Under the pieces are notes generated by a model, which saw nothing but the letters and a program-made list of their open reading frames with translations, was not told the origin of the DNA and ran no database searches. The position numbers were made by a program, and so were the translations under genes. Below are positions 1 to 64,000 of a stretch of DNA of 64,000 nt, piece after piece (position 1 is the first letter of the stretch; the number at the start of each line of letters is the position of its first letter). Origin of the DNA: a virus; IMG/VR virus record IMGVR_UViG_3300045534_000133, positions 1-64,000 of that record. One strand, given 5' to 3'.

Positions 1-319
1 GGCCGAGGCCGCGCCTGCCCTGCAGTCGTTTGCCGAGGGCGACTCCAAACTGGTGATCGCAGGCGTCAACGCCGCCAAGACGGCCATCGTCAGCAAGGAC
101 ACCGACGAGCGGGTGGACTTCCTGCAGGGCTTCGGGTTCAGCCGCAAGCAGGCCATGGCGCTCATCGGTATCGGTGAGGCCGAGGAAGGCCACGCCCCGA
201 CCTCGGTGTGGGACCATGCGCAGGCCGTCACCGCTCTGGCCCGGCGCCAGACGCTGAACGAAACCCGGATGGCGCTGGAGGTGACGGCGGGCAAGATGCT
301 CGACAAGGTGACCGCCTAA
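1..319 (+). CDS. C-terminal part of DUF932-like protein (5' truncated by window)
   Basis: SVWDHAQAVTALARR...RMALEVTAGKML resembles DUF932 C-terminus. Confidence 0.5.
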   Translation, partial: AEAAPALQSFAEGDSKLVIAGVNAAKTAIVSKDTDERVDFLQGFGFSRKQAMALIGIGEAEEGHAPTSVWDHAQAVTALARRQTLNETRMALEVTAGKMLDKVTA

Positions 320-330
320 GCGTTGGCCAC

Positions 331-362
331 GGGGCTCGGCTCCACGCCGGGCCCCACTTTTC
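331..362 (+). terminator. Intrinsic terminator
   Basis: ggggctcggc/gccgggcccc hairpin followed by T-run after stop at 319. Confidence 0.55.
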
Positions 363-462
363 GCGCTGGACTTTCAGACCGCGTTTTTCTGTTGCAACCG
401 GTCCAGTTCTATGGTTTAGCTATTCATGCGGGGCCAGCCGGTCCCGCCTTGGGAGAAAAAAG

Positions 463-717
463 ATGAAAACCACCACCTTCTACCGTCACCGGAACCTTGG
501 CGGCTCTTGGACGATCACCACGGCCCCGCGCTACCCGGACAGCGGCAAGCTGGCCCCGGAGTTCGACACGGTGGCCACCTTCTCCGGCTCGGAAGCCGGG
601 AAGATCGGCCTCGGCGCCTTCATCGCCGGGCTCCGGGTTCTGATCGGAGCCAGCCTCTACAACGAGGAAACCCGGCAGTTCGACGTGGGCACAGTTGCCC
701 AGCTTGACGCCGCCTGA
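463..717 (+). CDS. Hypothetical protein (84 aa)
   Basis: ATG at 463 with GGGAG RBS. Confidence 0.7.
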   Translation: MKTTTFYRHRNLGGSWTITTAPRYPDSGKLAPEFDTVATFSGSEAGKIGLGAFIAGLRVLIGASLYNEETRQFDVGTVAQLDAA

Positions 718-777
718 CGTGCCTACCGGCCCGGGCATCCCGCCCGGGCCACCTCCCCCTTCACATGGAGAAGCCCC

Positions 778-1320
778 ATGTGGGTGATGCTCAATAATGC
801 CTTCCTGTCGATCGTCAGCCCGTCCGCGCGGAGCCCCACGCTCGACGTGCGAGCCCGCGCCCGGGGCGATATCGAGCGGGTCTTTCCCGGTGCCAAGGTG
901 ATCTGCCTGCCGAACAGAGACTACGCCTTCCGCGCCCACCTGCCGCGCAATGACGTGGCCGCCGCGATCGAGCGCGAGGTGGCAGGCATCCGCTACCCCA
1001 ACTTCAAGGGCTCCACGGTGCAAAACGACCGGCACGATGCTTACGTCCGGTGCTGGCAGGCCATGGCCGATTTTCAGGAGAGCCGGGGTCATGGCCGCCC
1101 CTACCAGACGACGGCCACCGGCAAGGGCCGCAAGCAGCCCAAGGGGCGCAAGGGCGGCTACGGCAGCCTGCAGTCGGGCCTCTACGACATGTTCGACGAT
1201 CTGCCCTTCCCGCCGCTCCCCGGCGACACCATGGCCGATCTGGACGAGGCCGAGGCCAAATGGCTGGCCGATCGCGAAGACACCATGGACTTTGATGGCC
1301 CGGCGCACCGTAAGGGTTGA
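778..1320 (+). CDS. Conserved hypothetical phage protein
   Basis: GGAG RBS; MW..N.AFLSIV...RAR...DY.FRA...Y.NFK...H.AY..W pattern typical of a widespread uncharacterised phage family. Confidence 0.75.
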   Translation: MWVMLNNAFLSIVSPSARSPTLDVRARARGDIERVFPGAKVICLPNRDYAFRAHLPRNDVAAAIEREVAGIRYPNFKGSTVQNDRHDAYVRCWQAMADFQESRGHGRPYQTTATGKGRKQPKGRKGGYGSLQSGLYDMFDDLPFPPLPGDTMADLDEAEAKWLADREDTMDFDGPAHRKG

Positions 1321-1392
1321 CGGAGCGCAAAAGCCAAGCCATAACGATCTCGCTGCAGCCCAAGGGCTCTGGCGTTTCCTCCCAAGGACTCT

Positions 1393-1427
1393 GGCCCCGG
1401 CGGGCTTGCTCGCCGGGGCCTCTTTTT
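1393..1427 (+). terminator. Intrinsic terminator between convergent genes
   Basis: ggccccggcg/cgccggggcc 10-bp stem followed by tcttttt. Confidence 0.75.
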
Positions 1428-1436
1428 GCCCGGCGC

Positions 1437-2249
1437 TCACGTCAGCAGTTCCGGCGGGCACAGGCAGCCCGGCTCGCCCGGACGCGGGCCCCAGTCCACC
1501 CGGTTCCAGTTCTGGTCCTCTTTCCACTCCCGCACACGGGATGGCCAGCGGTCGATGGTGTCGGGCTTCGGCCCGGCCGACGACAGAGGCGGTGCCTTCT
1601 CGATCGCCATGACAATCCAGTTCCGCCACGCGGCTGCCCAGTCCCGGGCCCTCCGGTCGTTCGTCATGGCGTGGTTGCGGAAGCGCTCGGCCTCCATGGT
1701 GATCTTCACGGCTGCACCGGCGTCGGCCACCTGCACCTTGGCGGCCTGCAGGGCGGGCAGATCGGGGAAGCCGTCGGGGATGGCCACCTCGGGCTTTCGA
1801 GCCTTCGGCTTCGCCTTCGCGTGCGAGGAATCTACTCTTGTAGATTCCTTCTCTGTATCTGTGTCTGTATGGCTAACTTTTGGCTGCGGTATCCCTTTGT
1901 TTTTCCTTGGTTTCGCTGCGATTTCGGCCTGATTATCCCGGTATTTTCTCGTTTCTTCCCCGAGATAATCCGCGCGAGGGTTCGTGATGAAGCCGGATTT
2001 GATCGTGATTTTACCGACGGTCCCGTTGGCGTTCGGCCACGTCTGGAGCGCCAGTTTGATTACCCGCCACTTGCGGACGCTGCAGCCAAGCTGCCCGGCA
2101 ATATAGCCGTCATCCTCCTGCAGAAGCCCGCCCCGATAGTAGATCAGGTCCAGCAGGATGGCGTAGGCGCCCTTCGTCTCAAGGTCCATGCCTATGGTGC
2201 CGTCGAGGAAGTCCCGGGGAAACCGCTTGTAGTAGGGCAGGGCGCTCAC
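1437..2249 (-). CDS. Phage replication initiator, DUF1376/YdaU-like N-terminus
   Basis: LPYYKRFPRDFL...GAY..LLD..Y motif; GTG start overlaps helicase stop. Confidence 0.8.
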   Translation of the reverse strand: MSALPYYKRFPRDFLDGTIGMDLETKGAYAILLDLIYYRGGLLQEDDGYIAGQLGCSVRKWRVIKLALQTWPNANGTVGKITIKSGFITNPRADYLGEETRKYRDNQAEIAAKPRKNKGIPQPKVSHTDTDTEKESTRVDSSHAKAKPKARKPEVAIPDGFPDLPALQAAKVQVADAGAAVKITMEAERFRNHAMTNDRRARDWAAAWRNWIVMAIEKAPPLSSAGPKPDTIDRWPSRVREWKEDQNWNRVDWGPRPGEPGCLCPPELLT

Positions 2250-3673
2250 GAGACGGGCTCCCATGGCATGATCTGCTCTCCCTCATTGATGACGATATCG
2301 AACGCCGGGCTGTAGCGCTGCATGTCGTTCCCGATGGCGCCGCCACGGAACTTTGCGGTCATCACCTCCATCTTGTTTTTCATCGTCTCAATGCGCGCCT
2401 CGTACACCAGCGGGTCGGTGTCCTTCGGGCAACCCTGCCGTTCGAGGTAGTAGCTTTCGCGGTACGGGAACATCACCACGTCGGCGTCCTGCTCGATCGA
2501 GCCGGAGTCGCGAAGATCGGAAAGCTGGGGTCTCTTGTCCTCTCGCTTCTCCACGTCCCGGGAAAGCTGCGACAGGGCGACGATGCCGCACCCGAGGTCT
2601 TTGGCCAGACGCTTGAGGGTGCTGGTGATCTCGCCGATGGCCTCGTTGCGGCTGTTATTGAAGCCGCGCGGCATCTCCATGATCTGGATATAGTCGATGA
2701 AAATGGCGGCCAGCTTGCCCTTTTTGGCCAGCGAGTGGCTGCGCCGGACGACGTGATCGAGCGACAAGGTGCTGCTGTCGTCCAGTATGAAGTTCGGCGG
2801 GACTTCCTCGGCCGCCGCTGCCAGCCGATCAAGCTGGGAGTGCGAGAGTTCGTCGCCCTGCATGTCGAAATAGGGGATGCCGTGGCCGCGCTCGCGGGTG
2901 ATCTGGGCCAGCGTGCGCTCGCTCATCTCCTCCCGGTCCATCTCGACGCAGTAGTAGGCCACGATCTCGTCCGGGTTCCGCCGGGCGCATCCGATCGCGG
3001 CCGCGCGAGCGAGCGAGGTCTTGCCCATACTCGGGCGACCGGCGACCACGATCAGCTTGGCGGGCCGGATGCCGTGCAGGCGCTGGTCGAAGCAGCGCAG
3101 CCCTGTCAGGCGCCCGTTCTTTTTGCCGGTGTCCTTCTCGTGGTTGAGGCGCACCACCGTGCCCCGGGCGGCCTCCAGAGCGCTCACCATCGTGATCGAG
3201 GCAGGCGCGCTGGCGTGCATCATGCTTGTGATGGCCCCAGAGGTGGCCGTGAGCGTGCTGTAGGCCGCAACAGTGGGGTCGTTGGCCCCATCCCTCACCC
3301 CACCGGCCAGTTCCACCAGCATGCGTCGCTGGGCAGCGTCTATGATGGTGCTGGCGGCCGTAATGGCCCACGCCGTTGGCGGTGCCCTCTCCACCAGAGA
3401 CAAGAAAAACAGATGAATGTTCGGTGCCGGACCGCCCGGATGTTCTGGCAAAAAGGACGGGTCTGTCGAAAAAAGGCTTGCCAGTGTCGAGGGCTCCGGC
3501 GCCTCATTGGCGGCCACGCGCTCTCGGATGGCCTCAAAGATGCGCGCGTGCAGCGGCTCGTAGAAGTGGGCAGGTTTCAGGTCGGCGATGCTGTCGAGCA
3601 TCGTAGGGTCGAAGATGGCCGCGCCAAGCACGTCCAGTTCGGCCTCCAGATTGATCAGAGCAGTAGCGGTCAT
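2246..3673 (-). CDS. dnaB: Replicative DnaB-like helicase
   Basis: Walker A AGRPSMGKT, IDYIQ, LSQLSR, DLRDSGSIEQDAD; ATG at 3673 overlaps upstream stop. Confidence 0.95.
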   Translation of the reverse strand: MTATALINLEAELDVLGAAIFDPTMLDSIADLKPAHFYEPLHARIFEAIRERVAANEAPEPSTLASLFSTDPSFLPEHPGGPAPNIHLFFLSLVERAPPTAWAITAASTIIDAAQRRMLVELAGGVRDGANDPTVAAYSTLTATSGAITSMMHASAPASITMVSALEAARGTVVRLNHEKDTGKKNGRLTGLRCFDQRLHGIRPAKLIVVAGRPSMGKTSLARAAAIGCARRNPDEIVAYYCVEMDREEMSERTLAQITRERGHGIPYFDMQGDELSHSQLDRLAAAAEEVPPNFILDDSSTLSLDHVVRRSHSLAKKGKLAAIFIDYIQIMEMPRGFNNSRNEAIGEITSTLKRLAKDLGCGIVALSQLSRDVEKREDKRPQLSDLRDSGSIEQDADVVMFPYRESYYLERQGCPKDTDPLVYEARIETMKNKMEVMTAKFRGGAIGNDMQRYSPAFDIVINEGEQIMPWEPVS

Positions 3674-4119
3674 CGACGGCCCCACCGATCGGGCGTTAGC
3701 TTGAGGGCAATGCCGTTGCCGAAGGCAAACTTGACCGTTTCGGTGCGCGAGCGGAGCGGCACACCCCACCGCGTCAGGATATCCAGCACCTCGTCCAGAG
3801 ACTCGGCCACTTCCCAGTTGTGGCCGCACGCGGCCATGTCGCCGCCGAAGGCCACCTGCTCGGCCGACAGGCCGCCGACGCCGCCGGGCGGCTTCATCTC
3901 GATCGTGCCAAAGCCGGAGCGCACCACGTTGTCTCCGCGAGGCCAGATGAAGTGCAGATCGTGGACGCCCTTCGTGAGCCCCATGGCCTTGTAGATACCG
4001 CCCTGTACGGCGCTGCCGCCCATATTGTTCGGCACATGCCAGACGCGGGCAGGTGCGATCAGCGCAGCACGAAGCCATGCCACGACGCCGATTTGCAGGT
4101 CTTGTTCCAGTCTTTTCAT
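3670..4119 (-). CDS. VRR-NUC family nuclease
   Basis: E..LQ, HVPN, GVHDL, IEMK, LS.EQ..F motifs. Confidence 0.85.
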   Translation of the reverse strand: MKRLEQDLQIGVVAWLRAALIAPARVWHVPNNMGGSAVQGGIYKAMGLTKGVHDLHFIWPRGDNVVRSGFGTIEMKPPGGVGGLSAEQVAFGGDMAACGHNWEVAESLDEVLDILTRWGVPLRSRTETVKFAFGNGIALKLTPDRWGRR

Positions 4120-4299
4120 GCCGCTTACCGTTCGCTCCCAAGCTGGATTCGGGACTGGCCCGTGTCCGCCTTACCGTCAAGCTGAAAAGTCTTAACAGCC
4201 ACAGCCGGGAGCGTTTTGTGGATGCCCTGATATTTTTCTGGTGTTCCTGTTGGTGGCTTGATATGCACCGCTCAAGCTATCCCTTCACCGAGAGTTTCA

Positions 4300-5334
4300 A
4301 TGGCAAACATCAAGTTCAAGACCGAAGACGAGTGGCACGCTCTACGCGACAGCCACATTGGCGGCTCCGACGTGGCCGCCTTGTTCAATCTCTGGCGCGA
4401 CGCCGACGGGGTTGAGCGCGTCCGCCACCTGTTTGAGGCCGTGCCCGAGGACAGCCTATGCCTCGGCAGCCTGTCGCCCTACAAGAGCGGCTACCGGCTC
4501 TGGATGGAGAAGGCCGGGCGTCTCGCGCCGGATGACCTGTCGGAGGTCGAGCGCGTGCTGGCCGGGCAGTTCATGGAGCCCGCCATCGCGGCATGGGCAA
4601 ACCGGCGCTGGCCCGACTGGAAGCTGCTCAAAAGCAGGGTCTACCACGTCCACCCGTCGATCGACGGGTTCGGTGCCAGCCTCGACTACTTCATCCAGAA
4701 GGGCGTCGAGCCGGTCGATATCAAAAACGTCGATGGGCTGCAGTTCAAACGCAAATGGCTGCTGGACGACGACACCGGCGAGATCGTGGACTTCCCCATG
4801 GCCATCGTGCTGCAGATTCAGCACCAGATCGCCTGCACCGGGGCCGACCGGGGATGGGTTCTGGCCTGCGTCGGCGGCAACGAACTGCGCCGGGGCTCGA
4901 TGCCCCGGCACCAGCCGACGATCGACAAGATCGAGACGGCCGTGCGCGCGTTCTGGGCGGCCGTTGCTGCCGGTATCGAGCCCATGGACGCTGACTTTGG
5001 CACGGTGAAGGAGGTCTATTCCTTCGGCGACGCCAAGGACACCGACAACCCGCCGGTGGACTGGACGGGCACCACCACCGAGGCCGAGGACGCCGATCGC
5101 GCCGTGCGCCGCTACCTGCGCTGGAGTGATCACCTCAAGTTCGTCACGCAGCAGGTGGACCTACTCAAGGGCCGCGTCGGCCAGCACGTCGGCGCGGCCT
5201 ACAAGGCCAAGTTCAACAGCGCCAACGTGACGTGGCCCACCATTCACCGGGAGGCCAAGACCGTCTCCTACAACGTCGATGCCAAAACCTACCGGGGCGG
5301 CATGACCGTCACCCGCATCAAGGAAACCGCCTGA
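4300..5334 (+). CDS. YqaJ/lambda-exonuclease-like recombination nuclease
   Basis: W...R...IGGSD, G..MEP, ASLD, DIKN, QIQHQ. Confidence 0.9.
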   Translation: MANIKFKTEDEWHALRDSHIGGSDVAALFNLWRDADGVERVRHLFEAVPEDSLCLGSLSPYKSGYRLWMEKAGRLAPDDLSEVERVLAGQFMEPAIAAWANRRWPDWKLLKSRVYHVHPSIDGFGASLDYFIQKGVEPVDIKNVDGLQFKRKWLLDDDTGEIVDFPMAIVLQIQHQIACTGADRGWVLACVGGNELRRGSMPRHQPTIDKIETAVRAFWAAVAAGIEPMDADFGTVKEVYSFGDAKDTDNPPVDWTGTTTEAEDADRAVRRYLRWSDHLKFVTQQVDLLKGRVGQHVGAAYKAKFNSANVTWPTIHREAKTVSYNVDAKTYRGGMTVTRIKETA

Positions 5335-5335
5335 T

Positions 5336-6385
5336 ATGACCGATACTGCCCCCTCTACCGCTCTGGCCATGCCAGCGGAAACCTCGCCCACCGCGTTCTC
5401 CAGCTTGATGGACGCGGCCAATGCGTTCGATGCCGCCATGAAGATGGCGGGCTCGATCGCCGCTGCCGGGTGGGCCCCGAACAGCTATCGCAAGGACGTG
5501 CCGAAAAACCACGCGGGCGCTCGCATCGGGCGCCCCGAAGATCAGGACTTGGACACCAACAAAATCGCCATCGGCATCATGCAGGGCGCTGAACTGGGCC
5601 TGAAACCCATCCAGTCCCTGCAGTCGATCGCGGTGGTGAACGGAATCCCGTCTCTGTATGGCGACGCCATGCTGGCGGTCGTCAACGCCACAGGGCAGGT
5701 TGAGGACTTCGCCGAGGAGCCTGTCGTCAACAACGAGGGAGTGGTGACCGGCTGGAAAGCCACGATGAAGCGCAAGAGCCGCGCGACGCCCACCGTTCGA
5801 TTCTTTACAGTCGAAGATGCCAAGGGTGCAGGCCTGCTCAACAAGTCTGGACCGTGGACGCAGTACCGCTCGCGCATGCTGCAGATGCGCGCCCGGGGCT
5901 GGTGCCTTCGCGACAGCTTCCCCGACACCCTCAAGGGCCTGATGATTGCCGAGGAGGCGCAGGACATTGTGATCGTCACCAACGAGCCGGTCCCGGCCAT
6001 CGCCGCACCCAAGTCGGTCAAGGGTAAGCTGAAAGCCTTTACCGAGGGCAACAAGGCCCCGGAGGTGCAGGAGCCGGTGGACGCCGATTTTACCGAGGAC
6101 GCCCACGACCCGGTCACAAGTGAGGTTACGCAGGAGGAAGCAAGTGGCCTGCCTAACGAGATTCAGGCAGCCTTCGACAACGCCAAGTTCACCCCGTTCC
6201 TCCAGTGGCTGGACGTGGAACTGCAGAAACTGGCCGACGCGCCCGAGGTGAAGCAGGGGCTGGTCGATCGCCATGCCGCGCGCCTGCGCACCGTCTATGC
6301 CAGCGGCAAGGCCGCCGAGGCTGCCGTCAACAAGCTGGTCACCGCGTTTGGTGTCGAACTGTCGCTTGAAGGGCTGGAAAACTGA
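5336..6385 (+). CDS. RecT/Redbeta-like ssDNA annealing protein
   Basis: G.ELGL.P..SL..I.VVNG, W..Y..RML..RA...LRDSFPD.L.GL...EE; adjacent to exonuclease. Confidence 0.8.
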   Translation: MTDTAPSTALAMPAETSPTAFSSLMDAANAFDAAMKMAGSIAAAGWAPNSYRKDVPKNHAGARIGRPEDQDLDTNKIAIGIMQGAELGLKPIQSLQSIAVVNGIPSLYGDAMLAVVNATGQVEDFAEEPVVNNEGVVTGWKATMKRKSRATPTVRFFTVEDAKGAGLLNKSGPWTQYRSRMLQMRARGWCLRDSFPDTLKGLMIAEEAQDIVIVTNEPVPAIAAPKSVKGKLKAFTEGNKAPEVQEPVDADFTEDAHDPVTSEVTQEEASGLPNEIQAAFDNAKFTPFLQWLDVELQKLADAPEVKQGLVDRHAARLRTVYASGKAAEAAVNKLVTAFGVELSLEGLEN

Positions 6386-6729
6386 TGGGAACGTCGGTCC
6401 CTATTCCGCGCGGTGAACTGGAGGTGGCGCTGGGCGCCGCTTTCAGGGACGCCCGCACCGCCAAGCGCTGGACGCTAAAGGAGATGGCCGATGGCCTTGG
6501 CGTCGGCGTCAACACCATCCGCTGGCACGAAGCTGGTGACACCATCATGGCGCCGGACAAACTGATAAAGGCGGCCGGGTTGCTGGGAGCGGCCCCCAAC
6601 GCGCTGGGAGCCTCCTACAGGGCCGCACAGGCGCTGGCCGCACTGACGGAAGCCGCGACAGCCGAAGGCCTGCAGGTGGCTGTCTCGCGGCTTCCCAGTG
6701 GCCACAACATCAATCTTAGAAAGGGGTAG
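6385..6729 (+). CDS. XRE-family HTH regulator
   Basis: R.AKRWTLKEMADGLGVGVNTIRWHEAG. Confidence 0.8.
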   Translation: MGTSVPIPRGELEVALGAAFRDARTAKRWTLKEMADGLGVGVNTIRWHEAGDTIMAPDKLIKAAGLLGAAPNALGASYRAAQALAALTEAATAEGLQVAVSRLPSGHNINLRKG

Positions 6730-6733
6730 CCCT

Positions 6734-7030
6734 GTGCAAAACTACAAAGAGACCAGCCGCGCGGCATGGGAGTCAATGATACCGGCCAACGCCACGCTGG
6801 ACCGGGCCATCATGGCGGAACTGACAAAGCACGGCGCGCGAGGCCGGACGTGCCAGAACGTGGAGGACGCCATCAAGCGCGAGCATCAGGCCGTAAGTGG
6901 AAACCTGCGCCACTTGGTGGAGAAAGGCTATGTAGAGGTCGTGCCCGGGGTGTTTGGGGTCACCCGCTCCGGCCGCCGGGCGATGCTCTGGCGCATCATC
7001 GAAAACCCGACTGCTTCGATCACGCGCTAG
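6734..7030 (+). CDS. Small winged-helix DNA-binding protein
   Basis: T...V...I...HQAVSGNLRHLVEKG.V...TRSGR.A..W. Confidence 0.65.
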   Translation: MQNYKETSRAAWESMIPANATLDRAIMAELTKHGARGRTCQNVEDAIKREHQAVSGNLRHLVEKGYVEVVPGVFGVTRSGRRAMLWRIIENPTASITR

Positions 7031-7359
7031 GGCAGCAGCTTCTGCCACCACGTCTTCTGGCGCTCGGCCTGCAGACGTAGCCATTCGTCCTCAAGCGCGT
7101 GTTCCGCGTCGTGCGTCTGCACGGCCAGATCGCGGGCGCCGTCACAGGTGATAATGGCGACACCACGGGCGATCAGAGTGTTGTCCGCGTCCTCATTTGT
7201 CGGGAACAGGGGCAACCGCTCCAGATGGCACGCCTGCCGGGCCGCTTGTGGCATCTCCAGCCGGGGCGGACGCACAGGTTCTGGGGGCGAGTGCGCACAG
7301 GCGCTCGTCAACAGCATGATGGCGAGCGGCACGCTCAACAGGCCACGGGTCTTGGGCAT
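7027..7359 (-). CDS. Rz1-like outer-membrane spanin lipoprotein
   Basis: Lipobox LTSAC then Pro-rich stretch; overlaps Rz-like gene. Confidence 0.75.
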   Translation of the reverse strand: MPKTRGLLSVPLAIMLLTSACAHSPPEPVRPPRLEMPQAARQACHLERLPLFPTNEDADNTLIARGVAIITCDGARDLAVQTHDAEHALEDEWLRLQAERQKTWWQKLLP

Positions 7360-7666
7360 CAGGGGCTCTCCCGGCTTCGGTGGACGCAGCAGCCTGCAGG
7401 GCCGAGGCGTCGAGGATGACGTGGGTGTAGGCGTCCACCCGGGCGGCCTGCGCCGTCAGGCCCTGCACTTCGAGCCCACGGGCATCAGCGTCCTGCGTTG
7501 CTGTCTCGGCCTGCCCTTGAGCCGCCTCCAGCTTTCGATCGCCCCACCCAAACGGGTCGAACTTCAAGCCGACGCGGCCAAGGACGAAAAACGCCAGCAG
7601 CAGGACGAGGGCGAGGCCGATGAGGCGGGCCACCAAGCCTGTTGCCCACTTAGGTAGAACCGGCAT
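7193..7666 (-). CDS. Rz-like inner-membrane spanin
   Basis: N-terminal TM helix, Ala/Gln-rich helical periplasmic part, overlapping lipoprotein gene. Confidence 0.7.
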   Translation of the reverse strand: MPVLPKWATGLVARLIGLALVLLLAFFVLGRVGLKFDPFGWGDRKLEAAQGQAETATQDADARGLEVQGLTAQAARVDAYTHVILDASALQAAASTEAGRAPDAQDPWPVERAARHHAVDERLCALAPRTCASAPAGDATSGPAGVPSGAVAPVPDK

Positions 7667-8069
7667 TAGGCTTCTCCTGCGGCTCTGGCGTGATCGTCAG
7701 GTTCCCCTGCACCGTGGCGTCTATAGGGTCGCCCGGCAAGGTTCTATCTGCCGTGTCGATCTCGGCCGAAAACCCGCCCGGGCCCTGCAGCTTGACGCCG
7801 GTAATCAGACCGGCCGCGATAGCCAGCACGAACATGCCGAGGATGGAGAAGCCGTACCGGATGGCCTCGCGCAGCGTCAGCATCTGCTCCAGCCGGTGTT
7901 CGACAGGCCAGCGCATGGACGTGGCCCTGTCCACCCAGACATACACCAGCGCCGTCATCACCGGGGCGCCGAGAACCATGGCCCAAAGCTGCAGGCGCGG
8001 CCCGGTCATCATGGTGATGACACGACCGGCACCGGCGCCGAAGTTGGCCAGAAACTCTTTCCACGTCAT
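7650..8069 (-). CDS. Putative holin (2 TM segments)
   Basis: Two hydrophobic helices; directly upstream of spanins. Confidence 0.5.
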   Translation of the reverse strand: MTWKEFLANFGAGAGRVITMMTGPRLQLWAMVLGAPVMTALVYVWVDRATSMRWPVEHRLEQMLTLREAIRYGFSILGMFVLAIAAGLITGVKLQGPGGFSAEIDTADRTLPGDPIDATVQGNLTITPEPQEKPNAGST

Positions 8070-8623
8070 AGCGACCGCTCCAGATCGGCGAGGGCCACGT
8101 CCAGCAGCCGGTACAGCGTCGGCGCGTCAACCCCCCGGTTTATGATCGTCCTGTCGGGCTCGATTCGTAGCCGATACTGGTCGCTCTCGCGCGTGGGCTC
8201 CAGCCCGGGCCGATGGATGCGCCAAATGACGCCGCCCCGATCGCGCACCGCGCGGGCCTCACTGGGGTAGTCAGCGTCCTTGACCACGATGCGTTCAGAG
8301 GCGCTGGCATCCACCATCAGCCCCCACGCCTTCGCCCATAGGCTTCCGTGCACCGTGGAGCGCCCCCACGCATGCAGGAGGCCATTGCGCAGCCCGATGG
8401 GCGTGGAGCCCTCTGGCAGGCCCTCCAGCGGCTCTCTCTGGGCATCTGTGGTGAAGATGGCCGGGTCGATGCCGAAGCCCGCCTGCAGCATGCGCTCGGC
8501 CGGTGTGGCCATGTGGAGCGGGGTGAACCCGTATTCCCTGACCAAATAGGCCACAGCCATCGACGCCCCGGAGCCTGTGATGCCCGAGACGGCGATGACC
8601 GGCCGTCGGTTTTGCCTTGTCAT
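8066..8623 (-). CDS. Deoxynucleoside monophosphate kinase-like protein with degenerate P-loop
   Basis: IAVSGITGSGAS, WGR, LW, E..AVR..GG.IW.I.R as in phage dNMP kinases. Confidence 0.7.
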   Translation of the reverse strand: MTRQNRRPVIAVSGITGSGASMAVAYLVREYGFTPLHMATPAERMLQAGFGIDPAIFTTDAQREPLEGLPEGSTPIGLRNGLLHAWGRSTVHGSLWAKAWGLMVDASASERIVVKDADYPSEARAVRDRGGVIWRIHRPGLEPTRESDQYRLRIEPDRTIINRGVDAPTLYRLLDVALADLERSL

Positions 8624-8641
8624 TGACAGGTGAGCGCCAGA

Positions 8642-9070
8642 TCAGGGTGCGACAGGCTGCGGTGCAGGGTTCGGCATGATGGGCGACACCGGTTCTGCCG
8701 CGACAAAGACGAACTCCGGGTCCAGTTCCGGTCCGGCAACGCCGCCAGCTTCCTCGTCCAGCAGCCCTGCCGCCCACGCCGCGATCTGGTAGTGGCGCCC
8801 CGCGCGGCCCCACAGATTGATCTGGTAGGTGTGCATGGCCAGCGTGCCCATGACCGAAAGGGCCTCGACGCGGCCGGGCAGGTCTTCGTCCTCCGAACAG
8901 GCCCGGTACAGATACTCCACCGCCTCAATGTGGGCGCGGGCAGCCTCGTCGAGGCGGTTCAGGTAGCGCATCTTTTCCTTGATGGGCTCCGACAGCAGGG
9001 CGGCGTGGTCGACCACCCAGTCGTAGAAGCGGCTCATCGCGCCGACGGGGCCTTGGGAAAGATCGAACAT
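8642..9070 (-). CDS. Hypothetical protein downstream of tail tip gene
   Basis: AGGAG RBS; co-oriented with the tail operon. Confidence 0.7.
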   Translation of the reverse strand: MFDLSQGPVGAMSRFYDWVVDHAALLSEPIKEKMRYLNRLDEAARAHIEAVEYLYRACSEDEDLPGRVEALSVMGTLAMHTYQINLWGRAGRHYQIAAWAAGLLDEEAGGVAGPELDPEFVFVAAEPVSPIMPNPAPQPVAP

Positions 9071-9094
9071 TAGTGGTCTCCTAGATGATTGTGG

Positions 9095-12000
9095 TTACGC
9101 GGGGTTGCGTTGGATTTGGACGAGCAGATTCAAGCCAACCGACAGAAGGTTCTCGCCGGAGTTTGTCTTCATGCGCAGCTTCCATGTACGCGAGCCGCCA
9201 GCCCGGACGCGCCAGCTTCGGCTCACGTCACTGTTGGGCTCGCCGATACCGTCAACGATGAAACTTTCAATGTTGTCCGCACCGCCACCGCTGCCGATTC
9301 TGTTAGCCTCCCAAGTTCCAGAGAGGAGAATCTTGCTGCTGCTTCCGCCGGTCGCGTCCTCGACGATCTCCCATGTGCCCTCGGGATTGATACCCGGCGA
9401 GCCGCCGCTCTTTCTGGTGCGGGAGGGCGTCAGTTCAACGTCCATAGCCATCCAGACCACCATGTAGGAGTTGGCTTGAATGTTCGTAAGGTTCAGCGTC
9501 ACCTTGTCGGTCATGGTGGTGCTGTTCACATCCACCTGTGTGGAAAAGCCCCTGAAGAGTCCCGAGGTGTCGACCTCTTTGATCACACCCCCGCTTTGCA
9601 CCTTGAAGCCGTAGGGCGTCAGCGAGGTGTCAACGTAGGTGTCACCGTTCTGGATGCCCGCCGTGACGGCGGCAGCGTTGCCCGCGTGTTCGCCAAGGTA
9701 GCGGCCTTGGACCTTCACCTCTGTCAGCGTGGAGGTAGCCAGCGGGCCCTGATTGATGACATTAAGCGCGGTGCCAGCCGCCGTCCTGATAAGATTCTCC
9801 GCGTACTGGCTGGCGCCGTCGGTTGACCAGAGTTCATCGACGCGGGCCACCCGGTTGAAAGGTGTAAACCGCAGGTCTTCGACCCCAGAACTGATGTTGT
9901 CAGCGCCGGTTGTGGCGACATGAACCCTGAACGCTCGGGATGCCGTCGTGGCAACGGTTCGCAACAGCGTCGAGACCCCCGCCGACTCCCGATAATACCT
10001 GACGTTCACCCCGTCATAAGTGACCGTAAACAGATCGCCCATGGCCACAAGGATGGCCGCCCCCTGTGGAGCCCCACCTTCGTATAGCTGGATGTGCGGC
10101 AGGCTTGAACTTGAGAACAAGTAGAAGGCGTAGTCGATGTGGATGTAGCCCGCGTCGCCCAGCGTGTAGCTGTCCGACAGGCCGAACATCGTCTCGGCGA
10201 GGCCGCCGCTCTGGAGACGGCGAGCCGAGGCCGAGGCGCCGCCCACATACCACTGGCGCGAATACGCACTGCCGGTCGTCCATGTGTAACCGCCGCTCGC
10301 TTTGCCAATCCGGTTTCCTTGGATGGTCACATGCGCGTCAGCCGCGATCATAGAGAGGTCGCTTGTCGCCCTGTCGCTCGGGCGAGTTGCGCCCGTCACG
10401 ACGGCAAAATCAGACGAGGTCGCCGTGGGCGCTTGGCTGACGATGTTCAGGGCGGTGCCCTGATCGGTCCGGTGGGAGGCCCGCGTGGCGATCACATTGT
10501 CACCGGGAAGACCGCTGCCCGGAGGGGCTTCATAGATGCCCTCACCAAAGACCTGATCGCCGCTGCGCGGAACGCCGACCATGTGCACCCAGTAGGGCGT
10601 CGTCATGTTGACAGCAGTGCCAGAGATGGCGGTGTTGTTCAGCGAGACGGACCAGCCGTTCTCCCATGCAAGCGATTGCGAGGTGTAGCCGATCTGCACG
10701 TTCCGAATGGTGACGTTCGGATACTGCCAGAGGTCACCGACAGACCCAATCCAGACGGTCGCCTTGCCTGCCGCGTTATAACCAAACTTAACCGGACGAG
10801 AGAAGGCTCGGGGGCCGTTGAATGTTGCAGTGACGTTCGCCCACCAGCCGCCGCTCCCAGTATTGTAGTGGTGACCGGCGACCGTGTAGGTGCTGGTGCG
10901 CCCGGTGGTGTAGTCGTGAACAACCACGTCGAACGTGATCATCGGGCTCGCCACGTTCCAAGCGAACGGCAGAACGATCTCAAGCTGGCCGACTTGGTTT
11001 GAGGAACTGACATTGAACTGCCCGCCGTCGGGCTGCTGAACCAGTTTGACGCCACCCTCGAAGCGATCGTTCAGGACGCGGTTTGCGAGAGCCGTGGCCC
11101 CCGGGCCTTGGTTCACCACAAGGTTTGCGGTGCCCAAGCTGGTGACGAGGGCAGCCTCCGTTGCGACGGTTCCGTCCGCCCGCCGGAGGCTGCCGCCCAC
11201 GGTCGTCACCTCAACGATGCGCCAGCCCGAAAACCAGTGGTTTGCGTTCGCCACGTTTCCGTAGTTGGGGAAGCCGATGATCTTCATACGCATGGCGTTT
11301 GTCGGGATTGGCCGCCCCGTCCCCGCGCCGAACACCGCGCTAAAATACTGGGTCTCGTTGTGGGCGATAGTCACCGCTGCCGGGTTATAGAGCCAGTAGG
11401 TTCCGTCACCACTAATGTTAGTGCCATTTACAGTCTCAAGAGCAACGCCGCCGTAGCAATGCGAGACGGCGCTAGTCGAAGACCAGCTATAGACGTAACC
11501 TTCCACCATATAGGTTTTCGTGCGGTCAACAGGCACACTACGAGCACCACTGAAGAAACCGCTAAGACCGGTGATATTCTTTATCGCGGTGCCCGCTGGG
11601 GGCAGGTCGATGGCTTGGAACTCTGCATTGCTGAGAGTCCAAGCCGCCGGGTCGGCCATCGCCGTGTCTTCTGTCAGGCTGTCGCCTTGCGTGACGGCGG
11701 GGCGGTTATCCAGCGCCGACCATGGCGCGGCAATGTCAGCATCAGCGGTGGAGAGCGAGGTCGCCGTCGCAAAGCGAGTCTGGTTCACCACAAGGTTCGC
11801 GGTGCCCAGTGAGGTGATCAGATTGGTGCGACCGACCAGTGTTCCATCGCTGTCGTCAAAGGTGTTCTGGCCGATGCGTGGCACCTGCAGCGCCGGGCCC
11901 ACCTGAATGTCGATCAGGTTGTTTCCGATATAGACCTGCGAAGCCGCGAACCCGAGAACCTGACCAGCGGCTGCCGCGTAGGTGGCCCTCAAAACACCGT

Positions 12001-15000
12001 TCTGGAACCACCGAGTCCTCACGCCGTCGTAAACGATAGTCAGAACATCGGTCAGGGCCCAAGTTCCGGCGGCTCCTTCCCACACAATCCCGTGGCCCCC
12101 AACGTAAGCGCGGATTGGGGTGGTTGCAGGTAGGCCCTCCACATACCACGAGTAGTTGATGGTGCTGTAGATGCCATCGAAGGCGGAGGACGCGAGGCCC
12201 GCCATGAAATAGGGCTGGGCGCTGGTTCCGACGCGGAACGCGCAGTAGGCTGACCCTGTGAAGCGATCGCGCGAATAGACGCCCGCGCCCCAGCCTCCGT
12301 TCGAGCCCCCTACCTTCGTGGCCGTGCTGCCGGTGACGGAGGTCTCCGCGTTGTAGGGCACCAGCGTGACTGTCGAGACCGTATTCTCGGTCCATGCGCC
12401 ATATTGGATATCGACGATGGCCGACGGGAAAACGGAGTCGATCGAGTTGTAAAAGTCGATGACCTTGGGCCACAGGGTCAGCCCGGCCGGAGCAGGTGCA
12501 GAGCAGTATCGGATGCCGTCAATGTCCACGAACACCGACGAGCCGTCGTAGCCCAGCGTCATGCGCGAAGTGAGATACATCAGCGGAGTGGAAACAGCGG
12601 CAACAAGCGTGTCGTTTTGGCTGTAAAGTTGAACGGTTCCTGCCGAACCGCCGTTGGTGATGTAGCGGCACCAGTATTTCAGGTTGCCTGCAGCAAAGCT
12701 GGTGGCGTCGTCATCGAGCGCAAACTGCGTGTACCAGCCGCCGCCCGCTGACGCCGAAAGAAGGCTGCCGCGAATGTAGGCGGAGCCACGCTGCGGCGAC
12801 CCGACAGCGCCCCCCTGAAAGGTTCCGTGTGTTCCGCCTGTCGCCTTAAAGACGCTGTTGCCGACCACCGAAGAAAACGAGCCGATAGGCGTCAGGACGC
12901 CGCTCGTGCCTGCGTAAGGGCTGGGCCGAGTGGCACCCTCGATGTAGGCGAAGTCGATCTGCCCGGCCGAGGTCAGCCGCTGCGTACGGTTGGTGACGGT
13001 GCTGGGCGTGATCGAGGTGTCGGTCACCCACGGGGACTGACCGTTGACGAAGGCGGCCGTGCCGTCGCCAGTCACCAGCAGCGTGTCGCTAAGAGCCGCG
13101 CCGTTGTTCACACGACGCAGATTGCCCGTGAAAGCGCTGACGCCAGACGTTATGTCCACCTGCTCGTATTTGGCGATGTCCCACGAGAAAGCGACGTTAG
13201 TGCCCCCGGCGACATACATGTGGCCGATGCTGGAGAACGTGCCGGTCGTGCCGATGTAATAGATCAGTTCATAGAGCGCCCAGTTTCCAGTGCCCGCTTG
13301 AGAGGTCAGCCACGTTACAGTGCCCTCGTTTCCGTAGGAGTTAGCGGCAGTTTCGAGGGTGCGACCGACCGGGATTTTGGCCCAAATCTTGTAGAGGATT
13401 TTCGTGTTCTTGGCGTACAGACCCGGACGCGACGGGTTGCCGTCCCCCGTGTACTGCAGGCCCTGATAAATACCCCCAAAGCCCGGTGTCGGGTTGCTGT
13501 TTGGCGTGCCCGTGCCGTCGTAGGCAATCGTCAGCTTGAAGCCGGAGGCGTTCGGGGCCGTCGCGTCGGCGACACGGGTGATCGTGACCTTGGTGCCGCC
13601 CGCGTTATTGTAGATGCCGGTGTCTGCAGGAGGCCAAGCCAGATGGAACTCGGGGTCACGAGCAAGCTGCGTCCCCACGGCGCCGTTCATCATCTGGGCC
13701 GGGTTGAAGTGCGTGTTCAAGCCCGAGGTCAGATAGCTGTTGGTGTCGATGGCGTTGGCAAGGTGCGTTGTCGTGCGCCCGGTATAGGTCGCCCAGTCCT
13801 GTTGGTTCTGGACGTTCAGGGCGGTGCCATACTGGGTGACCAGCACGGGGTCCGTGCTGCTAACGTCCCCACCGGCCACGCTCACGAACACCGGAATGGC
13901 GTTACCGAGGAAGGTGGCCGTGGCCGCTTCGTTCCCAGTGCGATCGACGGTGCGACCGTAGTACCGGTAGTTGGTGCCGACCGTGACGTTAACGTCAACG
14001 AACTCCTCGTCAGTCGCGACCGTGTAAACCGACTGGGGAACGTCGTCCGGGCTCAAACCGTTTGTGTTGCGGTAGATCAGCGTGTGCAGGTAGTCGGTCA
14101 TCGCCGGGCGCTTCTGCACCACGCGAACCCTGCGGCCCCCGATAGCAGTCGCCGAACCCGAAGTGATTGCGGGTGGCAACGTGGTTTTGCCTGTGGCTAC
14201 GAGGGTCGCCGTAGAGTTGGCGGTGCTGACGTTGCCCAGCTTATCGACAGCCCAGACGCGGACTTGGTAAGAGACCCCAGACCGAACCCGGATGGTGTCT
14301 TGGCTGATGGAAACCGGATAGCGCCCAAGAGAGGTGCCGCCCTCCAACCACTCGACTTGGTAGCCGTCCAGATCGCTCTCGGCGTTATCGGGCCAGTTAG
14401 CGGTCATCAGGGTGACAGAGGTGCCATCCGTGTTCAGCGTTGTCGCTTGCGACATGGTGACGGTGCCGGGCGTGGCCGGAGGGGTGGTGTCAAGATCGCC
14501 TGCGATGACGGCGCGCGTCTCCCCCAGCACCCCGGAGGTAGCCCCGGCCGGGAAATACGCCGTGGAATAGTTGCCGGACAGGTCGCGCGTGCGCACCCAG
14601 TAGTAGCGGCTGACAGTGCCAGCCAGCGCGTGTTCGTAGGTCTTGCCGGGGTCGGCAATCGAGTCGACCAGTGTGGCCAGCGCGCGGTTGTTCGTGGTGG
14701 CCGCCCACACCTCTGTCGCCCAGAGGTCGATATCGGTCGGCAGCCCCCAGTTCAGGACAATCTTGCCCACCTGCGCGCCGACGCCGTTGGTGGCCGTCAG
14801 GGACGTGGGAGCGTCGGGTGGGGCCGTCTTGCCAGCCGCCTCAATCTGAGCCGTCACCCACTCGCTGGTGAGGCCGTAGGGGCTGATCGAGCGGGCTCTG
14901 ACCTCGTACTCGGCACCGGCATAGACAGGGTCGATGAAAAACCCTGCCGTGTCGCGCGGCTGGCGCGGCAGCGGGGTGAAGTTGGGGCTCTCCAGATCGC

Positions 15001-17599
15001 GGTACTGCACCTCGACCGTCTCCACCGGAATCTCGGCAGATGGCCAAGCGTCAAAAGAGACCGCAATGCGCTCGATGATCGTGCTGTCGGCGGTGTAGCG
15101 GGCCGTGTTGCTGTCGCTGGTGAGCCGCATGACGGGCACGGGCGGCTGCGCCCGCTCGAACGGCCGGGGCGTGGTGATGTAGCTGTTGAAGGCCGGGATA
15201 GTGCCCTGATCGGCCGTCCAGATGCCCGGCTGCGCGTTCGTGAGCGACAGAACCGCCGTCAGATCAGGGCCCGGCGCGATGCGCTTGACGATCATGGGCG
15301 CGGTTTCGAGGTCGCGGATTCCGTACTGGAACAGGTCGCCGACTTCCGGCCCGCTGGCGATCGCGACGGGCGTGACCAGTTGCAGGGTGTCGGTCAGAAC
15401 CGGTGAGGCACCGGCCGGGTTCACAACCGGCAGGGCTGCAGTCGCAAAGTTGGCCTTGCGGCATCGTAGGCCCAGTAGTTGACCCGGGTCGCACTGCACC
15501 TCCGAGTCCAGCACGACGTGGGTGATGTTCGGGCCGGAGATCGTGACCGCAGTGACGCGGCCATGGGCAAGCCCCACACTGATCGCGTCGTGGCTGAACT
15601 GGACGAGGCTGCCCAGCGTGCAGCGCAGGTTCTCCACGTCCATGCTGACCGTGTGCGTCTCCATCCGAAGCTGGAGAACCGCGAAGTGGTACATGCCCTC
15701 GCGCCACGCCTGCGCCGCCCGGGAGATGCCGGGCATATCCAGCGTCTCGAAGGTGACTGCAGGGTCGGTGGCGCCAGCACCGTCGGCGCTGTAGCCCGGC
15801 GCATAGACCACGACCTCGTCATCCGCGTACAGTTTGTCCTCGTTCGAGAACCGGACCCGAAGGGCATGCGGAATCTCGGCGAAAACCTTGCTGCCAGCAT
15901 AGCCCCACGAGTTCCGGGGGCTGATGTGCTGAACAGGGACAGTTTGCACAACGTCGCGAACGACCGAGTATTTTCCGTCCCTGATCGTGAAGTTGGCCCG
16001 GCCGTGGCTGGCAACGGTGCGCAGGGCGGTGAAGATCGAGCCGCCCTCCAGAACCCCATCGAACGTCCAGTAGGGCGCCGGGCCGTTGGCTGGCGTGCTG
16101 GCGCAGGCGTTGGCCCAGTCCACGATCGCGGTGAGGTCAATCCGGCTGTCAGCATTGATGGTGGCCGTGCCGCGACGGCGCAGCAGGTCAGCAAAGGCCC
16201 ACGCCGGGTTTCTGGTGATCTGGTAGGCCCAAGTCCCGGGGCCCGGAGAGTAGACCGGCAGGTAGGATTCCGCGACGCAGTTAATCTGGTCCGGCACGCC
16301 GTTAAGCTGGCCAGACGCCTTCATGCGCAGTGCGATCAGGGCCATGCCGTCAGTCGGCAGAAACTCCTCGTCCACGATCGAGCGCAGGGTCGTGAAGATA
16401 GCGAAGCCCACCTCGCCCATCGGCTCGATCGGCGAGGTGCGTGTGATCTTGACCTCGTATTGGCCCGGCGAAACCGTCCAGCGGCCAGAACGCCGGAGAC
16501 CGGCCTGCGTCTTGTCGCGAACGAACAGCACGCCGTCGGTCTGGGTGCCGTATTCAGAACTGGGCTCAAGCCAATCGGCGTTTATCCATGCCCCGCCGGA
16601 GCCCGCCACACGATACTGGACCGTGAACGAAACCTCATGGAAACGGAGTTCACCCTTGACCACCCGGTTCACGCCGGACGGGAAGCCGATCTCGACGCTG
16701 ATTTCCTTGGTGTTGAGCCGGGTGGTCTTGGTTGTCGTGGAGCCTGCCGCATCCAGCACGACAGCGTAGCTGTCCTCCTTGATGGCCTTCTGGTAGAGAG
16801 TCACGTCGGCATCGCCAACCCAGCCCTCGCGCGTCTCGATCTCGATGCCCGGGTAGGCGCTGATCGGCGTCTCGCCCAGCTTGATATCGCTGATCTTGAG
16901 CGGGCCCAGTCCCACCAGAAGCAGCAGGCGCAGGTACTGATCGTTGCCTTGCGTCTCGGTGTAGGGGCGCCCGGCCAGCATCGGGTACATCCGGCGCTTG
17001 CCCAGCACGCGCGGGATGGGCCCATAGGGGGCCATCTGGTTGCGGAGGCCGGTGATCTGGCCGTAGGGGTTGCCTAGTTCCTGATCGAACCCCCACTGAT
17101 TTTTCGCACCGGGCGGCGGGATAAGGGCCTGCACCAGCATCATGCCAGCAGTCGCGACCGCTATCTGCGCAAGACCCGTGACGACTCCCAAGGTGGTAGC
17201 GCCGACGCCGATCGGGGCCAGAAAACCGAGGGCCATGCCAGCCAGCGGTCCAGCAACCGCCATGGCCACGACCATGACAGCGATCATGGCGATCGCGCGC
17301 AGGGTGTCCTTGCCCCCGCCGCCGCCGTGAAGCTGGTATCGAACATTGACGACCGCGCCCAGCTTGGGCTTCACGAGGTGCCACAGGGCAGGCTCGATCT
17401 GTTGGTCGTCGATGAAAACTTGGACGTGGGCCGACATGGCGGGCGTAGCGCCAGTCGATCGAACGATATCCTCGACCGTTGACCCGAAGCCGACATGGAG
17501 AACGCGGGGCGCGACAAAGGGGCTCGACTGCAGGACCACGTCCGTCAGCGGCGGCAGAACCTCGCCCTCAATGGGCTCAAGCCGTTCCCCATCAGCCAT
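9095..17599 (-). CDS. Giant tail tip/host-specificity protein (gpI-like + TipJ-like + FN3 + modular fibre), ~2834 aa
   Basis: N-terminal Ub-like/hydrophobic segment, GPIPRVLG, TRNPAW, FN3-like domains, repeated beta-rich modules. Confidence 0.9.
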   Translation of the reverse strand: MADGERLEPIEGEVLPPLTDVVLQSSPFVAPRVLHVGFGSTVEDIVRSTGATPAMSAHVQVFIDDQQIEPALWHLVKPKLGAVVNVRYQLHGGGGGKDTLRAIAMIAVMVVAMAVAGPLAGMALGFLAPIGVGATTLGVVTGLAQIAVATAGMMLVQALIPPPGAKNQWGFDQELGNPYGQITGLRNQMAPYGPIPRVLGKRRMYPMLAGRPYTETQGNDQYLRLLLLVGLGPLKISDIKLGETPISAYPGIEIETREGWVGDADVTLYQKAIKEDSYAVVLDAAGSTTTKTTRLNTKEISVEIGFPSGVNRVVKGELRFHEVSFTVQYRVAGSGGAWINADWLEPSSEYGTQTDGVLFVRDKTQAGLRRSGRWTVSPGQYEVKITRTSPIEPMGEVGFAIFTTLRSIVDEEFLPTDGMALIALRMKASGQLNGVPDQINCVAESYLPVYSPGPGTWAYQITRNPAWAFADLLRRRGTATINADSRIDLTAIVDWANACASTPANGPAPYWTFDGVLEGGSIFTALRTVASHGRANFTIRDGKYSVVRDVVQTVPVQHISPRNSWGYAGSKVFAEIPHALRVRFSNEDKLYADDEVVVYAPGYSADGAGATDPAVTFETLDMPGISRAAQAWREGMYHFAVLQLRMETHTVSMDVENLRCTLGSLVQFSHDAISVGLAHGRVTAVTISGPNITHVVLDSEVQCDPGQLLGLRCRKANFATAALPVVNPAGASPVLTDTLQLVTPVAIASGPEVGDLFQYGIRDLETAPMIVKRIAPGPDLTAVLSLTNAQPGIWTADQGTIPAFNSYITTPRPFERAQPPVPVMRLTSDSNTARYTADSTIIERIAVSFDAWPSAEIPVETVEVQYRDLESPNFTPLPRQPRDTAGFFIDPVYAGAEYEVRARSISPYGLTSEWVTAQIEAAGKTAPPDAPTSLTATNGVGAQVGKIVLNWGLPTDIDLWATEVWAATTNNRALATLVDSIADPGKTYEHALAGTVSRYYWVRTRDLSGNYSTAYFPAGATSGVLGETRAVIAGDLDTTPPATPGTVTMSQATTLNTDGTSVTLMTANWPDNAESDLDGYQVEWLEGGTSLGRYPVSISQDTIRVRSGVSYQVRVWAVDKLGNVSTANSTATLVATGKTTLPPAITSGSATAIGGRRVRVVQKRPAMTDYLHTLIYRNTNGLSPDDVPQSVYTVATDEEFVDVNVTVGTNYRYYGRTVDRTGNEAATATFLGNAIPVFVSVAGGDVSSTDPVLVTQYGTALNVQNQQDWATYTGRTTTHLANAIDTNSYLTSGLNTHFNPAQMMNGAVGTQLARDPEFHLAWPPADTGIYNNAGGTKVTITRVADATAPNASGFKLTIAYDGTGTPNSNPTPGFGGIYQGLQYTGDGNPSRPGLYAKNTKILYKIWAKIPVGRTLETAANSYGNEGTVTWLTSQAGTGNWALYELIYYIGTTGTFSSIGHMYVAGGTNVAFSWDIAKYEQVDITSGVSAFTGNLRRVNNGAALSDTLLVTGDGTAAFVNGQSPWVTDTSITPSTVTNRTQRLTSAGQIDFAYIEGATRPSPYAGTSGVLTPIGSFSSVVGNSVFKATGGTHGTFQGGAVGSPQRGSAYIRGSLLSASAGGGWYTQFALDDDATSFAAGNLKYWCRYITNGGSAGTVQLYSQNDTLVAAVSTPLMYLTSRMTLGYDGSSVFVDIDGIRYCSAPAPAGLTLWPKVIDFYNSIDSVFPSAIVDIQYGAWTENTVSTVTLVPYNAETSVTGSTATKVGGSNGGWGAGVYSRDRFTGSAYCAFRVGTSAQPYFMAGLASSAFDGIYSTINYSWYVEGLPATTPIRAYVGGHGIVWEGAAGTWALTDVLTIVYDGVRTRWFQNGVLRATYAAAAGQVLGFAASQVYIGNNLIDIQVGPALQVPRIGQNTFDDSDGTLVGRTNLITSLGTANLVVNQTRFATATSLSTADADIAAPWSALDNRPAVTQGDSLTEDTAMADPAAWTLSNAEFQAIDLPPAGTAIKNITGLSGFFSGARSVPVDRTKTYMVEGYVYSWSSTSAVSHCYGGVALETVNGTNISGDGTYWLYNPAAVTIAHNETQYFSAVFGAGTGRPIPTNAMRMKIIGFPNYGNVANANHWFSGWRIVEVTTVGGSLRRADGTVATEAALVTSLGTANLVVNQGPGATALANRVLNDRFEGGVKLVQQPDGGQFNVSSSNQVGQLEIVLPFAWNVASPMITFDVVVHDYTTGRTSTYTVAGHHYNTGSGGWWANVTATFNGPRAFSRPVKFGYNAAGKATVWIGSVGDLWQYPNVTIRNVQIGYTSQSLAWENGWSVSLNNTAISGTAVNMTTPYWVHMVGVPRSGDQVFGEGIYEAPPGSGLPGDNVIATRASHRTDQGTALNIVSQAPTATSSDFAVVTGATRPSDRATSDLSMIAADAHVTIQGNRIGKASGGYTWTTGSAYSRQWYVGGASASARRLQSGGLAETMFGLSDSYTLGDAGYIHIDYAFYLFSSSSLPHIQLYEGGAPQGAAILVAMGDLFTVTYDGVNVRYYRESAGVSTLLRTVATTASRAFRVHVATTGADNISSGVEDLRFTPFNRVARVDELWSTDGASQYAENLIRTAAGTALNVINQGPLATSTLTEVKVQGRYLGEHAGNAAAVTAGIQNGDTYVDTSLTPYGFKVQSGGVIKEVDTSGLFRGFSTQVDVNSTTMTDKVTLNLTNIQANSYMVVWMAMDVELTPSRTRKSGGSPGINPEGTWEIVEDATGGSSSKILLSGTWEANRIGSGGGADNIESFIVDGIGEPNSDVSRSWRVRAGGSRTWKLRMKTNSGENLLSVGLNLLVQIQRNPA

Positions 17600-17613
17600 A
17601 AAGGCCCCCATCG

Positions 17614-18027
17614 TCAGACGTGACGGTAGAACCCCACGATTCGGTTCTCCCACATCATCGACGGACGGTAGCGCTCAACGCACGAGTCTGCACCCCTGAT
17701 CGAATGAATCATCTGTCCATCACCGACGACCATGCCGACGTGCATGGGGTGGCCGGAGAGGCGAATGATGATGCCGTCGAAAACCTGCTCCTGCCCGGGC
17801 AGCACGGGCATGAACCGTTCGGCGAACGCACTGCAGGCTTTTCCAATGTCGCGGCTTGTAGCCCCCTCCCCGCCCCAAACAGGGCCATCATACGATGGGA
17901 TGGTGCGGCCGGACTGTTCGTTGAAGATCAGTTCAAAAAGACCGTAACAATCGAGCCCATCCCTAGAGCGCCCCCCAATACTATACGGCAGACCAACATA
18001 ATCGGCCACCCACGCAGGAATAGTCAC
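17614..18027 (-). CDS. NlpC/P60 tail-tip assembly protein (gpK-like)
   Basis: YVGLPY..GGR...GLDCYGL, HVG, MIH. Confidence 0.9.
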   Translation of the reverse strand: MTIPAWVADYVGLPYSIGGRSRDGLDCYGLFELIFNEQSGRTIPSYDGPVWGGEGATSRDIGKACSAFAERFMPVLPGQEQVFDGIIIRLSGHPMHVGMVVGDGQMIHSIRGADSCVERYRPSMMWENRIVGFYRHV

Positions 18028-18512
18028 AACGTGCACCCTTCGTGAAGACGGCGCTTTATCAGAACGTAGGCCTCGTGGGCCTCCGCTGCTGATGGGAAAC
18101 GCGGGGTCTTGTACTGGCGGCCGTTGCTCCAGACGACGCCGACAAACTTGCCGTTCCGGGTTTTCTGGACGCCCAGATACCCCGTTGTGTTTTGTTTGCG
18201 GGGGCGTCGTTCGTTCTGCTGATTTTGCTTGCGCGGCACGTCACGAAGGTTGGACCAGCGACAGTCTGCAGGATTTTGGTTGAGGTGATCGACTTGACCT
18301 TTGGGCCACTCACCGGTCATGTAAAGCCAGATCAGAACGGCGATCTGGCACCGCTTCCCCATGAACTGCGTGCGTTTGCGCCCGTCGGGGTCTTCCCACC
18401 TGCCGCCAACAGCATAACCCGGACGGCCCCGGCCTACCGACTTCACCCACAAAAACTCGCCGGTGAGCGGGTTGTAGCTGGTGGCTGCCCGGATAGCGTC
18501 GGCTTCTGTCAT
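18024..18512 (-). CDS. HNH homing endonuclease with AP2-like C-terminus
   Basis: YNPLTGEF.W, VDHLN.N..D.R..NLR, NTTGYLGV, F....EAH.AY. Confidence 0.9.
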   Translation of the reverse strand: MTEADAIRAATSYNPLTGEFLWVKSVGRGRPGYAVGGRWEDPDGRKRTQFMGKRCQIAVLIWLYMTGEWPKGQVDHLNQNPADCRWSNLRDVPRKQNQQNERRPRKQNTTGYLGVQKTRNGKFVGVVWSNGRQYKTPRFPSAAEAHEAYVLIKRRLHEGCTL

Positions 18513-19039
18513 GCCCCCAAATGGGGCGCCGCAAGGCTCACGGTCAAGCCTATCGACAGCAGGGCCGCAAACAAGCCCGGGAAACGCTCTGGTGTGATCG
18601 TCAACGTGCAGGGCTCGGTGACGATCGACTCGAAAATCAAACGCCCTCGCACCGTGGACGCATCCCATTTCAGTTCCCGCATCGTCAATCCGGGGTACTG
18701 AATCTCGATGACGTTGGGTTGGGACGCCAGCACCACCGTGATGGTGCAGGATGCGGGCCCGGAGAGTTCACGACCGGCCGCCACGATTGCCCGGTCCACG
18801 TTCGGGATTGCGATAGATGCAAAGCCCGGCGCCTCCGCGCTGTCGCCCGGGAGGTCAAGGTCGAACGGCAGCCCCTGATACAGCACGCCGTTCGAGGTGC
18901 AGTCCTGATTGTCGTTCACGACGCGAATAGGGGTCACCATCGACGGGTGAGTGATCTCCAGCAAGACCAGCCAAATCTCGTCTGTGTTTTCAGCGGTCAG
19001 GCTGGCGATCGCCGCCGCAGAAAGCGTGCGAACGGTCAC
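18509..19039 (-). CDS. DUF1833-like minor tail protein
   Basis: LLEITHP....IRVV.......NG..Y...PF...LP.....I.NV. Confidence 0.8.
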   Translation of the reverse strand: MTVRTLSAAAIASLTAENTDEIWLVLLEITHPSMVTPIRVVNDNQDCTSNGVLYQGLPFDLDLPGDSAEAPGFASIAIPNVDRAIVAAGRELSGPASCTITVVLASQPNVIEIQYPGLTMRELKWDASTVRGRLIFESIVTEPCTLTITPERFPGLFAALLSIGLTVSLAAPHLGA

Positions 19040-19392
19040 GGTTTAATCTCCACCTTGAAGTTGACGTAGTAGTTGTCGCCGTCAGCCGGAGTAATCTTCA
19101 CCTTGGAGATGATCTGCATGGTGGCAGCCACCTGTTTTCGGGGGTGCGTCCAGTCGAACACCACCACACCACCGTCGAGCGTGGTGAAATAGAACGTCTC
19201 GAACGTGGCGACCTGCGCGGCCGACATGATCAGCCGAATGTCGATCTGGTCAAACCGGGCGGAGAACCGACGGCGCGACTTCATCGTGCCGCCCTCCATG
19301 GGCGTGCGCAGGACTTGATCGGGTAGGTCTTCCCCATAGCCCTGCTGCAGGACGTATGACGGAAGGGTGCCGGGCCATGTCGGGTTTGGCAT
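19036..19392 (-). CDS. Distal tail protein
   Basis: WP..LP...RTPMEGG..KSRRRF...F..FY..TL..G...F.W..P; follows tape measure. Confidence 0.8.
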   Translation of the reverse strand: MPNPTWPGTLPSYVLQQGYGEDLPDQVLRTPMEGGTMKSRRRFSARFDQIDIRLIMSAAQVATFETFYFTTLDGGVVVFDWTHPRKQVAATMQIISKVKITPADGDNYYVNFKVEIKP

Positions 19393-22300
19393 TAGCGCCT
19401 CGCGATCTGACGGGAGAGGCCGTAGGTGTCTCGCATCGGGCCGTCCATGTCACCCTCCCGCAACGCGCTTCTGGTTTCGTCGCGGATGAGCATGCTGATC
19501 ATGCGCCGCCCGTCCGGGCCCTTGCTCTCGCTCGTTTCGACAGGGGCCGCCGCGCCAGAGCGCTGATCAATGACGGTGATCTGCACGCCGCCGCCGTCGC
19601 CACTGCCGCCGACACCCAGACGCCCATCAGGGCCCCGCTTGAGCGGCAGCACAGCTTCGGGGCCTGCCTCGAAGGCCAACCCCATGCCGCCCGCCATCGG
19701 GAACAGCACCGGAGAGGCGCCCACGCCACCAAAGGTGTCTCCGAAGGCCGCTCCCTTGACGATCGTACCGACCGCCGTCGCCGCAACCTTGGTCAAGGTG
19801 TCGCCGCCCCCGACTTGGGCCAAGGCTGCGGACGCTGCCATAGCGGACCTCGTCAGGGTCGTCATGGCGCCGGTAGCAGCGGTGGTCGCAACAGCCGCCC
19901 GGGCATCAGCAGTCGATCGAGCCGCTGTGGCAGCGGCATCCCTCGTTGCCTCGGCGATAACAGCGCCAGCCCCGCCGCCACGCGCAGAAGCACGATCGCC
20001 ACGCATGCCGCCCACGGTGTTCTGCAGGAAATCAGTTGCCTGCTCGGCGAACTGCTCTGTGGCCCGCTCCAGAGGACGGACCAGCAGAACGTCGGCGATG
20101 TTGGTGCCGATGCGGGAGACGACGCCTTGGATGACCGACACGAACTTCTCGGCCTCAACCTTGCCGTCTTCAAACAGGTCCGCAAACAGGCTACGGGCGC
20201 CTCCGCCAACCGCGTCTGCCGTGTTGGCGGCGATGCTGGCGATCTCCTCCATAGACTGGGCCTGCTGCTGGATGAGGCGCAGCCGCTCGCTGTTGGCGCG
20301 TACGGACCGCTCCTCCTCCTCGGCGAGTTTGGCACCGGCAGGCAGGAGCCCGTCCCGCACCAGTTCCTCCTCGCGCTGGATGACGGCCGCCTCCTCGCGA
20401 CGGGCGCGACCAACGAGGCCCCGTAGTTCAAGTTGGCGCTCGGCAACGCGCACGCTCTCGGCGTCGGCGTCGCGCCGGTCCTTGGTGATGCGGGCGTCCT
20501 CGTTCGCCTGATCGGCCACCACCCGCGCAATCGCCAGCATGGGGTTTGACGAGCCCTCGGCGGCCTGCCGCCCCTCCTCCATCCGGCCGAACTGTCGGCG
20601 GCTGAACGCATCGCTACCGATGCTGGCGTACCGACCGGCCGCACCCATCGCGTCAACAGACTCGGCGTTGGCGGCAGCTTCCCGGGCAGCGTTTCGGCTG
20701 TTGAACCGGATACGGGCTCCGGTCACGTCTCCGCCGTCGCTGGCCAGCACCGCCTCCTCTGCCCGCTGCCGGGCGAGATCGACGGCATAGCCGCGCTGGC
20801 CCGACACAAGGGCAGCAGACGCCGCCGCCTCGACCCCGGCCTCATTCTGGGCGTTCAGCAGGCTCTGCGCATTGGCAGTGGCCCGTTGGGCGACAATCAG
20901 GCGCTCCAGCGCTTGCCGGTACTTCTCGGTCGCCTCGGTGATCTTGTCGTCTTGTATCGTGCCGAAGTTCTGGAACCGGAACTGGGCGGTCTGCTCTGCG
21001 ATGCGCGCATTGTCCATGGCGAGGCGCCCGCGCCCAGCCGCAACCGTCCGGCCTTCCTCTGCTGTCGCCTGCTGGCCAAGAGTCTCGATTGAACCTTGAG
21101 TTTGGGCAACCGCGCCAGCGACGCCGATGTTAACAAAATCCTGCTCTGTGGCGCCGGTGTAGCCAGCTTCATCGAACGCGCGGAAGGCGCGTGCCGCCGC
21201 CGTGCCGATGGCAGTACCACCCCCCCCGCCGCCGATCTCGCGGCCACGGAGAGCGTCCTGCGCAGAGTCCTGCATGCGCGTGTATGGGGTGCGGGAAAGG
21301 CTCTCCTGTGCCGCCACGGCCGCGCGCCGTCGATCGCGCAGTTCCGCCAAGCGTTCAGCCTTGCGGGGCGTCCCGTCTGGCAGGCTTTCCACGTCGCGGA
21401 TATCAGCATCAATGTCTGCGATCTGAGCAGAACTTCCCGATGTGAGAAGCGCCTGCCCTCGCTGCACCATACCAGAAGTGTTTGGGTCCGAAGCAGGAGT
21501 GGCAGGAGCGTCTGGCAGGGGGCGACCTTGAGAATCCACTGGGCGGCGCGTGACCGGGTCCAGAAGGCGGCCTTGGCTGTCCCGGCTTGTTATGTGCAGG
21601 TGAGGCCCGGTAGTCGAGTTCCCGCTATTGCCTGTCCGGGCCAGCATTTCCCCGGCTCTGAACTCCTGCCCCCGTCTCCAGTTGTCCCCCTCGATATTCT
21701 GGAGGTGGGCGTAGTAGTCAGTGGAGCCGTCTTCGTAGCGAACGGTCAAGGCGTTGCCGCCGGGCGTGCGGTTGAACGGGTCGGAATTAAAGTCCGTGAC
21801 TACGCCGTTGGCAAGGGCACGCAACGGGGTGCCTACCGGCGCGGCATAATCGTAGCCAGTATGGACCCTGTTGCCGGGACGGGCTGCACCGGGCCGACCT
21901 TCGGGACCGGGCATGCGTCCACCAGCGATCGGAAGCCCGCCTCGCAAACCCCGGGGGCCGCCATTAGCCCGGTCTTGCTCCTCTTGATCAATAGACCGCT
22001 GGACCAGATCGTTGTATTGGTCGCCCATCCCACCGGGCGCCGTACGCAAAAGCAGATACTCAAGGCCGCGCGCTTCGATGCCGCGCTTGGCGTCATCGAA
22101 ACCCTTGGCAATGGCATTAGATATGGCCGCAGAGAACTTGTTCAGACCGGACTCCTCGGCCAGCGAATCGAAGAAATCGCCAGCGGCCCGCCCCATGTTG
22201 GTGAAGGCAGCCTCCGAGGTCTGCTCCATGTCGCCGATATCTTTCCGAACCTGCTCTGAGGTGCGATTGATTGCGGCGATGAAGTCGTCTGAAAACAGGT

Positions 22301-23450
22301 TCCCGTCAGCGGCCATCTGCTTGATAGCTTCGATCGGAAGGTTCAGCCCGTCAGCAAGGCGGCTTGCCAGTTCGGGTGACTGATCGAGAAGGGTGTTGAG
22401 TTCTCCAAGTTCGACGCGACCGTCCTTGAAGGCCGAAGCGACCTTGTTGCCCAGTTGCTCAAAATCTGCCGCTCTGGCACCGCCGATCTGGTCAATCAGG
22501 GCAAGCGTGGAACCAAAGGTGTCCATGTCCTGTGCCGACGAGTCGAGCGGGGCCCTTTCGAGCCCCACGCGCAGGGCCCGCTGATCACCGCGCTCTGAAC
22601 CACTAAACCGGGCCGCTCGACTGACGCCCTCGATCGCCTCGGCGGCTGCAGCGCTGGACCCGGTGATCGAAACCAGTCGGCGCTCCAGCAGTTCCGCGTC
22701 GTCGGCAGCCTTGATGGCAGCCTCCGCAGTGGCCTTCAAAACCATGACGAGGCCAACGCCCAGCGCGGCCCCTGCAGAGCGACCAACGATCGAGAGTAGG
22801 TTCATGCCGCTCGCGGCCCGGCCTACCGCCGTGCTGGCCGCCCCTGCGGCTTGGGTGGTGTCGTCAAGGGCGTCCGTGATGCCGCCGCGTCCCTGTGAGT
22901 TACCAGCCGCTCCGGTAATGGCGCCAGCCACCGCGTTACCAGTGACCCCCGCACCGATCGCAGCGACAGGGTTCTGTCGAACGGCAGCAGCTTGCAAAGC
23001 AGCCTGCTCTGCCGCCGATGCCGACGCTCTGCGCGCCACCTGACCGTCAGCCCAGTCGGCCATGGCCTGATCAGCGTACCAGCCCCCAGACTTGGCCTGA
23101 ACAGGCATTGGGGCAGACGGGATATTGACGGGCGACACCGCGCCCGGCGTAGCGGCAGCAGGTGTCGGCTTCGGCGCCGTCGCCAGCATAGTCTGGGCTT
23201 GTTGAGCCTTGGCGGCGCTCTCGGCGACACGCTCGTTGGCCTTGGCCAGCGCTTCGGCGGCCTGCGCCGTCTGGTTCAGCTTCTGGGCATCCGATGACGC
23301 GCCCTGCGCCATGCCGGAAGTGGCCTGTTGGGCCTGCCCGGCGGCCGTACCGACACCCTTGAGGCTTTCGGCAACCGCCTCTGCGGCCTCCTGAGCCTTG
23401 AGTAGCGGGCCCGTGTCGATCGCAAAGCCCAGCGGGGCAATATCAGCCAT
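19392..23450 (-). CDS. Tape measure protein with internal M23 peptidase domain
   Basis: Ala-rich helical protein; HTGYD, YAHL, GNSGNSTTGPHLH; C-terminal EAGPEAVLPLKRG.DG.LGV. Confidence 0.92.
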   Translation of the reverse strand: MADIAPLGFAIDTGPLLKAQEAAEAVAESLKGVGTAAGQAQQATSGMAQGASSDAQKLNQTAQAAEALAKANERVAESAAKAQQAQTMLATAPKPTPAAATPGAVSPVNIPSAPMPVQAKSGGWYADQAMADWADGQVARRASASAAEQAALQAAAVRQNPVAAIGAGVTGNAVAGAITGAAGNSQGRGGITDALDDTTQAAGAASTAVGRAASGMNLLSIVGRSAGAALGVGLVMVLKATAEAAIKAADDAELLERRLVSITGSSAAAAEAIEGVSRAARFSGSERGDQRALRVGLERAPLDSSAQDMDTFGSTLALIDQIGGARAADFEQLGNKVASAFKDGRVELGELNTLLDQSPELASRLADGLNLPIEAIKQMAADGNLFSDDFIAAINRTSEQVRKDIGDMEQTSEAAFTNMGRAAGDFFDSLAEESGLNKFSAAISNAIAKGFDDAKRGIEARGLEYLLLRTAPGGMGDQYNDLVQRSIDQEEQDRANGGPRGLRGGLPIAGGRMPGPEGRPGAARPGNRVHTGYDYAAPVGTPLRALANGVVTDFNSDPFNRTPGGNALTVRYEDGSTDYYAHLQNIEGDNWRRGQEFRAGEMLARTGNSGNSTTGPHLHITSRDSQGRLLDPVTRRPVDSQGRPLPDAPATPASDPNTSGMVQRGQALLTSGSSAQIADIDADIRDVESLPDGTPRKAERLAELRDRRRAAVAAQESLSRTPYTRMQDSAQDALRGREIGGGGGGTAIGTAAARAFRAFDEAGYTGATEQDFVNIGVAGAVAQTQGSIETLGQQATAEEGRTVAAGRGRLAMDNARIAEQTAQFRFQNFGTIQDDKITEATEKYRQALERLIVAQRATANAQSLLNAQNEAGVEAAASAALVSGQRGYAVDLARQRAEEAVLASDGGDVTGARIRFNSRNAAREAAANAESVDAMGAAGRYASIGSDAFSRRQFGRMEEGRQAAEGSSNPMLAIARVVADQANEDARITKDRRDADAESVRVAERQLELRGLVGRARREEAAVIQREEELVRDGLLPAGAKLAEEEERSVRANSERLRLIQQQAQSMEEIASIAANTADAVGGGARSLFADLFEDGKVEAEKFVSVIQGVVSRIGTNIADVLLVRPLERATEQFAEQATDFLQNTVGGMRGDRASARGGGAGAVIAEATRDAAATAARSTADARAAVATTAATGAMTTLTRSAMAASAALAQVGGGDTLTKVAATAVGTIVKGAAFGDTFGGVGASPVLFPMAGGMGLAFEAGPEAVLPLKRGPDGRLGVGGSGDGGGVQITVIDQRSGAAAPVETSESKGPDGRRMISMLIRDETRSALREGDMDGPMRDTYGLSRQIARR

Positions 23451-23831
23451 CGGTCGCCCCTCCATCCTTGTCATCGCCCCGACGCATAGAATCGAGCGCC
23501 CGGATGGTCCTTATCTCCCACGGAGAGAGCGGGTCGTCCATGTTCTGGCAGCGGGCCGCGATTTCCATGTGCGATATCGCCTGCCCGCCACTGAAACCGG
23601 CCTCGCGGCCCTGATCTAGGTCAACGAAAACAGACCAGAGGTGGAACGCCTCGACAGGCAGCACCGCCTCCTCCTCGGGCACAACCGCCTTGTGCTTCCC
23701 GGCGGCGATGAGAGCCTTTTTGGCAACCGCCCAGTGGTCGTTGACCGAAGCCCCGTCCGAGGTCGCAACGCGCGCCCTGAACTTCTGGCGGCCGTAGGCA
23801 AGGGTGCGGCCTACGACGCCTTCATAAAAGC
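23443..23831 (-). CDS. Tail assembly chaperone gpT-like part (reached by -1 frameshift)
   Basis: Open -1 frame from about 23853 to stop 23443; W..F..L...R..GF.G...I...EI...L..WE...I..LD. Confidence 0.75.
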
Positions 23832-24248
23832 GACCCGGCGGGCGATGAACTGGTCAGCCTGATCGCGGCTGATCGGGTAGGCGCGCAGGAACCGGGAGAT
23901 GGTGGCCGCATCGCAGGGCGCCTCGGTGCCGTCGGAAAGCTGCACATTCCAGCCCTTGATCATGCCAGCGAGGAACAGCACGGCGTCCTCGTCGGCATCG
24001 TCCGCGCGCTGCTCGTCGGTGCGCTCACCAAGGCTGGAGCGCTCGATCTGACGCTTGCGCTGCAGGCGGTTCTGGGTGCGGTAGGCCTTGCTGTCAGGGC
24101 CATAGAGGGTGAAAACGACGGGCTTTCCGTCCTGCCGCTTGAGCGGCGTGCCGTCGGCGCGAATGACGGGCATGTCCACGCCAGATTCTGACATGGTGAC
24201 CGTGTCGAGGCCGGGCGCGTGGAATCCGAGTTCGGTGGGTTTCGTCAT
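23811..24248 (-). CDS. Tail assembly chaperone gpG-like
   Basis: Between tail tube and tape measure; G.DS..YR, LA....GWN. Confidence 0.85.
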   Translation of the reverse strand: MTKPTELGFHAPGLDTVTMSESGVDMPVIRADGTPLKRQDGKPVVFTLYGPDSKAYRTQNRLQRKRQIERSSLGERTDEQRADDADEDAVLFLAGMIKGWNVQLSDGTEAPCDAATISRFLRAYPISRDQADQFIARRVAFMKAS

Positions 24249-24333
24249 GGTGGTCCTGTTTCCTAAACGGTTGAGTGGCGGGTCTGGCCCCCCGCCACTC
24301 CATAATCCCCCACGCGCGGCCAGCGCGGTTCGG

Positions 24334-25578
24334 TTACGTCAGGTTGCTGCGCTGGATGACCAGCGTGCTGGTGTCGAAGCCGGTCCCCGACTTAACGGTT
24401 GCCTGATACGGGAACTGGACGATCACGCCGCCCTCGGGCCCGATCTGCTTTTGAGCGCCCATCAGCTTGACGCGCTGCATGTTGAACGCGAGGAAGTCCG
24501 AGTTGGCCACGGCGCCCGGGACGAGCGCGGCGATCTCGACTTCGGTTTCGTTGAGGAAGGCGGCGATCAGGCTCTGGCTTTCGAGGAAGGCCGTAACCAT
24601 GCCGGTCACGGTCGTGCGGCCGTAGAAAATGTCGGGCACAAAGCGTGGGCCGATCACAGGCGGGGCCGACAGGTTGAGGTTCACGTTCACGTCGAAGCCG
24701 GTGATGATGGCCTGATCGACACCGGCGACACGGATGCTGCCGCCGATACCGTTGACGATGCCGGTCGAGCCTGCAGCCACCGGTGCCGTGAAGTAGGGCG
24801 CAGAGGCCCCGGTCAGAATCTCGGGCTTGCGGCCCGCAAAGTCGAAACCGACAGTGGCGTTGCCGTTCGGCGCAACACGGAAGCTGCCCCCGCCCACGCG
24901 CACGCCGGTGAACAGTTCCGACACGTCGATATCGTCGTAGGACTGCTCGATCGTGAACGACGGCTTGAGAACGCCGTTGGTGATCTTGAGGCCGACGACC
25001 TCCATGGTGAAAGTGGCATGCGTCGGGGCCGCCAGCATGGTCAGTTCCGCATTGCAGAACGTGAAGTCCATGGTCGTCGCGGTGATCGCCGTGATGCGCA
25101 GGTAGTTGTTCAGCAGTGAAGTCGCCGCCGGACCGGCTGGCAGAGCCGTGAACCGGACGATATCGCCAACCCGGAAGCCCACAGTGATCAGAGAGCCGCC
25201 CGACGCACCAAAGGTGGCGCGGAAAACCCCGCCGCCCGACACAGTGAAGGCGACGTTCGGGGTGGTCCAGACCGTCTGGGTCATCGACAGGGCAGTGCCC
25301 CACGTCGAGCGCATCAGCGCTGCCAGCAGGAGATCGTAGCTGACGGTCGAGAGTTCGCCTTGGATGCCACCGGCGACGCCGAAAGTGCCGTGGCGCACGT
25401 CGGAAACCTGCTGATCAGCCCGCACCTCGTTGGACGCGAAGGCGGCCTTGGTGCCAGCCAGCGACGAGGACACACGACGGGTGCGCTGCGCGGTTACAAG
25501 ACCGGTTGCGGCGGCCGTGCCAAAGGTGGTTTCAGCGCCGACAGTGATAGTCGCGCCAACATTCGGTTGGATGGGCAT
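24334..25578 (-). CDS. Major tail tube protein
   Basis: ETTFG...S.EVR.D.Q....RHG...V.G.I.GEL; SFTIE..Y.D. Confidence 0.85.
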   Translation of the reverse strand: MPIQPNVGATITVGAETTFGTAAATGLVTAQRTRRVSSSLAGTKAAFASNEVRADQQVSDVRHGTFGVAGGIQGELSTVSYDLLLAALMRSTWGTALSMTQTVWTTPNVAFTVSGGGVFRATFGASGGSLITVGFRVGDIVRFTALPAGPAATSLLNNYLRITAITATTMDFTFCNAELTMLAAPTHATFTMEVVGLKITNGVLKPSFTIEQSYDDIDVSELFTGVRVGGGSFRVAPNGNATVGFDFAGRKPEILTGASAPYFTAPVAAGSTGIVNGIGGSIRVAGVDQAIITGFDVNVNLNLSAPPVIGPRFVPDIFYGRTTVTGMVTAFLESQSLIAAFLNETEVEIAALVPGAVANSDFLAFNMQRVKLMGAQKQIGPEGGVIVQFPYQATVKSGTGFDTSTLVIQRSNLT

Positions 25579-25591
25579 GGTGGCAAGCCTC

Positions 25592-26233
25592 CTAGTTCTC
25601 GGTCCATGCCGTCACCGATGCAGTGACGGCGCATGCTGTCCAGACCGATTCCTCATTCAGGGGGGCCTGATCAGCAGACGCCACCTTCCCTACGTTCCCC
25701 CCGAACGAAAGTCCGGTGCCGGGGCGGTAGAGTTCCAAGAGTCGGCCTGCCATAGATTCGATGCCCAGAGTGCCTTGACCGGACGGCCATTGCAATGTCA
25801 GCGACAGAAGCAGGTCATGGCGCCATTGACCGCCAAACAGAACGGGCTGTCCGCCGATGCGCCGGAACACCTCACTGATGAAAGGCACGCCCTCGACCGG
25901 GTGGAAAGTCTCGCGCTCCCACGCCACCTGCGGCATGTAGGCGGTCACGCTGCCGCCTGTCACGCTTTGGTTGGTCAGGGCCCGGCCGAACGTCAGCGTG
26001 TTGCCAGCCACACCCTCCAGCCGATGAAGGCCGTTATTTGCCGCAGAGAAGCCCGCCAGAACCACATAATCGCCCGGCGCGTGCCCATCAGCCCCAAAGT
26101 CCTTCCCTGCCGCTGTGAGCGTGTCTCCGGCGATTACAGCGCTGCCCGGGATAGCCGACACCGGAAGGGACAGCGTCAACAGCCGGGCCCGGGCCGCCGC
26201 ACGCATGTTTGGAATGATCTTGCGCGCCGTCAT
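25592..26233 (-). CDS. Tail terminator-like protein
   Basis: Position; VAWE...F.P, P.G.G.....A..L...Y..GT. Confidence 0.6.
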   Translation of the reverse strand: MTARKIIPNMRAAARARLLTLSLPVSAIPGSAVIAGDTLTAAGKDFGADGHAPGDYVVLAGFSAANNGLHRLEGVAGNTLTFGRALTNQSVTGGSVTAYMPQVAWERETFHPVEGVPFISEVFRRIGGQPVLFGGQWRHDLLLSLTLQWPSGQGTLGIESMAGRLLELYRPGTGLSFGGNVGKVASADQAPLNEESVWTACAVTASVTAWTEN

Positions 26234-26664
26234 GCCGCCAGCCCCTTCGCAGTAGCCTCAACGATTGCGGGCCAGCGCTTCACATTGTTCGTGACGTAAA
26301 ACCGACCGGCCTGATTGTAGTTTCGCCCCAGACTGTCCATGCCCACAAAGCCATACTCGATGCGGCGGGCATAGACGCAGGCGTTGGTGTAATAGATCGT
26401 CGAGCCCAGTTCCAGCGTCTCGACCTGAACCGCGAAATCGGCCATGGCCAGCGCGCCACCCGGGTCCAGCGAAACATCAGCCTTGGCCGGGGGTATGTCG
26501 CCGATGCTCGGCTGCCAGCTTCCGCGCAGGAACCCCGTGTCGACCGGCGTCGAGGTCACCACGTCAAAGGCCAGAGTGTAGGCAGACTGACGAGCGACCG
26601 CCTTGAGATCGGCCTCGACTTGCGAAAGCCACTTTTGGATACCGGCGTTGTACTCGACCGTCAC
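26230..26664 (-). CDS. HK97 gp10-like neck/tail completion protein
   Basis: TPVDTG.LR.SW, N...YA.RIEYG. Confidence 0.85.
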   Translation of the reverse strand: MTVEYNAGIQKWLSQVEADLKAVARQSAYTLAFDVVTSTPVDTGFLRGSWQPSIGDIPPAKADVSLDPGGALAMADFAVQVETLELGSTIYYTNACVYARRIEYGFVGMDSLGRNYNQAGRFYVTNNVKRWPAIVEATAKGLAA

Positions 26665-27038
26665 TTGCCGATCAGGACGCGGAAATAAATCACGGCGTCG
26701 CCATCAGGGTCGTAAACCACGGCGTCCACGATCTTCCAGTCCTGCCCCTTCCAGCGCACACGATCTCCCCCCATCGGCGTGTAGCCTTCGGGGAAGACGT
26801 GCAGTTCCTCCATGCCCGCCGTGATCTGCGTGCCGTCGCGAAACGACCACGATCGGCCCGGGGGCAAGCCGACCGCCCAGCGAACCCACGAGCCCGAAGC
26901 CGACGCTGTGGTCCGTTGCTGCGTGACCGGGTCTTTGCCGGTTTGGCCAGCCTGCCGGGTGAACGTCGCCTGTACGCCTTTGGACTTGATCAGGCGGCCG
27001 GTCGTCGCACGCAGGCGGTCATACAGGGCAACCATCAC
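26661..27038 (-). CDS. Head closure/head-tail adaptor
   Basis: Y......RLI...G, P..GD.V...W.IV...P.G...Y. Confidence 0.7.
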   Translation of the reverse strand: MMVALYDRLRATTGRLIKSKGVQATFTRQAGQTGKDPVTQQRTTASASGSWVRWAVGLPPGRSWSFRDGTQITAGMEELHVFPEGYTPMGGDRVRWKGQDWKIVDAVVYDPDGDAVIYFRVLIGK

Positions 27039-27598
27039 TCCACCTCATCGAGCGGCGCCGTGGCAAAATCGTGCATGCCGATCGAGAAGGCGTTGTCACC
27101 CTCCGGCGGAGACCAGCCGGGGACAGCGATCGCTTGATTGTCTGGGCGGACATACTGGGCCACCAGCCTGTCGAAGGTGGTGAAAGCCTTGTGCCGGTTT
27201 GAGCCTGCCACATAGGAGACGCTGATCGCCCCCACAGACTCGCTGGCCACTTCCGGCGCCGTGATGTTCTCGTACAAGGCCTCGCCCGCCAGAACCTGTG
27301 AGGCGAGGAACAAGACCCCGTTTTTGAGCCGGACGGGCACGCCGGTGATGACGTGCCCGCTCCAGTCAGTCAGGCCCTCTCGCGGAAACATGAAGGCCTG
27401 ACTGGGCGACAGTGTGGTCCCTTTGTAGCGCCGGACCGTGTCCGCATATTCAGAGGCGAGGCGCAGGGCCACCTCTTTGGTCGTCACGTCAGCGACCGCC
27501 GCAAGGCCGTGCGCCGACAGGTAGGCGTCAAGTTCGGCCACAGAGGCCATCGAGTCCGCGTTTACGAGCCCGGTCCCGTTTTCAACAATCAGCGCCAC
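27035..27598 (-). CDS. Head-tail connector (DnaT-like annotated family)
   Basis: MALIVENGTG..NADS, YKG.....Q...FPR, E.VG.I.V.Y. Confidence 0.8.
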   Translation of the reverse strand: MALIVENGTGLVNADSMASVAELDAYLSAHGLAAVADVTTKEVALRLASEYADTVRRYKGTTLSPSQAFMFPREGLTDWSGHVITGVPVRLKNGVLFLASQVLAGEALYENITAPEVASESVGAISVSYVAGSNRHKAFTTFDRLVAQYVRPDNQAIAVPGWSPPEGDNAFSIGMHDFATAPLDEVE

Positions 27599-27610
27599 AT
27601 TGCCCTCCCG

Positions 27611-28177
27611 TTATTTCGGCGGAAGCCCAGCCGCTACGATCGCATCGGCCTCGTCTTTCGACTTGATGCCCTTGGCGACCACATACCCGTTCTCGGCCAC
27701 AACGTCATGGCCGTCGAAGCCACGGTAGTGGCGCTTTAGCGCTCCCACGGGCTGATCGGGAGCCGCACCTGCTCCATCGGCGTCAGCATCGGCGGCAGGT
27801 TCGCTGCCACCTGCAGCGCGATCACCGATGTTGTCAGCAGCATCATCTGCCTGTGCGTCAGCGGTATGCGGTTCATCGTTCTCGTCCTCCAGCGGGGCCT
27901 GCTCGACTTGATCGGATTCGACGGGAGCGGCCAGCGCGGCCTCCCGATCGGCCTTGGACACAGCCTTGACGCCACCGATGGGCTGCGCTGGCGCCTCGGC
28001 GACCACGATCATTTTCTGGCGGTACAGCTTCTCCAGCATGGACGCGCCCGGCTTCTCCACGCCCTCGGCCGGGAACGGGTCACCATTGATGTAATCCACG
28101 CCCTCATACTTGAAGGCCCGCCAGCAGGCGAAGCTGTATTGGGGGCTGAACGGAAGCGGGTCTGTACGGCGGCGCAT
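27611..28177 (-). CDS. Hypothetical head-associated protein
   Basis: AGGAG RBS; between capsid and connector genes. Confidence 0.65.
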   Translation of the reverse strand: MRRRTDPLPFSPQYSFACWRAFKYEGVDYINGDPFPAEGVEKPGASMLEKLYRQKMIVVAEAPAQPIGGVKAVSKADREAALAAPVESDQVEQAPLEDENDEPHTADAQADDAADNIGDRAAGGSEPAADADADGAGAAPDQPVGALKRHYRGFDGHDVVAENGYVVAKGIKSKDEADAIVAAGLPPK

Positions 28178-28195
28178 CGGCGCTCTCCTGATAAG

Positions 28196-28228
28196 AAAAA
28201 CGGCGGGGGACTCGGAGCCCCCCGCCGC
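28196..28228 (-). terminator. Terminator after major capsid gene
   Basis: cggcggggg/cccccgccg stem followed by TTTTT on minus strand. Confidence 0.7.
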
Positions 28229-28258
28229 AAACTGTCACGGTTTCCGCCCGCTGTCGCG

Positions 28259-29242
28259 TTAGGAAACGGCGTCCTTGAAGAAGTAGCCCAGCTTGTTGCC
28301 GATCAGCTTCTGGGCAAAAGCCATCTCGATCTCGACGCGGTCGGACTTGAGTTGTTCCATGCGGAACGAACGGATACGGCCGCCGCGCGCACCGGCACCG
28401 AGGTGGCCAGTCCACGAGAAAGTGTAGCCAGCCGACGCGGTTTCGAGACCGGGCTCCGGCGCGCAGTAGGCGAACATGGCATGCTTGCCGCCGATGAAGG
28501 CGTGGACGGCCGTTTGGCCTTCCTTGGCCGTGTTCTCCACCGCGTTCATCACCTCGATCGTTTCGATCTCGAACAGGGCAGCCAGAGCAGCCTTGCTGGC
28601 CATGGCCGGGGCACCCGGGGTCTGGCCGTACTTCACGCGGTCGATCACATCGGGGTGGTCCAGCAGGGCGTCATAGACGGCCCGGCCCAGAACCAGCTTG
28701 TTGGGCTCGAAGCCGGTTTCCTGCATCATCTCGCGCTTGGCGCGGCGCACGTCCTCGATCGGAGTCGAGGCGGCGTCATCCCAGCGACGGAACTGGGTGC
28801 CGGTTTCGCCGGACGCGACACCGGCCCGCTCGAATCCCCAGACGCCGGTTGCGAAGAAGCTGGTAACGAACAGTTTCTCGCGCTTGATCAGCGCCTTGTT
28901 GGTCACGAAGATCGTGGCGTGACGATCGGGGGCCAGAACGCTGTCGGCGTTGGCGCGAACTTGGTCGTCGATATCCTTGTGGAAAGCGTAGACCGGCGCG
29001 TAGTACTGATCGGTCCCCAGACGGAAGCCGCCACCCTCGGACTCGGTGCCGGGCGCCCGCACTTTCATTTCGTCGCGGTTGAAGTCGCCCTGATTGAAGG
29101 TCCAGAACAAGTCCGACTGCTTCTGGACCGGAATGTTCGGGAAAATGCTGTCAGCGACGAAGTTGGTCGCGTTCTGCATGTAGGCGACGCTGATGTTGGT
29201 CAGCGGAGTGTTGACGTGCACGTCACCGGGAGTCGGGTTCAT
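28259..29242 (-). CDS. Major capsid protein
   Basis: VN..LTNISVAY.Q...FVAD..FP..PV; P..D........G..PN. Confidence 0.9.
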   Translation of the reverse strand: MNPTPGDVHVNTPLTNISVAYMQNATNFVADSIFPNIPVQKQSDLFWTFNQGDFNRDEMKVRAPGTESEGGGFRLGTDQYYAPVYAFHKDIDDQVRANADSVLAPDRHATIFVTNKALIKREKLFVTSFFATGVWGFERAGVASGETGTQFRRWDDAASTPIEDVRRAKREMMQETGFEPNKLVLGRAVYDALLDHPDVIDRVKYGQTPGAPAMASKAALAALFEIETIEVMNAVENTAKEGQTAVHAFIGGKHAMFAYCAPEPGLETASAGYTFSWTGHLGAGARGGRIRSFRMEQLKSDRVEIEMAFAQKLIGNKLGYFFKDAVS

Positions 29243-29316
29243 CGTAGGTGCCCCCCTTCGGGCTAATCTTGGGCCAGCGCCCGGTTACGTTTCAGTTGAG
29301 GCCGTCAGACTCCCGC

Positions 29317-29682
29317 TTACGCGGGAAGCTGCTTGCCGGAGGTGGTGGTGACGAGGACTTGGAAAATGTCGCCAGCGGCGGCGGCCTCCATGGCCCGGGC
29401 GACAACCCAGACGCTGGCACCGGTGGCCGTGACGAGCGCGCCAGAGCCGTTGCTCATCAGATCAGCGTCCTTGGCGATGTTGCCGCCAGCGACAGCCTTG
29501 GACAGGTGTTCGGTGCAGACGGTGGCGGCTTGGCCGCTGGCCGGGTTGTTCTGCAGGATGCCCAGCGCCTTGGCACCGTTGGCGCACACGGCACCAGCGT
29601 TGGTGACGGCGCGGAACTGCTGCGCGGCCAGATCGGCCGAGGCGATGACGGTGATGTTGCCCTTGGGATTGGCGGTGGTCAT
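29317..29682 (-). CDS. Capsid cement/decoration protein (DUF2190-like)
   Basis: Small Ala/Gly-rich protein upstream of MCP; AGG.I...G......A..AA.AGD...V. Confidence 0.8.
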   Translation of the reverse strand: MTTANPKGNITVIASADLAAQQFRAVTNAGAVCANGAKALGILQNNPASGQAATVCTEHLSKAVAGGNIAKDADLMSNGSGALVTATGASVWVVARAMEAAAAGDIFQVLVTTTSGKQLPA

Positions 29683-29726
29683 GGGTCCGTTCCTTAAAAA
29701 TCAGAGAGATGAGGGCGGAGCCCGGG

Positions 29727-30779
29727 TTATTGGCCAGCCATCGCGGCGCCAGCGCGGCGCTTGGCCACGATCTGGCCGTACAGGGCGGGGTTGGCGTCGA
29801 GCGCGAGGTCGTAGGCTTGGGCTGCCGAGAGTTCCGGGCGAGCCTTGCGAACTTCGTCCGCCTTGGCCTGCAGGGCAGCCTCGGGGTCGTCCTCGCCGTC
29901 AGTACCCTCGGCGACGGCGACACCGTAGGACTTCATCAGCCCCTTGGCCGCCTTGTTCGTGTCGGCGGCGGAGTACATCGCCTTCTCGACGATGGCGAGC
30001 GCATCAGCATCGGCCGCGCGCAGGGTGCGCAGAGCCTTGCCGACGGCCTCCGGGTCCGCCAAGCCCATCTTGCGGGCCTTGGCCACCTCGGCCTCGTTGT
30101 CGCGGGCCTCGCGATCGGCGCGGTTCTGGACGAACTCGGCGCGCAGGTGTTCCGGCAGGCCCTTGAGAACGACCTCGTCCTGCTCGGCTTGCGTCGGGGC
30201 GGGCTTCGACTTGGCGATCTGCTCGTCCTTGGCGGCCAAAGCGGCGTTGGCCTCGGCCAGAGCGGCCTCGGCAGCCGCAGCACGGCCCTTGGCCACGTTC
30301 GTTTCGCCGTTCAGGACTTCAACGCGGGCCTCAAGGGCGGCGTAGGCGGTGTTCAGTTCCTTGAGGTCCACGACGCTCTCCATAACCATCGACGCGACAG
30401 TGTTTGCCGCTGATTTCGCAACCGGAGAACCGCCGGTTTCGGCTTCGGTCATCAGGCTCGCCACCATGGCATCGCCTTGGGCCAGAAAGTCAGAGACGCT
30501 GATCGAGGAGGCTTCAAGCTGTTCGACCAGATCGGCGTAGGGCTTGAGTCCCTTCTCGATCAGTTCGGCTTCCGAAACTTGGGCGCCCCCGGGGTGCCAC
30601 TGACCTTCACTTCGGTCCCGGTTGTCATACGATTCGTGCGTCTCGGACAGACCCCCTTTGCGAGCCTTGATCACCACAACGTCGGAACCGGGCACGCAGG
30701 CCTCGTCCACCAGCGACAGTTCGCCGATACGCAGGCGCTTGAACACGCGCTTGATTTTCGTCGGAAGTTCCTCGGTCAT
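29727..30779 (-). CDS. Scaffold protein carrying N-terminal prohead-protease strand (ELSLVD)
   Basis: Acidic Ala-rich coiled-coil; ATG 30779 overlaps protease stop; C-terminal A...A...NP.LY. Confidence 0.8.
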   Translation of the reverse strand: MTEELPTKIKRVFKRLRIGELSLVDEACVPGSDVVVIKARKGGLSETHESYDNRDRSEGQWHPGGAQVSEAELIEKGLKPYADLVEQLEASSISVSDFLAQGDAMVASLMTEAETGGSPVAKSAANTVASMVMESVVDLKELNTAYAALEARVEVLNGETNVAKGRAAAAEAALAEANAALAAKDEQIAKSKPAPTQAEQDEVVLKGLPEHLRAEFVQNRADREARDNEAEVAKARKMGLADPEAVGKALRTLRAADADALAIVEKAMYSAADTNKAAKGLMKSYGVAVAEGTDGEDDPEAALQAKADEVRKARPELSAAQAYDLALDANPALYGQIVAKRRAGAAMAGQ

Positions 30780-31201
30780 TTCGCCACCGTTGGGTGAAAG
30801 CTGCCCCTGCCGCCAAGGCTGAACCCCTTGAGTTCGCCCCGGACAACCCTGCTTTTGGCGACCGGGCAGTGCACCTCCATGCCCGCCCACCAGCCGCGTT
30901 TCTTGTGCGTGATGCCCATGGCCTTGGCAAAATCATCGTCGATCAGGACGGACTCAACGATCGCGCCGGTCTGCTTGCCGTCGTGCATCACCTTGGCGAC
31001 GCGTTCTCCAGCCATGAACTCATGCACGGCAGTTCGCAGGACCGGCATCGGGCAGACCTCGCCATCCCAGTCCACGTTCACCGGGCGGCCATCGTCGGAG
31101 GTTACACAGGCCCAGCCGCGCACGAACGAACCGTCCGGCGCAGCCTTCTCGATCTCAAAGTAGAGATGCAGGTCGTCGTCGGTGTCGGTGCCGTCAGTCA
31201 T
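30776..31201 (-). CDS. XkdF-like prohead serine protease core
   Basis: V.GWA, D..G, F......MH, G.IVES, GWW, G.LKGFSLGG. Confidence 0.85.
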   Translation of the reverse strand: MTDGTDTDDDLHLYFEIEKAAPDGSFVRGWACVTSDDGRPVNVDWDGEVCPMPVLRTAVHEFMAGERVAKVMHDGKQTGAIVESVLIDDDFAKAMGITHKKRGWWAGMEVHCPVAKSRVVRGELKGFSLGGRGSFHPTVAK

Positions 31202-31263
31202 GCCGCCCCCGGCCGTAGCTACGGGGACAGACCCCGATTCAGGGGGCGACTATGGCACGGGAT

Positions 31264-31764
31264 TCAGTCGGCGGACAGAGGCAGGCGGAGGATGGCGTAG
31301 ACCGACTCCTCAATCATCACGTCGAGGGCGAACTGGGCTTGCTCGTCGTCCATGCCGTTTTCATGCTTCACCATCAAGTCGAACATGTCACCGGCCAGCC
31401 TCGACCAGTAGGCCTGCATGGCCTCCTCGGGCTCACCAGCGATGCCCACGCTGTCGCCAAAGCCGTACCCCATCTGGTCGGGGCTGTTCCATGGCGTCGT
31501 GGCGTAGTCCGGGTTCCGGCCATAGAAAATGTCGGTCATGGCCTTGGCTTCGGCCTCCACGAACGCCTCGGGGGCCTCGGCTTTGCCTGTTTCGAGATAC
31601 TTGCGGCGGTAGCCCACCAACCGCGTTCCAAACGCCCGGACGACAGACTCCACACCCTCGATCGTGTTGAGGGCAGGCCTGTCATCCCCAAGGACCGGCA
31701 AGTCCTTGAGGATGATATCGGGCCGCACTTCGGCGCTGCCGCCGGGATTGGACGAGTCTGTCAT
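31264..31764 (-). CDS. Acidic hypothetical protein, candidate immunity/partner of the giant protein
   Basis: GAGG RBS; directly downstream of giant ORF. Confidence 0.65.
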   Translation of the reverse strand: MTDSSNPGGSAEVRPDIILKDLPVLGDDRPALNTIEGVESVVRAFGTRLVGYRRKYLETGKAEAPEAFVEAEAKAMTDIFYGRNPDYATTPWNSPDQMGYGFGDSVGIAGEPEEAMQAYWSRLAGDMFDLMVKHENGMDDEQAQFALDVMIEESVYAILRLPLSAD

Positions 31765-31796
31765 GGCCTCAACGTAACCCCTGCCGCTTCAAATAG

Positions 31797-34700
31797 CTAT
31801 AGCTTGGTGAGAAGGCTGTTTTTGTGCGGCGGCAGCAGCGTCACCTCGATCTCAAAGTGGTTGCCCATTTTCTTTGTCCCCAGCAGCACCATGCGAGCGC
31901 CGGGCAGAGAAGTCAGTTCCGCCTCGCTGTCGTAACTGTAGCCGGAGCCCTTGTAGGTCGGCATCATCTTGGCCCCCTTGGCCGCGCGATAGACGATGCG
32001 GGCCCGGGTTTTGGGGTCGGAGCCCGCAAAGCCGGAGGTAGACGTTGGCGACATGCTGTTGCAAGCGCTGCCCGGGTTCTGCAGCACAGTCCCTACTGGC
32101 GCTGACAGCAGGGCCGCCTGCATGTTCGGCTCGACGCGCAGCCACTTGTAGACCGTCGAGCCCTCCGGCAGTTCCACGGCGTCCTTGTGCATGGCGACGT
32201 TTGCGGCAACGAGGTCAATGCTGCCGTGCGTCGTCTTGCCCTGATTGTAGGCATCATTGATGGCGCCAGAGCCCTGCACCGAGTTCATAAATTGCTTGGA
32301 CAGGGGTGAGGCCTTTTCGCGCAGACCCGGGATGCTGTTTTTGAACGAGGCGGGCACCGTCTCGGTGATCGGAGCCTTGGGCAGAAAGTCGGCGCGCTCG
32401 CCCTGAACCTGCCCAAGGGCCATCCAGAAGCCGACGCGCTGGTTCATCGGCATCTGCTTCACCGTCGTCAGCAGGGGCGCCGTCGGGAACGCCTCTGCAA
32501 TCTTGGCCAGAGAGGCTTTCTTGATCGTCTTGGCAGGGACCAGCGGTTTGGGCGGGTTGAACTTGTCGTCCACCGCCTTCATCGTGTCGGACCAGTACCC
32601 CTGCATCTTCATTGAGGGGTGAGCCGAAAACTCTAGCTGCTTGCCCGTCAGTGTGCCCTCGGCGTCGTCAATATGCTCCGGGTACGTCAGGCCTTTCAGC
32701 TTGGTCAGGTTGCCTTCGAGGGCAGCAGCCTCAATCGCATCGACGCTCTGTTGGTTGACCGTGTTTTTCCACGCCTTGGAGGACTTGTCGAAAGTGGGCT
32801 TGGGAGGCAGATCGGCCTTCGTGATCACCACCTTTTTCGGCTTGGCGGGCGTCGGCTCGACAACCTCAACCACCTCCTCGATCTCGTCGGCGGCAGCAGC
32901 GTTCTCGGCAGCACCGGTTAGGGCCGGGTGGGCCAGCTTTTTCTGCCCCGGGACCACCTTGTGCGGAGAGCCCAGCGCGGCCAGCGCATTGTTCGCCAGC
33001 GCAGCCTGCTTTTTGCCGTAGGTGTTGGTGCCGTAGTTCAGACCGAGGATGCCGGACTTGTTGCCGACATTGGCCAGCTTCTCGATCAGGTCGACCTTGG
33101 CGTTGTGGCTGGACGCGTTTGAGTTCGAGGCGTCCAGCTTGGCCGCCGCGAAGTCGGGCAGGGCGGGCTTCACGGTGTCTGCCGTCAGTTCCGCATACAG
33201 GGCGTCGGTGTCGACCGCGCCTTTCGCCTTTTTCCCGGTGGCGATCTCCCAGTTGGTGGCCATCGCCTTCGCGTAAGCGTTTATGGCCGTGGTGTTCGGC
33301 ATGCCCGCATCGAGTTCGGTGCCATACAATGTCCCGGCGAGCGCCTTGGCATGTGTCGAGGCCACCGCTCCCGGCCCGCCCGGCCCGTACTTGCTTTGCA
33401 GCCACGAAATGCCTTCGGAATAAGCGTCACCCGGCAGGGTCGGAGGCAGCGGCTGGATGCCATTGCTGCCCAGACGGACAGCCTGCTTGGCGTAGTACTC
33501 CGCGCTGATCATGTCGAAGACCACAGAGGGGGCACCCGACGCGGTCTTTTCGCCCCACTTCGGCGTCACACCGGCCAGCACGTCATGATAGGTGGCCAGC
33601 GCCTTGCCGTAGCCGCCCAGAGCAACACCTTGCGTGCTGGCTTTGTCGTAAAGATTGTCATTCAAAATGAGTTCGTGAGTGCTTTTTGACGGCGGGAAAC
33701 CCTCTATGTATTTCTTTTTCAGCCAGTTCACGTCTTCCGTGTTGCCGTGCATCCCGGGCCCTTTGGGCGCGGTTGGCATCAATCCGTCCTGCGCATCCAT
33801 GACCGCCAGTTCGGCGTATTCTTGGGCCGACTTCATGTCGGTGATCTCGGGGTAGCCGGATGATGCGGCCGAAGGTGTGCTGGCCAGCGAGACGCCAGCC
33901 GCCATCGTGGTAACGCCGGGCTTGCCGGTGCCGAACTTGTTGTTGGCCTCCTCAAACTCGCTGGCGGTGTAGAGGTACTTCGCGATGGCGTCTGGTATCT
34001 GGGCGATGCTCGCCGGGCTGATGCCGTCGTGAAACGCCGCAAGCTGGCCGTAGTAGGCCGCCACCTTCATGGCATCCCACTTCGTCTTCCCGTCGGTGTT
34101 CATGGCGTTCGTCAGCCATGTGTTGTTCAGCATGCTCAACATCGGCTTGGCGGCCAAGGTCGCCTTGCCCATGGCCTGCTCGTCGGCCTGTATCGTCGCG
34201 ATCGACTCGGCGGCCTTCCCGCCGGGCGACACCACTGGCGGCTCGGCGACGAACGCGCCAGTCTTGGCCGCCACGTCGTACATCGTGCTGGACGCAGCCT
34301 GCGGGGCGTCGCTCGCGGCCGGAAGGTTCATCGGGGCGAGGTTGGCCTTGGCCAGAATCTGGTCCCGGCGTGCCATCAGTTTCGAGGCCAGCTTCTGCTT
34401 GGTGTTCTGGCCGTCGTCCACCCAGTAGGCATCCACCAGCGCGGTGATCTTCTCGTCGGTCATGCCCTTGAGCGCTTCGGCGGAGTCCTGCAGGCCGGTG
34501 GCGTTCATGCTGCCAAACAGACCAGCCGCATCCGCGTTTTTGGCCGGGTCGCGCATCGTTTCCCAGTCCGGTGCACCGGCAGTGAACTCCATGGCCGTCT
34601 TCGGTTGGCCTTGGGCGCGGTACAGCAGGGCGCCGCCCGGGTCGATGTTCACCACCTCGCCGTCTGGCGTCACCAGCAGGTTGTCGCCGCCCATGCCCAC

Positions 34701-37700
34701 CACATCCCAGTTCCCCAGCCACGCATGGACCGCGAACTGCTGCTTGGCCTTGGACCGTTGGCCGGGGGTGCTGATCTTCTGCAGCCCCTCAACCCACTTT
34801 GTGGCCACACCCAGACCGCCACCATACTTGCCGCCGAGATCGACCAGCTTGTACTCGGGCGCGGGGATGCCAGCAGCCTCCATCAGTTTGGACGCCAGCA
34901 CCTCGTTGCGGGCCCGGGCGTCGTCCTTGCCCTGCAGGTTGCCTTTCACCAGCCACTTCTGGCCGTCGGCGTCCTCGTAGAGGCCCTTGGGAGCCGTGCC
35001 GCCGATGCCGTCGCTCTTGATCAGGGTCCAGCCCGAGATGGACTGCGGCCCCAGCTTGCCGTCGATCACTTTGGCCGACTGGGCCGCCATGCCTTTCCCT
35101 TGCCACACGAACATCAGTTCCATGGCGTACTGCCCGACCTGCGCCTTCCACTTCGTGTGGGAGTTCGTCTTCACGTTCGGATTGAAGGCATCCATGATCG
35201 CGAAGTTCTTTTTGTAGAGCGCTGCAGCCGGGGCAATATCGCCCTTCACAGCAGCATCGAAGACCGCCTTCATCTGGTTATAGTAGGTCGCGTTCGCGCC
35301 CGGGCCGGAGCCGTCCTTTTTCCAGCCGATCTTGGGCGGAGCCGGGTAGCCCCCGGAACCGCCACCTTGGTCCTTGAACTGGCCGCCCAGCGGCGTGCCC
35401 TTGGGCCAGCGGTCAACCTTGCTCTCGTCGAACTTTTTGCGGACCTTCACTCCAGTGAGGTCTTCAAGCGCCTCTACAATCGGGTGGTCCGTGTATCCGT
35501 TGTTCAGCCATGTGCGCAGCGTCGAGACGGGCGCCAGCCGGACAGCCTGCGACTCCCAGCCCATGCGGGCAGGGCTGCCGCCGACGCGCTTGGCCAGATA
35601 CATGCGGGCCGTTGACGTGGTGCGCTCGAAGTCGCCCAGAACGCCGGTGATCTCCACCTGCAGACCAGACTCCTCGAACGCTTCCTTGATGGCGTTCGCC
35701 TGCAGGCTCGGCACGTCGTCTTCGTAGGTGCCCTTGGGGAACGTCTGGCGGTAGCCGCCAAAGCCGTTCGTGGGGCTCACAATCCAGACCCGGCCGTCCT
35801 CCTCCTGCACGATCACGCCAGCGCCGATGTTTTTCCCCTTTGGGGCCGTCAGTTCTGGCAGCATGGCTTCAACGGCCGGGTTCTGGCCCGGCACCTTCAC
35901 CCACTCGGCCGCCGTCTGGGGCGGCTTGTAGGCCAGCTTCGTGGGGATGCCCTGCAGCACGGCAGGGGCCGGGCTGTTTGGGGTAAACGTCGCCGTGGCG
36001 TCCGGGTCGTTCCACACCACCTCGGGGCTGGCCTTGGACGGGTATTTGACCCAGACCTCGCCACCGTCATCATCGGTGTGCGGGTGCTTCACAGCGCTCG
36101 ACGGCAGAGAGTACGACTTGTCGGCACCAGTGTCGGTTTTCCCGGTCCACTTCGGGCCGGTCTTCGGGCCGTCGAACGGCTTCGTGATGCCGTTGAAATC
36201 AAGCGGGTGCTTTGCCTTCGGCTTCGGCGTGTCGAACAGCGGACCGCTGCTCCACGTCACCTTGGGCTTCGGCGCAGCATCAGACCCGGGCTTCGGCTGG
36301 AACTTGCCACCGTCCGGGTGGCCCTTTGGGGCCCGGGGGTGCATCCACGACTGCCACAGGCCCTTGATGCCCTTGCGCACGCGCTCGATCGCGCTCGGCT
36401 CGACGGCAGGCTCAACGGGCTCGCTGGCCATCGAAAGGGCCATAGCGAAGGCGTCCATCTCGGCACGCAGAGTGCCGGGCTTGGCCTTGGTGATGCCTAC
36501 GCCTTGGGGGCGGCGGGCTTTGCGCCCTTCGGCTCGGGCGAGGTATTTGCCGACGAGGGTGGTCGCTTCACTCCGAAGACGACCAGCGGCTTGGCGAAGG
36601 GGTGCGGCCCCTTCCGTGGCACCACTGGCATAGTCGTATTCCTTTTTGTCAGGGAAGGCCGAATAGGCCTCGTCGGTCGAAATGTCGTATTTACGCTCAA
36701 GCTGTGCGTCGATCAAGTCCGCCAGCTTATCCGTCGGCACACCGCTGTAGTTCAGCACGATCATCTGCCCGTCAGCAGTCGAGTGACCGCCAATCAGGGG
36801 TTCGCCATCCTCGCCCTTAATCGCCCAGAGGCGGTCATACAGGGTGGAAACAGAGGCCAGATCGCGCTCGCTTTCCGGCAGTTCGATCGTGACGATGCCG
36901 ACCGGCTCCATGCCTTCGGCGGCGGTTTCGGAAACCACCATCATGCTGTCCTGTGACAGCGCGAAGCCCAGCACCTTGGAGAGTTCGATGGCCTTGGCCG
37001 GGTCATCGACGCGAACCGACAGGCTCGGGTTCGTCGCACCCAGATAGCCGCCGATCTGCTCCGAAAACTCACCCTTGCTGCCGACAGCCTCCAGCGCTTT
37101 CGGGACCAGATCGGCCGAAACCGACTGGCTGATCTCGAACTTGTCGGCGTCGTCCAGAGCGTTCCAACGTGCCGTCAGACCCGCATCGTTCGGGTCCGGC
37201 GCCACCTCGAAAAACACCTTGGCGTCAGGGTTGCCCCCTATGCCTTGGGAGCCTCCAGCGGTCGTTTGCGGAGCGACACCTGCCCCTCCCGCATCCATTT
37301 GGCCCGGGCCTCCATCCGTTCCTCCGCCGCCGGGCCGTAGGGCCCGTCCCGCCACGAGGTTTTTGACGCCGATGGATTCGGTGATGCGCTCGGAGCCTTG
37401 GGGTCCGTTAACGTCGATTTCGGCATAGCCGTCCGCCTCTCCCTTGATGGTCTGATATGTGGTTTTGGGCTTGTCGCCGATCGAGGCGAAGTAGCCGGGG
37501 TCGATCAGCCGCCCGGTTTTCAAATAGCGCGCGGCCATGCGGCGCGCAGCCTCGTCAGGAGTCACCATGACGTGCAACAGCTCGACCGTATAGCCTTCGG
37601 ATTGGTAGTCGTCAATAAGCCCGGCCAGTTTTTCTCGGTTGTGGCCGACGACCGGGTAAATGATGTTGGCGCCGCTGGCGCGCAGTTCCATCCCGACAGC

Positions 37701-38411
37701 ATCGCTGATGAACTTGGACTCTTCGTGAACGGCTGCAGCGCCAAGACCACCGGCGAACTCGGGCACCAGTTTTTTGGCGTCATCGCTGTCCCAGATCGCG
37801 GCGCCCTGCTGCTCGGCCAGCAGTTCAGACACGGTGGATTTACCGGCGGCCGGAGGCCCCACCACGACCGTCATTTTCCGATCGTAGGCCAGCTTGCCCT
37901 TGGCGTAGCCCTTCGCCGTGGCCACCAGATCGTCAAGGGTTTCGTCGATATCCTTGCCGCCCGCGTAGGTGCGCCCACCCACGAAGGCCTGCATCTGCTC
38001 GTTCGTCATGTCCGGCGTGACCGTCGGCGTGATCAGCCGCATCTTCTCGGCGGCAGGCTCCAGAGCCGCCATCAGTTCAGCAGCGGGGGCTTTGTCTGCG
38101 ATCTTCGCCCAGACCGCATCAGCAGCTTCCTGCCCGATATCCTTGAGGACCGTAGGGTGAGGCTCGCCCGGCATAACCTTGGCAGGGTTGGTCTTGCTTC
38201 CGACGAACCCGACCGATGCCATGGCCTTGCCCTCGCTGCCGTGGCCGCCGGGCTTTTCGACAGCGCCCAAGGCCGGGCCTTCGTTGGGCTTGCCGTCATT
38301 GATCTTTCCGTCGCCGTCGCCGTCGCGAGGGTCGCGCGCCTTGGCGACGCTCTCCTCAACCCGGGCCATCAGGGCGGCTATGCGCTGTCCGAGTTGTTCG
38401 CCGTCTGCCAT
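31797..38411 (-). CDS. Giant multi-enzyme protein (~2204 aa): Zeta-like P-loop kinase, unknown domain, NUDIX, PI3/4K-HipA-like kinase, ADP-ribosyltransferase-like
   Basis: GPPAAGKS; PKG...AIKEAFEESGL; WLVK..NEVLA..AWLGNWD..DN..IDPGG; VYK..CNS..EAE. Confidence 0.88.
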   Translation of the reverse strand: MADGEQLGQRIAALMARVEESVAKARDPRDGDGDGKINDGKPNEGPALGAVEKPGGHGSEGKAMASVGFVGSKTNPAKVMPGEPHPTVLKDIGQEAADAVWAKIADKAPAAELMAALEPAAEKMRLITPTVTPDMTNEQMQAFVGGRTYAGGKDIDETLDDLVATAKGYAKGKLAYDRKMTVVVGPPAAGKSTVSELLAEQQGAAIWDSDDAKKLVPEFAGGLGAAAVHEESKFISDAVGMELRASGANIIYPVVGHNREKLAGLIDDYQSEGYTVELLHVMVTPDEAARRMAARYLKTGRLIDPGYFASIGDKPKTTYQTIKGEADGYAEIDVNGPQGSERITESIGVKNLVAGRALRPGGGGTDGGPGQMDAGGAGVAPQTTAGGSQGIGGNPDAKVFFEVAPDPNDAGLTARWNALDDADKFEISQSVSADLVPKALEAVGSKGEFSEQIGGYLGATNPSLSVRVDDPAKAIELSKVLGFALSQDSMMVVSETAAEGMEPVGIVTIELPESERDLASVSTLYDRLWAIKGEDGEPLIGGHSTADGQMIVLNYSGVPTDKLADLIDAQLERKYDISTDEAYSAFPDKKEYDYASGATEGAAPLRQAAGRLRSEATTLVGKYLARAEGRKARRPQGVGITKAKPGTLRAEMDAFAMALSMASEPVEPAVEPSAIERVRKGIKGLWQSWMHPRAPKGHPDGGKFQPKPGSDAAPKPKVTWSSGPLFDTPKPKAKHPLDFNGITKPFDGPKTGPKWTGKTDTGADKSYSLPSSAVKHPHTDDDGGEVWVKYPSKASPEVVWNDPDATATFTPNSPAPAVLQGIPTKLAYKPPQTAAEWVKVPGQNPAVEAMLPELTAPKGKNIGAGVIVQEEDGRVWIVSPTNGFGGYRQTFPKGTYEDDVPSLQANAIKEAFEESGLQVEITGVLGDFERTTSTARMYLAKRVGGSPARMGWESQAVRLAPVSTLRTWLNNGYTDHPIVEALEDLTGVKVRKKFDESKVDRWPKGTPLGGQFKDQGGGSGGYPAPPKIGWKKDGSGPGANATYYNQMKAVFDAAVKGDIAPAAALYKKNFAIMDAFNPNVKTNSHTKWKAQVGQYAMELMFVWQGKGMAAQSAKVIDGKLGPQSISGWTLIKSDGIGGTAPKGLYEDADGQKWLVKGNLQGKDDARARNEVLASKLMEAAGIPAPEYKLVDLGGKYGGGLGVATKWVEGLQKISTPGQRSKAKQQFAVHAWLGNWDVVGMGGDNLLVTPDGEVVNIDPGGALLYRAQGQPKTAMEFTAGAPDWETMRDPAKNADAAGLFGSMNATGLQDSAEALKGMTDEKITALVDAYWVDDGQNTKQKLASKLMARRDQILAKANLAPMNLPAASDAPQAASSTMYDVAAKTGAFVAEPPVVSPGGKAAESIATIQADEQAMGKATLAAKPMLSMLNNTWLTNAMNTDGKTKWDAMKVAAYYGQLAAFHDGISPASIAQIPDAIAKYLYTASEFEEANNKFGTGKPGVTTMAAGVSLASTPSAASSGYPEITDMKSAQEYAELAVMDAQDGLMPTAPKGPGMHGNTEDVNWLKKKYIEGFPPSKSTHELILNDNLYDKASTQGVALGGYGKALATYHDVLAGVTPKWGEKTASGAPSVVFDMISAEYYAKQAVRLGSNGIQPLPPTLPGDAYSEGISWLQSKYGPGGPGAVASTHAKALAGTLYGTELDAGMPNTTAINAYAKAMATNWEIATGKKAKGAVDTDALYAELTADTVKPALPDFAAAKLDASNSNASSHNAKVDLIEKLANVGNKSGILGLNYGTNTYGKKQAALANNALAALGSPHKVVPGQKKLAHPALTGAAENAAAADEIEEVVEVVEPTPAKPKKVVITKADLPPKPTFDKSSKAWKNTVNQQSVDAIEAAALEGNLTKLKGLTYPEHIDDAEGTLTGKQLEFSAHPSMKMQGYWSDTMKAVDDKFNPPKPLVPAKTIKKASLAKIAEAFPTAPLLTTVKQMPMNQRVGFWMALGQVQGERADFLPKAPITETVPASFKNSIPGLREKASPLSKQFMNSVQGSGAINDAYNQGKTTHGSIDLVAANVAMHKDAVELPEGSTVYKWLRVEPNMQAALLSAPVGTVLQNPGSACNSMSPTSTSGFAGSDPKTRARIVYRAAKGAKMMPTYKGSGYSYDSEAELTSLPGARMVLLGTKKMGNHFEIEVTLLPPHKNSLLTKL

Positions 38412-38441
38412 GGTGGCCCCCTGATTCCGTGCAGCGAGCCT

Positions 38442-38618
38442 ATGCGAACGACGGACGACTTGACAGCCTACCGTCGCCTCACCGGTCTCGCTCGCGCGCT
38501 TGGCGAGGAGGCTGACGACTGCATGTCGCCGATCACCGCCGCCGCGTTCAGGGCAGCGTCTCACTTCCTCACCCGTCTGGCCAGCGCCGTTTACACCAAG
38601 GGGCTCAAGCTGGACTGA
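38442..38618 (+). CDS. Small antisense-oriented ORF (58 aa) between MuF and the giant gene
   Basis: MRTTDDLTAYRRLTGLARALGEEADD...KLD; fills the intergenic gap; weak RBS. Confidence 0.4.
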   Translation: MRTTDDLTAYRRLTGLARALGEEADDCMSPITAAAFRAASHFLTRLASAVYTKGLKLD

Positions 38619-39741
38619 CAGGCTTCGGCGGCTCGATCGTGCGAATAAACTGGGTGCAACGACAGTTGGGATGAATAGGCGGCATCATCACCGGCCCCAC
38701 GGGCGTGGCGAAGGGCTGGGCGAACTTCACACCCTGTGGCGGGTTCATGCCCGGGACCGGCGCGCACACCTCGCACAGGCGCTCGTCGGCGGCCACCACC
38801 CACCGGCGGCGGACCAAGTCCTCCGACAGCAGGCCCTTCTCGATCGCCTGCCTGAAAGCCTCCTGAATCCCCATGTTGGTGGCGCGCAGGCTCTCCGTGC
38901 GGGCAATCGTGCGGGACCGGAACTGCAGGTATTTGCGCTTGTAGGCCGCCACCATCTTGTCGATCTGGGCAGGCGTCAGGGGCTTTTTCGTTGCCTGCGC
39001 CTTCGCGAGCGCGGCGTCGTACCGGAAATCGCGCAGGCGGCGGTTCAGGATGCCGTCTTTCGGGTCGCCGTCGATACCGGGCTTGAACACCTGCCGCCCG
39101 TTCACCCGGTCGATCTGCTGGCCCAACCCCCAACTTGCTGCAGACCGTTTCAGGTGAAAGGTTTCGAGTTCTTTTCGGAAGTTCCCGATCGCGTTGGCTT
39201 GTCGTGTGGTGAGCCCAATGGCTTCTCTGATTTTTTGGGCCTGCTTAATGGGGCCCTGACCGACACGCATGTTTTCCACCAGCACATCACGGATGGTCTC
39301 GCGCGTCGTGCCGCTGATCTGTTTGATGAGGCCAAGGTCATACTCCTGCAGCCAACGGGTGAGAGCGGGATTGATGCGATCGAAGTGGAACTCTGCCCGG
39401 CCGATGAACGGTGCCGTCCCGGGGGCCGCCAAGGCCTCAATCCCGGCCGCCCAGACCGCATCCTGCAGGGCGTCTTTCATCTTGCCCGCCATCATGGCTT
39501 CGGCCTGATCGGCGGCGGCTCCCACTACGGCCAGAACCTTGTCGCCCTGCCCAGATAGCAGCGCCTCTAACAGGGCATCCATATCCAGCATGTCGCCGTG
39601 CGCCTGCAGGAGGTCGAGAACGGCCTTGGCGATCTGCGGCTCAAACTTCTCGGCCAGCTTCTCGGCCAGCGACAGGTCTTCCGGCTTGACCTTGGCTACG
39701 GCGTGATCGTGCCCGCACAGTCTGGAAAATGTCAGCTTCAT
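38605..39741 (-). CDS. MuF/SPP1 gp7-like minor head protein
   Basis: R.RTIARTE, W....DER.C..C, PP.HPNCRC. Confidence 0.92.
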   Translation of the reverse strand: MKLTFSRLCGHDHAVAKVKPEDLSLAEKLAEKFEPQIAKAVLDLLQAHGDMLDMDALLEALLSGQGDKVLAVVGAAADQAEAMMAGKMKDALQDAVWAAGIEALAAPGTAPFIGRAEFHFDRINPALTRWLQEYDLGLIKQISGTTRETIRDVLVENMRVGQGPIKQAQKIREAIGLTTRQANAIGNFRKELETFHLKRSAASWGLGQQIDRVNGRQVFKPGIDGDPKDGILNRRLRDFRYDAALAKAQATKKPLTPAQIDKMVAAYKRKYLQFRSRTIARTESLRATNMGIQEAFRQAIEKGLLSEDLVRRRWVVAADERLCEVCAPVPGMNPPQGVKFAQPFATPVGPVMMPPIHPNCRCTQFIRTIEPPKPVSPA

Positions 39742-39811
39742 AATATCTGCCCTTGACGCCAGAACACTGCTCGCTTACCCATGCTCTAGCTTTATTCGCT
39801 TGGGAGGCGAC

Positions 39812-39925
39812 ATGACACAGAAACCTAACCGGCGCGGCCCCGCTGCGCCATCCCTCGCATGGGCGCCTCTGCAGGCGTTCGTGATCTTCGGCTTTATTGC
39901 CGCCATCTGGGCCATTCTGGCCTGA
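39812..39925 (+). CDS. Small membrane protein (37 aa)
   Basis: GGAGG RBS; MTQKPNRRG...FVIFGFIAAIWAILA. Confidence 0.6.
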   Translation: MTQKPNRRGPAAPSLAWAPLQAFVIFGFIAAIWAILA

Positions 39926-39948
39926 CCCCTTCACAGGAAACCACCACG

Positions 39949-40701
39949 ATGAGCAAGCAACCGAACCTGCCCGGAACGGCGCCGGTCAAAAAGAAGCAGT
40001 ACACCGAATATCCGGGGCGCCGCTGCCCGCATGCGGTGAACCGCCCTCTGCCCCACATCAAATATCAGATTGAAAACCTGCCGGGGTTCCGCACTGTCCT
40101 GCAGCAAACCGGCCTTAGTGTCGCCTCAACCGGCCACTCCGCTGCGCGTCGCATTTTGGGGGCTCACGTCAAACACGGGACCGACTACGCGGTGTTTGTT
40201 GACGAGAACGGTTACGGCGGTTTCGTGCCGAAACCGGGCACCATTCCCGAGGGCGCACGCCTGACGAACCCAAACATTTGCCAATGGGCCTTGCCCAAGC
40301 CGGTCCCCACCGCTGTGGTGCACGGGGTGGTGCATGGGAATGACTCGACCTTCCCTCCCACCTGCACCGGCGCAATCCGGCCTGATCGCCCCGACCTGAA
40401 ACCGTCGGAGTGGGCCAAAGCCCTGACAGCGGTGGTGGGCGCGATCAATCCGGTGACGTTCCGCTATGGCCGGAACGTCACCGACGAGACGGTGGCCGAG
40501 AGCGTTGGACTTCCGGTCGCCGCCATCACCTTGACCCGCCTTGAGGAATACGGCGAGCCGGTGCCCACGGTTAGCCCGGCCGAGTTAATCGCCCTGCGCA
40601 ATGAGGCTACCTCACGGGCCGAGGCGTTCCTGAAATACGCCGCTGACGAGGAAACCTTCGCCGCCCGCATGAACGCCGCCCTCGCGAAACTGGGAGCCTG
40701 A
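39949..40701 (+). CDS. Hypothetical protein
   Basis: AGGA RBS within CCCTTCACAGGA leader. Confidence 0.7.
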   Translation: MSKQPNLPGTAPVKKKQYTEYPGRRCPHAVNRPLPHIKYQIENLPGFRTVLQQTGLSVASTGHSAARRILGAHVKHGTDYAVFVDENGYGGFVPKPGTIPEGARLTNPNICQWALPKPVPTAVVHGVVHGNDSTFPPTCTGAIRPDRPDLKPSEWAKALTAVVGAINPVTFRYGRNVTDETVAESVGLPVAAITLTRLEEYGEPVPTVSPAELIALRNEATSRAEAFLKYAADEETFAARMNAALAKLGA

Positions 40702-40703
40702 TC

Positions 40704-41096
40704 ATGGCCAACACTCCCATCAGAGACGCCAAGCGCGCCGCCACCCGGGCGAAGATCGAGACGGCAGCCAAGGCCGTGTTCGACGCCAAAGGCTGGGAGG
40801 GCGGCGGCATCCGCCTGATCGCCGAGACGGCTGGCGTGTCCATCGGTGCCATCTTCGCCATCTGGCCTGACGGCAAGCGGGCCCTCTGGAGCGAGATTAT
40901 CAAGACCGAGCCGCCGGTGGACGGAGCGCTCTGGCGCTCCGCCCCGGGCATGCTGGCCATCCTTCGGGCCCTGCAGGCAGCGGAGGACATGAATCAGGCC
41001 GTCGGGCTCAAGGCTATGACTACTGAAACCCGCGTGGCGATTGACGCCATCGTGGCCAGCGCCACCACCCCCATGCCGTTCGAGGTGGGCCGATGA
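40704..41096 (+). CDS. TetR-type HTH protein
   Basis: TR..I..AA..VF...G......IA..AGVS.GAIF..W..K..L. Confidence 0.8.
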   Translation: MANTPIRDAKRAATRAKIETAAKAVFDAKGWEGGGIRLIAETAGVSIGAIFAIWPDGKRALWSEIIKTEPPVDGALWRSAPGMLAILRALQAAEDMNQAVGLKAMTTETRVAIDAIVASATTPMPFEVGR

Positions 41097-41455
41097 ACCC
41101 GGCCCCCGAGAGCGCATCCTACCCCGTCGCGGGCGCCGCCGTGGCGTGCGGCGTCGATATCGGCATGGCGCAGCGCTACTGCTGGGCCAACCGGGTGTGG
41201 CTGCTGAACCCTTCCGGGCCGACGCGCCGGGCTTTGGAGGGGGCCTACAATGCCATCCTGCAGGTGTACGGCGACCAGACCACGGCCGCCCTGCAGGAGC
41301 GGCTGGAGGCGGCTATCATGGAGGACCGCATCTACTGGCCGGTCCCGGGCTGGAAAGAGGCGATGGCCGGGCAGCCTGATCGGCCCCTGCCCGACGTGGA
41401 CCGCACTGATGACGACGGCGTGGAGCCGCCGGAGCAGCCGGAGCCGATCGAGTAG
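41093..41455 (+). CDS. Hypothetical protein
   Basis: ATGA coupling to upstream gene. Confidence 0.65.
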   Translation: MNPAPESASYPVAGAAVACGVDIGMAQRYCWANRVWLLNPSGPTRRALEGAYNAILQVYGDQTTAALQERLEAAIMEDRIYWPVPGWKEAMAGQPDRPLPDVDRTDDDGVEPPEQPEPIE

Positions 41456-41524
41456 CGAAGCCGGGGCTGTCCATTTTTGTCAGCTATGCTATGGAGGGCC
41501 CCCGGCTCTGCAACAGGTGAACCC

Positions 41525-41722
41525 GTGACTGAATCCGCCAAACCCAAGGCCCGCCGTGGCTTCGCCTGCATGGACCCGGCCCGCGTCGCCGAGATCGCAG
41601 CCAAGGGTGGTCGCTCTGTGCCGGACGAGAAGCGTTCATTCTCGAAAGACCGCACACTGGCCGAGACCTCCGGCCGCAAGGGAGGCCTCGCTGGGGCCGG
41701 GAAAACGAAAAAGCCGGTCTGA
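41525..41722 (+). CDS. KGG-motif general stress protein (Con-10/YciG-like)
   Basis: RGFACMDP....IAAKGG......RSFS.D..LA...GRKGG. Confidence 0.88.
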   Translation: MTESAKPKARRGFACMDPARVAEIAAKGGRSVPDEKRSFSKDRTLAETSGRKGGLAGAGKTKKPV

Positions 41723-41800
41723 TCATTTTCCCGCTTGCTATATCAGTTCTCTGATATATGTTCCTCCCATAGCCTAGCTATCACTTGGGAGTGAAACGAC

Positions 41801-42004
41801 ATGATCACCTACGAAAAGCGAACCTTCGGGAAGGTTCCGGCCAAGACCGAGTATGTGGTGCGCCTTGATCGCCGCATGGTGGGCCGCATCCGGCCGTTCG
41901 AGGGCGGCTACCGCTACGAGCCCAAGGGCGCGCTCAACAGCATGATGGGCGCAACCTTCCCCACTGTCGCCGCCGCCAAGGCCTCGATCGAGGGCACCGA
42001 CTGA
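41801..42004 (+). CDS. Hypothetical protein
   Basis: GGAG RBS after promoter-like AT-rich gap. Confidence 0.7.
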   Translation: MITYEKRTFGKVPAKTEYVVRLDRRMVGRIRPFEGGYRYEPKGALNSMMGATFPTVAAAKASIEGTD

Positions 42005-42426
42005 TGGACGCCCTGAATACCCTTTCCATCACTGACCAGTTCGTTGTGCTGCGTCAGTTCATCGGCACCGACAAACAGCCCTACAGGGGCCTCCCGGGGC
42101 CTGTGATGGTCTTCCGGGTTAACGCGCTGCAGGCCAAGCCCAGTGAGCCCGAGGACGCCCTGTTTGAGCCCCCGGTGCGCCGCATCGACCTGCGCTCCGA
42201 CGATCGCATCCGCTTCACCGAGCAAGGTGCCGACGTGAAAACCGAACCGCGCGGCGCAAGGCCTTGGCTGCAGGCTCACCCGGCTGCCATGGGCCGCGCC
42301 AACGGCGCCTGCATCGTGCGCCTCACGTCGGAGGGGCGGCGTCGGCTGGCCCTGCTGAACGACCTGATCGAGACACATCAGGCAGCCCCATCATCCGTCC
42401 ACGAACTGATATCTGCATTGTCGTAA
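42004..42426 (+). CDS. Hypothetical protein
   Basis: TGATG coupling. Confidence 0.6.
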   Translation: MDALNTLSITDQFVVLRQFIGTDKQPYRGLPGPVMVFRVNALQAKPSEPEDALFEPPVRRIDLRSDDRIRFTEQGADVKTEPRGARPWLQAHPAAMGRANGACIVRLTSEGRRRLALLNDLIETHQAAPSSVHELISALS

Positions 42427-42470
42427 CAGCTAGAGCGTGCCACCGTATCACTTCACAGAGGAACAACCCC

Positions 42471-42668
42471 ATGATCGACATGCAAGACCCTCGCGACCAC
42501 CGCCGTGTGGCCGCCATGACTACCGACCAAGCCAGCCACAGAGGCTGGGACTTCCGCCCGTGCGACGAGCCGCCGCTGTGGTTCAGGGCCGTGGCCGAGG
42601 TGCTGCGTCCGCGCAGCCTCATCATCTTGGCTGCAATGGCCGGGGTTATCAGCCTGTGGTTTCTGTGA
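42471..42668 (+). CDS. Small protein with C-terminal TM helix
   Basis: GAGGA RBS; hydrophobic C-terminus. Confidence 0.6.
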   Translation: MIDMQDPRDHRRVAAMTTDQASHRGWDFRPCDEPPLWFRAVAEVLRPRSLIILAAMAGVISLWFL

Positions 42669-42874
42669 TGGAAAAAGTTCAGTTGCAGTTACCGACGACG
42701 CCATACCCGCTCGCCACCGCGCCGGTTTACGACCGGACCCGCGATGAGTTTGCAATGGCCGCACTGACGGGGCTTTTGGCGGCTCGCTCATACGACACCA
42801 CTGACGGTCTTGTTTATGCAGCAACCGCCTACACCCTTGCCGACGCCATGCTTAAGCAGAGAGAAGCATCATGA
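42668..42874 (+). CDS. Conserved small phage protein
   Basis: RDEFAMAAL.GLLA...AY.LADAML..R motif. Confidence 0.75.
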   Translation: MEKVQLQLPTTPYPLATAPVYDRTRDEFAMAALTGLLAARSYDTTDGLVYAATAYTLADAMLKQREAS

Positions 42875-43080
42875 CCTCGGATGCCACATACACCACGTCG
42901 GGCGCCAGCATGACGTTGACGCCGGGCCAGACCATTTTCATCAACGGAAAGCGCCATGTGGTCCGCGAGGTCTTCACGCACACGTTCACGGCGGACCCCG
43001 ACACTCGCAATCACCAGACACGGCGGGTTGATCGCGCGAAAGCCCGCGCCGCCGCCAAGTCCAAGAGGAAAGCATCATGA
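42871..43080 (+). CDS. Hypothetical protein
   Basis: ATGA coupling on both sides. Confidence 0.6.
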   Translation: MTSDATYTTSGASMTLTPGQTIFINGKRHVVREVFTHTFTADPDTRNHQTRRVDRAKARAAAKSKRKAS

Positions 43081-43739
43081 CCCCCGACGAACTCCCCGCT
43101 GATATGGAGGGGCGCACCCCTGCACCAGAGGGGGAGGCCCTTTTGTGTCGCCTGTGTTCAATGGGTTTGAAGGAGTGCGATTGCATCTCCGAACCCCGCT
43201 ACGCATCCCCTGTCGTTCCTGCACCAGAGGGGGTGTTTGTTAGCGAGACTTGCGAAGGTGAAGTCTGCTGGTGCGGAAAGCCTGCGGTCCGAAAGGTCGG
43301 GGAGGAGTTTGCGGATGACGAGCCGAACCCTAACCGCCACAACCTCACTCGGTATATCTGCGCCCACCACTTCGCTGAACTCATGGGGCCAGCGGGGGCG
43401 CGGTCTGTCGGCATTGCCCCTGTCGTTCCGGTAGGGAGCGGGGAGGCGGTGGCGCGAGCCACCTGTCAAGACTGCGGTGGCCATATCGAGGGCTGGATTT
43501 GCCAATCGTGCGACCGTCAGTTCCGGGAAAACGACGCGGGCAAACTCGTTTTTGAGGACCAGCCTGTCGTTCCGGTAGGGGTGAGCAGGGAGGAGATTAT
43601 CAAGGCCGTTCGTCCGGTTCTAGACCGGCACCCAATGATCGACAGCAGCCAGTCGCACAAGCTGGACATTCAAGCCGGGTGGGTGGCCGACGCCGTCCTC
43701 GCAGCCCTTACAGGAGAAGACCCCAGAGGGGCAGGGTGA
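43077..43739 (+). CDS. Modular Cys-rich (zinc-finger) protein
   Basis: Three Cys clusters separated by PAPEG/PVVP repeats. Confidence 0.7.
   Translation: MTPDELPADMEGRTPAPEGEALLCRLCSMGLKECDCISEPRYASPVVPAPEGVFVSETCEGEVCWCGKPAVRKVGEEFADDEPNPNRHNLTRYICAHHFAELMGPAGARSVGIAPVVPVGSGEAVARATCQDCGGHIEGWICQSCDRQFRENDAGKLVFEDQPVVPVGVSREEIIKAVRPVLDRHPMIDSSQSHKLDIQAGWVADAVLAALTGEDPRGAG
43119..43580 (+). repeat. Short direct repeats at domain junctions
   Basis: cctgcaccagaggggg at 43119 and 43218; cctgtcgttcc(ggtaggg) at 43209, 43419, 43563. Confidence 0.85.
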
Positions 43740-43936
43740 CCAGCCGCGTCGCGCGCTGGTACGCCACCGACGGCGAACTGGACTTCCTCTGGGAGGCCTA
43801 CGTCCATGAGGGCCAGCACAGGGCCCGGCTGACGGTGATCTGCAGCTACCCCGGGGACTCTGCAACCGGCACCGGGGCGAACGACAACGAGGCCCTATGG
43901 AGCGCGTGGGCCGCTTATCAGGACAGACCACAATGA
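43736..43936 (+). CDS. Hypothetical protein
   Basis: GTGA coupling. Confidence 0.55.
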   Translation: MTSRVARWYATDGELDFLWEAYVHEGQHRARLTVICSYPGDSATGTGANDNEALWSAWAAYQDRPQ

Positions 43937-44319
43937 AGCGGTGCGAGCGAGAAGCCGTCGATATCATCCGGTCCATGCTGGAACCTCACGGCATCACATG
44001 CCGGACAGAACCGGGCGGCAAGCACCTTGCCGTCCACGTCGATCACAACGGCGGCCACCACAAGTTCGCCATCTCCAGCAGTCCCCTGAATCGGGACCAC
44101 CAGCTTACAAACGTGCGTCAGCAGGTGACCGGCTGGATGGAGGCACAAGGCCTCGTCCCCGCGCGCGGGAGGGCTGCACAGAGGCCTAACAAGCGGAGGC
44201 GACAAACCCGGGTAAAGTCCACCATCTATCGCTACGAGGTGTCCATCGACGAAGCCGATCACGGCCCGTCCAGCGACCCTTGGCGGGCGTTGCGGGCCCT
44301 ACAGGGGCAAGAGGCATGA
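43933..44319 (+). CDS. HicA-like (dsRBD fold) protein
   Basis: G......GGKH..V........SSSP......N.R pattern. Confidence 0.5.
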   Translation: MKRCEREAVDIIRSMLEPHGITCRTEPGGKHLAVHVDHNGGHHKFAISSSPLNRDHQLTNVRQQVTGWMEAQGLVPARGRAAQRPNKRRRQTRVKSTIYRYEVSIDEADHGPSSDPWRALRALQGQEA

Positions 44320-45053
44320 CCCGGCCCCTTCTGATTGATCTGTTCTGTGGCGAGGGCGGAGCCGGTGAAGGCTACCGCCGCGCGGGCTGGAGCGTCATCG
44401 GCGTGGACACGGCGCCCCTGATGAAGCGCTACCCGGCCGGGCCGTACCTGCGCATGGACGTGCTGGGCATCGACCCGCGCCTGCTGGCCATGGCCGACGC
44501 CATCCATGCCAGCCCGCCCTGCCAGTTCGGCAGCGAGATCACCCCCGAGGAAGCCCGCCACCGGCACGTCAACCTCATTCCCCAGACCCGGAAGCTGCTG
44601 CAGGCCAGCGGCAAGCCCTACATCATCGAGAACGTGCGCGCCGTCCGGCCGCACCTGATCGACCCGGTGTCGCTGTTCGGCACGATGTTCGGTTGCCGAA
44701 TGATGACCAGCAAGTTCGAGACGTTCGTGCTGTCGAGGGAGCGGCTGTTCGAGACGAACTGGGGGCTCACCGCGCCCCATGATCATGGCCGGGGCATCCA
44801 CCCGATCGCCAACGTCTATGGGGGCCACCTGCGCGCCCGGGGCGGCGACAACCGCACCGGCGGCAAGACTGGCCGCACCGTGGACTTCCCCGGGGAAGAC
44901 CGGCAGGCCCTCGCCCGCGAACTGATGGGCATGCCATGGGCGACGATGAAGGGGATGAGCGAGGCGGTCCCACCGGCCTACACCGAGTTCATCGGTCGGC
45001 GGCTGCTGGAGAAGATCGGGGCCCGATGGGAGCCCCTGCGCCTTACCGCCTAA
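44316..45053 (+). CDS. C5-cytosine DNA methyltransferase-like protein
   Basis: DLFCG.GG, ASPPCQ, IENV, R.R.F, EAVPP. Confidence 0.85.
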   Translation: MTRPLLIDLFCGEGGAGEGYRRAGWSVIGVDTAPLMKRYPAGPYLRMDVLGIDPRLLAMADAIHASPPCQFGSEITPEEARHRHVNLIPQTRKLLQASGKPYIIENVRAVRPHLIDPVSLFGTMFGCRMMTSKFETFVLSRERLFETNWGLTAPHDHGRGIHPIANVYGGHLRARGGDNRTGGKTGRTVDFPGEDRQALARELMGMPWATMKGMSEAVPPAYTEFIGRRLLEKIGARWEPLRLTA

Positions 45054-45151
45054 AATATCAGGGTTGCAATATATCTCAAGGTGTGTTATAATAGCCTCAC
45101 TGGCCAATCGGGCCAGCGACTGTTCTTTCATACCGTGAATAGGAATACACG

Positions 45152-45385
45152 ATGGTAAAGCTGCCAAAGGTTATTGCACGCCCGGACGATCACTACATGA
45201 TCATCTGCCCCGGCTACTGGGGTAAGGGCGAAACCCTCGCCGCCGCCCGCAAGGCCTTGCCGTTCTCTCTTGACGAGGACCGCTGGGTTATTCAGTCGGT
45301 GCACCCCAGCACTAGGCTCGATGGAGACGGCTACCTCGTGCGCGACGGCGGCACTCACGCCCCGCTCGAACTGGCCCGCTCCTGA
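45152..45385 (+). CDS. Hypothetical protein
   Basis: AGGA RBS; sigma70-like TTGCAA...TATAAT upstream at 45064-45093. Confidence 0.65.
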   Translation: MVKLPKVIARPDDHYMIICPGYWGKGETLAAARKALPFSLDEDRWVIQSVHPSTRLDGDGYLVRDGGTHAPLELARS

Positions 45386-45487
45386 CGGCCCGGCCCCCGG
45401 CTCACCCCGGGGGCCATTTTCGTCCTTGACGCCATATCAGACGCCTGACATATCACGCTCTAGCTATCCCCTTCACGGAGACCTGAC

Positions 45488-45697
45488 ATGCCCACACCCA
45501 AAAAAGCGAAGCCGCGCCGCAAGGTGGTCTTCCTCACCATCGCCGTGTCGCTCCGGCCCGGCATCACCGTGGCCCACGCCAAGCGCGAGGTCCGCACCCG
45601 CGTCAACGACCTGACCGAGCATCACTGCTTCCGGCCCGATCGTTCGCAGGCCGAGGAGTCGGACGTTCGCATCAAGCGCGTCGCGAGCGCCCGCTGA
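45488..45697 (+). CDS. Small basic hypothetical protein
   Basis: GGAG RBS. Confidence 0.65.
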   Translation: MPTPKKAKPRRKVVFLTIAVSLRPGITVAHAKREVRTRVNDLTEHHCFRPDRSQAEESDVRIKRVASAR

Positions 45698-46155
45698 TGG
45701 CCGACCCTGCCTTCTACCGGGCCATCGCCCGCCTCGCCGAGGTCGCCAACACGGACGACGCCTCGTGCCTCACCCCTCAAGAGGTCACCACCGTTCTGGT
45801 GACCACCTTACGCGACGCCGCCTCTGATCTGGACCGGGTGCAAGAGGACCGCCAGCGCGGCACCCTGCTGACGCCCGGTGAGATCGGGGCCTACATCGGT
45901 GTGGAGGTGCCTGCCGGTGTCGTCATCGCCGACTGGCTGCGCGAACAGGTGCAGGCCGGAGTGGCCTCACACATGGAGCCGGTGAAAATCGGCCCGCGCC
46001 CGCTTCGGTATGAGGAGATCAGCGTGCACCTCGAACACAAGGCTGGGCGGGGCCTCAACGGCATGACCGTCCAGCCCCTTGTGGCCATCCTCGTACCCGC
46101 TGACGATCTGGCCACATGGACGCGGCAGGGCAAGGCGTTGCGGGTTCCGTCGTGA
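45697..46155 (+). CDS. Hypothetical protein
   Basis: TGATG coupling. Confidence 0.6.
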   Translation: MADPAFYRAIARLAEVANTDDASCLTPQEVTTVLVTTLRDAASDLDRVQEDRQRGTLLTPGEIGAYIGVEVPAGVVIADWLREQVQAGVASHMEPVKIGPRPLRYEEISVHLEHKAGRGLNGMTVQPLVAILVPADDLATWTRQGKALRVPS

Positions 46156-46511
46156 CCGCCGCTGCCCCCACCGCGCTCGATCGCTACCGGGCCGCCAAGC
46201 TGGCGCTGGACACGTTCGACGCCTTCACGAAGCGGCTGCAGGGCGATGCGCCCCGGACGTTCAGGGTGACCACCGAGGCCAGCATCACGGCCGCGACAAA
46301 GCACCCCCAAGCCAACACCTACGACGCCCCGACCTACGTCAACGGCGGCGCCCATCAGGGGTTCAGTAGGTTCTGCGCCGACTGGATTATGACCGAGCGA
46401 CTGGGCCTCGCCGCCGAGTACCGCGCCACGCTGGTTGAGAAGCTGAAAGCGGCCAAGTTCGCCGCCGACGCCGAAGCCCGCGCCCTCCTCATAGAGAACC
46501 CGCCGACATGA
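46152..46511 (+). CDS. Hypothetical protein
   Basis: GTGA coupling. Confidence 0.6.
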   Translation: MTAAAPTALDRYRAAKLALDTFDAFTKRLQGDAPRTFRVTTEASITAATKHPQANTYDAPTYVNGGAHQGFSRFCADWIMTERLGLAAEYRATLVEKLKAAKFAADAEARALLIENPPT

Positions 46512-46822
46512 CCGCCGATTACGAACACTTCTGCGCTCGCACTTTGGCGGCCTACGGCGTGTCGTGGGCTGACGTGATAGGCCCCGATCGGCGGCCAACA
46601 ACAAGGGCAGCCCGGGACGCCGTCTGCTGGATGCTGCACCAGCGGCAGGAAAAGCCCTATTCGCATGAGTACAGCTACAGCCACATCGGCCGCATCATCG
46701 GCGGCCGGAGTGAAACCACCGTGCGGGACTCGATCGTGCGCCACGAGGGCCGGATAGACCTGCTTGACCGTGCCGCTAACGCCCGCCACGCTTATCTGTC
46801 ATCAATGGAGGCCCACCCATGA
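46508..46822 (+). CDS. Stand-alone DnaA C-terminal (domain IV)-like HTH protein
   Basis: YGVS..D..G..R.....AR.......SY..IG...GGR..TTV. Confidence 0.8.
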   Translation: MTADYEHFCARTLAAYGVSWADVIGPDRRPTTRAARDAVCWMLHQRQEKPYSHEYSYSHIGRIIGGRSETTVRDSIVRHEGRIDLLDRAANARHAYLSSMEAHP

Positions 46823-47028
46823 AACTCGTGCTTCAAATCGCCGCTGGCCTCGTTCTGGCCGTCCTGATCATCTCCTTGCTGCCCTCGATGGGCTACGTCT
46901 TCGGCTACGCAGTCGGCATCCTCGTTTTCGCGGGCATCCCTCTGGCCATGTGTGGGCTGCTGATCTGGGGCATGGTGGCGGCCTACCGCTACCTGAAACG
47001 CCAGAAAGCGACCCCCGACCGCCGCTAA
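46819..47028 (+). CDS. Small membrane protein
   Basis: GGAGG RBS; two hydrophobic segments. Confidence 0.65.
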   Translation: MKLVLQIAAGLVLAVLIISLLPSMGYVFGYAVGILVFAGIPLAMCGLLIWGMVAAYRYLKRQKATPDRR

Positions 47029-47108
47029 CCAGACGGGGCGAATCCGCCTATGCGAGATTCCCAGAACCTCTGACTTGGAGGTGTCCGTGTTGCTTGGGGC
47101 GAAAACCG

Positions 47109-47597
47109 ATGGACCCTACCGTTCAGACGGCTCTCATAGGGGCTGCAGCCACCGTCCTGACCCTCGTGATCGCCGAGGCCGGGAAACGGTGGAAAACGGC
47201 ACATGACAGGCGGGCCGCCGAGGCTGCAACAAGGGTCACCGACGCTGACGCCGAGGTGCGCACCACCGACGCTCTCGGTGCCGCCTTCCGAACGATTACC
47301 GAGTCCCTGACCATCATCCACGACCTTCGCGCACGACTTGGGAAAGTCGAGACAGACCTGATGGCGGCCCGATCAGAGATCGAAGCACTGCAGCGCGCCA
47401 ACACGAATCTGAAAGACGAGAAGATCAGCCTGACGACGCAGCTTGAACTGGCGCGGCAGGAAAAGGCCTTGGCCCGAAACCATCTTGAACTGGCGCGTGG
47501 CGACATTCGGACCCTCAAGGATGTTCTCTCGTCGCACCCGGCAGTCGTGATGCCCAAGCTGGCGTCAGAGCGCAGGCTTGACGGCAAGGAAGCGTAA
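47109..47597 (+). CDS. Membrane-anchored coiled-coil protein
   Basis: N-terminal TM then heptad-rich helix. Confidence 0.65.
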   Translation: MDPTVQTALIGAAATVLTLVIAEAGKRWKTAHDRRAAEAATRVTDADAEVRTTDALGAAFRTITESLTIIHDLRARLGKVETDLMAARSEIEALQRANTNLKDEKISLTTQLELARQEKALARNHLELARGDIRTLKDVLSSHPAVVMPKLASERRLDGKEA

Positions 47598-47682
47598 GCG
47601 TAACCAGCGCTCGCCCCGGGACGAAACAGGCCCGGGGGTTGCGTCACACGCTGGGCTGACAGCGCGGAAGGTGGATGCCAGA

Positions 47683-47720
47683 AGGCCCCGGGGGACGACC
47701 CCTCTCCGGGGCCTTTTTGT
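47683..47720 (+). terminator. Intrinsic terminator
   Basis: aggccccgg/ccggggcct stem followed by T-run. Confidence 0.75.
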
Positions 47721-47805
47721 TGCCCCCCTGACATTTCCTCCTTGCCCGTTTGGACCTAAACAGCTAAAGCATGGGAGCCGCACTGACGCGGCCTTGGGAG
47801 ACGAC

Positions 47806-47997
47806 ATGCACAAGATTTTTGGATGGAGCGCCAAGCGCTCCGGCGCCACACAGACGATCAAGGGCCGCGACGTTCAGAACAAGGGCGTGCGCGTCACTGA
47901 CGTGGTGTCGATCGAGGCCACTACCGGAGACGGCCGCGTCGTCGCCACCACGGCCAACGGTGCCCAGTTCGCCCTGATCGCCGGGCCTGCAGCCTGA
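47806..47997 (+). CDS. Hypothetical protein
   Basis: GGGAG RBS. Confidence 0.6.
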   Translation: MHKIFGWSAKRSGATQTIKGRDVQNKGVRVTDVVSIEATTGDGRVVATTANGAQFALIAGPAA

Positions 47998-48119
47998 TGG
48001 CCGCCGTCCGCCTATTTTTCCGGCGCCTGTTCTGCCGCCACCAGTTTCAGTGGTCCCGGCGCTTCGGCAGCACGTTGACCTGCCGCAAGTGCGGCCACCG
48101 CACCCGGGCGCGCGACTGA
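47997..48119 (+). CDS. Small Zn-ribbon protein (40 aa)
   Basis: RLFCRH...CRKCG; TGATG coupling both sides. Confidence 0.6.
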   Translation: MAAVRLFFRRLFCRHQFQWSRRFGSTLTCRKCGHRTRARD

Positions 48120-48367
48120 TGGGCTTTCAACACATAGAGCCGGAGCGCCTGCGTACCTTCGCCCGGGCCAACGGCGTGCGCCGCCGGGCGATGACGGATG
48201 CGCAGGTGAAGCGCCTGCGTGAGTGCACCGACGGGACGGACGATCTGACGTTTGCGGTGGAGTTCGGTGTGGATATCCAGACCGTTTTTTCCGCCCGCGT
48301 GGGAAACAGCTACAAGGACCACCCGTCGGCACCACGCCGCATTTACGCGAAGCGAGCCCGGTCGTGA
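48119..48367 (+). CDS. Small HTH protein
   Basis: MT..QV..LR......A.EFGV...TV...R.G..YK. Confidence 0.6.
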   Translation: MGFQHIEPERLRTFARANGVRRRAMTDAQVKRLRECTDGTDDLTFAVEFGVDIQTVFSARVGNSYKDHPSAPRRIYAKRARS

Positions 48368-48666
48368 TCGCGGGGACGGAGATCGTCGCCTACAAGCGGT
48401 GGCAGGCCGACGGCACAGCGCTGGACATGTTTACATGGCCCATGGGCCCGAACGGTTGCAAAGCCTTGGCCGCGATCTGGACCGCCCGCCTGCAGAGCGG
48501 TCGATACAGCCGCATCGAACTGCGAATGGCCAACGGTCAGACCGTCGTCGTTAAGGCGAAGCGCGCCAAGGTGCCCCATGTGGAGGGAGTCTACATCGGC
48601 GACATGCCCTATCACGAATGGCTGGACACCCTGCAGCCCCGGCCGGAAGCTGGAGACGCGACATGA
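48364..48666 (+). CDS. Hypothetical protein
   Basis: GTGA coupling. Confidence 0.55.
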   Translation: MIAGTEIVAYKRWQADGTALDMFTWPMGPNGCKALAAIWTARLQSGRYSRIELRMANGQTVVVKAKRAKVPHVEGVYIGDMPYHEWLDTLQPRPEAGDAT

Positions 48667-49085
48667 CCGACAAACCAGTTTCCGGCCCAACGCTGTGGGT
48701 TTTGGAGGACATGATCAAACGGCGAGACCAGCGCATCATGGCGCTGGAGCGCTTGCTGGCCACCGTCGCTAAAGACGCTCTTGCCCTTCTCGATCGCCGC
48801 CTAGATCACGGGCCTGTCATCTACGACTCGACCATCCTCAACGGTGAGGTTTCTGAACTGCTGTTCTCAACCCGCACCGCGCGGGCACTGGAGGGGGCAG
48901 GTATTATCCGCGTCGGCGACCTTACCAAAACGACACGCGCCTACTTGTTGGGGCTGCCCAACATGGGGGCCAAGTCCGTCAATGAGATCGAGGAGGCTCT
49001 GGGCCACATGGACCTGTCACTGGCAGGTGGCCGCTCTCCTCACATTGAGGCGTACCTGCAGCGGCACAGGGAAGCCCGCCCATGA
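48663..49085 (+). CDS. RNA polymerase alpha-CTD-like protein
   Basis: ELLFSTRTARALEGAGIIRVGDL......LL.LPNMGAKSVNEIEEAL....L.L. Confidence 0.88.
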   Translation: MTDKPVSGPTLWVLEDMIKRRDQRIMALERLLATVAKDALALLDRRLDHGPVIYDSTILNGEVSELLFSTRTARALEGAGIIRVGDLTKTTRAYLLGLPNMGAKSVNEIEEALGHMDLSLAGGRSPHIEAYLQRHREARP

Positions 49086-49339
49086 TCGCTACCCACTTCA
49101 CCGCCAACCCGTTCTACCCAAACGACGGCACGCTGGTCTTCACTGACACGGCCACCGGGCGGCGCCAGCACATGCCCATCCATGCCACCACGACGCGGAC
49201 CGAGTTCCTGCGTCTGGCCCGCTACCACATGCGGCAGGTGCTGGTGCCCTACGACGCGGTGGAACCGAGGACAGCATCTCGCGTGCGCCTGCAGTTCCGG
49301 GGCGATCGGCGGCGCAACGGGGGCAGGTGGACGGAGTGA
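49082..49339 (+). CDS. Hypothetical protein
   Basis: ATGA coupling. Confidence 0.55.
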   Translation: MIATHFTANPFYPNDGTLVFTDTATGRRQHMPIHATTTRTEFLRLARYHMRQVLVPYDAVEPRTASRVRLQFRGDRRRNGGRWTE

Positions 49340-49548
49340 AGCCTGACGCCCGGCGCTTCCCCTTGTCGGCCGAGGCCGAGGCTTTGCTGGCCCGGCCGGA
49401 CTGGGAGCGTGTAAGCCTCGCTGACGGGGATGCTGCACAGGCTTTGGCACCCGGCATACCGGCGAGGGCTCCGATGCCGCTCCACGAGCCGGAATCTGGC
49501 CCTGCTGACGATGTTGAGGTGGGTGACGCCTCTGGCGATCTGTTCTAG
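49336..49548 (+). CDS. Hypothetical protein
   Basis: GTGA coupling. Confidence 0.45.
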   Translation: MKPDARRFPLSAEAEALLARPDWERVSLADGDAAQALAPGIPARAPMPLHEPESGPADDVEVGDASGDLF

Positions 49549-49613
49549 TAGCCCGAAGCTGCCCCGGCCCCGACTCGACGGGGCTGCACCGAAGGCCCGG
49601 TGGCGAGGCGTCT

Positions 49614-49690
49614 TGGGAGCGAGAGAGGGATTTGAACCCTCGACCTTCCGGGTATGAGCCGGACGCGCTACCGGACTGCGCCATCTCGCA
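49614..49690 (-). tRNA. tRNA with CAT anticodon (Met, initiator-like)
   Basis: Full cloverleaf TGCGAGA..GCGC..GCGC..TCCGG-CTCATAC-CCGGA..GAGGG-TTCAAAT-CCCTC-TCTCGCT-C-CCA. Confidence 0.93.
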
Positions 49691-49698
49691 TCAAAAAG

Positions 49699-49992
49699 GT
49701 GCCGGGGTTCTGTTGCCAAGCCCCCGGCGGGCTCCGCTTAGGCCGCTTGGGCCATGGGCTGGTAGTCGTTGTCGTTCAGTTTTATTTCGTGCCGACTGGT
49801 TACGGCGTCCTATGGCAAATCGAGTCTATTCGCCCCCATCATGGCCGCACCGCACAGGTCAGTTACGGAAGCCTTCGCAGGAACTCCCGGCCCTCCCATC
49901 TCCCGCGCTATGAACCCGGTCTGTGGAGGCCTGCCGATGCGGCTATGGTGGAGGCGCCGGGATTCGCACCCGGGTCTTTACCAGAACCCAGC
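49699..49992 (-). ncRNA. ssrA: Circularly permuted two-piece tmRNA
   Basis: Acceptor piece ends CGCCTCCACCA (49946); coding piece starts GGGGGCG (49837), giving a 7-bp stem with G3-U70; tag frame 49779-49738 LNDNDYQPMAQAA*; GGCAACAGAA motif. Outer ends are approximate. Confidence 0.9.
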
Positions 49993-50148
49993 CTGTGTGC
50001 CCCACAGAAGCTAGAGCGTCAAGCCTTTACGACGGCTCGACCGGGTGCCACTCGGTTGAGGTGTACCCGTTCTCGTCAACGAAGGAGCAGGCCTCCCAGA
50101 GAGCCCCGTCCTCCGCCAAGAAAAAGACCTGCCCTGTCTGGGTCATGG

Positions 50149-52677
50149 CTAATCATGCGCTTTGATCAGAACGTAGCCGAGGGTCGCACCGGAGCCTGCC
50201 GTGGAGACACGGGCACGGAGAGCGGCAGCGTTTACGTCCGGCACGGTGACCTGAACGGTCGAAGATGCGACGCCGGTAAGCGGAGAGCCGATGGCGTACC
50301 ACGTCGCGCCGAAGTCGTCCGAACCTTCAAGCTGGAACGCCGGGGCGGTCGTGGTGATCGCACCCATATTGACGACAAGCTGGGTGGCGTTGCCGCAGTC
50401 ACGGGCCAGCAGAACAGGCGTGGTGCTGTTGCCGGTGTTCGGCGCGATAGAGCGGTCGATCAGTTGGCGCGTGTTGGGGAACGGCGCGTTCGATTGCAGA
50501 CGGTTGATCGCGCGGGTGAACGAAGGCGTCGTGCCACCGATAGTCTGCACATAGCGGATGCGGTTGCCGGTCACAGGCAGGAACGGGCTGCGATAAATGC
50601 CCGTCGCCGTGATGCGCGGGAAGTCATACACCGTGAACCAGTTGGTGCCCGCGTCGTCGCTTTCCTCGATACGAACATCCAGCGTCGGGTTCGTGCCGCT
50701 GACAACCGTGACCGGAATGTTCACCTGATAGGAAATGCCGAAGCCGGGCGTGACAGCGGCAACCGTGGCGGTCGTGGTAATGGCCGCAGAGGCAACGTCG
50801 GCCACTGAAGCCATCAGAGCAAGGTTGGCGGCACCGATGGTGTTCGCACCAGCCGGAAGCGCGTTTGTGATTCCGGTCACCGCCGTGATCGTGCCAGAAG
50901 ACACCGTAACAGCCGGGACGTTCTGGACCGCCACAGGGGCCGCGCCCGAGATATCGCCGGTCGGGCGGGCCAGCACCTCAACGCGCTGGCGTTCGTAGTC
51001 GAAGATGCGAACGAACGACATGCGGAAGCATGACCGCTTGATAACAGCGCCAGCCGAGTTGGTCAGGGCGAAATCAGCAGGGAGGGTGGCTGCAAACGCC
51101 GCCGTGCCGGGCACAAGGGTCAGAGCCGTGGTGGCCGAGTTGGCCACCTTCCACACCCCGTCAACGCCGAGGGTGGCCCCGTTGGTCACGTTGGTGATGC
51201 CTTCGGCGTTCACATAGTCGCCGATCAGCAGACCAGCCCACGCAGCAGCACCGGTGATCACCAGTTGCCGGGTGCCGTTCGTCAGGGTGGACAGGGTGAC
51301 GTTGACGCCGGAGTTGTTGATGACCCCGAGGGCCGACAGAAGGTTGCCGCCTTGCACCTTGGCGATGACGCCGCCGTAACCAGTGACCGTCGAGGCCGTG
51401 CCTATCACCATAGTGAAGGTGGTCGCGTCAACAACCGTGACAGCCGTGGCCGCGACGACGTTCGGGAAGGCAGCCGCCGCCGTGTTGCTGTTGCCGTAAT
51501 AGACGATCAGATCGCCAGTCGTCAGGCCGTGTGCCGTCGCCGTCGTGAAAGTGCCGGTCGTCGTGCCGGTCTTGACGACGCTAACCACCTTGGCGGTCAG
51601 CACAGTCAAGGACTTCGAGTTGTTCGCGCGGATGCGGAGCCGGTAGTTCACAGACGGGTCCGGGCACACCTGCGTCCGCAGCACTCGACCGACGGCCTGC
51701 ACCAAGCTGTCCACCGGGCTGTCAGCCGTCTGAACGCGGTCAGCTTGGAGGTTGAACCGGTATTCGGAAGTCGGCGAGAAGGCGTAGGCGTACGGGGAGT
51801 TGACCAGTTGCACCGACGCAGCCGTAGCAACCGTGATCGCGTGGTTGCCCAAGATCGTGCCCGAGGGCAGTACGTCGCCGCTCTCCGACCGAAGATAGAA
51901 ACTGGCGTTCGTGATCGTGGCGTTCTCGAAAATCTGCGACACGCCGTTCTGGGCGCGTCCAAGACGCTCGCGAGCAAAGACCGAGCCTTTCGCGCCGACC
52001 GGGTTCGTGATGGTCTGCGAAGGGATGGTGCCGCCCGGTCCTGCGGTGCAGGTAAACTGGCGCGGCGTCGGGGTTGAAGCCACCACCAGCGCCGGATAGT
52101 TGGCCAGTTGGTTCGAGCAACCGACGATGCCAATGGACTGACCGGGCACCAGCCCGTGATCTGCTGAGGTATCGACAGTCAGGATGGTCGTGGTTTGCGT
52201 GATCGACGAAATCGCAATGTCAGCCACGGCAGCCAGAGGCGTCTGTGTGTCCACAATTTCGACGGAGAACTCTTGCCCGAGCGTGGCCTGCGAACGGCTT
52301 GCCCCGTACGCGAGTTCAAGCGGCATCCCGAAGGTGTCGATGGTTTCGAGCGTGGTCTGGTTTCCTGCGTCCCAAGGGGACTTGGAGATCATCAGATACG
52401 ATGCGCTCGCCGCATTACCGTCAGTCTGGACAATATCGCCCGTGCCCGTGGTGCGCGTCCAGTTCGCCAGCGACGGGTCTTCAAACGCATCCCGGAACTT
52501 CGTCTTGATGTTTGAGGCGACCACATCAATCGGCGACGGGGCGACAATCGGAACAGGAGCGTGATCGGAGGCCAGAACAACCGAGCGCGAGTTTGCGCTG
52601 GCCAGAGGGCCATCAGCGTTCGGGATGTTGATGGCGACGACGTTTCCAGCGGCGTCCAGTACGTTCATGGTGGTCAT
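50149..52677 (-). CDS. Thr/Ala/Gly/Val-rich beta-structured virion protein (fibre/filament candidate)
   Basis: Composition; repeated T...HGL..G motifs; co-oriented with portal operon. Confidence 0.65.
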   Translation of the reverse strand: MTTMNVLDAAGNVVAINIPNADGPLASANSRSVVLASDHAPVPIVAPSPIDVVASNIKTKFRDAFEDPSLANWTRTTGTGDIVQTDGNAASASYLMISKSPWDAGNQTTLETIDTFGMPLELAYGASRSQATLGQEFSVEIVDTQTPLAAVADIAISSITQTTTILTVDTSADHGLVPGQSIGIVGCSNQLANYPALVVASTPTPRQFTCTAGPGGTIPSQTITNPVGAKGSVFARERLGRAQNGVSQIFENATITNASFYLRSESGDVLPSGTILGNHAITVATAASVQLVNSPYAYAFSPTSEYRFNLQADRVQTADSPVDSLVQAVGRVLRTQVCPDPSVNYRLRIRANNSKSLTVLTAKVVSVVKTGTTTGTFTTATAHGLTTGDLIVYYGNSNTAAAAFPNVVAATAVTVVDATTFTMVIGTASTVTGYGGVIAKVQGGNLLSALGVINNSGVNVTLSTLTNGTRQLVITGAAAWAGLLIGDYVNAEGITNVTNGATLGVDGVWKVANSATTALTLVPGTAAFAATLPADFALTNSAGAVIKRSCFRMSFVRIFDYERQRVEVLARPTGDISGAAPVAVQNVPAVTVSSGTITAVTGITNALPAGANTIGAANLALMASVADVASAAITTTATVAAVTPGFGISYQVNIPVTVVSGTNPTLDVRIEESDDAGTNWFTVYDFPRITATGIYRSPFLPVTGNRIRYVQTIGGTTPSFTRAINRLQSNAPFPNTRQLIDRSIAPNTGNSTTPVLLARDCGNATQLVVNMGAITTTAPAFQLEGSDDFGATWYAIGSPLTGVASSTVQVTVPDVNAAALRARVSTAGSGATLGYVLIKAHD

Positions 52678-52689
52678 GTCAGGGCGTCC

Positions 52690-53010
52690 CTAGAGTTCGT
52701 CGATGATAAGGGCGACGTATTGCGAGTTGGCCGCCACGTTGAAGGCCGTTTTGGGTGGGGCGTATTCCCCAAGCCCGACCGCCGCCAGTCGGGCCTCCCA
52801 ACCGCCTTTGAAGCCAGCGTTGTCACCGGCCGTGCGACGTTCCCAAGACCCCTTCACGCTTCTCGGAAAGAGATTTGCGACGCGCCGAGGCCAGCTACCC
52901 TGACCAGCCGTGCTGGTGCCGACTGCAATGGCCGCCCGGCGCCGCCAAGAGCCTTTTCCAGCAGCCCCGGCCCCTGCATTTTCCGCGATCTGCCGCCAAT
53001 AGCTTTTCAT
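52690..53010 (-). CDS. Small protein with five W-x-R repeats
   Basis: YWRQIA, SWRRRA, SWPRRV, SWERRT, GWEARL. Confidence 0.55.
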   Translation of the reverse strand: MKSYWRQIAENAGAGAAGKGSWRRRAAIAVGTSTAGQGSWPRRVANLFPRSVKGSWERRTAGDNAGFKGGWEARLAAVGLGEYAPPKTAFNVAANSQYVALIIDEL

Positions 53011-53107
53011 GTCGCCACGGTCCCCGAACCTGCAGGTCTTTGACCGGGCTTACCGGCGTTCGCGCGTCTCGTCTAGGCTTCCGTTTGAAACGAGACGCCC
53101 GTTTTCC

Positions 53108-53419
53108 TCACCCCACCGAGCCCATACTGGCGACGATCTGGGCCCGAAAATCTTCCCACTGCGATGCTGACATGACGACGCGCTGGGTGAGCCCCGGCTT
53201 GACGTGCTTGTGGCGCTGGGGTTTGACGGCCGTGCCCCTACAGAACCCGCTGCAGGTGTCGCTGGAGGGGTAGCAGGTGACGCCGCACTGGCGGGATTCG
53301 TCCATATCCTCCCCCGCCGGGCGCATCGTGATCGCCACCTCTCCGCTCTCAAGGACGGTGATGTTGACGAACGCCGGGAACTCTCCGGGCGCCGTGTAGG
53401 ACGACACGCAACCGCTCAT
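53108..53419 (-). CDS. Hypothetical protein with Cys cluster
   Basis: TGATG coupling to portal stop. Confidence 0.5.
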   Translation of the reverse strand: MSGCVSSYTAPGEFPAFVNITVLESGEVAITMRPAGEDMDESRQCGVTCYPSSDTCSGFCRGTAVKPQRHKHVKPGLTQRVVMSASQWEDFRAQIVASMGSVG

Positions 53420-54981
53420 CACTCCCCCCAATCGGCAATGCCGTTCATGTCGCTGTCGGTCTGCGGAACCGACATGCCAGCGCCGCGCTCTGGGGATGCA
53501 GCAGCGGCAGCAGCGGCCTTTTGCTGTTCCTGCTGCTGCTGCCACGCCGTGGATGGCAAGGGCTTGCCGTCCGGCCCGAGCGTCATGCCGGGCATGCCCC
53601 CGCCGCGCAGGTTGAAGTCCTCGCTGCCCTCCTCCGGCGCCTGCGGCAGGTTCGCCATCTCGCGCAGCTTGTTCTCCAGTTCCCGGTCGGGGAACATCGG
53701 GGCGCCAGCACCGGCCAGAGAGGTGATGAAGCCCGCCAGCATGGTGAGGTCCGGGCGCTCCACATCCTCAACGTGGAACTTGGGCATGGTCGTCTGGTCC
53801 ATACCGTTGACGGCCCACAGGGCAGGCAGAACCGTGCGGTTGAGTTCGGCCACCGTCATTTTGAGGAAAGCGCCGAGCGCCTGCCCGAACAGGGCCGTCT
53901 TGTCGCTCGACAGGGCGAACGACCCGACCGCCGACTGACCGAGGAAAATGAAATCGGCGAGCGCGGACATGGCGATCTGCCGGTCATACCGCTCCAGCAC
54001 CTTCGTGGTGTCGGTGCGAGCGGAGCCGCCGGTGGACAGCAAGGTGAAGTCGAACCGGTATTTGCCCTGTGCGTCGGTTTCTGACGGCAGGACGAGGCCT
54101 TCGTTGGTGTCGCGGCGGACACCCTTCACAAGGGCCTGATAGGCGGCAAACACGGCCTTCTCTGCCGGGTCCGCGTCGGCGTCCATGTACTCGACCGGGA
54201 TGCGCGCGAGCGGCAGGCCCGCCATGTCGCGCTCAACCCCGACCGCCTCGATCTCCTCGATACGCCGCTTGAAGTACCACGGGCGGTAGGCGTTCCGCAG
54301 GATGGACCGGCCCTCTGGATTGTTCATCGCATCCGAGGTGCGGAACAGGACCATCTTCTCCATGGGGATGTAAAGCTGGACGCCGGTGTAGGGCTGCTGC
54401 CATGCGCCCAAAATCCGCCCGCTGGCGTCGTCGATATCCCACCGGACGATCGTGGCCTGTGCCCGGCCGGGAAGGCCGCGCAGGCCGATCTTGTTGTCAT
54501 TGAAGCGACTGTGGCGTGTCGGGTCCGCCTCATCCGGGCCCACGCGCTTTTTCCAAAGCATCTCGTGTAGGGAGAAGCCATAGATGAACATGGTGCTGAT
54601 CTCGGTCATCAGGCTCTCGACCGGCCGTTCCATGTCGTCGAACACCTCCTCGACGAACTTGGCCGCATCCTCCGCCTCTGGCGTCTCGTCAGCAGGCTGA
54701 ACGGTGTATGCAACGGACCGGAAAAGGGCCTGCAGCGCAAAGAGCAGACTGCCGACGACCGGGCAGTTGTCGCTCATCTCTTTGTAAACGCGACGGCCGC
54801 GCTGGCCACGCAGTTCGGCCAGCAGTTCCTCGTCAACATAGCCGGACGACTGGCGCAGGCCGGTCTGGCCCATCACAGAGGTGTCGAATCGGGTCACGCC
54901 CGGCTTGCGCGCGGCGCCCGGGGCCATGCCCTTGATATCAGGGTCTCGTCCAGTGGTGGCCTTATTCGTTGCCATTACCAT
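53419..54981 (-). CDS. Portal protein (DUF935/Mu gp29-like)
   Basis: Y.EM, YGFS..E..W, NP.G.SILR..Y..W.FK, GSFAL; follows terminase. Confidence 0.92.
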   Translation of the reverse strand: MVMATNKATTGRDPDIKGMAPGAARKPGVTRFDTSVMGQTGLRQSSGYVDEELLAELRGQRGRRVYKEMSDNCPVVGSLLFALQALFRSVAYTVQPADETPEAEDAAKFVEEVFDDMERPVESLMTEISTMFIYGFSLHEMLWKKRVGPDEADPTRHSRFNDNKIGLRGLPGRAQATIVRWDIDDASGRILGAWQQPYTGVQLYIPMEKMVLFRTSDAMNNPEGRSILRNAYRPWYFKRRIEEIEAVGVERDMAGLPLARIPVEYMDADADPAEKAVFAAYQALVKGVRRDTNEGLVLPSETDAQGKYRFDFTLLSTGGSARTDTTKVLERYDRQIAMSALADFIFLGQSAVGSFALSSDKTALFGQALGAFLKMTVAELNRTVLPALWAVNGMDQTTMPKFHVEDVERPDLTMLAGFITSLAGAGAPMFPDRELENKLREMANLPQAPEEGSEDFNLRGGGMPGMTLGPDGKPLPSTAWQQQQEQQKAAAAAAASPERGAGMSVPQTDSDMNGIADWGE

Positions 54982-56377
54982 AGCCCTCTTGCGCCACGCC
55001 GAACCACGGGACAGCGCGCACTATGCCAGCGGGCGCGACTCGTTTCACCCCTGTGGGATAGAGACGCCGATACTGCTCTTGCGCAAGAGCAAGGGCCATC
55101 ACGCAGTCGTCGTGAAAACCTTCGGGAGCCGTGTAGCGTGTGCCGGTCCGGGTATGCTCGAACTCGAAAATCTCCAGTTCCTCGACAAGGTGCTGACCGG
55201 CGCCCTCTTTCACGATGCCAATGAGGCCGCCTTGGATGGCGTTGGCCAAGCCCTCCATCAGGTGCTGCTTTGACTTCATGGAGAACAGGTAGCCCTCCGC
55301 GCGGCTGGCCTTGGCCACGATGTTCTGGACGACGACAGAGCCGAGGCCGGTGGAGTCGACCAGCGCTGGCCTGCGGCCGATGATCTGGGTGACGCGCTCC
55401 TGTGTGAAGGGCCAGCCCGTCTTGTTCCAGCGCTCGATACCCGTCATGTCGCCGAAGCGATCGAGCCCCACCACGACCGTGTAGTCCCGCGTGTCGCCGA
55501 GATCGACGCCAAAAACAACGGTCTTTTCCTCGCTTAGGGACGGCATGATGCAGCGCTGGATGTTGGCGATGCCGAAGGGGTTTTCCCCGTCCTCGCTGCC
55601 TTCGGCGAGGTAGAGTTCAAGAAAGACCGCGTCGGGCAACATGGACTTGGCCTGCCGCACCTCGTCAAAGCTGATCACCCCGCCCTTGGCCGCGTCCCAC
55701 GCGGTGATCTTGCGGTAGGACATATCCGGGGCGCCCATCTGGGCCTTCCGGCTCATCTTGTAGAACCAGTTCCCCCGGCCCTTGACGTTCCCAATGATGC
55801 GGACCGGGCCGCGCGTGGCCGTCAGCGTTGACCGGATGGCGAAAAAGGCGGCCTCTCGCATGCGGGATGCCTCGTCGATCACGACCGCGTAAACGTCGTC
55901 CCCATACAGGTTGTCCGGTTTTTCTGCAGACCGGAAACGCATCACTGCATCGTGGAAAAGCACGATGACGTTGTCCGTGTCGTTCGTGGACTTGATCATC
56001 CACGGCTTCAACGCCCGCTTCATCCGGCTGTAGGCGATCTTGGCTTGGGCATAGACCGGGGCCACCCACCAATACTCTCGACCCGCGCCAACGCCGAGGA
56101 CCGCCTGCTCTGCCAGCCACGCCATGCAGCCGACGGTCTTCCCCGCCTTTGTGGACGCCTCACACAGGCCGAAGCGTGCGGTTCGTCCATTCAGGTCAGG
56201 GCACAGGAACAAGGCTTCCCACTGGGCCGTGTAAAGCGGCGGTCGGCGCCACCGATATCGTTTGCCGTTATGCTCGACGATCTGGGTGAACTCCGGCGCC
56301 TTTTGCAGGTCGCCCGGCGGGTTCAGCCCGCTGTCGATCTCCGCGAGCAGAATCTCGGTCTCGGGTGAAGCCGTCAT
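54962..56377 (-). CDS. terL: Terminase large subunit
   Basis: ASTKAGKT, VVIDEA, GVDLG...D.T, D.TG.G, HDD.VMALA. Confidence 0.95.
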   Translation of the reverse strand: MTASPETEILLAEIDSGLNPPGDLQKAPEFTQIVEHNGKRYRWRRPPLYTAQWEALFLCPDLNGRTARFGLCEASTKAGKTVGCMAWLAEQAVLGVGAGREYWWVAPVYAQAKIAYSRMKRALKPWMIKSTNDTDNVIVLFHDAVMRFRSAEKPDNLYGDDVYAVVIDEASRMREAAFFAIRSTLTATRGPVRIIGNVKGRGNWFYKMSRKAQMGAPDMSYRKITAWDAAKGGVISFDEVRQAKSMLPDAVFLELYLAEGSEDGENPFGIANIQRCIMPSLSEEKTVVFGVDLGDTRDYTVVVGLDRFGDMTGIERWNKTGWPFTQERVTQIIGRRPALVDSTGLGSVVVQNIVAKASRAEGYLFSMKSKQHLMEGLANAIQGGLIGIVKEGAGQHLVEELEIFEFEHTRTGTRYTAPEGFHDDCVMALALAQEQYRRLYPTGVKRVAPAGIVRAVPWFGVAQEGYGNGNE

Positions 56378-57363
56378 GCCAGACCAGTTTCTCGCGCCAA
56401 CTTTTCAGCAGCAATCTGCTCATCGGTCAGTTCATAACCGTCAGCACTCAACGGCCGCTCTGGCACTCCCAACACCATCTCCATCTCGATGATGCCGTCC
56501 TCATCCGGCTCCGGCTCGCGCGTCTGGCGACGGTTGGCGATCGCTGCAGCCGACTGGCCCATCACACCCCGCGCGGTCACGGACAAGTCGAGTGGGCCGG
56601 AGTTGTCACGCACCGCCGTGAACGGCTTGTCAGCAGACCCGAACCCCCGCAACCGCTTCTCCGCGATGAACTTGGCCGCCTTGAAGTCTCCGGCCAGCCC
56701 CATCGTGGCCATGCGGATGGCCAGCTTTCCGCTCATCTGGGCGTGGGCCTCGGCCATCGTCACCCTGTAGCACCGGTACAGGGTCTCCATGCTCACCCGG
56801 AGATACAGGGCGATCTCCTCATCATTCTGACCGGCATAGCGCAAAGCCATCACCTGCGCCTCTGTGGCTGGCGTGGCCTCGTGGTGCAGACCGCGATAGC
56901 GGGCCGTGGCTGGCGTGTCGAAAGGGACCGGCGCATCCATCAGACCGGCAAACTCCGCCTTATCAAGGACCACCCCTTCGTGCGCGCGTGCGTGCGCGTG
57001 CGTGGGCGCCTGCGCTGTGTGCGCCTGCGAAGCACCGGGAGGCGCGGCGGCTGGGGGGGCTTCGGTGATGAGGTGCGCCATTCCAGACGGGCTGACGATC
57101 TGGGCGGCGACGCCGGGCGAGGCGAGGCGTGCGGGTTCCTCGATCATTTGGGTGGTGTCACCGATATGATCGGGCCGGGCAAGGACGGTTTCGAGCGGGG
57201 CGTTGCGGAGTGCTTCGCGCTTGGCGGCTTCGGCGGCGACCATGGCGGCGTGTTCTGCTTTTTTCCGGGCGGAGCGCTGGGCCCGTGTTTCCTTGACGGG
57301 CGGCTGGGCAGGAGCAGGACTTGCCGTACCCACCTTTGTCGCCTTTGCCTTTCTCGTAGCCAT
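56374..57363 (-). CDS. Terminase small subunit-like protein
   Basis: HTH EIA.YL.VS.ETLY..Y, A..GD..A..F; upstream of terL. Confidence 0.7.
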   Translation of the reverse strand: MATRKAKATKVGTASPAPAQPPVKETRAQRSARKKAEHAAMVAAEAAKREALRNAPLETVLARPDHIGDTTQMIEEPARLASPGVAAQIVSPSGMAHLITEAPPAAAPPGASQAHTAQAPTHAHARAHEGVVLDKAEFAGLMDAPVPFDTPATARYRGLHHEATPATEAQVMALRYAGQNDEEIALYLRVSMETLYRCYRVTMAEAHAQMSGKLAIRMATMGLAGDFKAAKFIAEKRLRGFGSADKPFTAVRDNSGPLDLSVTARGVMGQSAAAIANRRQTREPEPDEDGIIEMEMVLGVPERPLSADGYELTDEQIAAEKLARETGLA

Positions 57364-57529
57364 GCCTGATCTCCCCCGGCTTCGCCTCTCCCGCCCCCCC
57401 GCTGCGCGGTGATCATGGGAGTCGCGCGTTCCTGTGTGTTCTCTCATATCGCACAGGCTTGAGCGCGCGTCATGGCTTAGGTGTGGGAAGCGGGCGCAAA
57501 GAAAATGTTGGTGGGTTGATAAAAAGCGC

Positions 57530-57558
57530 TTGCGGGCTTCCCACGCTCTAGCTATAAA
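57530..57558 (+). promoter_or_regulatory. Sigma70-like promoter containing GCTCTAGCT motif
   Basis: TTGCGG-17 nt-TATAAA. Confidence 0.6.
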
Positions 57559-57603
57559 CGGTCTGTAGCCCGGGAAGCGGGCCGAAACCTTGGGAACCGA
57601 AAA

Positions 57604-57813
57604 ATGCAAATCGAACTGACAGAAGGCGAACTGGGCACCCTGCAGATGGGCCTCGCCGCCTACCATGACTGGCTGAAAACGCAGCTTCGCAAAGGCGTGA
57701 CCGGCGATCAGGAGTACTTCATGGCGGAGGTGGGCCGCGTAAGCCGCGCTGGCGCCACCCTGAACGCGGCGGCGAGAAAGCTGCAGCCTGCTTGGGCCGT
57801 CGAGGCCGCCTGA
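57604..57813 (+). CDS. Hypothetical protein
   Basis: GGGA RBS downstream of promoter. Confidence 0.65.
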   Translation: MQIELTEGELGTLQMGLAAYHDWLKTQLRKGVTGDQEYFMAEVGRVSRAGATLNAAARKLQPAWAVEAA

Positions 57814-57865
57814 ACCCGGGGGCTCCGGCCCCCACCCTTCCCTTCCCCTTCACAGGAAAACAAAC

Positions 57866-58156
57866 ATGACCGCTATCACCCTTCAAGCCACCGCGTGCGA
57901 GTTCGAGAACACCGCGACGGGGTTCCGCGTCACGCGGTTCGAGATGATGAAAATGGGCCGCCTTGCTCGCGAAGACCACGAGATCACCAAGGCCGCCGAA
58001 GTGCAGCCGCTGGCCAACGCCCTGCGCGCCCGGCTGGAGGCCGAACACCCGGGCCAATCGTTCTTCGTGTCGCACTCGCTGCGCCGGGGGGAGCGGGCAC
58101 CTGCAGGGTATCGCAAGCTGCCGCACCGGCTGGCCGAAGTCGATTGCCACGCCTGA
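57866..58156 (+). CDS. Hypothetical protein
   Basis: CCCTTCACAGGA leader. Confidence 0.7.
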   Translation: MTAITLQATACEFENTATGFRVTRFEMMKMGRLAREDHEITKAAEVQPLANALRARLEAEHPGQSFFVSHSLRRGERAPAGYRKLPHRLAEVDCHA

Positions 58157-58410
58157 TGAAACGCACCCTTGAAAACGCCCTCCGCTACGACGCCCGCTCC
58201 GGCTCTCTGCTGGACGACATGATCGCTCACGGGCTGCTGTATGACGCGGCCCGGGGCGGCGATCAGGCTGCCGCAGACAAGCTGCGCGAAGTCGAGGGCT
58301 TTATGCGGTGCGAAACCATCAGCCGCAAGGCGGTGCCCGGCGATGACGACTGGGGCACGCCCGTCGGCGACACCTTCGCCCCGCGCGGCATCACCAGAGT
58401 CCACGCCTAA
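58156..58410 (+). CDS. Hypothetical protein
   Basis: TGATG coupling. Confidence 0.6.
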   Translation: MKRTLENALRYDARSGSLLDDMIAHGLLYDAARGGDQAAADKLREVEGFMRCETISRKAVPGDDDWGTPVGDTFAPRGITRVHA

Positions 58411-58476
58411 CCCCCCCCTTTTCGTGCCTACCCGGCCGGGCGGGTTTCCCGGACCACCTTTTCACAGGACACCAAC

Positions 58477-59472
58477 ATGACCACCAATCGCAAACTGAAA
58501 ATCGGCGGTGAGGCCCGCGACGGCATAGTCGTGGTGCGCGAGAACGGCAACGCCATCGCCATTTTCCTGCCGGGCGGCACGCGCGACAGTACGCCCCTGC
58601 AGGACGCTCACGCCTTTGTGGAGGCGGTGAAGGCCGCCCACACGGCGGAGCCGGGCGGGCACCCGGCATGGGTGGCGGGCACCACCTATCGGACTGGCGA
58701 CCGGGTTAGCCACAAGGGCTTTATCTGGGAGATAACGATTGACGTGGCCTACGCGAGCATCCCCCCGGCCGTTGGGACAATGGGTGACGGCAGGCTGGAC
58801 GAGTCCCTCTGGCGCAAGATCGGCCCGGCCGTGGCTGGCCCCACCCCCGACGCGCTGGACAAAGTGCTGGCCGAGATTCCGCCCGAGGAACTGTCGGTTA
58901 AGCTGGACGCGGCCATGAAAGCCCCCCAGCCCAAGCCCAAGCCCGGAGAGACCTTTACGGACTACATGCGCCGCGTGTCGGAGACGCAGGGCCTGCCGAA
59001 AGGCATCACCGAGATTCTGACGGGCATGGCTGGCAAGGTTGACACTGGCGAGCCGTTCCCCGGCCGCCGGGACGACGAGGTGCGCATCCGGTCCTTTGAC
59101 AATCTGGAGGACATGCTGGAGGCCATTGGTGCCACGGAAAGCGATGAAGACGCCGACGACTGTGACTGCGGCATCTGCATGCTTCGCCGCCACTGGTACA
59201 CTGACGACGGCGAACTGCGCCAAGGCCGGTCGCTTGCTGCCCTGATCAAGGGCATGGCGATCGTGACCCGTAAGGGCTCCGAGGACCGCGAGGTGGAGAC
59301 CGCCGCCCGCCGCGTCGCCGCCAGCCTTTACATTGCAGGCATCAGCACCGATGCCGACGTTGGGGTCGTTGGTTTGGAACTGCCGATCAGCTTGGACCAA
59401 AAAGCCGTGCTGGCGGCCGTCGCCATCAAGATGGACGGCTTTTCCGACGTAGAGCAAGTCGCGGTTCACTAA
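58477..59472 (+). CDS. Hypothetical protein with CBM5/12-like motif and Cys cluster
   Basis: AWVAGTTYRTGDRVSHKG..W; CDCGIC. Confidence 0.7.
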   Translation: MTTNRKLKIGGEARDGIVVVRENGNAIAIFLPGGTRDSTPLQDAHAFVEAVKAAHTAEPGGHPAWVAGTTYRTGDRVSHKGFIWEITIDVAYASIPPAVGTMGDGRLDESLWRKIGPAVAGPTPDALDKVLAEIPPEELSVKLDAAMKAPQPKPKPGETFTDYMRRVSETQGLPKGITEILTGMAGKVDTGEPFPGRRDDEVRIRSFDNLEDMLEAIGATESDEDADDCDCGICMLRRHWYTDDGELRQGRSLAALIKGMAIVTRKGSEDREVETAARRVAASLYIAGISTDADVGVVGLELPISLDQKAVLAAVAIKMDGFSDVEQVAVH

Positions 59473-59558
59473 ATGCAAGAGCGGTCTGGACTCTTGGCTA
59501 AAGCCAAGCTACAGACCGCTCATTGCTCTAGCTTCTCCCTTCAACAGAAAGACCTGAC

Positions 59559-60557
59559 ATGACTGATCACGCCCCCATCACGAGCCCGGCCGACTACGGC
59601 TTGGACGACGCCGCCCTTGAAACGATCGAGGCTGTCGGCGCCGCAAACACCCCGGAACCCAAGCGCAAAGGGCCCCGGGCGAACTCCCTGACGCCCGCAC
59701 GGGCCTGCCTGATCGGCGGAACCTCCATTCCCTACCTCGAACTGGGCTCTGCCCAGAACCCCGCTGCGACCGACAAGGGCTGGGCCCTGTGGAAACTGTA
59801 CGCAGGCACCGACGCGGCAGGCCTGCAGGCGTTCGTCATCGGCGGCAGCAACACCTATTCCAAGCTGCTCAAGGGCTACCGGGATATCCTGCTGGCCAGC
59901 ACGGCGGCCGGTATCGAGCCCGACGGCGAGACGATCGCGGCGTATCAGGCCGCATGGGACCGGAAGCAGGAACTCAAGGCTGCCGCCAAGATGGGCGCCC
60001 GGGCCGCCCGAAAGGCCGCGAAGGCGCCGACGCCTGCCGAACCGGGCCCCTATGCTGCCGTGCCGACGCCCGATCTGGAGGCCACCGCCAAGGGGCTGGA
60101 GGAACTGATCAGCGCCGAACGCACGACGGCAGACCGGGAACTGCAGGACGACCGCCGGGCGCGGGCCAAGGCCATGCGAAAGGAACTGGCCAGCCGCCTT
60201 ACCCCCGAGGACAAGGCCGCGACTGCCAAGGTGGCTGCCAGCCTAAAGGCTGCGGTGGCGCCGAAGGCAAAACCCACCCCAACGGCCGCTGACACCGCTC
60301 TGGTCGCCCGGGGTGGCAAAGCACCCAAGGTGCCCGAGAAGGCCCCAGAGAAGGCCGTGGAGGCCCCTGCAGCCGCCTCGGCAGCCAAGGCACCCGACAA
60401 ACCGAAGGTGGCGGTGTTCGCCTCCCTGATGGGCGCCCGCAAGGCCGCCCGGGACGCTCTCGGCGCCGAGGCGATCGAGGGTGTGGACTTCAAGATCGCG
60501 GGCAAAGGCAAACGCCTTTCGTGGATTCCCATTGGCATGAACGCGCCGAAGGCGTAA
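59559..60557 (+). CDS. Ala/Lys-rich hypothetical protein
   Basis: Long ORF after promoter-like gap; hairpin terminators downstream. Confidence 0.75.
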   Translation: MTDHAPITSPADYGLDDAALETIEAVGAANTPEPKRKGPRANSLTPARACLIGGTSIPYLELGSAQNPAATDKGWALWKLYAGTDAAGLQAFVIGGSNTYSKLLKGYRDILLASTAAGIEPDGETIAAYQAAWDRKQELKAAAKMGARAARKAAKAPTPAEPGPYAAVPTPDLEATAKGLEELISAERTTADRELQDDRRARAKAMRKELASRLTPEDKAATAKVAASLKAAVAPKAKPTPTAADTALVARGGKAPKVPEKAPEKAVEAPAAASAAKAPDKPKVAVFASLMGARKAARDALGAEAIEGVDFKIAGKGKRLSWIPIGMNAPKA

Positions 60558-60701
60558 ACAGAAGCCCTTCTGTGAAGGGAAGGTGCCAGCGTGTGGATGC
60601 GCGGTGGCACGGAGGGGCGGCCCGGGTATCAGACCCTCGGGCCGCCCTTTTCATGTCTGGCGAGCAGCGCTAGGCTTGCCGCTCCAGAACAGGAGAACCC
60701 C

Positions 60702-60989
60702 ATGAACGACAAGACCGACAAAGCCACCCTGAAAAAGGCTCTGGCAGCCCTGCGGCCCTTCGCTCACCTGCCGATCAGCGACATGCAGCCAGACGAGGCA
60801 CACCCGGCGTTTCAGGTGCAGGTCGGCTTCGTCCGGGCCGCTCGCGCCCTGTTCGACCCGGCCGACTTCGGAGCCCCGGCCAACCCCGCCAGCCCGGAGC
60901 CCACGATCGAGGCGGAACCGGAAATCCCGGTCGCTGAACCAGAGCCTGCCTCTGAACCGGAAGCCCCGGTCGCTGAACCGGAAGCCTAG
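60702..60989 (+). CDS. Hypothetical protein with EPE-x-PVA repeats
   Basis: AGGAG RBS; duplicated cccggtcgctgaacc. Confidence 0.65.
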   Translation: MNDKTDKATLKKALAALRPFAHLPISDMQPDEAHPAFQVQVGFVRAARALFDPADFGAPANPASPEPTIEAEPEIPVAEPEPASEPEAPVAEPEA

Positions 60990-61801
60990 TCCGATTTGAT
61001 CGGGGCAGGCTTCGGCTGGCGCGGCCAAGCGTCGTCCAATCGGGCCTGCCCCATCTTCGTGTAGTCGTGGCCGTCGAACAGACGCAGGGCGTTGTGGGCA
61101 GCCTCGACCCGGCGGCAGGCGAGGTCAAACCACTGCTGCTGCATCTCGATGCCCGTGAACGGCCGCCCCAGAGCGGCGCAGGCCACGCCAGTCGTGCCGC
61201 TCCCCATGAACGGGTCCAGCACCGTGTCGCCCGGCTTCGTGAAGTCGGAGACCAGTTCTTTCATCAGCCCCAAGGGCTTCTCGGTCGGGTGGCCGCCTTT
61301 GGATGTGGGAAGGCGAGACGAAGGGTTCACCATGTGGGTATAGACCCCGCGCTTCCCTCCCGCGTTCCAAGACCGATTGCCGGAACCGCACCACGCCGCA
61401 ACAAAGTTCTCGAACCCCCGCGCCGGGCCCTGCCCGTTCATGCGGGGCGTGCTGTCGGGCTTAATCCAGACGCAGGTGGTGTCCCACTTGCCCCCGGCCG
61501 CCTGTATGGGGTCGCGCCATGCCCGGACGCCCTCTGCCAGCGTGAACGCCAGCAGCCAACCATCCGAGGCTTCCACCATCAGCCGGGCGAACTCGTCCCG
61601 GTCGGCATTGATGCCCTCGAACGTCATCTCGTCATTGGTGCGCTGCCCGTCATTGCGCAGACGATTGATCTTGCCCACACCGGCGTGCAGTTCGTCCTCG
61701 TAGGGCGGGTCCGTGATGATGTGCTTCGCCCGCTCGGTCAGCAGCAGTTCGCGGCTGTCGCCCAGTATCAGGGTGTGAGGCCCGATGCGCTCAACCTGCA
61801 T
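60986..61801 (-). CDS. N6-adenine/N4-cytosine DNA methyltransferase (beta class)
   Basis: ITDPPY, HPTEKP, DPFMGSGTT. Confidence 0.92.
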   Translation of the reverse strand: MQVERIGPHTLILGDSRELLLTERAKHIITDPPYEDELHAGVGKINRLRNDGQRTNDEMTFEGINADRDEFARLMVEASDGWLLAFTLAEGVRAWRDPIQAAGGKWDTTCVWIKPDSTPRMNGQGPARGFENFVAAWCGSGNRSWNAGGKRGVYTHMVNPSSRLPTSKGGHPTEKPLGLMKELVSDFTKPGDTVLDPFMGSGTTGVACAALGRPFTGIEMQQQWFDLACRRVEAAHNALRLFDGHDYTKMGQARLDDAWPRQPKPAPIKSD

Positions 61802-62018
61802 GACCAGCCAAGGTATAGACGTTGGCCTTGCCGCCGGTGGCTTCGCGATCTGTAACGATCTGGTAGCCGCGATGACGCAGGCTTTTGATCGACTCTTTCA
61901 GCGTCGTCGGCGAGACGCGAACCTCGTTGCTGGCCTTCAGCCGGAGCGGACCCCGCTCAAGCCGGACCAGAACATCCGCGTCAATGGTGCCCTGTGAGGG
62001 GCGCTTCGGTTCTGCCAT
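61791..62018 (-). CDS. Small HTH-like protein
   Basis: VS..TL...I..LR..GY.I. Confidence 0.55.
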   Translation of the reverse strand: MAEPKRPSQGTIDADVLVRLERGPLRLKASNEVRVSPTTLKESIKSLRHRGYQIVTDREATGGKANVYTLAGHAG

Positions 62019-62077
62019 GTTCGTTCCCAAGGTTGCCCCCGCCGGATGCCCGACGGGGGCGGATTGGTCAAGCTGTT

Positions 62078-62629
62078 TCAGAGCGCGGTGGCCACATCGA
62101 AGGACGGGCAGGCCTTGGCCACGCCGGGCCAGTCGCGGTGGCCGCGCACGATGATGCCGGGATACTTGGCCTTGTACTCCGCCACCAGCTTGCGCAGCGT
62201 CGTCTTCTGGGCATCCGTGCGGGTGTCAGCGGGCTCCATGTCGGCCTCGACCCCGCCGACGTAGCAGATGCCGATGTTGCCGGTGTTGTGGCCGCCGACG
62301 TGGGCGCCCTTCTGGTTATCGAGGAGGGTGCGGACGGCAGAACCGTCCAGTTCGATGACGTGGTGGTAGCTGGGCTGGCCGAAGCGGGCCATGCCGATAC
62401 TGACGATGCCTGCAGCCTTTACGTCTCGGCCGCGCGGCGTCGCGGCGCAATGGATGGTCAGGTAACTGATGCCAGCGGCAGCCGGGGTGGCCGCAGCCGA
62501 AACCGGTGCCGGGACCAGCTTGTTCAGATCGTCTGTCGTGACGGCGCCTGCGTGCCCGTCAGCCTTGAGGCCGCGCCGGGCCTGATAGGACCGGACGAAC
62601 GCTTCGTTGGCTTCTGCTTTGGTGGTCAT
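62078..62629 (-). CDS. Endolysin, N-acetylmuramoyl-L-alanine amidase (T7-lysozyme-like) with N-terminal PG-binding segment
   Basis: IHCAAT, YHH, GAH..G.N, IGICY.GG, GHRD, KACP; YQ...GL.ADG.AG..T. Confidence 0.92.
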   Translation of the reverse strand: MTTKAEANEAFVRSYQARRGLKADGHAGAVTTDDLNKLVPAPVSAAATPAAAGISYLTIHCAATPRGRDVKAAGIVSIGMARFGQPSYHHVIELDGSAVRTLLDNQKGAHVGGHNTGNIGICYVGGVEADMEPADTRTDAQKTTLRKLVAEYKAKYPGIIVRGHRDWPGVAKACPSFDVATAL

Positions 62630-62641
62630 GGTCGCCTCCTG

Positions 62642-63949
62642 CTAGTGTTTGACGCCTCGTGCGCCGGTAATTGTCTCGGGTACGCGCTCGGCCAGAACTT
62701 CGGCGAACGTCTGGCCGGTGGCCATCAGGATGGCCGTCTGGCCAGTGAACTTCTCCCACCGGGTGATGGCCACGTCCACATAGGCCGGTGACAGTTCCAC
62801 GGCATAGCAGATGCGGCCCTCGCGCTCGGCGGCGATGAGGCAGGTGCCGGACCCAGAGAACGGCTCATAGATGGCCTGCCCGGGGTTGCTGTTGTTTCGG
62901 ATGGCCCGGGCAAACAGTTCGACCGGTTTCTGGGTGCCGTGGCCGGTCTTTTCGTCACCCTTCTGCTCGCCGCCCTTGCGGCCGACAGGGTTAAGCGTCG
63001 GGACATCCCAGATCGTGGACTGGGTCCGATCTCCGCCCCAGTGGTGCGTCTTGGCCTTCCCCCGGACAACGTACCACGCCGCCTCGTGCTGCCAGTGGTA
63101 GTCGGAGCCCCCGAGGGCGTAGTGCTGCTTTTTCCAGATGATCTGGGACTTCACCTCGAACCCAACCTCCCGCAGGGAGAAGTCCACCTCGCTGGCGTAC
63201 AGGCCCGCATGCCAGACGTATGCCACGTCGCCCGGGAACAGGGCCCACGCCTCCGTCCAGATGGCGTTGTCATCGTTCTCGACCTTGCCGGTCCCGCGCT
63301 TGGCGAAGCTGGAGGTGGCCTTGTCGCGGAAACCCGGGTCGTACTTCACGCCGTAGGGCGGGTCTGTAACCATCAAGTGCGGCTTCACGCCCCCCAAAAC
63401 GGCGGCCACCGTGTCGGCGTCCGTGCTGCTGCCACAGGCGATGCGGTGGCCGCCCAGTTCCCAGATATCCCCAAGCACCGACACGGGGTGCACAGGGGCG
63501 TCCGGCACGTCGTCGGCTTCGCTCTCGCCCTCGTTCGGCTGGTGCAGCAGCTTGAGGAGTTCGTCCTCGTCGTGCCCGGTCAGAGACAGGTCGAAACCTG
63601 CCTCCTCCAGTTTGCGCAGTTCGGCGATCAGGGCGGCGGTGTCGGTATCGGAGTCCTCCGCCGACCGGTTGTCGGCGATGCGGTAGGCCATCTTTTGCTC
63701 CGCCGACAGGCCGAGAACCTGAATCACCGGCTTCTCGGTTAGGCCGAGGTTTCGAGCGGCATGGCGGCGGCGGTGGCCAGCCAAGATCACCCCGTCCTCG
63801 TCAACGATCACCGGATTGATGAAGCCGTACTCGTCGATCAGTTTTTCCATCTTCGCGATGGTGGCGGGCGTGTGAGCCTTGTGATTGTCGGGATAGTCCT
63901 TTGCCCCGTCGATCGGCCACATGGCCGTGGGCAGCACCTTCACCGTCAT
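62642..63949 (-). CDS. ParB/Srx-N-terminal fused DNA methyltransferase
   Basis: YGF.NP....G.ILAGH.R, RIADNR; TDPPY, H.TQKP, EPFSGSGT. Confidence 0.92.
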   Translation of the reverse strand: MTVKVLPTAMWPIDGAKDYPDNHKAHTPATIAKMEKLIDEYGFINPVIVDEDGVILAGHRRRHAARNLGLTEKPVIQVLGLSAEQKMAYRIADNRSAEDSDTDTAALIAELRKLEEAGFDLSLTGHDEDELLKLLHQPNEGESEADDVPDAPVHPVSVLGDIWELGGHRIACGSSTDADTVAAVLGGVKPHLMVTDPPYGVKYDPGFRDKATSSFAKRGTGKVENDDNAIWTEAWALFPGDVAYVWHAGLYASEVDFSLREVGFEVKSQIIWKKQHYALGGSDYHWQHEAAWYVVRGKAKTHHWGGDRTQSTIWDVPTLNPVGRKGGEQKGDEKTGHGTQKPVELFARAIRNNSNPGQAIYEPFSGSGTCLIAAEREGRICYAVELSPAYVDVAITRWEKFTGQTAILMATGQTFAEVLAERVPETITGARGVKH

Positions 63950-64000
63950 CGCATCCCTCCGCGCTCGCGGGGCAGCTATGCCATGAACCGGCGGAAAGCG

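Follow-up and report, generated by a model that had tools for sequence, protein, structure and literature searches.

In phage T4, the prohead protease trims an N-terminal targeting peptide from the internal head proteins, at the consensus marking the scaffold core as well; it cuts after Glu, as does the protease of SPN3US and phiKZ. The Dar system of P1 comprises very large enzymes (DarB, DdrB) that helper proteins load into the head, through DarA/Hdf, and acts against host defence on entry. The passages on phage polyvalent proteins in Iyer, Burroughs, Anand, de Souza and Aravind (2017, PMC5512222) and in the 2022 NAD/ADPr survey (PMC9503650) describe many unrelated effector domains per polypeptide, among which ADP-ribosyltransferase (ART) and Nudix domains are frequent virion cargo. 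According to the same passages, such proteins are encoded among late or virion genes and are predicted to be packaged and injected, T4 Alt is a head-packaged ART injected with the DNA, and P1 DdrB is processed before packaging (PMC5512222). For the 240-kb myoviruses SPN3US and phiKZ, many of the head-internal proteins entering the host are reported to undergo cleavage by the essential prohead protease as the head matures (PMC7411985, PMC10052503). Finally, the sections of Jamet et al. (2017, PMC5576092) on MuF polymorphic toxins, which cover temperate phages, describe a variable toxin fused to an N-terminal MuF and followed by a small putative immunity ORF.

The locus described here belongs to an uncultured siphovirus whose complete genome of 72,325 bases is IMG/VR record IMGVR_UViG_3300045534_000133, and the window, meaning the whole stretch of DNA analysed, covers positions 1 to 64,000 of it. 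All features below lie on the minus strand. A first-pass annotation of the window had placed a gene of about 2204 codons between MuF and the prohead protease, and we confirm it there, inside the head operon: the gene for polyvalent cargo protein P0001, here called the giant, runs from 31797 to 38411 (2204 aa from the ATG at 38411), in an open frame (31797-38564) that continues upstream of this ATG to a GTG at 38564. The MuF-like head morphogenesis protein (38605..39741, 378 aa; PF04233 E 3.9e-10, phrog_3517 E 8e-51) has a gene of its own, lying 193 nt upstream of the assumed start ATG. Downstream of the giant are ORF166 (31264..31764, 166 aa) and an XkdF/HK97-type head maturation serine protease (30776..31201, 141 aa; PF14550 E 5.2e-7, 30.2 bits against a cut-off of 24), whose MHxG His and GFSxGG Ser are retained in five of five homologues. 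In one related locus (L006) and in phage KPP23, the catalytic His of the protease stands beside a conserved motif, VAKA-MH and VHKA-MH, respectively. The scaffold protein (29727..30782, 351 aa) starts at an ATG that overlaps the protease stop (ATGA), and at the N-terminus it is similar to the final strand of the protease fold. Next comes a small decoration-like head protein (29317..29682, 121 aa), assigned by synteny because relatives encode their decoration protein at this place; its counterpart in KPP23, ORF086, was identified in virions by mass spectrometry. The gpE-type major capsid protein follows (28259..29242, 327 aa; phrog_1005 E 1.6e-94, PF03864).

Like the polyvalent proteins in the passages cited above, the giant joins many unrelated effector domains and lies among head genes, and its ART, if packaged as proposed, would resemble T4 Alt (PMC5512222). 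It is probably a richly equipped member of this described class of capsid-carried and host-delivered phage effectors. To call it a new system, as the first-pass annotation did, is too strong, packaged polyvalent effectors and protease-cut internal proteins being already in print (PMC5512222, PMC9503650, PMC7411985). The processing of polyvalent proteins is proposed, in the passages on this point, to occur through a built-in zincin-like metallopeptidase that is frequent but not universal (PMC5512222), whereas a profile search of segments of the giant (E up to 5) found no peptidase or zincin-like metallopeptidase family. A HEAAH motif occurs in a separate leader-bearing cargo of another locus, L013. 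A term search of the text of PMC5512222 finds Zeta toxin and HipA unmentioned and NUDIX once, and its passages on polyvalent proteins do not contain the leader element and PhixK logic described below. In T4 each cargo is a separate small gene, whereas in the giant the modules are fused with internal copies of the leader and Lys would be the P1 residue. The proteins of SPN3US and phiKZ are unrelated to the giant and their protease motif is different, and the P1 Dar proteins are likewise unrelated, the likeness being that of very large enzymes which are, or in the giant would be, loaded into the head. The toxin loci in the cited sections of Jamet et al. (PMC5576092) are similar in layout, but the MuF of the window is encoded on its own, and five enzyme domains are combined in the cargo.

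These five domains had all been read from the sequence beforehand and are recovered at the same positions, the kinase by fold and the ART by profile. The first is a Zeta-toxin-like P-loop kinase (37437..37877, aa 179-325; PF06414 E 5.4e-16, 59.1 bits against a cut-off of 22.3) with a Walker A motif, GPPAAGKST, at residues 185-193. It is followed by a polyvalent-protein module with a tandem ferredoxin-like fold (36507..37229, aa 395-635; model pLDDT 83.5), which has 17 matches in BFVD with E<=0.001, those that carry a name being large polyvalent proteins, and which recurs in proteins named for a large polyvalent protein associated domain. The model of this module has a moderate fold likeness to T3 SAM lyase (8bb1_E, prob 1.0, TM 0.33/0.55). 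A match to the phage SAM lyase family PF23780 (E 0.016, 15.6 bits) lies under the cut-off of 28, and an Atlas score of 0.79 for PF23780 clusters falls short of the 0.9 bar. The module is at most weakly SAM-lyase-like, with a likeness under every curated threshold. The NUDIX module (35457..36122, aa 764-985, Pfam core aa 861-965; PF00293 E 9.5e-8, 32.6 bits against a cut-off of 21.1) matches Ap4A hydrolase 3i7u by profile (E 1.3e-9). Its Nudix box reads KEAFEE, with Lys replacing the usual Arg, and K909, E910, E913 and E914 do not vary across 47 sequences.

The fourth domain is protein-kinase-like, of the CtkA/HipA/PI3K type (34332..35051, aa 1121-1360; model pLDDT 86.2). CtkA (3akl) is the best Foldseek match of its model (E 4.2e-5, TM 0.41/0.56), followed by Vps34, PI3K-gamma and the Hanks kinase PknB, and K1156, E1170, D1236, N1244 and D1257 stay the same in all of the 47-51 sequences compared. 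By sequence, aa 1136-1194 score 20-23.7 bits against the HipA_C cut-off of 30.5 and hence stay outside that family, and the profile search with the kinase domain gave no PDB match. The C-terminal domain (31800..32291) has an ADP-ribosyltransferase fold of a variant VIP2/C3 type, as judged from profile matches to VIP2 and Vis. The Pfam search made no ART call in the giant itself; a profile of all 47 sequences matches VIP2 (1qs2, E 1.6e-14), and a profile without the Pfam-called ARTs (24 rows, 23 relatives) still matches Vis (4xzj, E 1.2e-6). The canonical R-S-E triad is absent from the giant, which has instead K2089, C2117-N-S2119 in place of Ser-Thr-Ser, and E2163-x-E2165. In the 47 sequences the Arg column holds R in 34, K in 12 and G in one, and both glutamates are present in 47 of 47. 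As Lys occupies the catalytic Arg column and Cys the first Ser, the chemistry of this domain is uncertain.

Between the kinase and the ART lie about 650 residues of helical repeats, containing a conserved helical module of about 85 aa (32922..33179, aa 1745-1830) that belongs to no Pfam family and is matched in 40 of 93 relatives with up to 72% identity. The same module also occurs in a different leader-bearing cargo, that of L013. The giant could in principle serve chiefly as a structural component, inside the head or in the ejection channel, with the enzyme domains secondary, and this long repeat region, including as it does the best conserved non-enzymatic module, would suit such a role. 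We regard this as very improbable, since the NUDIX, kinase and ART (ExE) domains keep their catalytic residues unchanged throughout 47 sequences and the related phages KPP23 and RDJL Phi 1 do without such a gene.

A protein search finds 93 relatives of the giant at E<=0.001, and the kinase is encoded at no fewer than 576 IMG/VR loci. Relatives carry PF18760 and PF18857. Among 80 fetched loci, many of which are cut by contig ends, MuF is found upstream together with the protease downstream in 20, MuF only in 12 and the protease only in eight, while in the remaining 40 neither a MuF nor a protease of this type was matched by the queries used. In the close relatives KPP23 and RDJL Phi 1, MuF is followed directly by the protease, without a cargo gene, and we therefore consider the cargo gene and ORF166 to be an insert at a fixed slot. 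Four of the 93 relatives are MuF fusions. The GenBank entry for the Yersinia phage fHe-Yen8-01 annotates a kinase-ART protein and a separate NUDIX protein as particle associated. The proximity of MuF is itself weak proof of packaging, because MuF was not detected in the virion list of KPP23 (PMC4031330); in that list the portal, decoration and capsid proteins are present and the scaffold and protease absent.

This observation on KPP23 would also fit an explanation in which the giant is no virion component but a late enzyme set or toxin, acting in the producing cell or released at lysis, a course that the relevant sections of Jamet et al. (PMC5576092) propose for certain MuF polymorphic toxins accompanied by immunity genes. 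The presence of an inhibitor-like gene downstream suits such a toxin-immunity logic. However, 40 of the 80 loci share the fixed slot in the head operon, MuF fusions occur among the relatives, homologues are annotated as particle associated, and a common N-terminal leader is found on unrelated cargoes at the same slot, and we consider it unlikely that the giant stays out of the virion. We lean instead, if only by a little, towards the view that it is a phage polyvalent effector built into the prohead and delivered with the DNA to the next host.

The downstream gene itself obtained neither a family assignment nor a name in profile and annotation searches. In relatives ORF166 lies 33-305 nt downstream of the cargo, and it is linked to this type of ART C-terminus (19/12/6/32, Fisher p 1.3e-4). 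The modelled complex of ORF166 with the ART domain scores 0.66, against 0.00 for the best of three controls; the mark applied to this score is reached by 58 of 80 solved complexes and by two of 110 mismatched pairs. Contact agreement between runs is at least 52%, and the partner has a pLDDT of at least 81. On the basis of this linkage and the model, ORF166 is predicted to be a cognate immunity-like inhibitor of the ART domain.

The first-pass annotation had listed 11 copies of a [VIL]xK[ASG] motif in the scaffold and had proposed that the head protease cuts there and in the linkers of the giant. The 11 copies are present exactly as listed, against 1.4 expected, and none of 2000 shuffles reached 11. 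Compared with the background, every one of 22 distinct related scaffolds has an excess of the motif at p<=0.01 (together 233 against 34.3 expected, 6.8-fold), a count that, like the others over relatives, is not phylogenetically independent. Variants of the motif stay far under the Lys version (PhixR 0.48x, PhixE 1.19x, reversed motif 1.59x), and substitution of R, E, Q or D for K gives no comparable enrichment. The capsids of related loci are depleted (4 against 13.2 expected, Poisson p 0.003), and that of the window has no copy at all. The scaffold motif is real and specific for Lys. The proteases of related loci hold 57 motifs against 11.3 expected, of which the conserved motif beside the catalytic His, rather than self-cutting sites, may be a partial source. 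Also as annotated, the protease of the window has IEKA and ends in VAK. In MuF, VAK lies at residues 15-17.

For the giant, the same comparison turns out differently. The linker motifs VAKA 22, ITKA 640, VRKG 678 and, before the kinase, VRKK are all seen as reported, but VRKK does not fit the motif and the VAKA region is not leader-like. Neither the giant as a whole (10 against 9.0 expected, p 0.42) nor its family (379 against 339 in 47 proteins) is enriched, and three of the ten sites fall within folded parts of two models. One of these is on the kinase strand and is kept in 41 of 46 relatives, as this strand holds the invariant kinase lysine.

What sets some of these sites apart is their context, a leader composed of an amphipathic helix, PhixK[AS], a stretch rich in Gly, Pro and Lys, and then RWPxG..GGQ[FW]. 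The leader is N-terminal in most relatives of the giant, with PhixK[AS] in 21 of the relatives listed, and it also heads two unrelated cargoes, in L006 and L013, as seen in their N-termini with a leader HMM. This HMM was built from 31 N-terminal leaders of relatives, and over the 732 frames of the window its sole match is the giant, where it finds two internal copies: the first (36285..36416, aa 666-709, iE 6.9e-6) consists of the helix, VRKG and HPRAPKGHPDGGKF, and the second, a core (35373..35438, aa 992-1013, iE 1.8e-5), of VRKK..RWPKGTPLGGQF. The N-terminal VAKA region has an iE of 9.9. The sites picked beforehand in front of the NUDIX and kinase domains lie just upstream of the conserved RWPxG..GGQ[FW] element. 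Among the 94 proteins scanned, internal copies are listed in 38 relatives (40 rows, including an overlapping double). In 89 non-redundant relatives, PhixK[ASG] stands at most 30 residues upstream of 53 of 73 RWP-type elements, and motif density there is 6.6 times that of the remainder (59 sites in 2106 positions against 551 in 128,919). More distant relatives carry PhixKA in place of the pre-kinase VRKK.

The motif before RWP could be merely a conserved helix end or a docking element. One alternative builds on the latter: the cargo would be packaged and ejected intact, with PhixK[AS] in the leader docking to scaffold, portal or DNA and the scaffold motif still a protease site. Large proteins are carried whole in other phages, such as the N4 virion RNA polymerase and P1 DarB. 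The passage on ArdC-type plasmid proteins in PMC5512222 describes full-length transfer, and the lack of overall enrichment in the giant and its family and the degenerate pre-kinase site in this lineage agree with an uncut protein. On the other hand, the motif is conserved (53 of 73) within linkers that are otherwise variable and rich in Gly and Pro, and the predicted module boundaries coincide with gene boundaries in phages that encode the modules separately; the NUDIX-module span, for instance, is a stand-alone gene in fHe-Yen8-01 and ST4. We hold ejection of the intact cargo to be rather doubtful. We put forward, tentatively and as less than probable in all its parts, that in phages of this clade helix-PhixK[AS]-RWPxG..GGQ[FW] is a portable tag, which would load any protein fused behind it into the prohead; the head protease would then cleave the tag at the Lys motif that also marks the scaffold for destruction. 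Cargoes fused in series would keep their tags, one gene would yield several injected enzymes, and the N-terminal strand of the scaffold would complete the protease fold. If true, this scaffold-supplied strand would tie together protease, scaffold and cargo processing.

The packaging, cutting and injection of the giant are inferred, and we envisage them as follows. The leader would bring the cargo into the assembling head, where the XkdF/HK97-type protease would cut after Lys in PhixK[ASG], destroying the scaffold, and would cut the cargo at leader sites, here near residue 680 and perhaps at 642 and 24, the pre-kinase site being degenerate in this phage. The expected pieces would be one with the Zeta kinase and the SAM-lyase-like module and one with NUDIX(-kinase-ART). 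After ejection the enzymes would act early, the NUDIX and P-loop kinase on nucleotide or NAD-derived molecules, while the kinase and ART would modify host proteins; in the producing cell, ORF166 would keep the ART silent.

Since the idea in general has been published before, what the locus adds is a mechanism open to test and a new family, not a system of a new kind. Should the leader and the Lys motif function as we suggest, they would constitute a readable rule for head packing and cutting in a large uncultured clade. Sets of injected effectors could then be predicted from sequence, and the rule would supply a tag with which foreign proteins could be brought into siphovirus capsids. With its NUDIX, two kinases, ART variant and possible SAM-lyase-like module, the enzyme set points to early action on nucleotide signals and host proteins, and so touches on the wider question of how defence is disarmed before a phage has expressed any gene.

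The window belongs to the record of an uncultured siphovirus with a length of 72,325 bases, a CheckV completeness of 100% and a G+C content of 62–67%, and it encodes a large terminase, a Mu-type portal and a tail tube protein. The head genes lie on the minus strand in the order MuF (38605–39741), the gene for a 2204-aa polyvalent protein (31797–38411), a 166-aa gene that we call ORF166 (31264–31764), an XkdF/HK97-type serine protease of 141 aa (30776–31201), a scaffold of 351 aa (29727–30782), a small head protein of 121 aa and a gpE-type capsid protein (28259–29242). The 2204-aa protein is counted from the ATG at 38411; the open frame continues to a GTG at 38564. All the coordinates and motifs that the first-pass annotation had listed for this region were found in the sequence. 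The minus strand also encodes a 1360-aa tape measure protein with an M23 peptidase domain (19392–23474) and a 2852-aa J-like central tail fibre protein (9095–17653). The portal (53419–54981) is separated from MuF by 13.7 kb, an interval (39859–53400) that holds a plus-strand gene block including a DNA methyltransferase (44280–45053), as well as an 842-aa minus-strand ORF without family (50149–52677). At two related loci, L008 and L010, this separation is only about 2.3 kb or less.

A protein search returned 93 relatives of the 2204-aa protein, with a family core in the order NUDIX, kinase, helical repeats and C-terminal ART or ART-like domain. Among these relatives, the N-terminal region together with the Zeta domain is common only to three close relatives and P0007, and the Zeta domain alone is found in P0069 and P0084. 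Scanning IMG/VR with the kinase region gave at least 599 pattern matches, of which at least 576 were confirmed, and 80 loci were kept. In twenty of them the gene is flanked by MuF upstream and the same type of protease downstream; another 12 show just MuF and 8 just the protease, many of these at contig ends, and in 40 neither was found with the queries used. Capsid similarity points to two cultured phages as relatives, KPP23 of Pseudomonas (58.6%) and RDJL Phi 1 of Roseobacter (51.5%). Both have the protease gene immediately after MuF, and then those for scaffold, small head protein and capsid, which indicates that the 2204-aa protein and ORF166 occupy a defined slot. This slot is filled by another protein of 671 aa at locus L006 (L006:2930–4942), whose MuF is 56% identical. 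In fHe-Yen8-01 and ST4 (~90 kb), the modules are instead encoded by separate genes, with a NUDIX protein of 251–272 aa that aligns to residues 764–982 of the window protein, and with the kinase and ART together in one large protein. The fHe-Yen8-01 record labels both proteins as particle associated; the paper behind this label was not found in a literature search.

The first-pass annotation had proposed that the large protein is packaged in the capsid and cut by the prohead protease at a [VIL]xK[ASG] motif. The motif is clearly enriched in the window scaffold, where it occurs 11 times against 1.4 expected and where none of 2000 shuffles reached 11. The first five scaffolds examined all behaved similarly (9–12 motifs each, 1.5–1.9 expected), and all 22 distinct scaffolds of the fetched loci were enriched at p ≤ 0.01, with a total of 233 motifs against 34.3 expected. 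The scaffold signal is specific to this motif, with a ratio of 6.79 compared to 0.48 for PhixR[ASG], 1.19 for PhixE, 0.90 for PhixQ and 1.59 for the reversed motif. In the same loci, the proteases contain 57 motifs against 11.3 expected and the MuF proteins 72 against 39.1, whereas the capsids are depleted (4 against 13.2, Poisson p 0.003) and the portals contain 5 against 7.3. The window protease has three [VI]AK against 0.1 expected, and the window capsid has no [VIL]xK[ASG] at all. Part of the protease count may reflect a conserved motif beside the catalytic His. Judged from sequence, this crowding in a scaffold that is to be removed, together with the scarcity in the shell, looks like the site of a maturation protease. 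Virions of KPP23 lack the scaffold and protease, while the portal, the capsid and the small head protein are present (PMC4031330), which fits scaffold removal. No printed cleavage specificity of an XkdF/HK97-type protease was found in a literature search (supplements lay outside it), and a tblastn search of the window scaffold against 50,697 phage records gave no match.

The HK97-type protease fold itself seems to be split across the protease (30776–31201) and scaffold (29727–30782) genes. Scaffold N-termini of relatives (L006:5808–6020 and L008:17818–18030) match the last strand of Peptidase_S78, positions 128–161 of 165 (E 5e-4 and 0.042), and also positions 115–147 of phrog_21715, a family that the window protease ORF matches at positions 4–106. 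An E[IVL]S[LFV]V-type strand is seen in each of the 22 scaffold N-termini compared. No match was obtained with the window scaffold's own variant, ELSLVDEACVPG. A programmed frameshift joining the two genes was considered and dropped, since the genes overlap as ATGA in the window but are separated by a 2-nt gap and lie in a different frame at L006, so that no slippery context is shared.

In the cargo, the motif count by itself does not point to cutting. The 2204-aa protein contains 10 motifs against 9.0 expected (p 0.42), 47 family members contain 379 against 339, and the best-kept site across the family (41 of 46) falls on the kinase strand that bears the catalytic lysine. We therefore rejected global enrichment as evidence of cutting. 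In the two models, three of the ten sites (436, 1130 and 1154) are within folded parts, and site 640 is in a region with pLDDT below 50.

A short element, RWPxGxPLGGQ[FW], is shared by relatives between NUDIX and kinase, with 40 instances listed in 38 proteins. In 21 relatives a second copy is found at most 120 residues from the N-terminus, following a helix that is rich in Ala, Leu and Arg and has PhixK at its end, and we refer to this arrangement as the leader. In a set of 89 representatives that share less than 70% identity, a [VIL]xK[ASG] lies within the 30 residues upstream of 53 of 73 RWP elements, corresponding to 59 of 2106 positions compared to 551 of 128,919 (ratio 6.6); the binomial p of 2e-27 is no true probability, as the sequences are related. 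A leader HMM built from 31 N-terminal leaders, leaving out the window protein, matched only this protein among 732 frames of the window, at aa 666–709 (iE 6.9e-6, from the helix through the RWP core) and at aa 992–1013 (iE 1.8e-5). Residues 8–41 have the looks of a third copy, which we do not claim as the HMM match is not significant (iE 9.9). The VRKG at residue 678, previously listed as a linker site before NUDIX, turns out to be the PhixK of the internal leader. The VRKK noted before the kinase is at the same place as the PhixKA of distant relatives (VGKA in P0005, IAKA in P0006, IEKA in P0008), although the window protein itself reads VRKK.

The HMM also matched the N-termini of two other cargoes. 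The leader of the 671-aa protein of L006 is 59% identical to that of the relative P0030 over residues 1–57, and its likeness to the window protein extends over the leader plus the next 70 residues or so (BLAST E 3e-4, over residues 996–1083 of the window protein), with no significant match beyond. Loci L013 (955–2460) and L014 carry a second cargo gene of 502 aa between MuF and the main cargo; the L013 protein begins with a leader, followed by an 85-aa module, a linker rich in Pro and Ala, and a C-terminal region that bears an HEAAH zincin-like motif. Neither the L006 nor the L013 cargo has a family in Atlas or Pfam. Taken together, the leader data make the 2204-aa protein look like a standard leader-bearing cargo, starting at about residue 666, with a block of Zeta kinase and polyvalent modules fused in front.

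All five proposed domains were recovered. The Zeta-like P-loop kinase (aa 179–325, E 5.4e-16) passes the Pfam cut-off, as does the NUDIX domain (aa 861–965), whose metal-binding Glu residues do not vary across 47 sequences. The HipA-like kinase (aa 1121–1360) has a kinase fold by model (pLDDT 86.2) but missed the HipA_C cut-off; in structure comparison it is nearest to H. pylori CtkA, followed by PI3K/Vps34 and Hanks kinases, and K1156, E1170, D1236, N1244 and D1257 are invariant. Searched as single sequences against PDB sequences, the kinase, ART, Zeta and unassigned segments gave nothing significant, so profiles and models were required for the assignments. PADLOC on six pieces gave one weak match (kinase segment, E 0.0045) and none for the other five. 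The unassigned domain (aa 395–635) is modelled with confidence (pLDDT 83.5). Of its structural matches in BFVD, 17 reach E ≤ 0.001, down to 6e-27, the best being segments of large uncultured-phage proteins and the named ones large polyvalent proteins. At the sequence level the domain is found again in 19 relatives; 16 of these are long, and most of those have PF18760/PF18857. Three weak and partly dependent signals could relate it to the phage SAM lyase family, which we take as a lead only: PF23780 (E 0.016, under the cut-off), an Atlas feature score of 0.79 (run on part of the protein), and T3 SAM lyase 8bb1_E (prob 1.0, TM 0.33/0.55).

Outside the enzyme domains, conservation in the family is highest in a helical module of about 85 aa (aa 1745–1830; 32922–33179, minus strand). 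It is present in 40 of the 93 relatives with up to 72% identity, twice in the ART proteins of fHe-Yen8-01 and ST4, and once in the otherwise unrelated leader-bearing L013 cargo. It has no family in Atlas or Pfam, and may serve in anchoring or packaging.

The C-terminus (31800–32291) was described as ART-like, and profile comparison matches it to ADP-ribosyltransferases of the VIP2/C3/iota type (E 1.6e-14); Vis is matched even when the profile is built from only the 23 relatives that Pfam does not call as ART (E 1.2e-6). The Glu-x-Glu is kept in 47 of 47 sequences. The catalytic Arg column holds Arg in 34 and Lys in 12 of the 47, the window protein having Lys (aa 2089), and the Ser-Thr-Ser column reads Cys-Asn-Ser (aa 2117–2119), with Cys for the first Ser in 16 of 47. 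These substitutions make the domain an ART-fold variant of uncertain chemistry, and the Lys/Cys form of the window subfamily reads in the alignment as a conserved variant, not as decay.

ORF166 homologues start 33–305 nt past the cargo stop, some of them in loci without protease, scaffold or capsid by the queries used. Among 69 loci with a cargo gene complete at its 3′-end, ORF166 is present in 19 and absent from 12 with the window-type C-terminus, and present in 6 and absent from 32 with other C-termini (Fisher p 1.3e-4, for loci that are not independent). With both partners given as alignments, the complex model of residues 1999–2204 and ORF166 scored 0.66 (median of three runs), whereas none of the three controls scored above 0.00. 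Among solved complexes, 58 of 80 attain this mark, as do 2 of 110 mismatched pairs. At least 52% of contacts agree between runs, with a partner pLDDT of at least 81. The modelled contacts include, on the ART side, residues beside the Arg/Lys column and a segment whose end directly precedes Cys-Asn-Ser, and on the ORF166 side an invariant Trp and residues beside an invariant Leu and a near-invariant C-terminal Gly. The modelling thus supports binding of ORF166 to the ART domain. ORF166 has no family in Atlas, and its 22 homologues carry no Pfam domain or name.

In phage T4, ejection proteins are cut by the prohead protease. The same is established for SPN3US (PMC7411985, PMC10052503), MuF-fused toxins with downstream immunity ORFs have been described (PMC5576092), and according to a 2022 survey ARTs and Nudix proteins are often packaged into virions (PMC9503650). 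Phage polyvalent proteins were defined in 2017 and predicted to be packaged and injected, and their processing was attributed to built-in metallopeptidase domains (PMC5512222). The kind of system is thus already known. A literature search found no printed account of a NUDIX-kinase-ART family in the slot between MuF and protease, of the leader element, or of a Lys motif common to scaffold and leader. In conclusion, the observation made in the first-pass annotation is confirmed and its interpretation is partly supported, and we infer that the 2204-aa protein would be packaged into the head, cut and injected.
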